Positions 1 to 64,000 of a stretch of 64,000 nt of DNA are shown here, in pieces. Each line of letters begins with the position of its first letter. The stretch's first letter is position 1. The stretch spans positions 54,064,001 through 54,128,000 of the forward strand of contig NC_135804.1 of NCBI RefSeq assembly GCF_964213995.1, given 5' to 3'. A program made the position numbers and the translations under genes. Below the pieces are notes generated by a model. That model had not been told where the DNA came from. It worked only from the letters and a program-made list of their open reading frames with translations, and did not search any database. Source of the DNA: Mustelus asterias. Taxonomy: Eukaryota.

Positions 1-2940
1 CCCCTCGTCCTAAGTTTTCCAACCAGGGGAAATGGCCTCTCAGGATTTACACTATCGAGCCTTCTCAGATCCTTACACGTTTGAATGAGATCACCTCTCA
101 TTCTTCTCTGCTCCAGAGAATGCAGGCGCATTCCACTGAAACTCTAATAAACCTTCGTTTCACCCCTTCTAAGTCAAAAATTCCTTTCTTAAGCATGGGG
201 ACCAAAATTGTACACAATATCCCACGCATGGCCTCATTAGAAACCCTGTACAACTGCAGCCAGAATTCCCACTTTACTACTCTGAACCCCTTGCAATAAA
301 GACCAGTTATCATTTACTTTGTCAATTAGTTGCTGTGCCTACGTGTTAACTTTTCTGTGTTTCATGTACAAGGACATCTGAATCCCTCTAAACACCGACA
401 TTTAATGGCATGCCGTCATTTTAAAAATATTCTTCTATTACCAAGTAAATAATCTCACATTTCTCCATATCATGCTCCATCAACCACCATGTTGCCTCCT
501 CACTTAACCTATCTATATCCCTTCACAGACTCTGTCCTCCTCACATCACTATCCTATCCAGCTTTGTATTGTCAGCAAACTTGAATACATTACACTCCAT
601 CCTTTTATCTAAGTTGTCAGTGTAGATTCTAAACAGATGAGACATCAGCACTGATCCTTGCCGTACCCAGTAGTTCCCTCTTGTAAAACCATGTCGACCT
701 TGATCATATTATGATTCTCTAAGTGCAAGACTTTCTTAATAATACATTCAAGCATTTTCCTGATGGCTGATGTCAGGCTAACTGGTCTGTGGTTACCTGT
801 TTTCTCTCTCCCTCTTTTCTCGAATAGCAGCGTGACATATGCTAACTTATGACCGACTGGGACAAATCTAGAATCTCGGGAATTTTGGAAAATCATAACC
901 AGCGCATCCATTATCTCCTCAGCTACCTCTTAGAACCATGGATGTCAATCATTAGGTCCTGAGGATATGTTGGATTTTAATCCCTTATGTTTCTTCAATA
1001 TTTTGTCTCTGCTAATATCAATTGTTTTAAGTTCTCACTCGTATTAGTCCCTTGGTTCTCCTCTATTTTTAATCTGTAATTTATGCTTTCTACAATGACA
1101 ACGGACACTTATTTGTTTAATGTTTCTGCTGATTCCTCATTACACATGATAAATATCTCTTACCTCTGCCTCTAAGGGACCACCATTTACTTTAACTACT
1201 TTCTTCCTTTTTATAGACATGTAACAGCTCTTGCAATCTGTTTTTTGTATTGCTGGCTAGTTTATTCTCATTCTATGGTTTCTCTTTATAATCAACTTTT
1301 TGATAATTGTTTGGTGGTTTCTAAAACACTTCCAATCAGCTTACTACTATTCTCTGCAATATTAGAAGTTATAAGGCCCTTATTTTCATCTAATATTATC
1401 CTTAGTTTTCTTAGAAGCCATGGATGATCTTAATGGAATGTACAAAAAGAACAACAAAGAACAAAGAAAATTCCAGCACAGGAACAGGCCCTTCAGCCCT
1501 CCAAGCCTGCACCGACCATGCTGCCCGACTTAACTAAAACCCTCTACCCTTCTGGGGACCATATCCCTCTATTCCCATCCTATTCATGTACTTGTCAAGA
1601 CCCCCCTTAAAGGTCATTACCATATCTGCTTCCACTACCTCCCCCGGCAACGGGTTCCAGGCACCCACCACTCTGTGTAAAAAATCTGCTTCGTACATCT
1701 CTTTTAAACCTTGCCCCTCGCACCTTAAACCTATGCCCCCTAGTAATTGACTCTTCCACCCTGGAAAAAAGCTTCTGACTATCCACTCTATCCATGCCTC
1801 TCATAATCCTGTACACTTCTTTCAGCTCTCCCCTCAACCTCCGTCGCTCCAGTGAGAACAAACAAAGTTTCTCCAACCTCTCCTCATAGCTAATGCCCTC
1901 CATACCAGGCAACATCCTGGTAAATCTTTTTTGTACCCTCTCCAAAGCTTCCAAATCCTTCTGGTAGTGTGGCGATCAGAATTGAACACTATATTCCAAG
2001 TGCGGCTTAACTAAGGTTCTATAAAGCTGCAGCATGACTTGCCAATTTTTAAACCCTGGATGATGAAGGCAAGCATGCTGTTTGCCTTCTTAACTACCTT
2101 CTCTACCTGCATTGCTACTTTCAGTGGCCTGCACACCCAGATCCCTTTGCGTATCAATACTCTTAAGGGTTCTGCCATTTACTGTCTATTTCCTACTTGT
2201 ATTAGACCTTCCAAATGCATTACCTCACATTTATCCGGATTAAACTCCATCTGCTATCTCTCCGCCCAAGTCTCCAACTGACCTATATTCTGCTGTATCC
2301 TCGGATGGTTCTCATCACTATTCGCAAATCCACCATCCTTTGTGTCATCCGCAAACTTACTGATCAATCCAGTTACATTTTCCTCCAAATCATTTATATA
2401 TATTACAAACAGTCGGGGTTTTTTGTTTTGAATTGTTTTCCTGTTTATTCATCATCACACATTTTTTTCCATTTTCTCCAGCAACCTTTAACTTGTTCTT
2501 CTCTCATACCTATGTAATTGGCTTTGATTAAGTTAAGATTTTTGTTTAGAACTGGAGGATCTCACTTTCAAACTCGAGGTGGAATTCTAATCACCTTTTG
2601 TTGTGATTGCTAATTAAACCTGCCGCATTGGACAATACTCAACAAATAGCTCTATCCCGACTTGGTTCCACAATGTATTGTCCCAGGAAACTGTTGGAAA
2701 AACATTCCACAAACTCATCTTGCAGACCATGTTTGTCCATTTGATTGGTCCAGTTTAGATGGAGATTAAAGTCGCCCATGATTACTGCATTGCCTTCGTT
2801 ACAAACTCCAACTATTTCTTGCATAATGTCCATACAACACTATAGTTACTGTGAGGGAGCTTATAAGTCACCAGTGTTATCTGACCCTTATTATTCCTAA
2901 TCACCATACTGATTCTACTTCCTGATCTGAGCCAATATCC
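1..2940 (-). mobile_element. Old degenerate CR1-type LINE (ORF2 remnants), interrupted by a younger CR1 at about 1445-2411
   Basis: Minus-strand fragments: RT-flanking motif TGNHRPVSLTS (645-911), endonuclease motif AVIMGDFNLH (2639-2833), CR1 C-terminal-like text (98-313); many stops and frameshifts. Confidence 0.8.
1445..2411 (-). mobile_element. 5'-truncated CR1 LINE 3' end nested in the older CR1
   Basis: ORF 1607-1954 ALERVQKRFTRMLPGMEGISYEERLEKL...TRGH is the CR1 ORF2 C-terminus; aaagaac-type tandem tail at about 1445-1470. Confidence 0.9.
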
Positions 2941-3955
2941 TTTCTCAGTACAAACAAAATGCAGATTATAAGCAGAGTGATTTGATTAGAGTTTGATGGC
3001 GAGGAGGTTATTTTTTCCCTCTTTTTCTTTGTTGCAGCAGAAAGAGCTGTTTTTGGTGACTAACTGGTAAGTCAATGAGGAATTAAACATATGACACTTA
3101 ATTGCAAGTAGTATTAGCATTTGATGAGCACAGTATATTGTAGTATACATAGCAATTATTCTAAATGAAGTAAGCAAATCACTAAATCAACTAAATAACC
3201 TAAGTAACAATGGCAGGACAGGTGTGTTGCAGCTGTGGAATGTGGGTATTCCTGGATGCCAATTCTGTACAGACATGTGTGCAGAAAGTATAAGCAGCTA
3301 GAGGAATTTCAGATCAGGATTACTGATCTGTAAGCCGAAATACAGACATCAGAGAGGGGGAGAAATACCTGGACTCTTTTTACTAGAAGACAGTCAGACC
3401 TCTTAGAATATGGTGGATTCTTATGGTCGGTGGTGAGGGGCGAGAGGGTGTGACCGTTAATGAAGCAGGCAAAGGGACTGAGCAGAAAGTAGTGGAGGAG
3501 TCTCCAACATTGCAATTGTCAAAGAAGTTTGAGGTGCTCGCAACCTGTGTGGATGAAAGCGAGGTCTGCAGGGTGAAGGATCAGAGTGACCATGGCACCA
3601 AGGTACAGGAAACAATTCAAGCGGGGGAGCAAACAGGAATGTAAAGGTAGCAGGAGATAGTATAGTTAGGGAGATTGACACTTCTCTACAGCCAAGAGTG
3701 AGAATCCAGAAGGCTATGTTGCCTGCCCAGTGCCAGGGTTCAGGATATCTGTTCATGGCTGGAGAGGAACTTGCAGTGAGAGAAGGAGGATCCATGTAGG
3801 TACCAACATCATAGGTAAAACTAGGTAAGAGATTCTGCATAGACAGTATGAGGAGCTAGGTACTAAATTAAAAAACAGAATCTCAAAGGAAATAATCTCT
3901 GGATTAAAGCTGAACCATGTACACATTTGCATAGGGTACATAAAATTAGATGAAT

Positions 3956-4138
3956 ACAAGCAAATTACTGTAGATGCTGGAATCTGAAACCAAAAGAGAA
4001 AATACTGGAAAATCTCAGCAGGTCTGGCAGCAGCTGTAAGGAGAGAAAAGAGCTGATGTTTCATGTCCAGACAACCCTTTGTCAAAGCTAAAAGGCATAG
4101 AAAGTGGGAGATATTTATACTGCAGGGTGAGGGAATGA
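3956..4138 (+). mobile_element. Short retro-insertion (common elasmobranch repeat, probably a Penelope-derived end) inside the CR1
   Basis: Flanked by 14-bp direct repeat aaaattagatgaat (3942-3955 and 4139-4152); core gatgctggaatctgaaa...aaatctcagcaggtctggcagc recurs near 10450, 17190, 17430(-), 19320, 38870 and 49740. Confidence 0.7.
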
Positions 4139-4531
4139 AAAATTAGATGAATGCATGGCTCAAAGACTGGTGTGGGAGAAGTGGGTTCTAGTTCATGAGG
4201 ACTGGCACCAGTACTAGGAAAATTTGCACTTGAACCGTGCTGGCATCAGTGTTCTAGTAAACTGAGTAAACAGGGAAATAGAGAGGTTTTTAAACTAAAT
4301 AGTGGGGCCTAGGATGAAATTTGGGAAGCTGTGTAAATCAAAGAGTAAACACACGTAAGGGAGAAAGATATTAATATGGAAAATTATATAAACAGACTGC
4401 GACAGGAAGGGACAAGAATAAATCAGCAGAAAAGGCTAGCAGTTACAAAAATAATGAAAGAGCAAAACTGAAGACTCTGTATCTGACTGTCCATAGCATT
4501 CAAAGAAAAACAGATGAACCGATAGTACAAA

Positions 4532-4881
4532 TCATAGAATCATAGAAATCCTACAGTGCAGAAGGAGGCCATTCGGCCCATCGAGTCTGCACCGACCACA
4601 ATCCCACCCAGGCCCTACCCCCACATATTTTACCCACTAATCCCTCTAACCTACGCATCCCAGGACTCTAAGGGGCAATTTTTTTTTTTTTAACCTGGCC
4701 AATCAACCTAACCCGCACATCTTTGGACTGTGGGAGGAAACCGGAGCACCCGGAGGAAACCCACGCAGACACGAGGAGAATGTGCAAACTCCGCACAGAC
4801 AGTGACCCGAGCCGGGAATCGAACCCGGGACCCTGGAGCTGTGAAGCAGCAGTGCTAACCACTGTGCTACCGTGCCGCCCC
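4532..4881 (-). mobile_element. HE1/V-SINE-type tRNA-derived SINE
   Basis: tRNA-like head (ggcggcacggtagcacagtggttagcac...gggttcgattccc), V-core (gtctgcgtgggtttcctccgggtgctccggtttcctcccac), CR1-like tail with ttctatga repeats. Confidence 0.92.
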
Positions 4882-7739
4882 ACACAGAAATAAAAATTAT
4901 CTTATGGCCATTACAGAGTCATGGCTGCAGGATGACATAGAATGGCATAGGACAGGAAGTTAGAAAATGGTGGGGCGGGGGGGGGGGGTGGCTCTGTTAA
5001 TTAATGATGGTATTAACACAATAAAGAGGGATGAACTAAGTTAAGGAAACTAGGATGTAGGATCACTTTGTGCAGAGAAGAGAAATGATAAAGGCAAGAA
5101 GTCACTTATGGGAGTGATGTACAGGAATCCTAATAGTAACGATATGGTAGGATAGGTATCAAGGAAGAAATTCTAGGAGTTTGTCCGAAAGGTATGGTGA
5201 CAATCATGGGGGATTTTAATCTACATCTAGACTGAAAGGTCGCCCATATGAAGAATTCATAGAATGTTTTCAGATAGTTTCTTAGAACAGCACATTTTGA
5301 TGTCAACCAGAGAGCAGGCTATACCCTACCTGGTATTGTGCAACAATGCACCCCTAGATAACAGCAACTATAATATGATTGAATTTTACAGACTAGTATT
5401 TTAGACTTAAAGAAGGGTAATTACAAGGGCATGAAAGCAGAACTAGCTAAATTGAACTGGCAAATTAGGTTAAGGGATTGGTCAATAGAAATGCATTAGC
5501 AGACATTTAAGGGGATATTTCAGAATACACAAAATAGATACATTCCAATGAGAAAGAAACATTCCAAACAGAGGATTCACCATCCATGGTTAACTAAAAA
5601 TGTCAAAGATAGTATCAAACATAAAGAAAAAGCATGTAGTTGCGCAAAGATGGGTAACAGGATAGAAGATTGTATAGAATATAAAAATCAGCAGCAAGTG
5701 ACTAGAAGATTGATATAGAGGGAAAAAATACAGTATTAGAGAAAGCTAGAAATATAAAGACAAAGTTTCTCTAGATATTAAACAAAGGAGTTAACAAACT
5801 TAGGGAATTAAAAATGGAAAATGAGATGGCAGATGAAATATTGCATCGGTCTTTACTATGCAGGATACAAGTAATATCCCAGAAATAGCTGCAAATCAAG
5901 AAATGGAAGGGAGGGAGAAACTCGAGAAAATTACAATCACCAAGAAAGTGGTTTAAGCAAATAGTTGGAGTTGCGGGCTGACAAATCCCTGACTCCTGTT
6001 GGACTTCATCCTGGATTCTTAGAAGAAGTGGCTAATGAGATAGTTGATGTATTGGTTTCAATGTTCCAAAATTCCCTAGATTCAGGGAAGGTTCCATTAG
6101 ATTGGAAAATAGGGAATGTAACTCCTTTATTCAAAAAGGGAGACAGAAGGCAAGAAACTATAGGCCAGTTAGCTTAACAACTATCCTAAGGAAGATGTTG
6201 GAAACGATTAAAAAATACATTATTGCAGAGAACTTAGGAAGAGTCAACATGGTTTTGTAAGAGGAAAATCACATTTAACCCATTTATTGGAATTCTTTGA
6301 AGAAGTAACATGTGCTATGGAACCGGTGGATGTACTGTTCTTAGATTTCTAGAGGGCATTTGATAAGGTGTCACATCAAAAATTATTGCAGAAAATGAAA
6401 GCTTGTGTAGAAGTACGCATAATTTTTTTCTGGTTGGCAGGATGGGAAAGGTGTGCCACAGGGATCAGTGCTCGGGCCTCAACTTTTTACAATTTATATA
6501 AATGACTGATGAAGATACTGAAGGTGTGGTTGCTAACTTTGCAGATGACACACAGATAAGTAGGAAAGTAAGTTGTGAAGAGGACATGAAGTTACAAAGA
6601 GACATGGGTAGGTTAAGTGAATGAGCAAAGATCTAGCAAATGGAATATAATGTGGGAAAATGTGAAATTGTCCATTTTGACAGGAAAAATGAGAAACAAA
6701 GCATATTGTCTAAATTATGAGAGATTGCAGGGCTCTGAGATGCAGAGAGATCTGGATGTCCTAGTGCAAAAATCACAAAAGATTAGTATGCAGGTACAGC
6801 AAGTAATGAAGAAAGCTAATGGAGTATTTTTGTTAACTGCAAGAAAGTTATTATGAGGATCCCCCTTTCCCCGGGAACTGTGCGCTTTCTCCTCATTGGC
6901 TGCGGTTGATGCGCTTCCATGCAATAGGCCCCAGGTGGGCCACGTGACCCATGAACAATCACCCGTTATAGGGGCTACGCTATCATACATGTATTATGTA
7001 CCGTTCTATCCAGAGCTGCTCCTCCCTTTCCAATCTTTTTTTGGAATGTCATGCACTTTGGAATATTTATTTTCCAACCGTAGTCACCTTTGAACCTGTT
7101 TCCGTAATGGCAATCAGATCTAAACGTATTTGTCTCTATTTGTGCGACTTGGCAGTTAATCTATCTCATTCAAAATGCTTTGTTCATTTTGATAAGGAGC
7201 CTTTTTTAAACTAATATTATTTTCAAGGTCCTTATTCAGTGATGCATTAGTACCATTAAACTCGCTGTCCCACTCTGTACAAAACAAGCAAAATATACAA
7301 AATTTATATTGTTACGCTGTCTGACTGCCTTGACTTACTTCACCTGATTCCTCTCCATCCTCTTTCAATATAAAACCTATTCTCAGCCCCAGTTATTCAA
7401 TTTGCCAGGACAGTGATCCCAGCCTGGTTTAATTGGAGCCCATCCCAAAGGAACAGCTACTTCTTTCATGAGCACTGATGCCAGTGATCCATGAATTTTC
7501 TAGTCTGCATCACTTTATGCCAAGAAAACTGTTCACTTAGTATCATACCTATTAATCTAATTTCTACATCGACTTTCAGAGATCCAAGAGTGGGATGGGA
7601 TGGGGATGTTTTGGGGTGAAGTGGATGGCATTGGAGGTGTGGATAAATAATGGAATTGGTTATGTGTGGTAAATTGGGCAGGACAATCATTTGACACAAC
7701 CTATTATTCAAAAGCTATTTGTGTGAAAAAATGGAGGTT

Positions 7740-8280
7740 CACAGCATTTGAATGAAAAGTTTTATAAAGCTATCAGGTCAATTAAATGAATACCAGTGTT
7801 GATTGACAAAGAAGATGATAGTCTGTACTCTCCAGAGTTCCCAAACAGTCTAACTCCAATGGGCATGCCACCACACAAACACAAAGTCAAGGAAGGAGCA
7901 GTTGAAATGTTGCTGTGAAACTTGAATCCGAAACGACTTTCGTCTGGAATAAGATGGTAACAATATTTTTGATGATAGGTGCTGAAATTACAACAGGAGG
8001 ATTTCAAGGAAATAAATTGTTAATTCCTCAAATAACATTGAGCCCTTCAGATATGAAACTGCCTTTTCCACCCAGGAGGTAGCAATTCACAATTAGACTT
8101 TCATAAAAGGTCACAAGGCTAGACTCTTGACAAAATATGTATTTACAGGTCTCAGAATTATTTTTACATATAAACAGCTTTAAGTAGTTTTTATTTCCCA
8201 GAGAAATCTTGATCCTGTTAAAGTCTTCAGTGAAAAATTGTTGGAAACTGTATTTAAAGAAGCATTGTTGCAATAAAGAT
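7740..8280 (+). mobile_element. Helitron RepHel PIF1-type helicase remnant (pseudogenised)
   Basis: Manual translation: YSPEFPNSLTPMGMPPHKHKVKEGAVEMLL*NLNPK (from 7826), LIPQITLSPSDMKLPF..RR*QFTIRL (about 8020-8100), SQG*TLDKICIY (about 8110-8145); these match Helitron helicase C-terminal motifs. Confidence 0.85.
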
Positions 8281-9271
8281 ATCAATTTGACCATAAATGT
8301 TTTGTGAGCTCTGCGAGTTTCCTCTTATTTCTTGATTAATATTCTGTCTGACAGTATAGCTACTGTCAGGGAGCTTATAAATTACTCCCACTGTGTTTTA
8401 TGATCCTTGTTATTTCTTATCCCTATCTTTACCAATTCTGTTTTGCACGCTTCCAAGACAAGTTTCTTCTTCATTACATACCTGAAATCATACTTTAATA
8501 TCAGACCTTGTCCATTATTGCCTGTTTTTTTTTTAACATTTCCCTGGAATATTCCTAACCTGGGTCACTATGCAATCATGTCTCTGTGATGGCTATAAAT
8601 CATACACATTCATGTCAAATTGTCTCATTAATTTATCAATATTGTTACAATGCTTTATGCATTCAGATAGAGTGCCTTTAATTTTATAATTTTCCCTGAT
8701 TTGACCTTATTCACTGGTGCACCATTGCGAATAAATTTTTATGTTCCTTCCTGAAACTGTTTATCTTTACTCAGATCACTGTGGTACTCTGCTCTGTGGT
8801 CTTGAATTTAGGCTTTAGATTTATACATTTCCCCTCTGTTGAACTCTCTCCATATCTTTTAGTTTAGTTCAAAGACCCATCTACAGCCCTGCTTATAGAG
8901 TTTGCCAAGACAATAGCTCCTAGCCCAGTTTAATTGGACACATCCCAAAGGAACAACAACCTCTTTTCCCAAGACTGGTGTCAGTGCCATGAATTAAAAC
9001 TCCTGCTGCCCACACCACTCTTTTGGCCACATACTCAACTTTCTAATCAGTTTGACCTTCTGCTAATTTGTGCATGCCTCAGGTAGAAGTTCAGAGTTTT
9101 AACCTTGGAGGTCCTGCGTATTAATGTGAAACTTGGATCTTCAAAGTCATTGAATCATAGAACAGACATGGCATGGAAAAAGGCCACTTGGTCCATCGTG
9201 TCTGTACTGGCTGAGAAATGAGCACCCAGCCTAATCTCACTTGCCAGTATTTGGAACATAACCCTGCAGGT

Positions 9272-10024
9272 TATAGAGTCATAGAGGTTTACAGCATGGA
9301 TACAGGCCTTTCGGCCCAACTTGTCCATGCCGCCCTTTTTTTTACCACTAAGTTAGTCCCAATTGCCTGCATTTGGCTCATATCCCTTTATGCCCATCTT
9401 ATCCGTGTAAATGTCTAAATGCTTTTTAAAAGACAAAATTGTACCCACCTCTACTACTGCCTCTGGCAGCTCATTCCAGACACTCACCTCCCTCTGTGTA
9501 AAAAAATTGACCTTCTGGACCCTTTTGTATCTCTCTCCTCTCACCTTAAACTTATGCCCTCTAGTTTTAGATTCCCCTACCTTTGGGAAAAGATGTTGAC
9601 TATCTACCTTATCTATGCCCTTCATTATTTTATAGACCTCTATAAGATCACCCCTCAGCCTCCTATGCTCCATGGAAAAACGTCCCAGTCTGTCCAGCCT
9701 CTCCTTATAACTCAAACCATCAAGTCCCTGTAGTATCCAAGTAAATCTTTTCTGCATTCTTTCCAGTTTAATAGTATCCTTTCTATAATAGGGTGACCAG
9801 AACTGTACACAGTATTCCAAGTGTGGCCTTACCAATGTTTTGTACAACTTCAACAAGACATCCCAACTCCTGTATTCAATGTTCTGACCAATGAAATCAA
9901 GCATGCTTCACCACTCTGTCCACCTGTGACTCCACTTTCAAGGAGCTATGAACCTGTACCCTTAGATCTTTTTGTTCCGTAACTCTCCCAACGCCCTACC
10001 ATTAACTGAGTAAGTCCTACCCTG
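9272..10024 (-). mobile_element. 5'-truncated CR1 LINE 3' end
   Basis: ORF 9353-9904 [20 protein letters not shown]...RGDLIEVYK; tail atagagtcatagag. Confidence 0.92.
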
Positions 10025-11019
10025 GTCAGGGGTGGGACTGTGTAACTGAGTAAACAGATAAGGGGATGGTGAAGGAGCACTCGAGGTGCATACCCAGATA
10101 CATTTTAAACGAGTTGCTCAGAAGATCCTGATTCTAGGTTCTATGTGTGCCATTGGATCCCACGCGGATCATAACAATTGGATTCCAACAACCCCCCCCC
10201 CCCCCCCCCCCCGCCTCCATGCCAGTGTCTTCTCCAGCTGTGAGGAGGTGACTTTAACCCTCCTGGTTCCATTTGCAGAGAACAGTATCTATTTTTCTGG
10301 CTACACTGCCCCCTCCTATATTCCTTCTCTTGCTCCCCAATGGAATTGTCCCCAGTACTATGGTATCTTGGCATGTTTGTTCATCCTTCCCTGCAGACTG
10401 TACTCTTTGCCCAAGCATCATGAACCTTTTACCTACACAAATTCAAAATACTGCAGATGCCAGAAATCTGAATAAAAATAGAAAATGCTGGAAATAATCA
10501 GCATCTACGCAAACAAATAAAGTTAACGTTTCAGGTCCATGGCCTTTCATCAGAGCCTTGTTGAATAAAGAAAAAGGGCAGAGCTCCTCTACCACTGCAA
10601 ATGGGATCCCCTTATCTGTTTATTCAGTCATACAGTCCCACTCCTGACCACTAACCAGACTTCAGCTACTTCCTAACCTAAAGGATGCGACTGCTTCCTG
10701 GATCAAAGTGTTCACATAAGTGTCCACATAACTTGCTCTGATGCTTCACAATGTCTGCAGCTCAGACTCCAGCTCAAAAACTCTAAGATGAAGTTCCTTC
10801 AGTTACAAACGCTAACCACAGATTGGTTATCCAGGATTTCTATTCTCTTAGCAAACTCTCATGTTCTGCAGTTGCAGCATAGTACCTGCCTTATATAAAC
10901 TTTGGTTTATTTATTTATTAATTAGTCCATATATTTAATCAACAGAGTCTGTAGTCTTTTAACAAAGTACTCAATCTACCTTAAGTAATAGCCAGATTTT
11001 CTTGTTAAACATTAATGAT

Positions 11020-11790
11020 CTTGATTTGGAAGTACAATGTAAAATTTTGAAATTTGCAGATGGCAGAAATCTTGGAATTATGAACTGTGAGGAGGATAGT
11101 GACAGAATTCAAAAGGTCATGGACAGGCAGGCAAGTGGCAAATGAAAGTGAATGCAGAGAATTGTGAAGTGATATGCTTTAGGAGGAAGAACAAGGGGAG
11201 ACATTATAAAATAAATCCTACAATTCTGAAGGTGGGAACTGCAACAGAGAGAGACCCAAGGAGTATATTTAAAAATAGAAGCAAAGAGTACAAAAGTAAA
11301 GAAGCTCTGATGAAACTTTATAAAACACTTATGGAGATACAACTGGAGTATTGCACCCAACTCTGTGCAGCAAACTTTAAAGGCAATATGAAGACTTTAA
11401 GAAAGGGAATAGAAAAGGTTAAGAGAATGAGGGACACCAGTTATGTGGATAGATTGGAGAAGCCGGGGTTGTTCTCCTTAAAGAAAGGGTTGAGCAGAGT
11501 TGTTCAAAATTATGAGAAATCTGGGCAAATCAGAAACTATTCCTAATGTTGGAAGAGTCAAGAAGCCGGGGTCACCAACCTCAGATAAATGGCAAAAGGA
11601 TCGACACCGACATGAGGAAAAAATGTTTGATGCAGTGAGTGTTTAGGGTCTGGAATGCACTGCCTGAGAGAGTGGCAGAGGCAGATTCAGTCATGGCTTT
11701 CAAAAGGAAATTTGCTATTAATCTGAAAAGATTACTGGGCTACAGGGAAAAGTTTGGATGACTGGGACTATCTGGATTGCTCCTGTTCTT
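11020..11790 (+). mobile_element. Degenerate CR1 LINE 3' fragment
   Basis: KFAD-like motif near 11050; ORF 11142-11546 KLYKTLMEIQLEYC...SYVDRLEKPGLFSL. Confidence 0.8.
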
Positions 11791-11989
11791 GGGTGCCATT
11801 AACATCACGGATCATTAGATTCAGATTCTGTTCAGCTGAGCCCCTCTGACCCAGTGGTATCAAGTTATGCATCTTATTTTGAGCTGCCTGTGAGAACTTC
11901 CATTGAAGACACTGCCAGCAACAGCTCAACACTTAACTGCCAATGACAGAAGGGCACCTGCTCAGAGGTTTCACTGTCACTATTCAGTG

Positions 11990-12742
11990 TGTTAAGACCC
12001 AGGCCAAAAACTTGAAGGTGTTTTAGACCTTAAGGTTTTACATTTGAATTTGGCACGGGTGAGCATAAGATTTTTCACTGCAGGCATGATTCAAGTGACC
12101 CACTAGGAAACAAAGTTTATTTAAGAACACAGTTAACATATAATAAGATAAATCAGCATAACTTTTACCAATCACAAGAAACAACCATGATATAGTATAA
12201 ACCTTAACAGCTAGCTATCTATGATGTTCCAAGTCAAACAACATCCCACAAACATACAACCCCTTCTAGACTTGTCACAAAAAGCAAGAATGCTCATGTG
12301 ATGCTGGATTTTGCAGCTTTTTAACACCTGCTGTGAATTGTCCTTTCAATGTTGGACTAAAACTCTGAGGCTTCCCTGTCCTGGAACTTCCAGCACACCT
12401 CTGGAGAGAGAGAGAGGGAGAAAGAAACACTGCTTTTTATCGCAAATCCAAACAGCATCTGAGAAAAATGAAACTAAAACCTTGGACTTTACTGTGGAAA
12501 CAAATTGTCCCCAGACATCACCTGACCTGTCAATCATGATCCACTGAGCAAAGGATCAGAAAACCCCATGACACTGCATTAGTTCAGATTAAAAATAAAC
12601 ATGATGTTCATTATATTGCTTCAGTAACAATTAGAGATACTGGCTGCAAACAAAATGGTGCCAAAACAAAACGCTAGGAGCTGCTTGAAAAAACTGCAGA
12701 GAAAAATTAAAATACATTTCTTAAAGGCACAGTATTGTCACA
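11990..12742. mobile_element. Solo LTR (about 753 bp, Gypsy-type by its 4-bp TSD)
   Basis: Begins TGTT, ends TCACA, flanked by direct repeat AGTG (11986-11989 and 12743-12746); no credible coding sequence. Confidence 0.7.
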
Positions 12743-13402
12743 AGTGCCATTAATAAAAAGAGACTCATTCACCCGGTTTCATGTATCAATTTTTACATGG
12801 TTCTCCAAAAGAAAAAAAGTGGATATCTATAAATGATAAAAACTTCAATGACCCCTCAGTTCTCTGTCCAATGTGATGGCATCCACTCTTGTTCATTTCT
12901 ACACCGTGCTGCACATGTAACCTTGGAAATAACTTGTCTTTTCCTGCAGCTGAGATGCATGGGGTTGTCATCTTTGTTGTGCAGATGCCAGTGGGGGCAC
13001 CTCCAGAGGCTACTGCACTGGTGTTGTTGCCTTTGCTACTGAGCCTTGCTGCACTAATGCAGTCAGAAGGCCCAAGGAGACTGATAACAATGACAATGAT
13101 GCCCTGGGGACAGTGGCTCTCTATAAGGTTGGCCACTCACTTCATGGAAGTGGCTGTGTTGTGTTTAAATCAGGCCCATTCTTTGCTACTCTACCTCCAT
13201 TCCTGTCCCCAAGGGCACCAAGTAGTCACTAAACCTGCCCTCCAGCCAATTATCAGGCTGCACCCATGTATACTTCAGTGACCCAGTGGGGGTTTGTGGG
13301 GGATTGACAGTGGGTGTGTGGAGCTGTGGCTGGTTTCCCCAAGGGTGGGTTCCAGACCCTGAAACCGTCTCAGCATCTGTTTGCTGCTCTAGGTGGGAAA
13401 AT

Positions 13403-13755
13403 AATAGAATCACAGAATCCCTACAGTGCAGAAGGAGGCCATTTGGCCCATCTATTCAGCAAGTACCCTCCGGCAGATCATCTTACCCAAGCCCTATCCC
13501 TATAAACCATGTATATACCCCACTAATCCCCCTAATCTTTATATTTTGGGACATTAAGGGGCAATTTAGCATGGCCAATCCACTTAATCTGCACATCTTT
13601 GGATTGTGGGAAGCAACCAGAGCACCCAGAGGAAACCTACGCAGACACGGGGAGACTGTGCAAACTCCACAGAGACAGTGACGCAAGGCTGGAAATTGAA
13701 GCTGGGTCTCTGTCGCTGTGAGGGGGCAGTGCTAACCAGTGCCACTATGCTGCCC
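13403..13755 (-). mobile_element. HE1/V-SINE-type SINE (diverged)
   Basis: Similar to 4532-4881 in head, V-core and tail. Confidence 0.85.
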
Positions 13756-13879
13756 ATGTGTCATTGTGCCACACACCCATTGTGACAATGTATTGCCAAG
13801 GAAAAATCCTGCTCCAACTCCAACCTTTGTCATCTGAAATCCCTGTTGCTTCATCACTCACTCAGCAATAACCTGCTCA

Positions 13880-14880
13880 CCAATGTTGAACTTGAGTTCC
13901 ACCAGGATCACTCAGCTCCTAAGTTCATTATAAATTTTATCCAAATATGGATTGAATTCAAGAGGTGAGTTGAGAGTGACTTCCCTTGATACCAAGGCAG
14001 AATTTGACTGTGTGCTGCATCAAGGATCCCTAACAAGTTGAAGACAATGGGGATCGGGGAAAAACCCTCTACTAGTTGAACTCATACCCAACACAAAGGA
14101 AGATTGTGATTGTCGGAAGCCAATCATCTTGGCCCTAGGATATCACTGCAGCACTTCCTCATATGGTATCCTAGACCCAACCATCTTCAGTTGCTTCATT
14201 AGTGACCTTCCGTCCAACATAAGATCAGAAGTGGAGATGTTTGCTGATGATTGCAAAGTGGCTAATGCCATTACAACTCATCAGACAATGAAGCAGTCTG
14301 TCCTCACATGCAGCAAGTCCTGGATAACATTCAGACTTGCGCTGATAAGTGACAAATAACATGCACACCTGCCTCATAAATACCACACAATGTCAATCTC
14401 CAACTGGAGAAAATCTGACCATCTCACCTTGACATTCAATGGCACTCCCATCATTGAATGCCCCACCATCGACATCCTGGGGGTTAACATTTCCCAGAAA
14501 CCTAACTGGATCGGCTGTATAAATTCTGTGGTTCCATGAGCAGGGCAGTGGCAGGGAATTCCATGGTGAGTAACTCACCGCCTGATTCCCCCAAACTCAT
14601 CCCATATCTATAAGGCACAAGTTAGGAGTGTTCTGGAATACTCTTCACTTGCCTGGATGAGTACAGCAAAAACAACACTGAAAATGCTCTATACCATTCC
14701 TGACATTGTACAACATCCCTCACCTCAAATATTCATTCCCTCCTTCACTGCCACACAGTGGCAGCCGTGTGTACCATATACAAAATACACTGCAGCAACT
14801 CACCAAGATTCCTTTGACAGGACTTTGCAAACCTGTGGCCTCTACTACCTAGACAAACAAGGGTAGCGGACACATGGGAT
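13880..14880 (+). mobile_element. Decayed LINE RT fragment (L2/CR1 superfamily, distinct from the CR1 copies)
   Basis: ILDPTIFSCFISDLPSNIRSEVEMFADDC (ORF 14129-14359); IYKAQVRSVLEYS near 14605-14645. Confidence 0.7.
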
Positions 14881-14899
14881 AATTCCCAACTGTAATTTC

Positions 14900-17165
14900 C
14901 CCTTATTACCATCTCAGTAGAGACCAGTAAGTCATTTTGATAAAAAAGAGGAAGAAATCCAATATCCCAGTTACTTACTGAAGAATGAAGCCACAAGATC
15001 CCACGGTTTAAAACAGCTGAGTATTTTATTTTACAAGAGTCAAACAAAGAAAACACTAGATAACATTCGGTAACCCCCTCGACTCTCAAACCCAAAATCA
15101 ACATAATTTAAGCACGAATTAACAGGAAAATTGCAGTCGATTATAAACTATAAATTATATATTAAATGGCAGATATGTTAAAGACAGATCTTAGGAATTG
15201 GCTCAGCAGACCATACAGTGTATATGTCATCAATCTCTGTCACAAAATTATTTAAAATTCTGTGTTGCTTGTGAATAATTTAAATCTCTCTTCTTCTAGG
15301 ATTTGGCCTGATTCTCCAGCCAACACCAGTGCACAATCAACCTGAGTTCCACGGGTCTGGTCTGCACCAAAAATAGCACAACTTTGTGCAACCTCAGCAA
15401 CATTGCTTTTGATGGTCTGTATGGTGTTGAACCACCAATTCTATCTTCAAATAACAGAAAAAACTGCAGTATTTATATCTTTGCCGAATCTCAGCTTCTG
15501 GATCTGATCTCCATCTTCTTCAGCGTGCTTTACTGCACCACTAGGATCATCATCCAAGCTTGGGTGACTGAGTCCTCTTATAGGAGGAAACTAATTTTGA
15601 TCTTCCCAGAAGTTTTGGTTTCTAGTCTGAGTTTCAGTTTCCTTAGAAACTGGAAGGATCTGTTTCCTTTCTCACTTTTCTTTTGTGGCTTCCCTTTAGA
15701 GCCGCAGATTCCAGCACTGTTCCTTCCCTTGGGAAAAAGGAAAGCTTTACCAAAGCAAAGTTTTCATTGCAACCATTTTGAAATACAGCAAGTTCTTATC
15801 TTCATATGCATTTTAACAAATAGATTATTCCACACTGCACAGGTAGTCCTTTTCATATTTCACAATTACACACACAGAGTGGGATTTTCCAGCCCTTCCT
15901 GCCAGCAGAATCATCCTGTCCCCCTGCCGAAGGCAAACCCTCCCCACAGTAGGACAGGTGAGCCACGCAAAAATCCCACCAACCGTGTTTCGAAAACCTT
16001 AAGGGCTTAACCAAAGCAAAAGCAAATAAATGTAACAATTAGGATTAGCAGGATTCAAACATCCTGAGTGATCATAACTCTGGAATCTGCCTTCTCTCCA
16101 ACGTCTCTTCTTTAAATCCAGACAAAGTGTTGGGATTACTTTGCGTTTCCTGGCAACATGCTTAATTTTTATTTTTCAAACTCCAGTGAAACACCAGTGA
16201 ATTGTGATTGGGGTAAATTACGTGTTGGTTTGATTATCTGAAATATATACTTCAAATTGTTAAAGGGCGAAGACAAGATTCAATGTTTCCTTCTCACTTG
16301 TGGAGTTGTTTCATTGATATTAATTAAGTTTTCTTGAGAAATAACTGACTGGAGCTCTTTGTCATCATGATCATCTTATAGTGGCACACTCCTATATCTA
16401 TATCACTAACATCAATAGATATTTTGAATGGTTTATTGAAATTTGGAACGGCCTAAACAGGTTCACTTATAATACAATCTGACAAGACTTTCTCCAGTCA
16501 ACTTATATATCTTGCATCAAAGGGTTCATTAATGGTGTGACTACCATGCTGAAATTCAGGACAAACTTCCTGTAGAACCAACACATTCTGAGGACCATAT
16601 TATTCCCAGTTTTGTTTCAGGAAAGGGCAAGTCCATAATCATTTGAATGTTAAGTTTCTGGGCAACACGCGATCTTGCCCCATGACACGTCCCAAAAAGG
16701 TACCTTTGGCCATGACAAACGTCACCAAAGTTTTCACCAAATCAGTTTCACCCAGTCTTTCAAATAGTGCATTCAGGAATTCAACATGTTCTTCACAATG
16801 CTATCAGTGAATCAAATCAAAGGAGCTGGTGTTCTCCAGTCATACTGACACCAAAATGTGATGGATCATTAAATTCTGCATTGATTACAGGAAAGCTAAT
16901 GCTGCAAGAAAATCTGATTCTTATCCAATTCCCTTTTGTCAGGGTTCCATTGATAGAGTAGAAAATTCAGATTTTGTTAGTAAGATTAATTTGCTGAAAG
17001 GTTATTGGCAAGATCCATGAACAGATAAAGTCAAATATCAATAGATAATGGGTATACATAGCATAGTGGCGTAATCCAGCGATTATTTGGTTTGTCGACG
17101 TGGTAGCTAGTGCATTCTTCATTCCAAACGTACATTGGTACAGGGAATCACGGCTTATCAAAGTC
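14900..17165. mobile_element. Scrambled Gypsy-type LTR retrotransposon remnant
   Basis: RT-like WCSPVILTPKCDGS on + (16767-16961) and FGMKNALAT on - (16967-17167), so an internal inversion; the upstream extent is inferred. Confidence 0.5.
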
Positions 17166-17959
17166 AAGGTTTATTTAAAAGCAAAATACTACAGATGCTG
17201 GAATCTGAAACAAACAGAAAATGCTGGAAAATCTCAGCAGGTCTGGCAGCATTTGTGGAGAGAGAATAGAGCTCATTGCCAAAATTGTATTGCCCAGCCT
17301 GCCACAGAATCAGAGTGGGCGAGGGGCAGACAATGGAAATGTCCACTGATCTTGGGGGGGATTTTCTGGCCTTGGGTCAAGTGAGGCCGTAAAATCCCGC
17401 CCAATGTTTAGAGTCTGGGTTACCCTCTCAGCAGGTCTGACAGCATCTGTGGAGAGAGAATAGTTCTTTTGCCACAGATGCTGTCAGACCTACTGAGATT
17501 TTCCAGCATTTTCTGTTTTTGTTTGAGATTTATTTGTTGTCTATGGGAGTTTGCTTTGTACAAATTGGTTGCCCTGTTCCCTGCATTACCACAATCACCA
17601 TAGTTCAAATAGTACTTCACTGATTGTAAAGTACTTTGGGACATTCTGAGATTGTGAAAGCCGGATGTAAATGGCAATTATTTATTTCAATGTAAGCTTT
17701 ATAGTTTTGACTGTTACATGTAGGCTATTACATTGGTGAAGCTTCCTCAGATGCATGAGAACTTGTAGAATTGGTTTTTGGATTAGTGAAATAGGTTCAA
17801 TATAGGCTATCTCTACTCATGGATGCAGGATAAACCCTTCGGCACTACAATTACACGAGGTCTCAAAAGAGCTCTGCCAAGTAACGCAGTCCTCAATTAA
17901 TCTTAATCATACATCAAATACTCAATGTATACATTGTGACGCCGGTGTCCCTCTATCTT

Positions 17960-18135
17960 CTGGCTAACCAATCGGTCAGGTGTGCAATGGATGGAAGCGT
18001 TCATTACAATGGCAACATTGAATGTCCTAAAGTGACTAATCTGTTGAAATCCAGGATTAATCAAATTGTCTTTTAGAAGCATTGACACAGAACAGCTGAG
18101 ACTAATAGCCTTGACTAACGCCCCGCCCGCCAAAG
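17960..18135 (+). promoter_or_regulatory. Putative proximal promoter of the ZP-domain gene
   Basis: CCAAT 17968-17972, E-boxes CAGGTG 17977-17982 and CAGCTG 18093-18098, GC box CCCCGCCC 18121-18128, all within about 230 bp of the ATG; short motifs, function untested. Confidence 0.4.
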
Positions 18136-18194
18136 GAAATGTTAAAATCCCTTTGAGCGGTGCCGTATAGGAACTGGTGGAGAGGAGCATACAA

Positions 18195-18197
18195 ATG
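18195..18197 (+). CDS. ZP gene exon 1 coding part (ATG only)
   Basis: caaATG|gtgtgt donor; 80-nt intron to tttgcag|; supplies the Met missing from the signal-peptide exon. Confidence 0.65.
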
Positions 18198-21100
18198 GTG
18201 TGTGTAAGGGATTTACTATCAGTCTGAAAAATTCAAACCGGCCAGAATAGGAAATGACATCTTGTGTATTTTTGCAGGCGCTGTTCAAGGTGCTGACGCT
18301 GTTATTTTGTGGAGCTTTCGTTATAACTCATTGTTCTGGTAAGTTTGCAAGTAGAGAATTGCTTCACAATGTAGTTAAAAAGCGAATACCACCCGCCCTG
18401 TCCCTGCTGTGATCCCCTTTCCCAGCCTAGTAAATGTTTTAAATCTCAAACCAGCGACTCTCGACCACTGGTTGAAAAGGTTTAAGGGTTTTGGAAATAT
18501 TAATATCGAAATGTGACTTTTTTATCAAAACAATTTTGCATTCATGGTCTTAATTCGATCAGTTAGTTTATACTAAACTAGTGTTTTAGTGTAAATTAAC
18601 TTTGAACTCTTTATCGCTATGACATGATCTCGTGATCCTCTAGCCTTTAATCAGGGATAACGGTCTTTCTCAAATGGAGATAAGAATCGCAACTTCGAGT
18701 GACATGTGAGCATAATCCCACAAGTTTAGATTTGATCTAGGAAAAGCCACGTGACTGATTTTGTGTAAATGGCTGAAGTAACGGTAGTTTTAATAATTAC
18801 TCAATTTGTGTTTAAGTTTAGTCATTAGTGTCACAAGTAGGCTTAAATTAACAGTGCAAGTTACTGTGAAAATCCCCTAGCCATGACACTCCGGTGCCTG
18901 TTTGGGTACACTGAGGGAGAATTTGGCATGGCCAATGCATCTAACTGGCATGTCTTTTGGACTCTGGGAGGAACCAGAGCACCTGGAGGAAACCCATGTA
19001 GACTCTACACAGACAATGAGCCAACCTGGGTCCCTGGTACTGGGGCAGCAATGCTTACCGCTGCACTACCTTGCACAGACAGTGACCCAAGCTGGGAATC
19101 AAACCTGGGTCTCTGGTGCTGTGAGGCAGCAAAGCTAACCACTGTTGCCTTATTTTGGGCAAATATATTTTTATATAAACTTATCACAGTTGTGCTTTTG
19201 TCATGAACTCTCAAAAAAGTAGATGTGTTGTGAAATTTGGAATTAACATGGGGGGGAATGGTGTATGGAAATTTGGTTTAAAAGTTGAATACAATCCCTA
19301 GTAATTAAGAGCAAAATACTGCAGATGCTGGAAAATCCAGTAGGTCATACTGACTCAATGTTAACTCAGTTACTGCTGAGATTTTCTATTCCCAAAATTG
19401 ATTTGGAGGGAGACTGAAAGCAAGCTGAGCATCAGATATTGCTGGAAATATCACTACTTATGGCTTTTGGTGAGGTAGTGGCTTGCAAAAAGGGTTTATA
19501 AAGACTGAATGAGAACTAAGTAGTTCTGCTTTAATTTGTACCAATTTTATCCAATAGGTTGTGATCCTAATCCTTGTAAAAATGAAGGGACCTGTAGTAT
19601 TGTGAATGATGTTGCTCAATGCAAGTGTGTTCATGGACTTACAGGCGAGACATGTGAAGGTAAAACTGCCCTATTAGTCATTTTTCAATGTAAGCAGGTG
19701 AGGAGTGGTGTACTGAAATTAAATGCAGTGGGTACAGACATTGATGCCATCAACTTGCATGTATCTAAATTTACTGCAGCAATAGTGAATTATCTCTTTC
19801 TCTGGTTTTTAAAACTGATCACACCATTCCCTCATCTAGCTGGGTGGTACTACCCTCACCTCGCTACAACTCTTGTATACCTATCCTTGCTCCATCCTGT
19901 TTCTCCTTTACTTCAGGACAACATCTGAAAATCCATCTTCAATAGTCGATAAACATTTAAGAACATAAGAAATAGGAGCAGGCCATCTAGCCCCTTGGGC
20001 CTGCCCTGCCATTCAACAAGATCGATAAGGGAATTAAGGGATATGGGGAGCAGGTGGGTAAGTGGAACTGATTTGCCTCAGATCAGCCATGCCCTGCCAT
20101 TCAACAAGATCATGGCTGATCTGAGGCAAATCAGTTCCACTTACCCACCTGCTCCCCATATCCCTTAATTCCCTTATCGATCAGAAAGCTATCTGCCTGT
20201 GATTTAAACATATTCAACAAAGTAGCCTCCACCACTTCAATGGGCAGAGAATTCCAGAGATTCGCTACCCTCTGAGAGAAATTCCCCCTCAACTCTGTTC
20301 TGAACCGGCCCCCACTTATTCTGAGGCTGTGCCCTCTAGTTCTGGTTTCCCTTCTAAGTGGAAAGAATCTCTATCTCTACCCTATCCAGCCCCTTCATTA
20401 TCTTGTCTCTATAAGATCACCCCTCAGCCTTCTAAACTCCAACGAGTACAGACCCAATCTGTTCAATCTCTCATAATCTACACCCCTCATCTCCAGTATC
20501 AACCTGGTGAACCTTCTCTGCACTCCCTCCAAGGCCAATATATCCTTTTGCAAATAAGGGGACCAAAACTGCGCACAGTACTCCAGCTGCAGCCTCACCA
20601 GTGCCTTGTATAGTTGCAGCAAGACCTCCCTGCTTTTATATTCTATCCCCCTTGTGATAAAGGCCAACATTCCATTTGCCACCTTGATCACCTGCAGACT
20701 GAGTTTTTGCAATTCGTGCACAAGGACCCCCAGGTCCCTCTGCACAGTAGCATGATGTAATTTTTCTCCATTTAAATATTTCAATTTACTATTTCTTCCA
20801 AAGTGGATAACCTTAGATTTGCCAATGTTATATTCCATCTGCCAGATCCTCACCCACTCGCTCAGCCTATCCAAATCTCTCTTCAGACTTTCCGCATCCT
20901 CCATGCAATTTGCTTTCCCACTCATCTTGTCATCAGCAAACTTTGGTACCCTACACTCAGTCCCCTCCTCCAGATCATCTATGTAAATGGTAAACAGTTG
21001 AGGCCCTAGCACTGATCCCTGTGGCATGCCACTGGTCACTAACTGCCAACTAGAAAAGCACCCATTTATTCCAACTCTCTGCTTCCTGTTAGATAGCTAA

Positions 21101-24100
21101 TCCACAATCCACGCCAGCACCTTACCCCCAACTCCGTGTACCCCAATCTTCTGCAGCAACCTTTTTAGGCACCTTATCGAATGTCTTTTGGAAATCTAAA
21201 AACGCCACATCCACCGGTTCCCCTGTCAACCGCACTAGTCACATCTTCATAAAAATCCAGTAAATTTGTTAAACACTACTTTCCCTTCATGAATCCATGC
21301 TGCTTCTGCTTGATCGAACCATTCTTATCCAGGTGCTCTGCTATTTCCTCTTTAATGATGGACTCTAGCATCTTCCCAACTACAGACGTTAAGCTAACCG
21401 GCCAATGTTTACTTCAAAAACCTTGACAAGACAAGTCTTTGCTCTTCAGTGGAACTGGCTTATTCATAACCTTGGTGTCAAACTTGAGGATTCTGCTATA
21501 GCTAAGGCTGTCTATTTTCATCACCTAACTCTACTCTTGCCTCTGCTTAATGCTGCTGAAGCCCTCAACTAAATCTTTGTTATGTGGATTTAACTACTCC
21601 AATACCTTCCTCTAGTTCTACCCTCTACAAACTTCATTTATTGCCCATACGTTAATGTGAACCTGGTTCTGCTATATTCTGTAGCCATTAAGCAATATCT
21701 CAACTTCTCTCCTTTTGCATCTCTACTCCTGCCAATTCTGGCTGCTTGAAACATTGTTTAACCACTGTCATTAGTGACTGCTATCGGCCAGATAAAGTTG
21801 CCTCTTTTTTGAACATACTTGACCTAAAACAGATTATCGTGGATCTCTGCTGTCATTTGGGGTTGCCTTGTATAAATACAAGGCCACATGAAAAATTGCA
21901 GTTACAAAATCAATTAATTGCCTGTAGTAGGAAGAGATTAAAAGCAACTTTCTTTTCTCTCTAGATATAAAAATGGATGTGATGTGTAAGCAGACCTACA
22001 TAAAAGTCTCGGTCTTAAAGGATTACTTTGACTGGAAAAATGTAACCAAGGACTCTGTACAGCTGTTTGAGGGTGCCTGCAAAGCTGCAATAGAAGTTAT
22101 AAATGGGAATGAATACTACACTATTACCATACACCACAATAATTACTCCAGTTGTGGTACTGTTCTGGTGGTAAGAATTTAATTGAACATGTGATGGGCT
22201 GAATGGCCTCCTGTGGTGTTCTGATTTCTATGAAGCTATTTATTTAACTAGATGTCCCCACAGGAGTTCTAGAAGTTTGCTAGTTGTCAATTAGCAACTA
22301 CATAGCAGTCACAGCATTAGATATGCAGGTTAGTCCGTCACTTGACTAGCAACTTGGTTTGGAGGGAGAAAATGTGAAATTGCACATCTTTCAAGTGTTT
22401 GAAGATGACCAATACATTCTCAACTTTCCACGGGAATGTCATAGAATAGTCATAGAAATCCTACAGTACAGAAAGAGGCCATTCGGCCCATCGAGTCTGC
22501 ACCGACCACAATCCCACCAGGCCCTACCCCCATATCTACCCACTGATCCCTCCAACCTACGCATCTCGGGACACTAAGGGCAATTTTTAGCATGGCCAAT
22601 CAACCTAACCCACACATCTTTGGACTGGGAGGAAACTGGAGCACCCGGAGGAAACCCACACAGACACGAGGAGAATGTGCAAACTCCACACAGTGACCCA
22701 AGCCGGGAATCAAACCCAGGTCCCTGGAGCTGTGAAGCAGCAATGCTAACCACTGCTACCGTGCTGCCTGTCTGTGGACTGTGCTTCTTCCTAATAACTG
22801 CAGTTACAGCAACCTCACTATCTAAATAGTACTTTGGAGAATATACCAAGTAATTGAGGGGGGGGTGGGGGGGGGGGGGAAACCTGTGAATCAGTGGCTG
22901 TATTACCTTAAACCAGGATTAATAAACTTTCTTCCATTTTCTAAATAGAACAGTATGCCACACATGGCAATAAAATCACAGGGCAATACTGTTGCTCCCA
23001 AATAGAGGTTTATTAATATCGTGTCTATTTCAAATTATTCTGCACATCTGTCTATAAAACTGCTGCATTCAAAGCACGTGATATAGGTTACAATTTGTGC
23101 TGTAAGATCATTGTCCCCAGCATCAGATTTAATCCAGTCAGGCCTCCATTGAGGTACAGGATTTTTTTGTCTTGGCTATACAATGCAGATTCACCAGAAT
23201 GATGCAGAGACTGCTTGAGGAATGGTTGAATAAACCAGTGCTCTCTCTGGAGTTTGTAAGGACATTTGGGGACCCTGAATTAGTTGAGCATTAGCCAGAG
23301 GTAGACTTGGAAGGCTGCCTTGTCTACAGAACAGCACACTGGCTGTCTTGTCTCAAGTTCAAAGTGGCATGAAGATGACTAAGTAAACCATGCTTAATGC
23401 TGGTAGTGTCAGGGGTGTGTATGTAATATTCATTCTATAGTAAGAAGCAAGAACATGCATCCATCTGCAAGTAAGACCAATATGAGCATTATTGAAACAC
23501 ACAGCACTAGTACTTTTTTTATTTGAGTTATGAACATTGCTGGCTAGGCCAACATTTTTGCCCATCCCTAGTTGACCTTCAGAAGGTACTGGTGAGCTAC
23601 CTTCTTGAACTACTATTGGGAGAATTCCAGGGTGTTGACCCAGTGACAATGAAGGAATGGTGATATATTTCCAACTCTAGATGGTGAGTGGTTTCGGTTT
23701 GAGTTTCATGTATCTGCTACCCTAATTCTTCCAGTTGAAAGTCAAGGGTTTGGAAGGTCTTGTCTAAGAAGGGGCCTTGGACAAGAATTTTCTGTAGCAT
23801 ATCTTGTTGATGGTAGACACTGAGGGGAGTGAATGTTTCAAGTGGCTACTTTATTCTGGATAATGTCAAGCTGCTTCAAGCTGCACTCCAGGTAAATGAA
23901 AGGGTATCCATTACTGCTATTCTTTGACAGTCTTTGGGGGGTCAGGAGGTGAGTTACTTGCTATGTGATTCTCTTGACCTGCTCTTTTAGCAATATTTAT
24001 ATTCTAGTGAGTTCCTGGTCGATGGTACCCCTGGCTGCTGTGAACATCCCCACTTATGATTGGGCCTAGGACACTACCCTGAGGAACTATATCCTGGAAT

Positions 24101-27100
24101 GGCATTTGATTGACAGTCTGTGAGCAAGTGTTGCTCTATACTATTGGTTACCCCTTCCATTATTTCCATTCAGTAAATTGATGGGGTGGTAATTGGTTCA
24201 GTTTTACTTTGTGTACACAAAATACCTGAGATTGTAAAATGTAATCTAGATTCCAATTTGAATTAAAATGCACTGAAGCCCTCTGATATTCAATCATAAG
24301 CACTGATTGTTCAAACTGTTTATTTTTTGTGGTCGAGAATAAAAATGTTGCCGAACCACTTGGAAATTCAGTTTAGCTTCTAATGGAAAGTTTGCTCATT
24401 CATAGAGTAATGCTACACACATCATGTATATGAATGGATTGCAGACCAAACAAATGACAGGAATCATCACCCGACTGCCTTCTGAAGCAATTGACTTCAC
24501 TTGTATATACCATCGGCAAAGAACAGTGCAGCTTAAATTCCCAATACAGCCAAAAACAACGCAAGTATTTTTTGGTTTCTTTTTTGATTACAATTTTTGA
24601 CTACTTGCATTATCAAATTGTAACATGCTTGTCTTTGTCCATGGAAATGAAAAACTGTTGCTGGCTTTCAGACTCTACTTAACTAGCTGAGATCTTCACT
24701 TGTCATTGGACTAGTGTTTTCAAAAAATCCTAGTTGTAGAGGAAAACTTGTTGCAAGGAACTTGCTAATCTCAACTTGGGTTCTGAAATGGTCATAGAAT
24801 CATAGAAGAATCATAGAATCCCTACAGTGCAGAAGGAGGCCATTCAGCCCATCGAGTCTACACCGACCACAATCCCACCCAGGCCCTACCCCCACATATT
24901 TTACCCGCCAATCCACGCATCTCAGGACTCTAAGGGGCAATTTTTTAACCTGGCCAATCAACCTAACCCGCACATCTTTGGACTGTGGGAGGAAACCGGA
25001 GCACCCGGAGGAAACCCACACAGACACGAGGAGAATGTGCAAACTCCACACAGACAGTGACCCGAGCCGGGAATCGAACCTGGGACCCTGGAGCTGTGAA
25101 GCAGCAGTGCTAACCACTGTGCTACTGTGCCGCCCCACTTCACTTTTTCTTTTTTCACTTTTTCAAGAAATGTTTGTCATAACTATGCTAAATCCAGATG
25201 AATTCAAAGGGACTCTGTTAAATATCACCAGGGACACAAGATGCATTTGTCTCTGGTACTGGCATCTAACAAATGCATGGTATCCAGTCTCGTGTGCGAC
25301 TGTGCAGAGGGACCTGGGGGTCCTTGTGCATGAATTGCAAAAACTCAGTCTGCAGGTGATCAAGAAGGCGAATGGAATGTTGGCCTTTATCACGAGGGGG
25401 ATAGAATATAAAAGCAGGGAGGTCTTGCTGCAACTGTACAAGGCACTGGTGAGGCCGCAACTGGAGTACTGTGTGCAGTTTTGGTCCCCTTATTTGCAAA
25501 AGGATATATTGGCCTTGGAGGGAGTGCAGAGAAAGTTCACCAGGTTGATACTGGAGATGAGGGGTGTAGCTTATGAGGAGAGATTAAACAGATTGGGTCT
25601 GTACTCGTTGGAGTTTAGAAGGATGAGGGGTGATCTTATAGAGACATGTAAGATAATGAAGGGGCTGGATAGGGTAGAGGTGGAGAGATTCTTTCCACTT
25701 AGAAGGGAAACCAGAACTAGAGTGCACAGCCTCATAAGGGGGGGCTGGTTCAGAACAGAGTTGAGGGGGAACTTCTTCTCTCGGAGGGTAGTGAATCTCT
25801 GGAATTCTCTGCCCATTGAAGTGGTGGAGGCTTCCTCATTGAATATGTTTAAATCACGGGTAAATAGTTTTCTGATCGATAAGGGAATTGGGGGTTATGG
25901 GGAGCAGGTGGGTAAGTGGAACTGATTTGCCTCAGATCAGCCATGATCTTGTTGAATGGCGGGGCAGGCTCGAAGGGCCAGATGGCCTACTCCTGCTCCT
26001 ATTTCTTGTGTTATGTTCTTGTGTACCCTTCTTCCAACTGCCTACACTGCTATCTTTATGTGTAAATGCTCTGGATTTGATCCTGTAAATGCATGTTACA
26101 CAATACAATTGTCCAACCAAGAAATGTCTTAGTGGAGCAAGATGAATTTGTCATCCATAAACCAAAAACTCCCTGCTGACTTTAATGCAGGAAGTTCTGA
26201 TTTGATCCAACTTGACTATTGCTTGTGCCCAATCTGAACATGGCTACCAAGTTCAAGCATGAAAGTGCTGCCCACCCATATGGATCAGAAGTACAGGTAT
26301 GAGTGCTATGGCCAGTCAGGAGGCTGCTTTCCATTGTGTCACTAAACACCACATGGATGCAAAACTTTCCTCCAACTTCTACTAGCTAGGGTTCTACAAG
26401 CCACTACGTATTCATCCTAACTATACCACTAGTCGGGTATCATATTGGAAAACCCAAATATCCTGACACGCTCAGCCCCAAGGCTTTGGATAAAAGATGT
26501 TTAGCTTGGACTGTATATATCCTGGGCTGCTTTCAGTATTTGGCAGCAGTTCAGTGATAAAACACCATTCTAATTTCTTTAATTGAAAGAACTATTGTCA
26601 CATGTATACAGTGGAAAAATTGTTTCTTGCATGCTATCCAGACAAAGCATACAGTTCATGGTGAAGTTTTAAAAGCATAAGACTAAAAGATAAAATTTGA
26701 AGCTGGGGACAGCTCACAAAGTCACCATGCTCCAAGGCCATCTTATGATCCTCTTCTCAGTCCAACCACTCACTTCACTGCTTTGCCCAAGAATTTAAAC
26801 ATTAAATGCACTGTTGGTCCTTGTAGTTTTTAAATCCCACATCTAGCTTGCAGTTCCCAGCAGATGTCACTCCATGTTAGTGGCAAACTGCTTCTGAGTG
26901 ACAAATGCATGCATGTGAAAAGGGACCATTCCAGCTCAGTGATGGGGTGATTCTAACCAATTTATTTCCTTCAATGCTAATTTTGTGGCCTACATGTGTT
27001 TTTTCAATTGTGCTCTTAGCAGGATTCCTGAATCCACAGGAACAGTTTTTGTTTACAAGCTGCTCTTCATCTAGAAGTTGCACAAATAATTTAACTACCT

Positions 27101-28865
27101 TGCTTGCTGGAGTAATTGTAAAGATATGACTTTCTGAATTCATGATGGGTCCTTCTCTGATCTTAACACTGACAACTCTAAGTCCCAGTTAATCAGTTTC
27201 TCAATCAAGCGTTTGTTTACTTCCAACTCCGTCTGAAACATTAACCTTTACAATTTGAAAAAGGAAATACAATACCATTGTGCTCACAGGCTTCAGTGGA
27301 AATCTATTGTGGGTTAAATGATTTGCATTATTGCAGGGAAGTGATCTCTGACCTAATTCCCTCAATATTGCCTTTCAGTTGTCTGTAGTTGGGTGTCAAA
27401 TCACTTCCTGCCTTTGCCACTTGCTCAACATGAGCCACTCTAGAAGAAATGGGTGAATGTATTGACATGATTCTTGGCAGTGGAAATGATATGAAGTCTA
27501 ATGTACACATTTGTTTTTAGAATTGCAGTGCTACATGTGCTTGAAGGAATAGTCACTGTATCAATGACTCTATATGAAAGCTCCAAGTATGAGAATGCTT
27601 ATGTGGAGTTGCCAGTTCTCTCTTGGACCGAGCGACTGTACATCAGTCTGAAAATTGAACCAGGAGAAAATAATTTTTTTGACTTGACAATAAATGATTG
27701 CTGGGCTACACCAACAAAAAATCCAGATGCCTTGCCCCAGTATTATTTAATTAAGAATGGGTAAGTAAAATGTACTTTACCTGGCATAGTGCCCTAACAT
27801 ATTAAGGTTGTTGCTGGTATGACCTTTATCCACACTTGAGACCCATTTTCCAAATGCTTGCATCTATTGGCATTGTAGATAGTGAATCACAATGAGGTAG
27901 TGAATAATTGCTCGCTAGATTTTCTATTTTGTCCTTGCTGACATATTAAATGCCTTCACATACCTGAGTTTTAATCTGCCCCAATACTGTAAACAACTTT
28001 TATTTCTCATTAGATGCCCTACTGATGAAACTGTGCAATATCACAATCAAATTGGAAATGAGACGATGGCCAACTTCAGTGTGCAGATGTTTCGATTTGT
28101 GAAGTATCCAGTAGTGTTCTTGCATTGCAGAACTGAGATTTGTTCACCTGACAGCTTGGAACCTTGTATGATTGTAAGTTGCACTTCCCAATATCTAACT
28201 TTGATCAAACTAATGTATAGTAGCAGCATTTAAATTTTCACCAATTACTTTTAATAGGACTGTCCTGGCCTAGCACTGAAGACCAAAAGGGATGTTAACA
28301 CTCAGTATGAAGGGTTATTGACTTATGGACCCATTCATTGGACTCGCACTAAAACACGTGTGCATGAAGTTGGTAAACCTAGTAAGTTTTTTAAATTTCA
28401 TGCAACTGGGACAACACAACAATTCCTGTTGCCACCCCTTAACTTTCCATTTAAGACAGTGATGCCCAAGGTTGATGCATCTAATAAGTGATTCTGCTCC
28501 CAGATGACTTTGCACAGTACCTATCAACTGAAGTTTGTCATTTGTAATTATCTGCAAGTACTGTGACCTCCATCTGATTTATATGGATGTCACATCTGTT
28601 GCATAGTTCAGCAAACACCATGTCCAACCTGAGCTTTATGCTAGGTAATCCAAGTTTGAGAATTCTTGGGCAATTAATTGGCCAGACAATTCAGCTTAAG
28701 TGAGCAATGCTCAATTTATCACAGCTTCTGTGACACTTTTTTCCTTCTGCAGACTTGATGCTTGCTACAGTTCCTGGTATTGTTGTGATATCGTCCATGG
28801 TGTTCCTTGTCCTTGCAATTACTTTGGCTAAAGTAATGAAGAGGGGACCAGCTAGAGTCATTTGA
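18195..28865 (+). CDS. EGF + ZP-domain transmembrane glycoprotein gene (ZPD/uromodulin/GP2-like), 9 coding exons, 387 aa
   Basis: join(18195-18197,18278-18338,19558-19659,21965-22170,24406-24560,27521-27760,28014-28173,28258-28381,28753-28865) = 1164 nt, open, all phases compatible; signal peptide, EGF, ZP-N, ZP-C, KTKR site, TM helix, stop TGA. Confidence 0.88.
18278..18338 (+). CDS. ZP gene exon 2, signal peptide
   Basis: ALFKVLTLLFCGAFVITHCS; ttttgcag acceptor, gtaagt donor, phase 0-1. Confidence 0.85.
18815..19148 (-). mobile_element. V-SINE variant with an alternative 3' tail
   Basis: V-core and head like HE1, but the tail (ctaggggattttcacagtaac...gcctacttgtgacact) differs; the same tail occurs near 51370-51440, 54615-54685 and 60210-60280. 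Confidence 0.7.
19558..19659 (+). CDS. ZP gene exon 3, EGF-like domain
   Basis: CDPNPCKNEGTCSIVNDVAQCKCVHGLTGETCE, six-Cys EGF spacing, phase 1-1. Confidence 0.93.
19958..21405 (-). mobile_element. CR1 LINE 3' half in ZP intron 3
   Basis: ORF 20398-21039 [10 protein letters not shown]...KFADD...LEYCAQFWSPY; tail aagaacataagaa. Confidence 0.92.
21965..22170 (+). CDS. ZP gene exon 4, ZP-N first half
   Basis: DIKMDVMCKQTYIKVSV...GAC...SSCGTVLV; polypyrimidine ctag acceptor, gtaaga donor, phase 1-0. Confidence 0.9.
22440..22768 (-). mobile_element. HE1/V-SINE-type SINE
   Basis: Near-identical to 4532-4881. Confidence 0.9.
23520..24100 (-). mobile_element. Decayed L2-like LINE 3' fragment
   Basis: Reverse complement resembles 14400-14880 and the 3' tail motif also seen near 34880-34960 and 37150-37220. 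Confidence 0.5.
24406..24560 (+). CDS. ZP gene exon 5, ZP-N second half (GC donor)
   Basis: SNATHIMYMNGLQTKQMTGIITRLPSEAIDFTCIYHRQRTVQLKFPIQPKT carries the ZP-N N.TH..Y.N, ITR and F.C.Y motifs; catag acceptor; donor ac|GCAAGT gives the required phase 2. Confidence 0.88.
24792..25135 (-). mobile_element. HE1/V-SINE-type SINE
   Basis: Near-identical to 4532-4881. Confidence 0.92.
25295..26020 (+). mobile_element. CR1 LINE 3' fragment, same subfamily as 19958-21405 in opposite orientation
   Basis: ATVQRDLGVLVHELQKLSLQVI...EQVGKWN, nearly the same as the intron-3 copy. Confidence 0.92.
27521..27760 (+). CDS. ZP gene exon 6, ZP-C start
   Basis: IAVLHVLEGIVTVSMTLYESSKYENAY...INDCWATPTKNP...YYLIKNG; CWATP is a ZP-C hallmark; phase 2-2. 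Confidence 0.95.
28014..28173 (+). CDS. ZP gene exon 7, ZP-C
   Basis: CPTDETV...FSVQMFRFVKYPVVFLHCRTEICSPDSLEPCMI; phase 2-0. Confidence 0.95.
28258..28381 (+). CDS. ZP gene exon 8, furin-type site and external hydrophobic patch
   Basis: DCPGLALKTKRDVNTQYEGLLTYGPIHW...; phase 0-1. Confidence 0.9.
28753..28865 (+). CDS. ZP gene exon 9, transmembrane helix and short basic tail
   Basis: LMLATVPGIVVISSMVFLVLAITLAKVMKRGPARVI*; ttccttctgcag acceptor. Confidence 0.9.
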
Positions 28866-28901
28866 AGCTCTTTCTGACAATTGATGTAAAGAACAAATTA
28901 A

Positions 28902-28907
28902 AATAAA
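28902..28907 (+). terminator. Polyadenylation signal of the ZP gene
   Basis: AATAAA (overlapping an ATTAAA) about 37 nt after the stop, followed by GT-rich ttgtgttg. Confidence 0.65.
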
Positions 28908-29419
28908 GTGAATATGCATAACTTGTGTTGAGACATTCATTTAATATCAATTCCAACTGTGGTCTGGCTTCAGTAGTTTGTATAAATTGAGTACCACTGA
29001 GCTATATTACAAGTCTAGTAAGATAACATCCAAGCTAACCAATTTTTGTGCTTTGAACACCTGCTCTAATCCTTTAGGTCAACTTGTAATTGAGAACTAG
29101 TTTTGATACATCCCATAGTATTCCTTCCAGCACCTGATTGCAGTTTTGCACTAATTTTATAGCCAGAGTTGCATGGAAATGTGCTGATTCTGCTAGTACT
29201 GTTTTTAACCATAATGCATTGCTCAAGAGGAAATGGGTTTCGGTAACATTCAATAGGGAATGGGGAAAGAGCTGCAAGTGGATTTCTTTAAAATGGGTTA
29301 TTGCTGTACTAACTACCCTGAACTTGTTTCACTCAATTGTGATTGGAGAATGCTGTAAACTGTCAGCTGTTTTGAGACAGCTGCTTAAATGATAAACATC
29401 TGCATTGTGATTATGTTAC

Positions 29420-30430
29420 TGAATTTGACAAGGGAGACTGGGGCATAAAAAGCCCATGGAATTTGAGGGAGTGTTAACATGGATTGAAAACTGGTTGGCA
29501 CATAATATAGATTTTTTTAAGTGGAAAGATGTAACTAGTGCAGTACTGCAGGGATTAGTTCTATCCAAGATGGGTGGAAGAGGTTGAGGATATTGATTCT
29601 ACAACACTACAGATTGGGTGAAAACATGGCAAGGAATTTAAGTGAGGTTGTGCACTTGGGTAGGAGGAATCAAAAGGGAAACTAAGACCACAGGTGAGTC
29701 CAGTACAAAGGGATGTAAGTGTTCTAGTGCATGAATCCCCAAAAAGCTAGCAGGCAGGTCAAAGTAGAAACGGTTTTGGAACTTTGAAAATAGGGAGGGC
29801 TTTGTTATACTGGGTTCTGCATTTTGGTCCCCTTAGTAACATTCTTGCAAAGTCTCCCTGCAAAGAGACTAATAGCCTGGATCTGCATTCCTTTGAGTGA
29901 GGGGTGACCTTATTCAAACACTGAAGCCCCCTCAGGCTCTTCTCTCGGTAGATAGTGAGATGGGTCTCTAACAAGACTAAAAGATAAAGGGCTGGTCTTA
30001 AAACTGAGGCCGCAAAGATTTTTTTTCAGGTGGGGGCGGGGGGGGGGGGGGGAGGAGGAGGAATCTCAATTTCCAACCCCAAAAGGTGGTGGCGGTTGGA
30101 TCATTTGGGGATTGATTGATATTTTGATAGCTGAGGGCTATGGGAAATAGTCATGATGTGGAGATGCCAGTGTTGGACTGGGGTAAACATAGTAAGGAGT
30201 CTAACACTAGGTTAAAGTCCAACAAGTTTATTTGGTAACAAATGCCACTAGCTTTCGGAGCACTGCTCCTTCGTCAGGTGAGTGGGAGTTCTCCCACTAG
30301 CCTGACAAAGGAGCAATGCTCAAAGCTAGTGGCATTTGCTACCAAATAAACTTGTTGGACTTTAACCTAGTGTTAGACTCATTACTATGGGTAATAGCAC
30401 AGGAAAGGCTGGCATAGATCAGCCATGATC
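29420..30430 (+). mobile_element. Highly decayed CR1 fragment containing a Penelope-derived hairpin insertion
   Basis: WIENWL-like text near 29480, CR1 3'-end-like agatcagccatgatc near 30420. Confidence 0.55.
30153..30388. mobile_element. Penelope-derived fold-back (inverted repeat) insertion
   Basis: Arm aggttaaagtccaacaagtttatttggta and its reverse complement about a centre near 30290; arm matches the end of the Penelope fragment at about 34985-35080. Confidence 0.75.
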
Positions 30431-31549
30431 ACTGAATGATGAGGCAGAAGAACCTGCATTTGTGGACTGTTACATAATAAGAACACTTGCAGACAGTGAA
30501 TTGCAGTGTAGCTTATACTAAAAATATTGAATTTCAAGCCTAAAAGTTGCATAAAGGGACAGAACTAGGTGAAGAATGTAGCTATATTGATATCCTGTAC
30601 CTTTTTTATAGGGCTGAACTGAGTTTGATTTATGCAGGACTGTTAGTAGTTGGGGCATTAGTGCCAGGCAGTAACCCAGATATTATACAAGTGGTACCTG
30701 CCCTCTTACCAATTGGCTCAGCTTCCTGCAAGATCATCCATAGGGTCCAGACCAATCATATGGCCCTCAGGAAATGCCTGTCACACTAAGTTTAATTGGT
30801 CTAAAGACTTCCAGGTTCTGGTAGTCAGTTAGGTGGGAGGCTCTTCTAAACTTAAAAGGCCTGATGAGAAAGGCAAACTCAATACTCCTAGGACCTAGTG
30901 GCTCTGCAGCAACCTCTGGCCCCCTGTCACTACTTTGATATATACATTTTTCCTGTTTCAGCCTAACCCGATTCCTTTAAACCATCTAAATTTGTTCTGT
31001 TTTCTTCAGTGATCAATGACTTGTATGTTGTCCAGATACATCCCTACACTAGGGATGTCTTGCTAGAGACTCTCCATCATACACTGGAAAATGGCACAGG
31101 TTGAGGAGACTCCAAAAGGCAGCCTTGTATACTGGTACAACCCTTGTGTGTATTGATTATCACCAGCTTTTGCGAGTCCTCATCCAACTCCAGCTGCCGA
31201 TAGGCATGCCTGAGGTTCAGCTTGGTATATTTCTAAACCTAGTTTTAAGATCTTCAATTCTTGGAAGAGGTATCTGTGCTCCACTATTGCTAGTTAATTT
31301 GTAATCCCTGCAAATTCTTGTACCCAATTTGGTTTTAAAATGGGGACTTCAGAGAACTGTATGGGCTTTATGAGCTTGATTTGCACCTTCTGATGAAGGG
31401 CATAAGGCACCAGATGGCCCTGAGGAAATTTGTGTTGCTTCCTGATCTAAATAGATTTTACCATATCCATCCTAATTAATCCTGTAAAACTTTGGAATAT
31501 TTATACAAGAGCTCCTAAAAAATCTCCACCCTCGGGTTTAATATTTCCA

Positions 31550-32047
31550 GTGGTACAGTGATTAGCACTGCTGCCTCGGTGCCTGGGATCTAGGTTCAAT
31601 TCTGGCCTCGGGTCACTATGGTTGGAGTTTGCATATCTCTTCTCCCCCTCCCTCCCTCCCCCCCCCCCCCTGCTGTGTCTGCATGGGTTCCCTCCATGTT
31701 GAACCTGGTTGATTGGCCAGGGTAAAAATTGCCCCTTAGAGTCCTGGGATGTGTAGGTTAGAGAGATTAGCGGGTAAATATGTGGGGGTAGGGCCTGGGT
31801 GGGATTGTGGTCGGTGCAGACTCGATGGGCCAAATGGCCGCCTCCTGCACTGTAGGGTTTCTATGATATTTCTACGATTTGTGTTCTGGTTTTCTCCTAC
31901 AGTCCAAAGCATAGCCAATCTAAGTTGTCCCTTAGGGGGATTAGCAAGGTAACTGTGGCATTACAGGGATACGGCCTGGGTGGGATTGTGGTTGGTGCAG
32001 GCTCGATGGGCCAAATGGTCTCTTTCTGCACTATAGGCATTCTGTGA
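31550..32047 (+). mobile_element. HE1/V-SINE-type SINE plus a second partial copy in tandem
   Basis: Head gtggtacagtgattagcac; tail gggcctgggtgggattgtgg occurs twice (about 31790 and 31972). Confidence 0.8.
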
Positions 32048-32369
32048 CCCTTGATTATCAAGACCAGCAGCTTCCCTGACTGGTTCTGATATGTTACTCT
32101 TGCTGCACCTAAAGCGTCTCTGCAGGATATGTGAACCTGAGGTACCTGACTCATTTAATCTAAATGGTTGGATTTCTTTTTGGAAATAACAAAATGCCTG
32201 TTCCTTAGGACTAAGGTCACTGCCCTGTATTGACTTCCATTTTAAGTGCTTTCCCATTTACTAGCAAGCTTATCTCTTAGGAGGCACTTTGCTGAGCTGG
32301 ACCTGATTTAAGGTGAGTGACTCAGGTCCTTGCTGGGCTCCACATCTAATTTCAGGGGAGTTAAGCTAG

Positions 32370-33260
32370 TAGTCACTATCTTTTCTTTTGTGCTGACTGT
32401 ACTGGTTGCTTCACTCTACCATGCTTTTAAGTGACCTTTACTACTACATTGAAGCGCACAATTCTTGCATCGACGAACTTCTTGGGAGTGTTCTTTCCCA
32501 TATCGAAAACACACTTTAGCTCTTGCTGTTGTACTACTTCAATCTGGCAATGTTGCTCCTGGGCTGTTCAGCACCAGAGTTATTTTGTGCTATAAATAAT
32601 TTACCTTTGGCACACCTTGCAACTCTCTTATCCTGCTCTGCACATTCAGTTGCCTGGCTTAGCTCTACCGCTTTTTATAAAGTGATTTTGGTCTCAACTA
32701 GTAACTACTTTTTATATGGTTAGATTTTTTTTTTGTACCACAGACCATTCTGTCCCTTAACATTTCTCCTATTGCTGGGCCAAATTCGCAGTTTTCTGCC
32801 AGTTACTTAAGTCTTGCCATGAACCCTGAGACTGTCTCCCCTGACTCTGCTTTCATTAAATTTGTATCTCGGCATAATGATTGAGGGATGGGGTTTAAAA
32901 TGATTTTGACCATCTCCACAACCTGGTCAAAGGGCTCTGTCTGGATAATGTTCTCACTAAACTCCAAGTCTATGGGTCAGGCTGTTATTTAATTTGTTAC
33001 AAAGAAGTAACTGTCCCCAGTTGTCTATTTGGAGTCGAGGCTCAATTTTTCCCATTCTAGGCATTGTACAAAGTAAATGTACCTTGTGTCTTCATATTCT
33101 CAACACTTACAGAATCTCTGACAACTTTGATATTTTGTCTCATCACCGTAATGGATCGTAATGGCTTAAATCAACAAAGGCTTTATTGCCAAACAAGAAT
33201 AAATATACAACAGGGTCAGACTAAATTACAATGTGACTGCTCTACATGACTCTCTGGCTC
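32370..33260 (-). mobile_element. Possible Gypsy gag/LTR remnant
   Basis: Weak: decayed Cys/His knuckle-like text near 32420-32500 and a PBS-like ctcatcacc near 33140. Confidence 0.3.
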
Positions 33261-33334
33261 TAACTTTGAGTCTCTCCTTAACCCATGATACGTGCCTTCT
33301 TGCTGCTTGGCTTCTCATGATGACAATCCATAGG

Positions 33335-34770
33335 GTCCAGAAGGATCACAGGACTCTCAGCTGGCGGGGATATTCACAGACATCTTCAACTTCTCTTTAC
33401 AACAATTTGAGGTCCCTATCTGTGTCAAGAAGACAACCATCATCCCCGTACCTAAGAAAAACCAAGCAGCGTGCCTTAATGACTATCGGCCGATGGCTCT
33501 GACATCCATCATTATGAAGTGCCTTGGAAGGTTAGTCATGGCACGAATCAATGCCAGCCTCCCGGACTGCCTGGATCTCCTAGTTTGCCTACTGCTGCAA
33601 CAGGTCCACATCAGATGCCATCTCCCTGGCCCTGCATTCAACCCTGGAACACCTAGATAACAAGGACACCTATATCAGACTCCTATTTATTGACTACAGC
33701 TCAGCCTTCAACACTATTATTCCCACGAAACACATCTCTAAACTCCAGGGCCTCGGCACCTCCCTCTGTGACAGGGTCCTGGACTTCCTAACTCACAGAC
33801 CACAATCAGTAAGAATAGGCAACAACTCCTCCACGATCATCTTCAACACTGGTGCCCCACAAGATTGTGTTCTCAGCTTCCTGCTATACTCCTCCTACAC
33901 GTGTGACAGTGTGGCCAAATTCCCCTCCAATTCGATTTTCAAGTTTGCTGACGACACCACTGTAGTGGGTCGGACCTCAATGACGAGACAGAGTACAGGA
34001 ATGAGGTAGAGAAACTGGTGCAGCAACAATAATCTCTCCCTCAATGTCAACAAAATGAAGGAGATCGTCATCGACTTTAGGAAGCATAAAGGAGAACATG
34101 TCCCTCTCTACAGCAATGGGTACGAGGTAGAAAGGGTCGAGCGCTTCAAGTTTTTAGCTGTCCAGATCACCAACAACCTGTCCTGGTCCCCCACATGCCA
34201 ACACTATAGTTAAGAAAACCCACCAATGCCTCTACTTTCTCAGAAGACTAAGGAAATTTGGCATGTCAGCTACGACTCTCACCAACTTTTACAGATGCAC
34301 CATAGAAAGCATTCTTTCTGGTTATATCACAGCTTGCTCTGTCCAAGACCGCAAGAAACTACAAAAGGTTGTTAATGTAGCCCAATCACACAAACCACCC
34401 TCCCATCCATTGACTCTGTTGACACTTGCAGATGTCTCGGCAAAGCAGCCAGCATAATTAAGGATCCCACGCACCCCAGACATTCTCTCTTGCACCTTCT
34501 TCCTTTGGGGAAAAAGGTACAAAAGTCTGAGGTCACGTACCAACCGACTCAAGAACAGCTTCTTCCCTGCTGCCATCAGACTTTTGAATGGACCTACCTT
34601 GCATTAAGTTGATCTTTCTCTATACCCTAGCTATGACTGTAACACTACATTCTGTACTGTCTCGTTTCCTTCTCTATGAATGGTATGTTCTGTCTGTATA
34701 GCGCACAAGAAACAATACTTTTCACTGTATGTAATACATGTGGCAATAATAAATCAAAGCCAAATCAAAA
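33335..34770 (+). mobile_element. Rex1/Babar-type LINE, 5'-truncated and frameshifted
   Basis: [22 protein letters not shown] (about 33470-33540), [61 protein letters not shown]; tail aataaatcaaa. Confidence 0.85.
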
Positions 34771-34982
34771 TGTGCCCTTAAAGTATTTAGCTTCTACAGT
34801 GCCTTTCCTTCATTGTCACTGGTTCAAGTTCCTGGAAGTCTCTAACAGCTCGCTCTGTGTGTACCTGCACCAGATTTGCAATTGTTCAAGAAAGTGGCTT
34901 ACGACCACCTTCTCCAGGGCAATTACAGTTGAGTAATAAACAGTGGCATTGGCGATTTAAGAAAACTGCTGCTTTATATGGA

Positions 34983-35692
34983 TGAGCACAGTAAGAAGTC
35001 TCACAACACCAGGTTAAAGTCCAACAGGTTTATTTGGTAGCAAATACCATAAGCTTTCGGAGCGCTGCCCCTTCGTCAGATGGAGTGAAAATCTGTTTTC
35101 CAACAGTGCACAGAGACACAACATCGAGTTACAGAATACTAATTAGAATGCAAATCTCTACAGCCAGCCAGGTCTTAAAGGTACAGATAATGTGGGTGGA
35201 GGGAACATTAAACACAGGTTAAAGAGATGTGTATTGTCTCCAGACAGAACAGCTGGTGAGATTCTGCAAGATCAGGAGGCAAGCTGTGGGGGTTACTGAT
35301 AATGTGACATAAATCCAACATCCCGGTTTAGGCCATCCTCATGTGTGCGGAACTTGGCTATCAGTTTCTGCTCAGTGACTCTGCGCTGTCGTGTGTCGTG
35401 AAGGCCGCCTTGGAGAACGCTTACCTGAAGATCCAAGGCTGAATGCCCGTGACTGCTGAAGTGCTCCCCCACAGGAAGAGAACAGTCTTGCCTGGTGATT
35501 GTCGAGCGGTGTTCATTCATCCGTTGTCGTAGCGTCTGCATGGTTTCCCCAATGTACCATGCCTCGGGACATCCTTTCCTGCAGCGTATCAGGTAGACAA
35601 CGTTGGCCGAGTTGCAAGAGTAGGTACCGTGTACCTGGTAGATGGTGTTCTCACGTGAGATGATGGCATCCGTGTCGATGATCCGGAACGTG
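34983..35692 (-). mobile_element. Penelope-like retroelement 3' fragment with GIY-YIG endonuclease
   Basis: Minus strand: CNSANVVYLIRC...YIGETMQTLRQRMNEHRSTI...VGEHFS..GH...EQKLIAKFRTHEDGLNRD; 3' UTR matches the hairpin elements and 59132-59453. Confidence 0.9.
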
Positions 35693-35711
35693 ACCTTATA
35701 TGGATGATGCA

Positions 35712-35755
35712 GTTTGACGTGTTGGAGGGGAGGGAATTTCCGGAGAATAAAAGTC
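35712..35755 (+). promoter_or_regulatory. Putative kinase promoter: NF-kB site, CRE-like motif, AT-rich box
   Basis: GGGAATTTCC 35732-35741 (canonical kB consensus), TGACGT 35715-35720, AATAAAA about 35746-35752, ATG at 35785. Confidence 0.6.
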
Positions 35756-35784
35756 TCAACCTCTGCTTGCTGGTGTCACTGAGC

Positions 35785-36014
35785 ATGGAGAAGGGGCTGG
35801 GAGAGGAGGGTTGTCTCGCAGCTGCAGCTCTGGCACTGGAAAAATTTCAGGACGGGTCCGGGGGCTGCCCGGCTTCTCGCTTCACTTCCATCGATGCCGA
35901 CTGCCTGCAGCAGCCGAAGCGCATCGGCTCTGGGGGTTTTGGCGACGTTTACAAAGCGCGGCACCGGAGCTGGAGCACTTGGGTAGCGATAAAGTCAATG
36001 AGAATGAACCGAAA
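35785..36014 (+). CDS. RIP-family kinase exon 1 (G-loop, VAIK)
   Basis: agcATGg Kozak; RIGSGGFGDVYKARHRSWSTWVAIK; donor aa|gtatgg, phase 2. An upstream in-frame ATG at 35704 cannot be excluded. Confidence 0.88.
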
Positions 36015-36744
36015 GTATGGAGCCTGCAGCTACCCAGTAGTCGCACTTTGTAACAAGGAAGTGGGCAGAGTATAACTGGAAATTAGCTTGTTGTAATTGC
36101 GGATTTACAGTAAATCCCAATAGAGTTGGTAAATTATTGTGAAATGATTGGTGAAGAGTTTGTTCTCTGTGACTAACTGAAATAACTTTTGAGGGTGTAA
36201 CTCAGGGAGCTGAACATTCACTGATCCTACATGAGTTCCGGAGACGATGTCTTAACTGGGCTGGGTGTGTAGGGGGTAGGGGAAATGTGAATGTCCTATT
36301 TTAATAGAGAGGACATCCGCCTTTCTCTCCAAGTCACTACAGGAGGGCTGCAAATGTCCCACTTGGGGGCTGCTGTGTTCGTTGTCGGAGTTAAACAGGA
36401 ATCACTCCCTGAATTTGTTTAAAACAAACGAAAAACTTTACAGCATTTTCATTTGTTGGCAAAGGGGTAGAATTTACTGCAGATGACGAACAAATGGCGC
36501 TGTTTATTAGACCTGCCTTGCCAATCCCCATCAGAGTTTGCACAGAAAATTGCTATATGCGGGAGATAAAATGTACCTTTTATAGCACACCTGGGATCTA
36601 AGTGAACAGGGCAGGCAGGAGAGGTGATGATGTCATGGTATTGTTACTGGATAGAGATCCAGAGACCCACCATAGCAAATGGTGAAATTTGAATTCAATA
36701 ATAAAGTCCAATGGTAATCATGAAACCACTGGTGATTGTGGATG

Positions 36745-37055
36745 GCATGGTGGCACAGTGGTTGGCACTGCTGCCTCACAGCGCCAAGGATCCGGGTTCG
36801 ATTCCAGCCTCGGGTGACTGTGTGGAGTTTGCACGTTCTCCCCATATGTGCATGGGTTTCCTCCGGGTGCTCTGGCTTCCTCCCACAGTCCAAAGATGTG
36901 CGGGTTAGGTTGATTGGCCATGCTAAATTGCCCCTTAGTGTCAGGGGGAGTAGCAGGGTAAATATGTGGGATTACGGGAATAGGGCCTAGGTGGGATTGA
37001 GGTTGGCAAAGACTGGGTTGACTGGCCTCCTTTTGCACCGTAGGGATTCTATGAT
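36745..37055 (+). mobile_element. HE1/V-SINE-type SINE
   Basis: Head, V-core and tail present. Confidence 0.9.
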
Positions 37056-38402
37056 TGTCCTAATTTGGTTCACCAATGTTTTTTAGGGAAGGAAATCTGT
37101 CTACAAGTGACTCCAGATCCACAACAGTGTAGTTGACTCTGAAATGGACGAGAAAAGGCAATTAGATAGTCAAGGATGGACAATGTTTGCCCAGCCAGCA
37201 ATGCCCACATTCCATGAATGATCTTTTTTAAAAAGTTGACTGCGTAGTCCAACCAGATTGAAGGATCATTATAGAACAGTGCAGGATGGCAACCAGCAAC
37301 ATATTAATTAGGATATTGAGTTCAATGTCAAGTCGAGTAGAGAAAACAAAATAAAGTGAAGGACAGCAAGTTTGAATCTCCTTCTGATACTCCCTTGAAT
37401 GAGGATATTTGCCTTAGAGCCTATGGCAAGAACCTACAGGTGGAGGAGTCCTTTTGCACTGCGGCTACCGCATGCTATCCAGGAGACTCTTGCCATCTGC
37501 CATAATGGAAACGATTGTAGGTTGATAACTAATCTGTTTGGTCACATCATGAACATATCGTCCAAGGCCATCAAACCCTGAAGTGGGACTTGAACCCATA
37601 ATCTTTGGCTTAGAGATGCTACCCACTACAAGACCTCCACAAGGTTGGATTAAGAGAGAGAGAGAAAGAGATAAACAAACCCCAGAGAAAGTAAACAAAG
37701 CAATTGAAAGCTGAAGGATTCAGACTTCACATTTGCAATAGTTAATTTTCAATGCCAGAGAGGTTGCTCAACAATAGTTAGGACATATCTTGTCATTAAA
37801 ATGGACAAAACCTAACTATCTGGGTCAATTTGGTCCATAGCTGCCATTCATTCGAGTACAGGAATATCACACTATTCAACATATGAGTCAACCACATTGC
37901 CGTGAGTTAATGTCCTTCTCTAAAGAGCATTACTGAACCATCTGGGCTTTTATGACAATGGTTTCATGGTTATTATTAGACTTTTAATTCCAGATTTTTA
38001 TTGAATTCCACTATCTGCCGTGGTGTGGTTTGAACCTGGGTCCCCAGAGCATCACCTTGGGCCTCTAGATTTCTAGTCCAGTGGGAATACCACTATGCCA
38101 GTCTGCCCCGGTGAAGTTAGCTCTGAAGTGCTTTGGGACATTCTGAGATTTTAAAAGTGCCATATGAACACAAATTGTTGCTGTTCCATCAATGTTTAAG
38201 TTGTGATGTTTTAATGTGATGATGTATTGCATTGTTTCTATACATAATCCTCACAGATCTGAACTCCAATACTGTTGTCTTGTGCTTAGCCCTTGGTGCA
38301 CTGTGGTAAAATGATAGGACTCTGGAATTTTGCCTGTTTAAGCTATGTTGGTGATGAAGTGCATCATTGTGACATCTCTTTGTGACCTGCATGCTATTAC
38401 AG

Positions 38403-38715
38403 TGATGCGCGTGAGTTATTGGAAGAAGCAGAGAAGATGCACAAGGCACAATTTGAGCACGTTCTTCGGCTATATGGATTCACTAAATGGTCCTTGGGGA
38501 ATGGAACTCCATCGCTTGGCTTGGTAACTGAATTCATGGAGAATGGATCATTGGATAAACTCCTTGAGCACTATGCCGTCCCTTGGCCTCTTCGCCTGCG
38601 TTTTGCATATGAGATCGCTTTAGGAGTGAACTACCTACATAACCTCAAGCCAGCCCTCTTTCACCATGACCTGAAACCTGCCAATATTCTCCTGAACAAG
38701 GACTATCGGGTTAAG
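38403..38715 (+). CDS. RIP-family kinase exon 2 (alphaC to catalytic loop)
   Basis: DARELLEEAEKM...LVTEFMENGSL...VPWPLRLRF...HHDLKPANILLNKDYRVK; phase 2-0. Confidence 0.95.
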
Positions 38716-39326
38716 GTGAATTGAATATAAGGTCAAGCTTGATGCACTATTCTAAAGAACCATTAATATTGCCATCACTGACTGCCTTGGGAAGATTTGA
38801 GAAATGGTGGCTTCTCTCTGGAGCCAGTATCTGCAAAACAAACAGAGAGGAAAAAAAAACGGCAAATGGCAGAAATCTAAAATCATATCCGAAAATGTTG
38901 CAGAGCAGATCAGTCAGCATCTACTAGGTGGAAAGACAAGTTAACATTTGGGATAAATATACTGCATTACAATCTGCAACATGAACCTGGGGCTTGGAAG
39001 CAGGACCTATGCCAAGCTGTTGGGTAGGAGGGTGAGGCTTGTACAATAACTGTATGTTCACTGTGCTGAATATGCATTCCCCAATCATTGAGGAGGATAG
39101 AGTCACCAGAAACAAAGTCACAAATAGCAAAGCACCTTGTACAGAAGCTGCCTCGAACTGCCATATAGCCATGAAATCATCCGGTTATATTTGTGGGAAA
39201 GCTTCCACAAATGTTAGGTGACTTGGCCAATTTTACACTCCTGCCTGAGTGAAAAGGGACTTTCTTGCTCCAAGTCTTCTTTCAAATCATGTGTCTCATG
39301 TCTGATCTTTCTTTCTTTCTTCCTAG

Positions 39327-39472
39327 ATCTGTGATTTTGGCCTGGCAAAATGGCGGAGGTCCACCGGCCAGCATAGCATCAATAGCGAAATTGAGGGCAC
39401 ACTATATTATATGCCACCCGAATGCTTCAAAGACATCAATACCAGAAAAGCTGTGAAGTATGATGTATACAG
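39327..39472 (+). CDS. RIP-family kinase exon 3 (DFG, activation loop)
   Basis: ICDFGLAKWRRSTGQHSINSEIEGTLYYMPPECFKDINTRKAVKYDVY; phase 0-2; strong splice sites. Confidence 0.95.
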
Positions 39473-39887
39473 GTAAGTTAGAAAAGTTTCTCTATTGTAA
39501 TACTGACAGAATTTTGTCTTGTGTTTCTGAAGTCTGGTTTCAACAGTTCATTAGACCAATGAGTCCCCAAGTATCATTCAACCAACTCACAAATACAAAA
39601 AGGGGCATCAACCATCTCTGCAATACCTGGTTGTCCTTTCAGTTCTCTTGCCTCCTCTCGGGATATTGACTCTTGCTGGAGCCGCTTTGTTGTGAGATTG
39701 GACAGCTATGTTGGTAGCACAGCTGACTCTTGAGACAGCTCTGATAGATTTCACTTTGTTGTGGCCTTGTGGACCAATGGCTGGTTACAGAGATTCCCTC
39801 ACTTGCATTTTTGTTTCGATAGCGATATTATGCCTGGATAGCAAGTTGCAAAGTAACTTGTGCGCACATTTTCTAGCACAGGTCATT

Positions 39888-40320
39888 AGATAAGAACACA
39901 AGAAATAGAGCAGGAGTGGCCAATATGGCTCCTCGAGCCTGCTCCTCCATTCAATACGACCGTGGTTGAACTTAGGCTTCAACTCCCCATATTCCTTGAT
40001 TCCCTGAGAAATCACAAACCTGTCTATCCCACCCTTAAATGTATTGAACGATGGAGCATCCACAACCCTCTGGGATAAAGAAATCTGACTGGAAATATTT
40101 CTTGTCCTAAATGATTGCCCACTTATCCTGAGTTTATGCCCTCGTGTTCCAGATTCCCAGCCAGGGGAAACAACACATCAATCCCTTTACAATGTTTCAA
40201 TGAGGTCATCTCTCATTCTTCCAAACGCCTGAGATTATAGAGCCAGTTTAGTCAGTCTTCCATCGTAAAACAACCTTCACCCCAGGAACCTGCCCAGTGG
40301 ACCTTCCATGCACTACCTCC
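39888..40320 (-). mobile_element. CR1 3' end fragment
   Basis: Tail ataagaacacaagaa; ORF 39785-40063 resembles a CR1 C-terminus. Confidence 0.75.
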
Positions 40321-40536
40321 TAGATAGCACTCAGAACTTTATTTTGAGTTTTTTCCCTTACTTCATCCACAGTCCAGCAATGTCATGAGAGATCTGCTAA
40401 TAAGTAAAAGTTTTGATATGTCTGTCACACTTTGTGTACCGTGTTTTGTCCAAGAATTAAAACATGTCATTCCCTGCTGGAGATGTTTTGATAACTGCAT
40501 TTTTCAGCTCACCTTTTTCTATTTATAATCTTGTAG

Positions 40537-40586
40537 CTATGGAATTGTCATCTGGGAGATACTAACCTGTCAAACGCCTTATAAAA
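40537..40586 (+). CDS. RIP-family kinase exon 4
   Basis: (S)YGIVIWEILTCQTPYK, 50 nt, phase 2-1. Confidence 0.93.
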
Positions 40587-40924
40587 GTAAGTCCGATGGA
40601 TTATGTGTTTTAGTGGCTGAGGGCATGCGGAGGAGCTAGTGCTGTAAAATGAAGTGAATGTTACTTTTCATCTTTCCATTGTCATCAGAAGTTGCAGCTT
40701 TGTGAAAAGTTCACTCGTTGAGAAATGTATTGGGGAAATGGCCAGTTTTTAAAATTCCAAACTTGAAGAGCCAACGTTTTATTGAACAGCAAGTGTAGAC
40801 GAGTTTGTGCAACTTCAGGTTGTGATATTTTGCCTGTTCACTGATACGGAAACACTGCTGTCTCATTGTATAGCGATTGGTCCCGAGTTTGTGCCATTTG
40901 TTCAATGATGTTTCTGTCTCCCAG

Positions 40925-41083
40925 ATGCTGTAAATTCCCAGCACTTAAAACTTTGTGTGGAAAATGGTGGTCGGCCAGACATTAAGGATATTCCTATTGA
41001 AAGACCGGAATCATCTGAAGTACTTGTTGACTTGATGGAAAAATGTTGGCGTGAGAACCCTGATGAACGTCCGACCTTTTTAA
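40925..41083 (+). CDS. RIP-family kinase exon 5
   Basis: AVNSQHLKLCVENGGRPD...LMEKCWRENPDERPTFL, phase 1-1. Confidence 0.93.
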
Positions 41084-41110
41084 GTATGTATTTACAGTCA
41101 CAGACATTAT

Positions 41111-42243
41111 GGGCCTGATTTTATCAAAACTTCGCGCCTGTTTTCGGGCGCAAAATCGCGGTAAAGTTGGGCATCGGGCCTTTAACGCGATCTGCACCTG
41201 AATCCGAGCAGATCACGCCTTTACCGACACCTGATTCGGGCGCGGGGCCGGCCCGCGTCCAAATCGGGTGCATTTAAATCGACTTAATGCATTTAAATCG
41301 ACTTAATGAACCGCGCGCCCAACTCTACCGCCAAGTCCCACGTTACTGTCTTCTGGCCCCATCCGCGTCTGAGCTGTAACCGACCTGCAAAATAAAAGTC
41401 TGAAGCCGCCGCTGCAGCCTCCGAAGAGCGGGGTCAGAGACTGCAATGGCTCTCTGACCCAGGTCATCCTCTGGTCGGGGTGGGAGGGGGGTGGGAGGAG
41501 GAGAGGAGGTGTGACGTCTCATCCCCTGGTGGGGGTGGGGCGTGGTGTGACGTCTCATCCCCTGGGAGGGGGGGGGGGGTGGTAGGGGAGGGGGAGTGAC
41601 GTCTCATCCTCTGAGGGGGGTGGGAGGGGAGGGGGTGTGACCGATCATCCCCTGGGCCGGGGGTGGGGGGGGGGGTGTGTGACGTATCATCCTCTGGTCT
41701 GGGGGGTACCGCTGCGTGTCTGTGGCCGATCCCTCCTGGCACCATCACTGGTACACTACCAGCCACAGATTACTCTTCCCTGCAGTTGCAAGAGAGCGGG
41801 AGAGATGGCTGTGGCTGGTAGTGTACCAGTGACGGTGCCAGGAGGGATCGGCCACAGACAGGCAGCGGAACCTCCCCGACCAGAGGATGAGACGTCACAC
41901 CCCCTCTCCATCCCGCCCCCCCCCCCCGGGGATGATCGGTCACCACCCCCACCCCTCCTCCCCCACCCCCACCCACCCACCCCAACCAGAGGATGAACGT
42001 CAGAGAGCCGCTCTCTCTGCTTTCTGCTTTTTTTCGCACCCAGGCGCGCTGTCAGATTTTTTTCAAACTGCGCATGCACAGTTCAGAGCTCCGATCGGTC
42101 CGCCAGCGCTAAGCCCCGCCCACAGCGCGGATCGGGCCGGAGCCAGCAAAACGCGTATGGGCGCGCTGGAAAGAGGATTCCAGGCGCTGATATATTTGAC
42201 GCCCAGATTCGGCACTTAGACTCAAAATGGTAAAATTCCCCCC
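41111..42243. mobile_element. GC/CpG-rich non-autonomous DNA-transposon-like element with an internal palindrome
   Basis: Imperfect terminal inverted repeats gggcctgattttatc and ggtaaaattcccccc; internal inverted arms centred near 41785; G-run subrepeats; sharp composition change from the flanks. Confidence 0.6.
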
Positions 42244-42249
42244 ATTTTC

Positions 42250-42372
42250 GAAATTTTACCGCTCGCCCGCCACGGGAATCGGAGCGGACGAGCGGAGGAG
42301 CAGGGGAAGGTACATTGACCTTCAGCAGGATTTTCTGGTTTTGGGGCGAGCGAGGTTGTAAGGTCCACCTTA
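42250..42372. mobile_element. Short MITE-like element
   Basis: Similar in length and sequence to about 17280-17403 (gcc..gccac..gaatc...ggattttctgg...gtaa). Confidence 0.5.
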
Positions 42373-43032
42373 TGAAACATTACACAATCATGAGATAGCT
42401 CAGGCAGCAATTACTCTGATAATTGCTGAGAAGTAATATTCACAGCCTCCACCTTTCACCATCTACAACCATCTTTTATCTGCTATGTTTGATTCCATCC
42501 GTAACATTTGATGCCATCTCTTGGCCTTTGCTGTTTCGTAAGTCACTAACAGCGATGCAGTTGCTTGTGGAAAATATATATCCTTCAGCCTTGTGTATTG
42601 CACAGTCTCCAATACACACTATCACAGCGTCAGGATCGAGCTGGTAGATTTACTGCCTCATTAACACACGGCCCAGCTGCCACCATTTTGGAAAGCAAAG
42701 GCCTTGCCTGTTTACATGGGATCAATCTCTCGATTTTGCAAATTGTGGTCCTTGAACATAGTTAAGACTCTGAGTGCAATTTTAAGGGACACACGAAAGG
42801 ACTGTCCCGGGTGAGATAGAAAGGGCCTGGAAATTGGATAGTCAGTCTGCGGAACCAATTAGAAATGGTTTGGCATGAGAGGCAGTCGGTCTGTGGATCA
42901 AAGTGGAAATGCTCTCAAATGAGAGAGTCAATCTGATCTGCGGTGATCGGTGAGGAGGTTACAGTGTTTCATTACAATGGCCGGATTGAGAATATTTCAA
43001 CACTTACAGCTGATGTACCTCTTTTGTCACAG

Positions 43033-43109
43033 AGTGCGTATATGATCTTGAACTAAAACAGTCCAATGAACAGGAGCTTCAATTTGCAATCCGTACGCTG
43101 ACCCAACAG
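43033..43109 (+). CDS. RIP-family kinase exon 6 (kinase C-terminal helix)
   Basis: (K)CVYDLELKQSNEQELQFAIRTLTQQ continues RPTFL as in RIP kinases; ttttgtcacag acceptor, cag|gtacag donor, phase 1-0. Confidence 0.82.
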
Positions 43110-43403
43110 GTACAGTTTACCATAGCACCATGCTGCCTGTGACACAACAGGTACAGTTTACCATAATACCATGCTGACTGACGCAACAGGTACAGTTTAC
43201 CATAGCACCATGCTGCCTGTGACACAACAGGTACAGTTTACCATAATACCATGCTGACTGACGCAACAGGTACAGTTTGCCATAGCACCGTGCTGACTGT
43301 GACACATCAAGTACAGTTTATCATAGCACCGTGCTGACTGACGCAACAGATACAATTTACCATAGCACAGTGCTGACTGTGACACATCAGGTACAGTTTA
43401 CAT
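43096..43403 (+). repeat. Minisatellite of alternating 41/39-bp units (80-bp dimer) spanning the exon-6 donor
   Basis: gtacagttt starts at 43110, 43151, 43190, 43231, 43270, 43311, (43350 mutated) and 43391. Confidence 0.95.
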
Positions 43404-44050
43404 AGAAAATAGGAGCTGGAGTAGGCCGTTTGGCCCTTTAAGCCTGCTCCACCATTCATTATTATCATGACTGATCATCCAATTCAATAGCCAGATCGCG
43501 CCTTCCCCCCCATATCCTTTGATCCCCTTTCGCCCCAAGTGATATATCTAACTCCTTCCTGAAATCATACAATATTTTGGCCTCAACTGCTTTCTGTGGT
43601 AGCGAATTCCACAGGCCTACCACTCTCTGGATGAAGAAATTTCTCCTCATCTCAGTCCAGAAAACATTACATATCAGAAATGTTGAGGAGTCTATAGAAT
43701 CTTGCAAGATGACCCCCCCAATGCATCTACTATTTCTCGGGCCACTTCCTTAAGTACTCTGGGATGTAAATCCTGAGGATTTATCAGCCTTCAATCCCAT
43801 CAATTTCCCTAACACCATTTCTCTGCTAATGCTCATTTCCTTCAGTTCCTCCCTCCTACAAACCCCTTTATTTCCCAACATCTCTGATACGTTATTTGTG
43901 TCCTCCTTTGTGAAGACAAAACCAAAGTATGTATTTAGTTGGTCAGTTATTCCTTTGCTCCCCATTATAAATTCCGCTGTTTCTGACTGTGAGGGACCTA
44001 CATTTGTCTTCACCACTCCTTTTCTCTTCATATACCTATAGAATTTATTT
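43401..44050 (-). mobile_element. Older CR1 fragments
   Basis: ORFs 43465-43707 (NFFIQRVVGLWNSLP) and 43750-44064 (LNTYFGFVFTKED...LKADKS). Confidence 0.8.
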
Positions 44051-47000
44051 ACAACATAGAACATTACAGCGCAGTTCAGGCCCTTCGGCCCTCGATGTTG
44101 CGCTGACCTGTGAAACCAATCTAAAGCCCATCTGACCTACACTATTCCAATATCATCCATATGTTTATCCAATGACCATTTAAATGCTCTTAATGTTGGC
44201 GAGTCCACTACTGTTGCAGGCAGGGCATTCCACGCCCTTACTACTCTCTGAGTAAAGAACCTACCTCTGACATCTGTTCTATATCTATCACCCCTCAATT
44301 TAATGCTATGTCCCCTCATGCCAGCCATCACCATCCGAGGAAAAAGGCTCTCACTGTCCACCCTACCTAATCCTCTGATCATCTTGTATGCCTCCATTAA
44401 GTCACCTCTTAACCTTCTTCTCTCTAACGAAAACAGCCTCAAGTCCCTCAGCCTTTCCTCATAAGACCTTCCCACCATACCAGGCAACAGCCTGGTAAAT
44501 CTCCTCTGCACCCTTTCCAATGCTTCCACATCCTTCCTATAATGCGGTGACCAGAACTGTACGCAATACTCCAAGTGCGGCCGCACCAGAGTTTTGTACA
44601 GCTGCAACATGACCTCATGGCTCTGAAACTCAATCCCTCTACCAATAAAAGCTAACACACCGTACGCCTTCTTAACCCTATCAACCTGGGTGCCAACTTT
44701 CAGGGATCTATGCACATGGACACTGAGATCTCTCTGCTCATCCACACTACCAAGTATCTTACCATTAGCCCAGTACTCTGTATTCCTGTTACTCCTTCCA
44801 AAGTGAATCACCTCTCACTTTTTACTGCATTAAACTCAATTTGCCACCTCTCAACCCAGCTCTGCAGCTTATCTATGTCCCTCTGTAACCTGCAACATCC
44901 TTCCGCACTGTCCACAACTCCACCGACTTTAGTGTCATCCGCAAATTTACTAATCCATCCTTCTACGCCCTCATCCAGGTCATTTATAAAAATGACAAAC
45001 AGCAGTGGCCCCAAAACAGATCCTTGCGGTACACCACTAGAACTGAACTCCAGGATGAACATTTCCCATCAACCACCACCCTCTGTCTTCTTACAGCTAG
45101 CCAATTCCTGATCCAAACCGCTAAATCACCCTCAATCCCATGCCTCCGTATTTTCTGCAATAGCTTACCGTGGGGAACCTTATCAAACGCTTTACTGAAA
45201 TCCATATACACCACATCAACTGCTTTACCCTTATCCACCTCTTTGGTCACCTTCTCAAAGAACTCAAAGGTTTGTGAGGCACGACCTACCCTTTACAAAA
45301 CCGTGCTGACTATCCCTAATCAAATTATTCCTTTCTAGATGATTATAAATCCTATCTCTTATAATCCTTTCCAAAGCTTTGCCCACAACAGACGTAAGGC
45401 TCACTGGTCTATAATTACCAGGGTTGTCTCTACTCCCCTTCTTGAACAAGGGGACAACATTTGCTTTCCTCTAGTCTTCTGGCACTATTCCTGTAGACAA
45501 TGACGACATAAAGGTCAAAGCCAAAGGCTCTGCAATCTCCTCCCTAGCCTCCCAGAGAATCCTAGGATAAATCCCATCTGGCCCAGGGGACTTATCTATT
45601 TTCACACTTTCCAGAATTGCTAACACCTCCTCCTTATGAACCTCAATCCTGTCTAGTCTAATAGCCTGTATCTCAGTATTCTCGACAACATTGTCTTTTT
45701 CCTGTGTGAATACTGATGAAAAATATTCATTTAGCGCCTCTCCTATCTCTTCGGGCTCCACGCACAACTTCCCACTACTGTCCTTGACTGGCCCTAATCT
45801 TACCCTAGTCATTCTTTTATTCCTGACATACCTATAGAAAGCTTTAGGGTTTTCCTTGATCCTACCTGCCAAAGACTTCTCATGTCCCCTCCTGGCTCTT
45901 CTTAACTCTCTCTTTCGGTCCTTCCTGGCTAACTTGTAACTCTCAAGCGCCCTAACTGAGCCTTCATGTCTCATCTTTACATAAGTCTCCTTCTTCCTCT
46001 TCACAAGAGATTCAACTTCTTTAGTAAACCACGGTTCCCTCGCTCGACCACTTCCTCCCTGCCTGACAGGTACATACTTATCAAGGACACGCAGTAGCTG
46101 TTTCTTGAACAAGCTCCACATTTCAATTGTGCCCATCCCCTGCAGTTTCCTTCCACATCCTATGCATCCTAAATCTCGCCTAATCGCATCATAATTTCCT
46201 TTCCCCCAGCTGTAACTCTTGTCCTGCAGTGTATACCTATCCCTTTCCATCGCTAAAGTAAACGTAACCGAATTGTGGTCACTATCACCAAAGTGCTCAC
46301 CTGCCTCCAAATCTAACACCTGGCCTGGTTCATTACCCAGTACCAAATCCAATGTGGCCTCGCCTCTTGTTGGCCTATCTACATACTGTGTCAGGAAACC
46401 CTCCTGCACACATTGGACAAACCTGACCCATCTAAAGTACTCGAACTATAGCGTTTCCAGTCAATATTTGTAAAGTTAAAGTCCCCCATAACAACTACCC
46501 TGTTACTTTCGCTCCTATCCAGAATCATCTTTGCAATCCTTTCCTCTACATCTCTGGAACTTTTCGGAGGCCTATAGAAAACTCCCAACAGGGTGACCTC
46601 TCCTTTCCTGTTTCTAACCTCAGCCCATACTACCTCAGTAGACGAGTCCTCATCAGAAGTCCTTTCTGCCACCGTAATACTGTCCTTGACCAACAATGAT
46701 GTGGAGATGCCGGCGTTGGACTGGGGTGAACACAGTAAGAGTTTTAACAACACCAGGTTAAAGTCCAACAGGTTTATTTGGTAGCAAAGCTAATGGTGTT
46801 TGCTACCAAATAAACCTGTTGGACTTTAACCTGGTGTTGTTAAAACTCTTACTGTTTTGACTAACAATGCCACACCTCCCCCTCTTTTACCACCTTCCCT
46901 GATCTTACTGAAACATCTAAACCCCGGAACCTGCAACAACCATTCCTGTCCCTGCTCTATCCATGTCTCCGAAATGGCCACAACATCGAAGTCCCAGGTA

Positions 47001-47935
47001 CCAACCCATGCTGCAAGTTCACCCACCTTATTCCGGATGCTCCTGGCATTGAAGTATACACATTTCAAACCACCTTCCTGCCTGCCAGTACACTCCTGCG
47101 ATGCTGAAACCTTATCCATTACCTCACTACTCTCAACCTCCTGTACACTGGAGCTACAATTCAGGTTTCCACCCCCCTGCTGAATTAGTTTAAACCCTCC
47201 CGAAGAGCATTAACAAATTTCCCCCCCAAGATATTGGTACCCCTCTGGTTCAGGTGTAGACCATCCCGTTTGTAGAGGTCCCACCTACCCCAGAATGAGC
47301 CCCAATTGTCCAGGTATCTGAATCCCTCCCTCCTGCACCATCCCTGTAGCCACGTGTCCAACTGCTCTCTCTCCCTATTCCTCTCCTCGCTAACATGTGG
47401 CACGGGTAACAAACCAGAGATAACAACTCTGTTTGTTCTAGCCCTAAGCTCCCACCCTAACTCCCTGAATTTCTGCCTTACATCCCCTTTTCCTACCTAT
47501 GTCTTGAGTGCCTATGTGGACCACGACTAGGGGCTGGTCCCCCTCCCCCTTAAGGATCCCGAAAACACGATCCGAGACATCATGGACTCCGGCACCTGGG
47601 AGGCAACACACCAGTCCCTCTCGTTCCCACAGAATCTCCTAAGTGTCCCCTTAACTATGGAGTCACCAATAACTAATGCTCTACTCCTCTCCCCCCCTTC
47701 CCTTATGAGCAACAAGGACAGACTCTGTGCCAGAGACCTGTACCCCATGGCTTACCCCTGGTAAGCCCCCCCCCCCCTTCCAAAACGGTATACTTGTTAT
47801 ACAGAGGAACGGCCACAGGGGATCGCTGCACTGACTGCTTCTTACCCCTTCTGACAGTCACCCAAGTATCTTCATTTCCAGGAGTATCTGCCTCCCTGTA
47901 GCTTTTATCTATAACTGTCTCTGCCTCCCGAATGC
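44051..47935 (-). mobile_element. Near full-length young CR1 LINE (ORF1 esterase, ORF2 endonuclease and RT), frameshifted, antisense in kinase intron 6
   Basis: Colinear ORFs: VIGDSIVKG and DGLHLNQRG (ORF1), [60 protein letters not shown]-terminus 44137-44811. Confidence 0.95.
46698..46855. mobile_element. Penelope-derived fold-back insertion inside the CR1 endonuclease
   Basis: About 57-bp inverted arms with a loop of about 10 nt; flanked by ttgac(c/t)aacaatg direct repeats (about 46686-46698 and 46857-46869). Confidence 0.85.
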
Positions 47936-48342
47936 CTCCCGAACAATTTATCATGGCTAATCCACCTAACCTGTACATCTTTGGAAAATCCGGGAGTTTT
48001 ATTCACTGTTGGCATGGACTGCACTTATGAAAGCCTCCTCAATAACAATTAAATGAAGCCTGCCCCAGGTGAATTAAGATGGGTGATGTTAAGTTTGTAA
48101 AGTCTGTAGAAAGAATCGGGAGGAGGAGAGTGCACAGCTTTGAAGGCATGACAAGGCGTGAGTTGGAGAAGAAAACACTGTAATTTGCCCTGATTGAGGC
48201 AGCCAGGAGGTTGGAGGATTTGGAAGGAGGCACTGCATGACATTTTTGCAGCTTAGAGTCCAGAGGGGAAGCTGACAGTATCTCGGTGTAAAGTTGTGGG
48301 TCTTGTGTTTCTTCTGATCTTTTCACTTTTCTTGCTGTGCAG

Positions 48343-48415
48343 GTGCCACATCTTGTGGATAGGTATATTGACCGGAGCACTCCAGGATCCAGCGAAGCCA
48401 CCTGTGACCTCTGCG
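48343..48415 (+). CDS. Probable kinase exon 7 (linker)
   Basis: Long polypyrimidine tract plus tgcag acceptor; VPHLVDRYIDRSTPGSSEATCDLC; g|gtaacc donor; phase 0-1 bridges exon 6 to phase-1 micro-exons; no homology support. Confidence 0.55.
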
Positions 48416-49007
48416 GTAACCAACATCAGGATCTGCTTTCACAAACTCACATTACTGTCCAAATTAAGGAACAATATTCTTCTTTGAACTTGGGCACCCT
48501 TTCAATCATTGGACAACAATTTCACCTTCAGATCCATCATTTTTAATATTCTTTGTCAAGAGATCTTACAGTGAGCCCCTGCAGCCACCCCTCCCTCACT
48601 CCCCACCCAACAACTGGCGCTGTGAAACTGCCCCCACCCACTGCTGCTTCCTTAGGGACCACCCAGCACAGGAGGTGTTTCAACTAAAATCAAACCCAGC
48701 ACTGGAGATGTCATAGCTAAGAGCTGAGCACCCAGTGCAGAGGTGTCATAGCCAAGAGCAGACCACCAACCATCCAGCACAGTCCCTCTCTGTGCCTCCT
48801 AATCAATTCGGGCTCCACTTGGCAATGAGGAAAGCAGAGAATTTCGAACTGATCTTGCTCTCTGATATTTAATTTTACAGCTACAACACTCAGCAGCTCC
48901 TGAAACCTCGTTAGTATTTATAATTCTGACCTTTCCTGTGTCATGCAGCATCACTGAGTGTGGCGAGATGAGGGGATGGTGGTGGGGAAGTAAGTGATAT
49001 GTTCCCA

Positions 49008-49305
49008 GGGCGGCACAGTGGTTAGCACTGCTGCCTCACAGCGCCAGGAATTCCAACCTTGGGTCACTGTGTGGAGTTTGCACAGTCTCCCCGTGCCTGC
49101 ATGGGTTTCCTCCCGGTGCTCCGGTTTCCTCCCACAGTCACAAAGATGCGCAGGTTAGGTGGATTGGCCATGCTAAATTGCCCCTTAGTGTCAGGGGCAT
49201 TAGCAGGGTAAATATGTGGGGTTACAGGAATAGGGCCTGGGTGGGATTGTGGTCGGTGCAGTCTCAATGAGCTGAACGGCCTCCTCCAGTACTGTAGGGA
49301 TTCTA
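49008..49305 (+). mobile_element. HE1/V-SINE-type SINE
   Basis: Head, V-core and tail present. Confidence 0.88.
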
Positions 49306-49929
49306 ATGTGTTAGCTGCTCAGTGAACCGGCAGACGTGATGATGATTTTCATCAGGCTCCCGTTCCGATGAGGGCCTTTGAATGCCAAGCCGATCAAAAA
49401 TCACCGCCAGTGTAAACCAAAACCAGAAAAATGGACCACTCGCGGTTTCCACGGCACTGACTAATTGTGCTCACCAACAGTGTCTACCAGGCCTCAGATT
49501 AGCTGGGGCACCAAGGGCTCTTATTTTGAGCAATGACCATAAATACTGAACAAGTTAAAAAAATCAGACAACCAAACTTTAGTCTTGTCTAATTGGGCAG
49601 AAGAAGCATTCATCAAAATTTTGAAACTAGATTTGAAGCAGCGATTGGATGCTCTGACTGAGTTGAAACCGGTTTCTCTGTTTTGTATATCTCTTCAGCT
49701 GCACAAAGCTTTTAGCAAAAGAATCTTTGAATCTCCAGGAGGATGCTGCAAATCTGAAATAAAAGCAGAAAATGCTGGAAAAGTTCAATAGGTCTGGCAG
49801 CATCTGTGGAGAGAGAAACAGAATTAACATTTCAGATTGATGACTTTTTCCCCAAGCTGTCTTTGAACTATTTCCTCTTCTCTCTTCCCATGTTTAATAA
49901 CACACAAGGCAGACAAAGCATTTGCTCAT

Positions 49930-50182
49930 GTCTGCTTCCATTCCTAGTCTATTTACCTTGAATAGGGTTTGCTAGCTCGTCGCCAGTGGGGCGCCACTCC
50001 ACACCAAGCATGGCTGACCCAGGAGTCTCTCCTGCCCTTACTGTATCAGAAGGATTTACAGGTGGATAGTCAACCTGTTTGGCAGGTAATGAATGTACCT
50101 TCCGAGGCCATCAAGTCCGGGAGTGGGACTCGAACCCGGAGTTTGTGGCTCGAGGTACGCTATCCAGTGCACAAGACCCCCT
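49930..50182 (-). mobile_element. Second tRNA-headed SINE family (related copy at about 37380-37640)
   Basis: Minus strand begins ggtcttgt...gggttcgagtcccac (B-box-like); shared ggccatcaa...gtgggact(c/t)gaaccc...acaagacc in both copies. Confidence 0.55.
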
Positions 50183-50269
50183 GTTTACCTATTTAGAGTC
50201 TGTTGAATTTGCCCGAGAGTATAAGGTCAGGAATGCTAGATTTGTTGTTTCTGTGGCTATTTGCTTCAG

Positions 50270-50311
50270 TTTCACTGAGGGAACTGGGTTCACCAGCGTC
50301 GACTCGCCCAG
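50270..50311 (+). CDS. Candidate 42-nt symmetric linker micro-exon
   Basis: ttgcttcag acceptor, (V)SLRELGSPASTRP in phase 1-1, weak donor cag|gtgttt. Confidence 0.3.
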
Positions 50312-51021
50312 GTGTTTTACAGAAAACTCTATCTGTGTCTCTGTTTCTTGACAGTATTATTGAGTATAGGTTATTCATGAAAGGCCACCTTCTCAACCTT
50401 ACCCCTCGCCTGAGGCGCGGTGAGCCTCAGGTTAAATCAGCCTACAGTCATTTGGGACTATGGCAACTTTTACCTGTTGGGTATGATACCTGAATGAGCT
50501 TTTCCTTCCCTACCTGGTGTGGATGCTTTGGGATGATATCACCAGATGGATTCCCTTAGACTTGAGCATGGATTTTCTGAACCGGCTTCTCGGTATTAAT
50601 CTGCACACAGCAAATACCAGTGACGCTGAACAGACATTTTTCAAGGACTAATACCAGCACTGGATGGTCAGCCCATTGTTCGCTGTAAATGGTGCACAGA
50701 AGTACAAGTGCTTTTGAAGGGAGTCATTGCTAAGCACTGGGACATTCCCAGTTCCTCGTTTACTTACACTTTGAAGAGGGAAGAAGCTTTTTAAAAATCA
50801 GATGTTGTCCATCTGCTGCAGTTCCCCTGAGTCACCACTTGGCAGCACTATAGGCCCTTGCCTTCACATTGTACAGAAATGCATCCGTCAGTGTTGTCAA
50901 CACTGACTTGATCTGTGTTTTAAATGGTCTCCACTCAGGAATGCAGACATCCCTCTGTTGAAAGATAAATTCCTGTTACAGTATCTCCTGCTTATTGCGA
51001 ACTGTTTTCTGTTTTGTTTAG

Positions 51022-51060
51022 AACCAGTTCAGGAACAGAATGAAGCCACCAACCTTCTGG
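51022..51060 (+). CDS. 39-nt symmetric micro-exon, copy 1
   Basis: ttttgtttag acceptor, g|gtgagt donor; phase-1 reading (E)PVQEQNEATNLL. Confidence 0.7.
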
Positions 51061-51879
51061 GTGAGTCAGTGATTGTCTCCATGGAAACAAGTATTAAGTA
51101 GGCGCCCCAACACTGTGTTTCCCTAAAAGCTTTGTTTTAATCTTGGGGCCTTTCCAATCTCTTCTCTGTGCTGCTTGAACTAATCTCTTCTGGTGTCAAA
51201 GTAATTGGTCTTAGTTTATGATCATTGTTCCTGATCTGTGTGTTGTATGCATGTACACGTGTGTTCGTGTGTGCATGCATGTTGCTCTGTGTGCACAGAC
51301 GTGCAGGTTAGGTGCATTGCCCATGCCACATTCTCCCTCAGTGTACCTGAACAGGAGCTGCAGTGTGGGGACTAGGGGATTTTCACAGTAACTTCATTGC
51401 AGTGTTAATGTAAGCCTACTTGTGACACTAAATAAACGTGTATGTGTACACATGCATGTGTGTTTATACATGTTTCTGTTTGCACGTGTATGTATGCACA
51501 TGTATGCATGCATATTCATGCACCAGAGCCTATTTCATTCAAAGAGCATGGGGTGCTGACTGTGAGGTTCAGAGCCCGGAGCTCAGCTTTAAACTGTTTG
51601 GGTGAGTGAGGACTGGAGAGATTTCACCTGTATTTGTATGGTCTGCTCTCACTTATTATCTCAGCTGCCTGTCTGTGTCTTGAGGTGGCAAGAGAGAAAC
51701 AGTGACTAAAGTAAGTGGGGCTTTGCAAATGGGACCTGACAACATAGTACAAAGTGAGTACGTTCACAGCAGTGTAATGGGAGCAGCACAGTTTGGGATG
51801 GACATGAGACTTTAGAGAAGATGCAGAAAGGATGAATGGGAGATTCCGGGATGAAAGACTTTGGTTACTTGAATAGATT

Positions 51880-53690
51880 GATCATTTATATAATCAGCAA
51901 ATTTACCAACCATACCTTCAGTCCCTTCATCCAAGTCATTTGCACAATTTCTAAAATGTTGAGGCCCCAGCACTGACCCCTGTGGCGCATCACTTGTTAC
52001 AACTTGCCAGACAGTAAATGGTTCATTTATGCTTACTCTCTGTTTCCTATTAGTTAGCCAATTGTCTATCCATGCCAATGCTACCCCCATGCCATGAACT
52101 TTTGCTTTCTGTTATAACCTTTGATGCGGCACCTTATTAAATGCATTCTGGAAATCTTAAGTACAGTACATCCACTGGTTCCCCTTTATCAACAGCATGT
52201 GTGACTCATTGAAAAACCCCAATAAATTTTCTGATTTCATGATTTTCTTTTCACAAAACCATATCGACTGCCTGATTACCTTGAATTTTTCCAAGTACCC
52301 TATTGTATTGTTATTAATAATGGCTTCGCTATATCAGATGCACACTAACTGTTCTGCCGTTTCCTTCTCTCTGTTTCCCTCCCTTTTTGAATAACGGAGT
52401 TACATTCACTATTTTTCAATCTAATGGGGCCTTCCCTGAATCTAGGGAATTAAAAAAATTAAAACGGATGCATCGTCTATCTCATTAGCCATGTCTTTGA
52501 AGACCCTAAGTTGAATCCATCAGGAGTCAGAGATTTTGTCAGCCTCCAACTCCAACGATTTGCGAAGTACCACTTCACTGGAGATAATAATTTTCCTGGT
52601 ATCTTCCTTCCCTTCCATTTCCTGACTCACAGCTCTTTTTTGGATGTTACTTGTGTCATCTATGGTGAAGACTGATGCAAAATACCTGTGTAATTAGTCT
52701 CCATCTCCTTATTTTCCATTATTAACTCCCCAGACTCACTTTCCAGAGGATCAATGCTCCTTTGTTAGCTCTTATGTTTTTAAAATACCTATAGAAACTC
52801 TCACTATGTGTTTTCATGTTTCTAGCTCGCTTTCCCTCTTACTCTTTTTCCCTTCTTTATCATTTATTTAGTCATTCTTTGCTGTTTTTAATATTTGTTG
52901 CATTTTAAAATTCTTCTGACCTGTCACCTTTTTTGCACAACAAAATGCTTTCTCTTTTAAGTTTGATGCTATGTTTTTTAGTTAACTGTAGATGGTGGGT
53001 TCCTGCCCTCGGAATTTTTCTTTCTCATTGGAATGTATCTATTCTGTGTATTCTGAATTATTCTCTTAAATGTCTGCCACTGCATCTCTTGTGACCTATC
53101 CCTTAACCTAATTTGCCAGCTCACCTTGGCCAGTTCTGCTTTTGTGTCCTATTAATCACCCTTATAAGTTTAAAATACTAATCTTGGCACCGTTCTTCTC
53201 TTCCTCAAACGGAATTTAAAATTCAATCATATTATGACCGTTGCTACCTAGGGGTGCCTTTTACTAAAAGGTCATCAATGAATCCTACCTTGCTACACAA
53301 TACCAGGTTTAGTATAGCCTGCTCTCTGGTTGGCTTTAGAATTGCTTTTCTACAAAACTATCCTGAAAACATTCTATGAAATCCTCTTCTGTGCTACCTT
53401 TGCCTACCTGATCTCTCCAGCCTATACATTGCTCCCACAGTTGACATCTTGCCATTATAATTTCTCATCTCTACCCAAACAGCTTCTACATCTGGCCTCC
53501 TGAACTTCGGCCTTTGGTCTCTATTTTACTAATACCATCATTAATAAATGGAGCCATACCTCCAAGATTCCCTAGCTTCCTGACCTTCCTAAATGTCATG
53601 TACTGTTCAACACTCGGGTCCCAACCGATGTCATCCTCCGGCCTTGTCTCTGTAATGGCTATCAGATTGTATTTATTTATTTCTATTAGT
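51880..53690 (-). mobile_element. Decayed CR1 within duplication unit 1 (paralogous copies at about 55530-58960 and 61125-64000)
   Basis: WIDNWLTNRKQRV...APQGSVLGP...KFAD (51812-52090); YNLIAITET endonuclease text (53486-53929). Confidence 0.85.
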
Positions 53691-53914
53691 GTTATTTCCT
53701 CCTGCACTGTTTGACCCTGATAGAGGAGAGGGTTTGAGACTGTTGCACTCAATACTGACAAAGGTTTAGCTCGAGGGATGACTTTCAGTAGATTGCAATG
53801 AGATAGCTGCTCTGCTATGTGAAAACCCTGAGTCCTCCACATACTGCAGTTCCTCTGAGCCACCAATAGGTAGCAGTACCTGCCCATGATTTTGGATTGT
53901 ACAGCATTACATAC

Positions 53915-54108
53915 AGTAAGAAGTCTCACTACACTAGGTTAAAGTCCAACAGGTTTATTTGGTAGCACAAGATTTCGGAGTGTCGCTCCTCCTAAGAAGG
54001 AGCGACATTCCGAAAGCTTGTGCTACCAAATAAACCTGTTGGACTTTAACCTGGTGTTGTGAGACTTCTTACTGTGCTGACCCCAGTCCAACGCCGGCAT
54101 CTCCACAT
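53915..54108. mobile_element. Penelope-derived fold-back insertion (duplicated at about 59510-59703)
   Basis: About 78-bp inverted arms centred near 53993; 13-bp TSD cagcattacatac (53902-53914 and 54109-54121). Confidence 0.85.
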
Positions 54109-54256
54109 CAGCATTACATACGGCAGTGTTGTGAAAAATGACTTGACCTGTGTTTTAAATGGCCCCCACTCAGGAATGCAGAGCTCCTTCTGTTCAAAAA
54201 TGAATTCATGTTACAATGTCTACTTCTAACTGCTAACCATTCTCTGTTTTATTTAG

Positions 54257-54295
54257 AACCAGTTGAGGAACAGAATGAACACAAACACTTTGTGG
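54257..54295 (+). CDS. 39-nt symmetric micro-exon, copy 2
   Basis: ttttatttag acceptor, g|gtgagt donor; (E)PVEEQNEHKHFV. Confidence 0.7.
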
Positions 54296-55962
54296 GTGAG
54301 TCAGTGATTGTCTCCCTGAAAACAAGTATTAAGTAGGCGCCCCGACACTGTGTTTCCCTAAAAGCTTTGTTTTAATCTTGGGGCCTTTCCAACCTCTTGT
54401 CTGTGCTGCTTGAGCTAATCTCTTCTTGTGTCAAAGTAATTGGTCTTAGTTTATGATCATTGTTCCTGATCCGTGTGTTGTATGCACGCACGCGTATGTT
54501 TGTGTGTGAACGTGTGTGAACGCATGTTGCTCTGTGTGCACAGACGGGCTGGTTAGGTGCATTGCCCATGCCACATTCTCCCTCAGTGTACCTGGACAGG
54601 CGCCGCAGTGTAGCAACTAGGGGATTTTCACAGTAACTTCATTGCAGTATTAATGTAAGCCTACTTGTGACACTAAATAAACTTTAAAACGTGTATGTGT
54701 ACACATGCATGTGTGTGTATATGTGTTTCTGTTTGCACATGTGTATGTATGCATGCATATTCATGAACCAGAGCCTATTTCATTCAAAGAGCATGGGGTG
54801 CTGACTGTGAGGTTCAGAGCCCGGAGCTCAGCTTTAAACTGTTTGGGTGAGTGAGGACTGGAGAGATTTCACCTGTATTTGTATGGTCTGCTCTCACTTA
54901 TTATCTCAGCTGCCTGTCTGTGTCTTGAGGTGGCAAGAGAGAAACAGTGACTAAAGTAAGTGCGGCTTTGCAAATGGGACCTGACAACATAGTACAAAGT
55001 GAGTATGTTCACAGCAGTGTAATGGGAGCAGCACAGCTTAGGATGGACATGAGACTTTAGAGAAGATGCAGAAAGGATTAATGGGAGATTCCGGGATGAA
55101 AGACTTTGGTTACTTGAATAAATTGTAGAGACTAGTCTATTCTCCTACAGGAGGGACGGTTGACAGGAGGTTTAATAGAGATGTTCAAAGTTATGAGAGC
55201 TTTAGACAGAGTAGAAATGGAAAAGCCGTTCCCATTGGTGGAAGGGTCAAAGACCAGAGGCTATCAATTTAAAATGATTGGCAAATAAAACAATGATGAC
55301 AAGAGGAAAAACATTTTTGCCCAGTAAGTGGTTAGGATCTGGATTTCACTGCCCGAGAGTGCGGTGGGGGAAGATTCAATTGTGGCTTTAGGAAGAGAAG
55401 TACCTGAAGAGAGAAGATTGTCAGGGTTGAGGTGAAAAAGTGCGGGGAGGGGGTTAAACTAACTGAATCATTCTTGCACAGAGCCAGCATGGAGACAAAA
55501 GGCTAAATTGCCTCCCCACACGAATTTATGAACATACGAATTAAGAGTAGAAGTAGGCCATTCAGCCCCTTCATGATAGATTGGATTGTAACTTCAACTT
55601 CACATTCCCTCCTACTCCTTATAACTTTTCACCCCTTTACTTATCAAGGATCTATCTACCTCTGTCTTAAAAATGCTCCAAGACTCTGCTTCCGACCCCT
55701 TTTGAGGGAGGGAGTCTGAAAGACTCAGCACCATCTAAGAGAAATAAAAATCTTCTCATCTCTGCCTGAGATTGGCGACCCCTTATTTTTAAGCAGTGAC
55801 CCCTTGTTCTAGATTCTCCTACAAGAGAAAACATCCTCTTCACACCTCCCTTGTCAAGACCCCTCAGGATCTTGTATGTTTCAATCAAGTGGCCTCTTAG
55901 TCTTCTAAACTCCAGTGGATGCAAGCCTAGTCTGTCTAACCTTTCCTCATAAAACAACCAAT

Positions 55963-56301
55963 GGGCGGCACGGTAGTACAGAGTTAGCACTGCTGCTTCA
56001 CAGCTCCAGGGTCCCGGGTTCGATTCCTGGCTCGGGTCACTGTCTGTGTGGAGTTTGCACATTCTCCTCGTGTCTGCGTGGGTTTCCTCCGGGTGCTCCG
56101 GTTTCCTCCCACAGTCCAAAGATGTGCGGGTTAGGTTGATTGGCCAGGTTAAAAATTGCCCCTTAGACTCCTGAGATGCGTAGGTTAGAGGGATTAGCGG
56201 GTAAATATGTGGGGGTAGGGCCTGGGTGGGATTGTGGTCGGTGCAGACTCGATGGGCCGAATGGCCTCCTTCTGCACTGTAGGGTTTCTATGATTTCTAT
56301 G
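55963..56301 (+). mobile_element. Young HE1/V-SINE-type SINE specific to duplication unit 2
   Basis: Interrupts the CR1 ORF; the empty site aaaacaacccacccattcc is at about 61546-61564 in unit 3. Confidence 0.93.
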
Positions 56302-57459
56302 AACCCACCCATTCCTGGTATTAGTTTAGTAAACCTTCTCTGAACTGCTTCCAGTGCATTTATATCCTTTCTTAAATAAAGTGACCAATACTGTACACAG
56401 TACTCCAGATGTGGTCTCACTAATACCCAGTACTGAAGCACAAAAGCATAACTGTCCTACTTTTGTTATCAATTCCCCTCACAATAAATTGTAACATTCT
56501 ATTAGCTTTCCTAATTACTTGTTGTACCTGTATACAAATCTTTTGTGATTCACGCACTAGGACACCCTGAACCCCCTACATCTCAGAGCTCGGCACTCAC
56601 TCAACATTTAGATAATTTGCTTTTTTTTATTCTTCCTGCCAAAATGGACATTTTCACATTTTCTTACATTATACTTCAAATCTAGATTTTTGCTCACTTA
56701 TTCATCGTATCCATGTCCCTATCTAGCCTCATTACGCCATCTTCACAACTTTGTTTCCTGCATATCTTTATATAATCAGCAAATGTACCAACCATACCTT
56801 CAATCCCTTCATCCAAGTTATTTGTATAATTTCTAAAAAGTTGAGGCCCCAGCACTGACCCCTGTGGCGCATCACTTGTTACAGTAACTTGCCAACCAGT
56901 AATTGGTTCATTTATACTTACTCTGTTTCCTGTTAGCTAGCCAATTGTCTATCCATGCCAATGTTACCCCCTACACCATTAACTTTTATTTTCTGTTATA
57001 ACCTTTGATGCGGCACCTTATTAAATGCATTCTGGAAATCTAAGTACAGTACATCCATTGGTTCCCCTTTATCAACAGCATGTGTGACTCATTGAAAAAC
57101 CCCAATAAATTTTCTGATTTCATGATTTTCTTTTCACAAAATCATATTGACTGCCTGATTACCTTGAATTTTTCCAAGTACCCTATTGTATTGTTATTAC
57201 TAACAGCTTCCCTATGTCAGATGTACACTAACTGTTCTGCCGTTTCCTGCTCTGTGTCCCTCCTTTTTGAATAATGGAGTTACATTCACTATTTTTCAAT
57301 CTAATGGGGCGTTCCCTGAATCTAGGGAATTAAAAAAATTAAAACGGATGCATCAACTATCTCATTAGGCATGTCTTTGAAGACCCTAAGTTGAATCCAT
57401 CAGGAGTCAGAGATTTTGTCAACCTGCAACTCCTACTATTTGCGAAGTACCACTTCACC

Positions 57460-57853
57460 GGCAGCACATTGGCACAGTGGTTAGCACTGCTGCCTCAGAG
57501 CGCCAGGGACCTGGGTTCAATTCCGGCCTCGGGTGACTGTCTGTGTGGAGTTTGCACATTCTCCCCATGTCTGTGTGGGTTTCCTCCGAATGCTCTGTTC
57601 CTCCCACAGTCCAAAAATGTGCAGGTTAGGTGGATTGGCCTTGCTAAATTGCCTGTTTGTGCCCCAAGATGTGTTGATTAGGGGGCTTACTGGGGTGAAT
57701 ACTTGGGGTTACAGGGAACAGGTCTGGGTGGGATTGCTCCTTAGTGTCAGGGGGATTACGTGGGGTTACAAGGATAGGGCCTGGGTGGGATTGTTGTCAG
57801 TGCAGACTCAATGGGCCAAATGGTGGCCCCCTGCACTGTAATGGATTCTATGA
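57460..57853 (+). mobile_element. V-SINE-type SINE shared by units 2 and 3
   Basis: Near-identical copy at 62708-63100; empty site near 52575-52595 in unit 1. Confidence 0.9.
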
Positions 57854-59131
57854 TTATAAATTTCTTGAGATCCTCCTTCCCTTCCATTTCCTGACTCACA
57901 GCTCTTTTTTGGATGTTACTTGTGTCATCTATGGTGAAGACTGATGCAAAATACCTGTGTAATTAGTCTCCATCTCCTTATTTTCCATTATTAACTCCCC
58001 AGACTCACTTTCCAGAGGATCAATGCTCCTTTGTTAGCTCTTATCTTTTTAAAATACCTATAGAAACTCTCACTATGTGTTTTCATGTTTCTAGCTCGCA
58101 TTCTCTCTTACTCTTTTTCCCTTCTTTATCATTTATTTAGTCATTCTTTGCTGTTTTTAATATTTGTTGTTTTTAAAATTCTTCTGACCTGTCACCTAAT
58201 TTTGCACAACTAAATGCTTTCTCTTTTAAGTTTGATGCTATGGTTTTTAGTTAACTGTAGATGATGGGTTCCTGCCCTCGGAATTTTTCTTTCTCACTGG
58301 AATGTATCTATTCTGTGTATTCTGAATTATTCTCTTAAATGTCTGCCACTGCATCTCTTGTGACCTATCCCTTAACCTAACTTGCCAGCTCACCTTGGCC
58401 AGCTCTGCTTTTGTGTCCTATTAATCACCCTTATAAGTTTAAAATACAAATCTTGGACCCGTTCTTCTCTTCCTCAAACGGAATTTAAAATTCAATCATA
58501 TTATGATCGTTGCTACCTAGGGGTGCCTTTTACTAAAAGGTCATCAATGAATCCTACCTTGCTACACAATACCAGGTTTAGTATAGCCTGCTCTCTGGTT
58601 GGCTTTAGAATTGCTTTTCTACAAAACTATCCTGAAAACATTCTATGAAATCCTCTTCTATGCTACCTTTGCCTACCTGATCTCTCCAGCCTATACATTG
58701 CTCCCACAGTTGACATCTAGCCATTATAATTTCTCATCTCTACCCAAACAGCTTCTACATCTGGCCTCCTGAACTTCGGTCTTTCGTCTCTATTTTACTA
58801 ATACCATCATTAATAAACGGAGCCATCCCTCCAAGATTCCCTAGCTTCCTGACCTTCCTAAATGTCATGTACTGTTCAACACTCAGGTCCCAACCGATGT
58901 CATCCTTCAGCCTTGATTCTGTAATGGCTATCAGATTGTATTTATTTATTTCTATTAGTGTTATTTCCTCCTGCACTGTTTGACCCTGATAGAGGAGAGG
59001 GTTTGAGACTGTTGCACTCAATACTGACAAAGGTCTAGCTCGAGGGATGACTTTCAGTAGATTGCAATGAGATAGCTGCTCTGCTATGTGAAAACCCTGA
59101 GTCCTCCACATGCTGCAGTTCCTCTGAGCCA

Positions 59132-59453
59132 CAGAGTTTCACTGGCTGTCTTGTCTGGAGACAATACACATCTTTTTAGCCTGTCTTGATGCTCTCTCCA
59201 CTCCCATTGTTTTGTTTCTTAAAGACTGGATTAGTTGTAAGTATTCGCATTCCAACCATTATTCATGTAAATTGAGTCTGTGTCTTATAAGTTCTGTTTG
59301 TGAACAGAATTCCCACTCACCTGAAGAAGGGGCTCAGAGCCTCGAAAGCTTGTGTGGCTTTTGCTACCAAATAAACCTGTTGGACTTTAACCTGGTGTTG
59401 TTAAACTTCTTACTGTGTTTACCCCAGTCCAACGCCGGCATCTCCACATCATG
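59132..59453 (+). mobile_element. Penelope-like 3' end insertion
   Basis: Reverse-complement similarity to about 34985-35255; ccac flanks; empty site gagccaccaatagg near 53857-53870. Confidence 0.8.
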
Positions 59454-59851
59454 ACCACCAATAGGTAGCAGTACCTGCCCATGATTTTGGATTGTACAGC
59501 ATTACATACAGTAAGAAGTCTCACTACACTAGGTTAAAGTCCAACAGGTTTATTTGGTAGCACAAGATTTCGGAGTGTCGCTCCTCCTAAGAAGGAGCGA
59601 CATTCCGAAAGCTTGTGCTACCAAATAAACCTGTTGGACTTTAACCTGGTGTTGTGAGACTTCTTACTGTGCTGACCCCAGTCCAACGCTGGCATCTCCA
59701 CATCAGCATTACATACGGCAGTGTTGTGAAAAATGACTTGACCTGTGTTTTAAATGGCCCCCACTCAGGAATGCAGAGCTCCTTCTGTTCAAAAATGAAT
59801 TCATGTTACAATGTCTACTTCTAGCTGCTAACCATTCTCTGTTTTGTTTAG

Positions 59852-59890
59852 AACCAGTTGAGGAACAGAATGAACACAAACACTTTGTGG
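59852..59890 (+). CDS. 39-nt symmetric micro-exon, copy 3
   Basis: Identical to copy 2, splice sites intact. Confidence 0.7.
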
Positions 59891-62707
59891 GTGAGTCAGT
59901 GATTGTCTCCCTGAAAACAAGTATTAAGTAGGCGCCCCGACACTGTGTTTCCCTAAAAGCTTTGTTTTAATCTTGGGGCCTTTCCAACCTCTTGTCTGTG
60001 CTGCTTGAGCTAATCTCTTCTTGTGTCAAAGTAATTGGTCTTAGTTTATGATCATTGTTCCTGATCCGTGTGTTGTATGCACGCACGCGTATGTTTGTGT
60101 GTGAACGTGTGTGAACGCATGTTGCTCTGTGTGCACAGACGGGCTGATTAGGTGCATTGCCCATGCCACATTCTCCCTCAGTGTACCTGGACAGGCGCCG
60201 CAGTGTAGCAACTCGGGGATTTTCACAGTAACTTCATTGCAGTATTAATGTAAGCCTACTTGTGACACTAAATAAACTTTAAAACGTGTATGTGTACACA
60301 TGCATGTGTGTGTATATGTGTTTCTGTTTGCACATGTGTATGTATGCATGCATATTCATGAACCAGAGCCTACTTCATTCAAAGAGCATGGGGTGCTGAC
60401 TGTGAGGTTCAGAGCCCGGAGCTCAGCTTTAAACTGTTTGGGTGAGTGAGGACTGGAGAGATTTCACCTGTATTTGTATGGTCTGCTCTCACTTATTATC
60501 TCAGCTGCCTGTCTGTGTCTTGAGGTGGCAAGAGAGAAACAGTGACTAAAGTAAGTGCGGCTTTGCAAATGGGACCTGACAACATAGTACAAAGTGAGTA
60601 TGTTCACAGCAGTGTAATGGGAGCAGCACAGCTTAGGATGGACATGAGACTTTAGAGAAGATGCAGAAAGGATTAATGGGAGATTCTGGGATGAAAGACT
60701 TTGGTTACTTGAATAAATTGTAGAGACTAGTCTATTCTCCTACAGGAGGGACGGTTGACAGGAGGTTTAATAGAGATGTTCAAAGTTATGAGAGCTTTAG
60801 ACAGAGTAGAAATGGAAAAGCCGTTCCCATTGGTGGAAGGGTCAAAGACCAGAGGCTATCAATTTAAAATGATTGGCAAATAAAACAATGATGACAAGAG
60901 GAAAAACATTTTTGCCCAGTAAGTGGTTAGGATCTGGATTTCACTGCCCGAGAGTGCGGTGGGGGAAGATTCAATTGTGGCTTTAGGAAGAGAAGTACCT
61001 GAAGAGAGAAGATTGTCAGGGTTGGAGTGAAAAAGTGTGGGGAGGGGGTTAAACTAACTGAATCATTCTTGCACAGAGCCAGCATGGAGACAAAAGGCTA
61101 AATTGCCTCCCCACACGAATTTATGAACATACGAATTAAGAGTAGAAGTAGGCCATTCAGCCCGTTCATGATAGATTGGATTGTAACTTCAACTTCACAT
61201 TCCCTCCTACTCCTTATAACTTTTCACCCCCTTACTTATCAAGGATCTATCTACCTCTGTCTTAAAAATGCTCCAAGACTCTGCTTCCGACCTCTTTTGA
61301 GGGAGGGAGTCTGAAAGACTCAGCACCATCTAAGAGAAATAAAAATCTTCTCATCTCTGCCTGAGATTGGCGACCCCTTATTTTTAAGCAGTGACCCCTT
61401 GTTCTAGATTCTCCTACAAGAGAAAACATCCTCTTCACACCTCCCTTGTCAAGACCCCTCAGGATCTTGTATGTTTCAATCAAGTGGCCTCTTAGTCTTC
61501 TAAACTCCAGTAGATGCAAGCCTAGTCTGTCTAACCTTTCCTCATAAAACAACCCACCCATTCCTGGTATTAGTTTAGTAAACCTTCTCTGAACTGCTTC
61601 CAATGCATTTATATCCTTTCTTAAATAAAGTGACCAATACTGTACACAGTACTCCAGATGTGGTCTCACTAATACCCAGTACTGAAGCACAAAAGCATAA
61701 CTGTCCTACTTTTGTAATCAATTCCCCTCACAATAAATTGTAACATTCTATTAGCTTTCCTAATTACTTGTTGTACCTGTATACAAATCTTTTGTGATTC
61801 ATGCACTAGGACACCCAGAACCCCCTACATCTCAGAGCTCGGCACTCACTCAACATTTAGATAATTTGCTTTTTTTTATTCTTCCTGCCAAAATGGACAT
61901 TTTCACATTTTCCTACATTATACTTCAAATCTAGATTTTTGCTCACTTATTCATCGTATCCATGTCCCTATCTAGCCTCATTACGCCATCTTCACAACTT
62001 TGTTTCCTGCATATCTTTATATAATCAGCAAATGTACCAACTATACCTTCAATCCCTTCATCCAAGTTATTTGTATAATTTCTAAAAGGTTGAGGCCCCA
62101 GCACTGACCCCTGTGGCGCATCACTTGTTACAACGTGCCAACCAGTAATTGGTTCATTTATACTTACTCTGTTTCCTGTTAGCTAGCCAATTGTCTATCC
62201 ATGCCAATGTTACCCCCTACACCATTAACTTTTATTTTCTGTTTTAACCTTTGATGCGGCACCTTATTAAATGCCTTCTGGAAATCTAAGTACAGTACAT
62301 CCACTGGTTCCCCTTTATCAACAGCATGTGTGACTCATTGAAAAACCCCAATAAATTTTCTGATTTCATGATTTTCTTTTCACAAAATCATATCGACTGC
62401 CTGATTACCTTGAATTTTTCCAAGTACCCTATTGTATTGTTATTAATAACAGCTTCCCTATGTCAGATGTACACTAACTGTTCTGCCGTTTCCTGCTCTG
62501 TGTCCCTCCTTTTTGAATAATGGAGTTACATTCACTATTTTTCAATCTAATGGGGCGTTCCCTGAATCTAGGGAATTAAAAAAATTAAAACGGATGCATC
62601 AACTATCTCATTAGGCATGTCTTTGAAGACCCTAAGTTGAATCCATCAGGAGTCAGAGATTTTGTCAACCTGCAACTCCTACTATTTGCGAAGTACCACT
62701 TCACCGG

Positions 62708-63100
62708 CAGCACATTGGCACAGTGGTTAGCACTGCTGCCTCAGAGCGCCAGGGACCTGGGTTCAATTCCGGCCTCGGGTGACTGTCTGTGTGGAGTTTG
62801 CACATTCTCCCCATGTCTGTGTGGGTTTCCTCCGAATGCTCTGTTCCTCCCACAGTCCAAAAATGTGCAGGTTAGGTGGATTGGCCTTGCTAAATTGCCT
62901 GTTTGTGCCCCAAGATGTGTTGATTTAGGGGGCTTACTGGGGTGAATACTTGGGGTTACAGGGAACAGGACTGGGTGGGATTGCTCCTTAGTGTCAGGGG
63001 GATTACGTGGGGTTACAAGGATAGGGCCTGGGTGGGATTGCTGTCAGTGCAGACTCAATGGGCCAAATGGTGGCCCCCTGCACTGTAATGGATTCTATGA
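62708..63100 (+). mobile_element. V-SINE-type SINE (duplicate of 57460-57853)
   Basis: Near-identical sequence and flanks. Confidence 0.9.
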
Positions 63101-64000
63101 TTATAAATTTCTTGAGATCCTCCTTCCCTTCCATTTCCTGACTCACAGCTCTTTTTTGGATGTTACTTGTGTCATCTATGGTGAAGACTGATGCAAAATA
63201 CCTGTGTAATTAGTCTCCATCTCCTTATTTTCCATTATTAACTCCCCAGACTCACTTTCCAGAGGATCAATGCTCCTTTGTTAGCTCTTATCTTTTTAAA
63301 ATACCTATAGAAACTCTCACTGTGTTTTCATGTTTCTAGCTCGCATTCTCTCTTACTCTTTTTCCCTTCTTTATCATTTATTTAGTCATTCTTTGCTGTT
63401 TTTAATATTTGTTGTTTTTAAAATTCTTCTGACCTGTCACCTATTTTTGCACAACTAAATGCTTTCTCTTTTAAGTTTGATGCTATGGTTTTTAGTTAAC
63501 TGTAGATGATGGGTTCCTGCCCTCGGAATTTTTCTTTCTCACTGGAATGTATCTATTCTGTGTATTCTGAATTATTCTCTTAAATGTCTGCCACTGCATC
63601 TCTTGTGACCTATCCCTTAACCTAACTTGCCAGCTCACCTTGGCCAGCTCTGCTTTTGTGTCCTATTAATCACCCTTATAAGTTTAAAATACAAATCTTG
63701 GACCCGTTCTTCTCTTCCTCAAACGGAATTTAAAATTCAATCATATTATGATCGTTGCTACCTAGGGGTGCCTTTTACTAAAAGGTCATCAATGAATCCT
63801 ACCTTGCTACACAATACCAGGTTTAGTATAGCCTGCTCTCTGGTTGGCTTTAGAATTGCTTTTCTACAAAACTATCCTGAAAACATTCTATGAAATCCTC
63901 TTCTATGCTACCTTTGCCTACCTGATCTCTCCAGCCTATACATTGCTCCCACAGTTGACATCTAGCCATTATAATTTCTCATCTCTACCCAAACAGCTTC

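Follow-up and report, generated by a model that had tools for sequence, protein, structure and literature searches.

Near-identical 39-nt exons with predicted TRAF-binding motifs in the linker of a cartilaginous-fish RIP kinase that carries a death domain

We found a tandem array of near-identical 39-nt exons in the linker of a Mustelus asterias gene that encodes a RIP-type kinase with a C-terminal death domain. Three of these exons lie in the window (the whole 64,000-nt stretch of DNA that was analysed) and a fourth lies just beyond it. We give an even chance to the reading that the array was generated by unequal crossing-over and that each exon supplies one predicted TRAF1/2/3/5 site, such that every added exon would add one.

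A chain of 14 exons translates exactly into the 521-aa NCBI model for M. asterias (P0001; NCBI gene models are predictions). The VAIK, HHDLKPAN, DFG and YMPPE motifs in P0001 mark it as a member of the RIP kinase family. The exons and the repeated units are as follows, with extended coordinates continuing the numbering past the end of the window.

35785-36014, + strand: kinase exon 1, with the ATG, the Gly loop and the VAIK lysine, from the chain matching P0001
38403-38715, + strand: kinase exon 2 (HHDLKPAN catalytic loop)
39327-39472, + strand: kinase exon 3 (DFG, YMPPE)
40537-40586, + strand: kinase exon 4, from the chain matching P0001
40925-41083, + strand: kinase exon 5, from the same chain
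43033-43109, + strand: exon 6 (helices past the kinase domain), from the same chain
48343-48415, + strand: exon 7, start of the linker, ending in phase 1, with a conserved VD dipeptide
51022-51060, + strand: m1, alpha-type 39-nt exon, EPVQEQNEATNLL, motif PVQE
54257-54295, + strand: m2, beta-type 39-nt exon, EPVEEQNEHKHFV
59852-59890, + strand: m3, beta-type 39-nt exon, identical to m2
extended 64564-64602 (G000:C4:54128564): m4, original beta exon, EPVEEQNEHKHFA, with a unique 3' intron, 564 nt beyond the window
extended 66163-66213: m5, gamma unit, with a length of 51 nt according to the NCBI model
extended 67407-67445: m6, delta unit, ESVQNTSQEEIVK
extended 69512-69783: last coding exon, death domain and stop codon
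51022-54256, + strand: unit 1 (m1 and its intron)
54257-59851, + strand: unit 2, with unit-specific insertions of 346 nt (SINE-like, 55956-56301) and 326 nt (59129-59454)
59852-64000, continuing to extended coordinate 64563, + strand: unit 3

Exons m1 to m3 share the structure AG-39 nt-GTGAGT, and the distances from m1 to m2, m2 to m3 and m3 to m4 are 3235, 5595 and 4712 nt. Since the 39-nt exons are phase-1 symmetric, the reading frame is kept whatever their number. The earlier note on this DNA had described three frame-preserving exons with their phase-1 peptides, with which the consensus splice sites and translations agree, and had proposed that tandem duplications add 13-aa units to a RIP-type kinase linker, a proposal that our results support. 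It had also predicted a fourth exon at 64.8-65.1 kb; this exon exists, but it lies about 240-540 nt earlier; some insertions of units 1 and 2 are absent from unit 3. Searching the genome for the 39-nt exon returned four matches from four candidates, all at this locus, and no fifth near-identical copy was found within 364 kb, the array ending at m4. The older, diverged units m5 and m6 follow m4 and precede the death-domain exon; a second acceptor at 66175 gives m5 a 39-nt core, EHGQEINSENCIA (66175-66213). A rough search for splice sites across 41.1-69.6 kb, based on approximate weight matrices, returned m1-m4 as the only phase-1 symmetric candidates and missed m5 and m6. For the death-domain exon, 23 sequencing runs were listed, four of which contained at least half of its words. 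The AlphaFold model of P0001 (mean pLDDT 44, low in the kinase too) is too poor for judging linker disorder.

Judged from its sequence, the gene appears to be none of RIPK1-5, combining a RIPK2-5-group kinase with a death domain and having no RHIM, CARD or ankyrin module. Orthologues were found in 20 cartilaginous fishes. The kinase domain falls within the RIPK2-5 group with tree support of 99/97 (none of the tree sequences was identified as RIPK2B), while support for grouping it with RIPK2 is only 31. Its best PDB matches are RIPK4 (3e-88) and RIPK2 (5e-84), with RIPKs making up 32 of the best 33 rows. At the C-terminus, where the earlier note had anticipated a RHIM, CARD or ankyrin module, a Pfam scan of P0001 instead identified a death domain (PF00531, E 6.5e-15), for which the best PDB match is that of RIPK1 (E 6e-11). 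The same scan found neither ankyrin repeats nor a CARD, the C-terminal module of RIPK2 and RIPK2B, and no ankyrin-motif match occurs in the 364 kb. A RHIM-like tetrad past residue 280 is absent from 11 of 12 orthologues, the sole match being TQIG at the end of the death domain in Narcine.

Identity with RIPK1 was rejected, as a single clade of this kinase and vertebrate RIPK1 has a p-AU of 0.019 (quick tree, 25 rows). The kinase falls outside RIPK3 in both trees, although the data are compatible with a RIPK3 grouping (p-AU 0.378), and its architecture, with a death domain and no RHIM, is not that of RIPK3. Other family members are found elsewhere in the genome: a RIPK1-like locus with a RHIM and a death domain on contig C2, where the genome's sole RHIM match also lies, RIPK2-, RIPK4- and ANKK1-like exons on other contigs (assigned by likeness), and two RIPK3-like exons on unplaced contigs. 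The gene resembles RIPK1 in its N-terminal RIP kinase, long linker and C-terminal death domain, but differs in having no RHIM, a kinase that falls outside vertebrate RIPK1, and a linker made from 39-nt exons. Its kinase groups with those of RIPK2/RIPK2B, RIPK3, RIPK4 and ANKK1 (RIPK5), which carry a CARD, RHIM or ankyrin repeats where this protein carries a death domain. Beyond cartilaginous fishes, proteins from Branchiostoma (P0057) and Lingula (P0059) score best among full-length matches; they have a kinase-RHIM-death domain architecture, and one of two trees places them next to the RIPK2-5 group. They share the RIP kinase and C-terminal death domain, but retain a RHIM-like tetrad, and neither a Px[QE]E motif nor 13-aa units are present in them. 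The death domain is approximately 23-40% identical to each of the RIPK1, TRADD and invertebrate domains, a range in which its tree does not separate inheritance from capture. Databases name the gene inconsistently as RIPK1-, 2-, 4- or ANKK1-like, and the Rhincodon and Chiloscyllium orthologues were placed in the RIPK1 column of a recent vertebrate survey (Fay et al.). We found no published description of the gene in the literature searched.

The linkers of the 20 species mostly tile by 13 aa into 2, 3, 4, 5 or 6 units, two being the number in S. canicula and in Callorhinchus; Pristiophorus and Leucoraja carry larger block duplications. The linker is therefore copy-variable between species, as had been suggested for this locus. 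The best-conserved part of the 13-aa unit is P-V-(Q/E)-E. In m1-m4 the motif reads PVQEQ and then three times PVEEQ, which fits the TRAF1/2/3/5-binding motif Px(Q/E)E (PMC6125299) with its acidic or polar residue at the next position. A strict Px[QE]E occurs in 19 of 20 orthologues and, with one sequence per genus, in 14 of 14 compared with 3.0 after shuffling (maximum 10), counts that are non-independent tests because the orthologues are related and the motif is short and was noticed post hoc. Its density is 1.62 per 100 aa versus 0.029 in 145 other kinase proteins. TRAF3-, TRAF5- and TRAF2-type genes are present in the genome. A complex prediction for the shark TRAF3 C-terminal region with linker residues 344-375 scored 0.01, in a run made without alignments or controls, and speaks neither for nor against binding. 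The TRAF6 motif (PxExx plus an acidic or aromatic residue) was considered and rejected, being found only in the four carpet sharks and not in Mustelus. The earlier note had also regarded such linkers as protease targets. Asp is absent from m1-m4, which therefore contribute no caspase sites. The conserved Asp is encoded upstream of them, by exon 7, whose VD dipeptide is a possible caspase site.

That the exon array acts as a TRAF docking strip of variable valency, rather than as a plain spacer, is in our estimate an evenly balanced proposition. Its strongest rival, possible but clearly the less probable of the two, accepts the duplications as real and regards the units as neutral spacer, in which frame-keeping exons grow and shrink within a tolerant linker while the conserved 5' half consists of splicing enhancers, or one motif suffices and surplus copies have no effect. 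Between m1 and m4, codons 1-8 contain a single change, Q to E, which leaves the motif intact, whereas all five of codons 9-13 are changed. Silent positions in codons 1-8 are likewise identical, and protein constraint explains this no better than gene conversion or a purine-rich splicing enhancer would. The free divergence of the 3' halves, the variation in unit number from two to six with no obvious pattern, and the high mutational supply implied by other multi-kb tandem duplications near the locus also agree with a spacer. The strict motif is absent in Carcharodon and lost in m5, which together with the two-unit species indicates that high valency is not required. Against a spacer, the first unit across 13 genera keeps P in 13, V in 13, E/Q in 11 and E in 13, with P, V and the last E being the only invariant columns among the 38 scored. 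The exact sequence PVQET, which is the TRAF2 site of CD40 (PMC6125299), is found in three distant lineages, a chimaera among them (Callorhinchus, Heptranchias and Pristiophorus). With such a conserved TRAF-type motif, the units are probably more than the plain spacer of the earlier description.

The four near-identical exons likely arose by unequal crossing-over, as suggested by the mosaic structure of m2 and m3, in which the exon and 5' flank are m4-like and the 3' intron is m1-like, the mark of such an exchange. In m2, 27 of 29 diagnostic columns are m4-type over approximately 95 nt upstream plus the exon, and the intron is m1-type from about +30 (both from the same marker line). The intron of unit 2 is unit-3-like up to 59112, followed by one base and a 207-nt palindromic insertion common to units 1 and 2, and the 326-nt insertion lies at the inferred crossover point. 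Units 1 and 2 differ at 125 of 3184 positions, distributed patchily along their length (chi2 p 2e-7), as expected from repeated exchange or conversion; unit 1 also lacks segments of 1637 and 390 nt that unit 2 has. We infer the crossover steps from this pattern: misalignment would have occurred over approximately 250 nt of ancient similarity that surrounds the alpha (m1) and beta (m4) exons, a crossover just 3' of the donor site would have copied the intron and beta exon, and the third beta copy may have come from a later crossover between 97%-identical 3' intron ends.

It is improbable that unit 2 or unit 3 is an uncollapsed second haplotype and that the true count is three near-identical exons and not four. 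Units 2 and 3 differ at only 28 of 4711 aligned bases (0.6%), the last segment containing a single difference in 1275, and m2 equals m3; the difference falls inside the heterozygosity range of three other vertebrates (0.22-0.95%), and same-scaffold false duplications persist in long-read assemblies (PMC9516828). However, false duplicates are mostly separated by gaps (PMC9516828), and this region is free of them, with zero N in 364 kb. Unit-3-like sequence gives way to unit-1-like sequence within approximately 60 shared bases around the unique 326-nt insertion, too few for an overlap misjoin, and three large indels separate units 2 and 3 within 5 kb. Two unplaced contigs were considered as a yardstick of allelic divergence, and the alignments shown were of satellite DNA. 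Even if one copy were false, m1, m2, m4 and the variation between species would stand.

Alternative splicing of the units, as the earlier note envisaged, is seen in relatives as the skipping of single units. Isoforms differ by exactly one unit in three of the nine species with several NCBI isoforms, and among 12 linker-bearing skate Logan proteins, whose contigs of approximately 2 kb must be spliced transcripts, one is a unit shorter and 11 hold all units. A search for shorter relatives yielded two proteins from 99 candidates, with no houndshark transcript among them. Given the NCBI model and these relatives, the Mustelus exons would be spliced in, with one unit skipped now and then. Human tandem duplicated exons can substitute for one another (PMC9741552), but it is very unlikely that the copies here act as alternatives, either mutually exclusive or for the most part skipped, with no lengthening of the protein, as all four have consensus splice sites 3-5.6 kb apart, the Mustelus model contains all four, swapping the identical m2 and m3 would alter nothing, and the skate transcripts mostly include every unit. 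The array resembles known tandem exon duplication in its homologous adjoining exons from local duplication; those exons represent ancient substitution events (PMC9741552), whereas these are seemingly additive, recent (0.6-4% intron divergence) and recurrent in separate lineages.

Returning to the docking-strip reading, the death domain would bring the kinase into complexes of the TNF-receptor or TRADD/FADD/RIPK1 type, where a flexible linker bearing multiple weak Px(Q/E)E sites could bind trimeric TRAFs by avidity and lead to NF-kB/JNK signalling, with valency set by copy number and skipping. The precedent for avidity is TRAF6 on ACT1, not TRAF2/3. The predicted motif, PVQE/PVEE and then a polar residue, resembles the TRAF1/2/3/5 motif of CD40, CD30 and OX40, which have one motif per tail of a trimeric receptor; here each exon contributes one predicted motif, and these follow one another along a single cytosolic chain.

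If the units are only spacer, the locus is a case of ordinary, well-documented tandem exon duplication. Our tentative and rather doubtful wider interpretation is that this is an overlooked cartilaginous-fish RIP kinase of the RIPK2-5 group that has kept an ancestral death domain, and in which exon count, through recombination and skipping, sets the TRAF valency that tunes death-receptor/NF-kB signalling. The natural series of two to six units among species and isoforms makes the tuning of TRAF recruitment by motif number directly testable. As a RIPK2-5-type kinase with a death domain, as in the lancelet and brachiopod proteins, the gene may show the form of the RIPK2-5 ancestor at a time when CARD, ankyrin and RHIM-only tails had yet to arise.

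The three 39-nt linker exons described in the earlier note (m1 at 51022, m2 at 54257 and m3 at 59852) are all present, each between an AG acceptor and a GTGAGT donor and encoding the peptide read from it, and the fourth that the note predicted (m4) was found 564 nt beyond the window end by a search of the species' own genome. This search gave four matches for the four candidates, and blastn detected no further near copy of the exon over 364 kb around the array (100 kb upstream, the window and 200 kb downstream), a region free of N. Two diverged units (m5 and m6) lie 3' of m4, followed by the death-domain exon; their 39-nt cores share 17-19 of 39 bases with m1 and m4 (shuffle p 0.002-0.013 for these four pairs; 0.053 for m5 vs m6). 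The translation of fourteen AG/GT-bounded exons is identical to P0001, the 521-aa Mustelus asterias model named 'RIPK2-like' by NCBI, and all six linker exons are in phase 1-1. One of them has two acceptors:

L005:2163 and 2175 (extended coordinates minus 64000): m5 acceptors, 12 nt apart, giving a 51-nt or a 39-nt exon, both in frame

We also observed a decayed copy of the m5 3' half with a donor site at L005:2930-3000 (extended ~66930-67000), where no matching acceptor was seen; it probably represents a defunct member of this array.

Pfam places a kinase and a death domain on P0001, and 20 shark, ray and chimaera species have orthologues, with database names as different as RIPK1-like and ANKK1-like. 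Of 150 matches listed by a profile search against 1.84 billion representatives, 49, all below 800 aa, were scanned with Pfam. Names were sought for 20 and obtained for 19, and among these 19 there was no named bony vertebrate with this kinase plus death domain, which is a limited test of absence; the unnamed kinase-death-domain matches were placed by the kinase tree with RIPK1 or with invertebrate proteins. In this midpoint-rooted tree of 56 rows, where most comparators carry domain labels in place of names, the 12 orthologues make up a single clade (100/96) within the RIPK2-5 group (99/97), separate from RIPK1. Grouping with RIPK1 was rejected in a 25-row subset (p-AU 0.019), in which the other groupings gave p-AU 0.378 for RIPK3, 0.293 for RIPK4/5 and a support of 31 for RIPK2. 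The best PDB match of the death domain is that of RIPK1, and the death-domain tree supports no one placement. Other family loci in the genome were assigned by likeness:

Contig C17: RIPK4-like locus
Contig C68: ANKK1-like locus
Contig C7: RIPK2-like locus
Contig C2: RIPK1-like locus, with the sole RHIM match in the genome

Two unplaced contigs rich in satellite DNA (L060 and L061; G000:C2134 and C1136) have two RIPK3-like kinase exons each, and the RIPK3 of the shark may lie concealed in sequence that assembled poorly. Three kinases of the RIPK3 clade, from lungfish, tarpon and trout (P0090, P0161, P0165), have CARD or pyrin at the C-terminal end; tail swapping is recurrent in the RIP kinase family.

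The neighbourhood of the gene contains the following features:

Window 19524-28230, + strand: EGF, ZP-N and ZP-C exons of a gene upstream of the kinase (domain matches)
L034:5929-7311, + strand: 461-aa ORF with the transposase domain DDE_Tnp_4, shortly before the window start
L006:4608-4955, - strand: integrase-like ORF, ~9-16 kb downstream of the kinase gene
L007:463-1545, + strand: retroviral env-like ORF, ~9-16 kb downstream of the kinase gene
L008:5014-5358, L009:4905-5303 and L010:2950-3177, - strand: ADGRG-subfamily adhesion GPCR, downstream and facing the kinase gene
L046 (G000:C4:55179303): TRADD death-domain exon, 1.05 Mb downstream

An array of ~10-kb tandem units, ~90-98% alike, occupies L013-L020 (extended 153-222 kb) and contains long 24-nt minisatellites and zinc-knuckle-like fragments. 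We take the EGF-ZP gene to be of uromodulin/GP2 type; the Rhinoraja model P0024, in which a ZP-like C-terminus is fused to the kinase, suggests the same neighbour in skates. In humans, ADGRG1/3/5 and TRADD are located on 16q, in a block paralogous to 14q11-12, where RIPK3 is found; the shark gene would then be a candidate whole-genome-duplication sister of RIPK3.

The conserved core of the units is P-V-(Q/E)-E. Strict Px(Q/E)E is found in 19 of 20 orthologues, Carcharodon having SVEE instead. In a one-per-genus set the strict motif occurs in 14/14 vs 3.0 shuffled, and the looser TRAF form, (P/S/A/T)x(Q/E)E, gave 73 matches in the orthologues vs 18 +/- 4, both counts being post hoc and from related sequences. 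In Mustelus the strict motif occurs four times, once in each near-identical exon, and the gamma unit (m5) has lost it. As described in PMC6125299, the major TRAF1/2/3/5 motif is Px(Q/E)E with an acidic or polar residue after it (for example, CD40 PVQETL), and TRAFs are trimers. We give roughly even chances to the reading that the exon array is a set of predicted TRAF docking sites, with copy number setting valency. The ACT1-TRAF6 model described in PMC7459424 provides an avidity precedent from several TRAF sites, although for another TRAF than the Px(Q/E)E class, and RIPK1 is described as a partner of TRADD and TRAF2 within TNF receptor complex I (PMC10492769). The 5' halves of m1 and m4 also agree at all silent sites, which weighs against a protein-level reading, as a splicing enhancer would require this. 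A linker that is a neutral spacer is plausible but less likely than the docking reading. Caspases cut RIPK1, 3 and 4 (PMC10492769), and a VD dipeptide of exon 7, upstream of the array and matched in 15 of 20 orthologues, may be a candidate caspase site.

The exons are spaced by 3235, 5595 and 4712 nt. Between units 2 and 3 (m2 and m3, each with its following intron), 28 of 4711 aligned positions differ and there are three indels (346, 326 and 207 nt), while units 1 and 2 differ at 125 of 3184 bases, unevenly spread (chi2 p 2e-7), with three segments diverging by 4.7, 6.0 and 2.7%. One near-identical copy could be a false (haplotype) duplicate in the assembly, as the 0.6% divergence falls inside the heterozygosity of three vertebrates described in PMC9516828; however, gaps most often separate false duplicates in that account and none is present at this array, making such an artefact improbable. 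The flanks of m1 and m4 are alike at 81-82% over ~130 nt upstream and ~80 nt downstream, which, judged from sequence, is a remnant of an old duplication, and alpha-type (m1) and beta-type (m2-m4) units are also present in catshark and lamniform proteins. Both m2 and m3 have a mosaic make-up: by manual count, 27 of 29 diagnostic columns ahead of and within the exon are m4-type, and the intron is m1-type from ~30 nt onward. A first crossover shortly inside the intron would have copied intron and beta exon, and a second event shows in the last part of unit 2, which resembles unit 3 up to 59112 and then has one base and a 207-nt insertion common only to unit 1. This insertion is flanked by a direct repeat, with an empty site in unit 3; beyond it two unit 2 bases match unit 3 again, so the mosaic is not perfectly clean. 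Because of these mosaic patterns, we infer that the array grew by unequal crossing-over with some conversion. A partly palindromic interspersed repeat family with a tail in common occurs at window 46700-46850, 53918-54124, 59129-59454 and 59513-59719, one member being located at the inferred crossover point.

Linker units in Mustelus and its relatives were counted in the protein sequences by tiling from the first unit:

Two units: S. canicula, Callorhinchus
Three units: Heterodontus, Heptranchias, Rhincodon, Hemitrygon, Hypanus, Mobula
Four units: Cetorhinus, Carcharodon, S. torazame, C. punctatum, Stegostoma
Five units: C. plagiosum
Six units: Mustelus
Block duplications: Pristiophorus, Leucoraja
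Irregular linkers: Rhinoraja, Narcine
Truncated model: Amblyraja

Since distant lineages have three units, these counts suggest an ancestral elasmobranch linker of three, with several separate gains and one loss later. C. plagiosum, Rhincodon and Mobula have isoforms short of precisely one unit (three of the nine species with several NCBI isoforms), and precisely one is likewise missing from 1 of the 12 skate Logan proteins that carry a linker (contigs ~2 kb; 15 of 18 cluster members listed); use of the exons as alternatives is very improbable.

RIPK1-5 and RIPK2B are described by Fay et al. (PMC12119088), in whose main text the words shark, cartilaginous, chondrichth- and elasmobranch are absent. 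Their supplementary file 4 assigns the orthologues of Rhincodon and Chiloscyllium to RIPK1 (matched by 2 of the 6 accession stems). Further background was drawn from PMC9573974, PMC11476962 and PMC9741552, and the literature searched (titles and abstract starts, with subscription journals mostly outside) yielded no account of this gene or of its array of exons. In the assembly the exon accordion is genuine, and it recurs among cartilaginous fishes. Symmetric exons are already known to duplicate in tandem; novel here are the host gene and, likely, its design of one TRAF site per exon.
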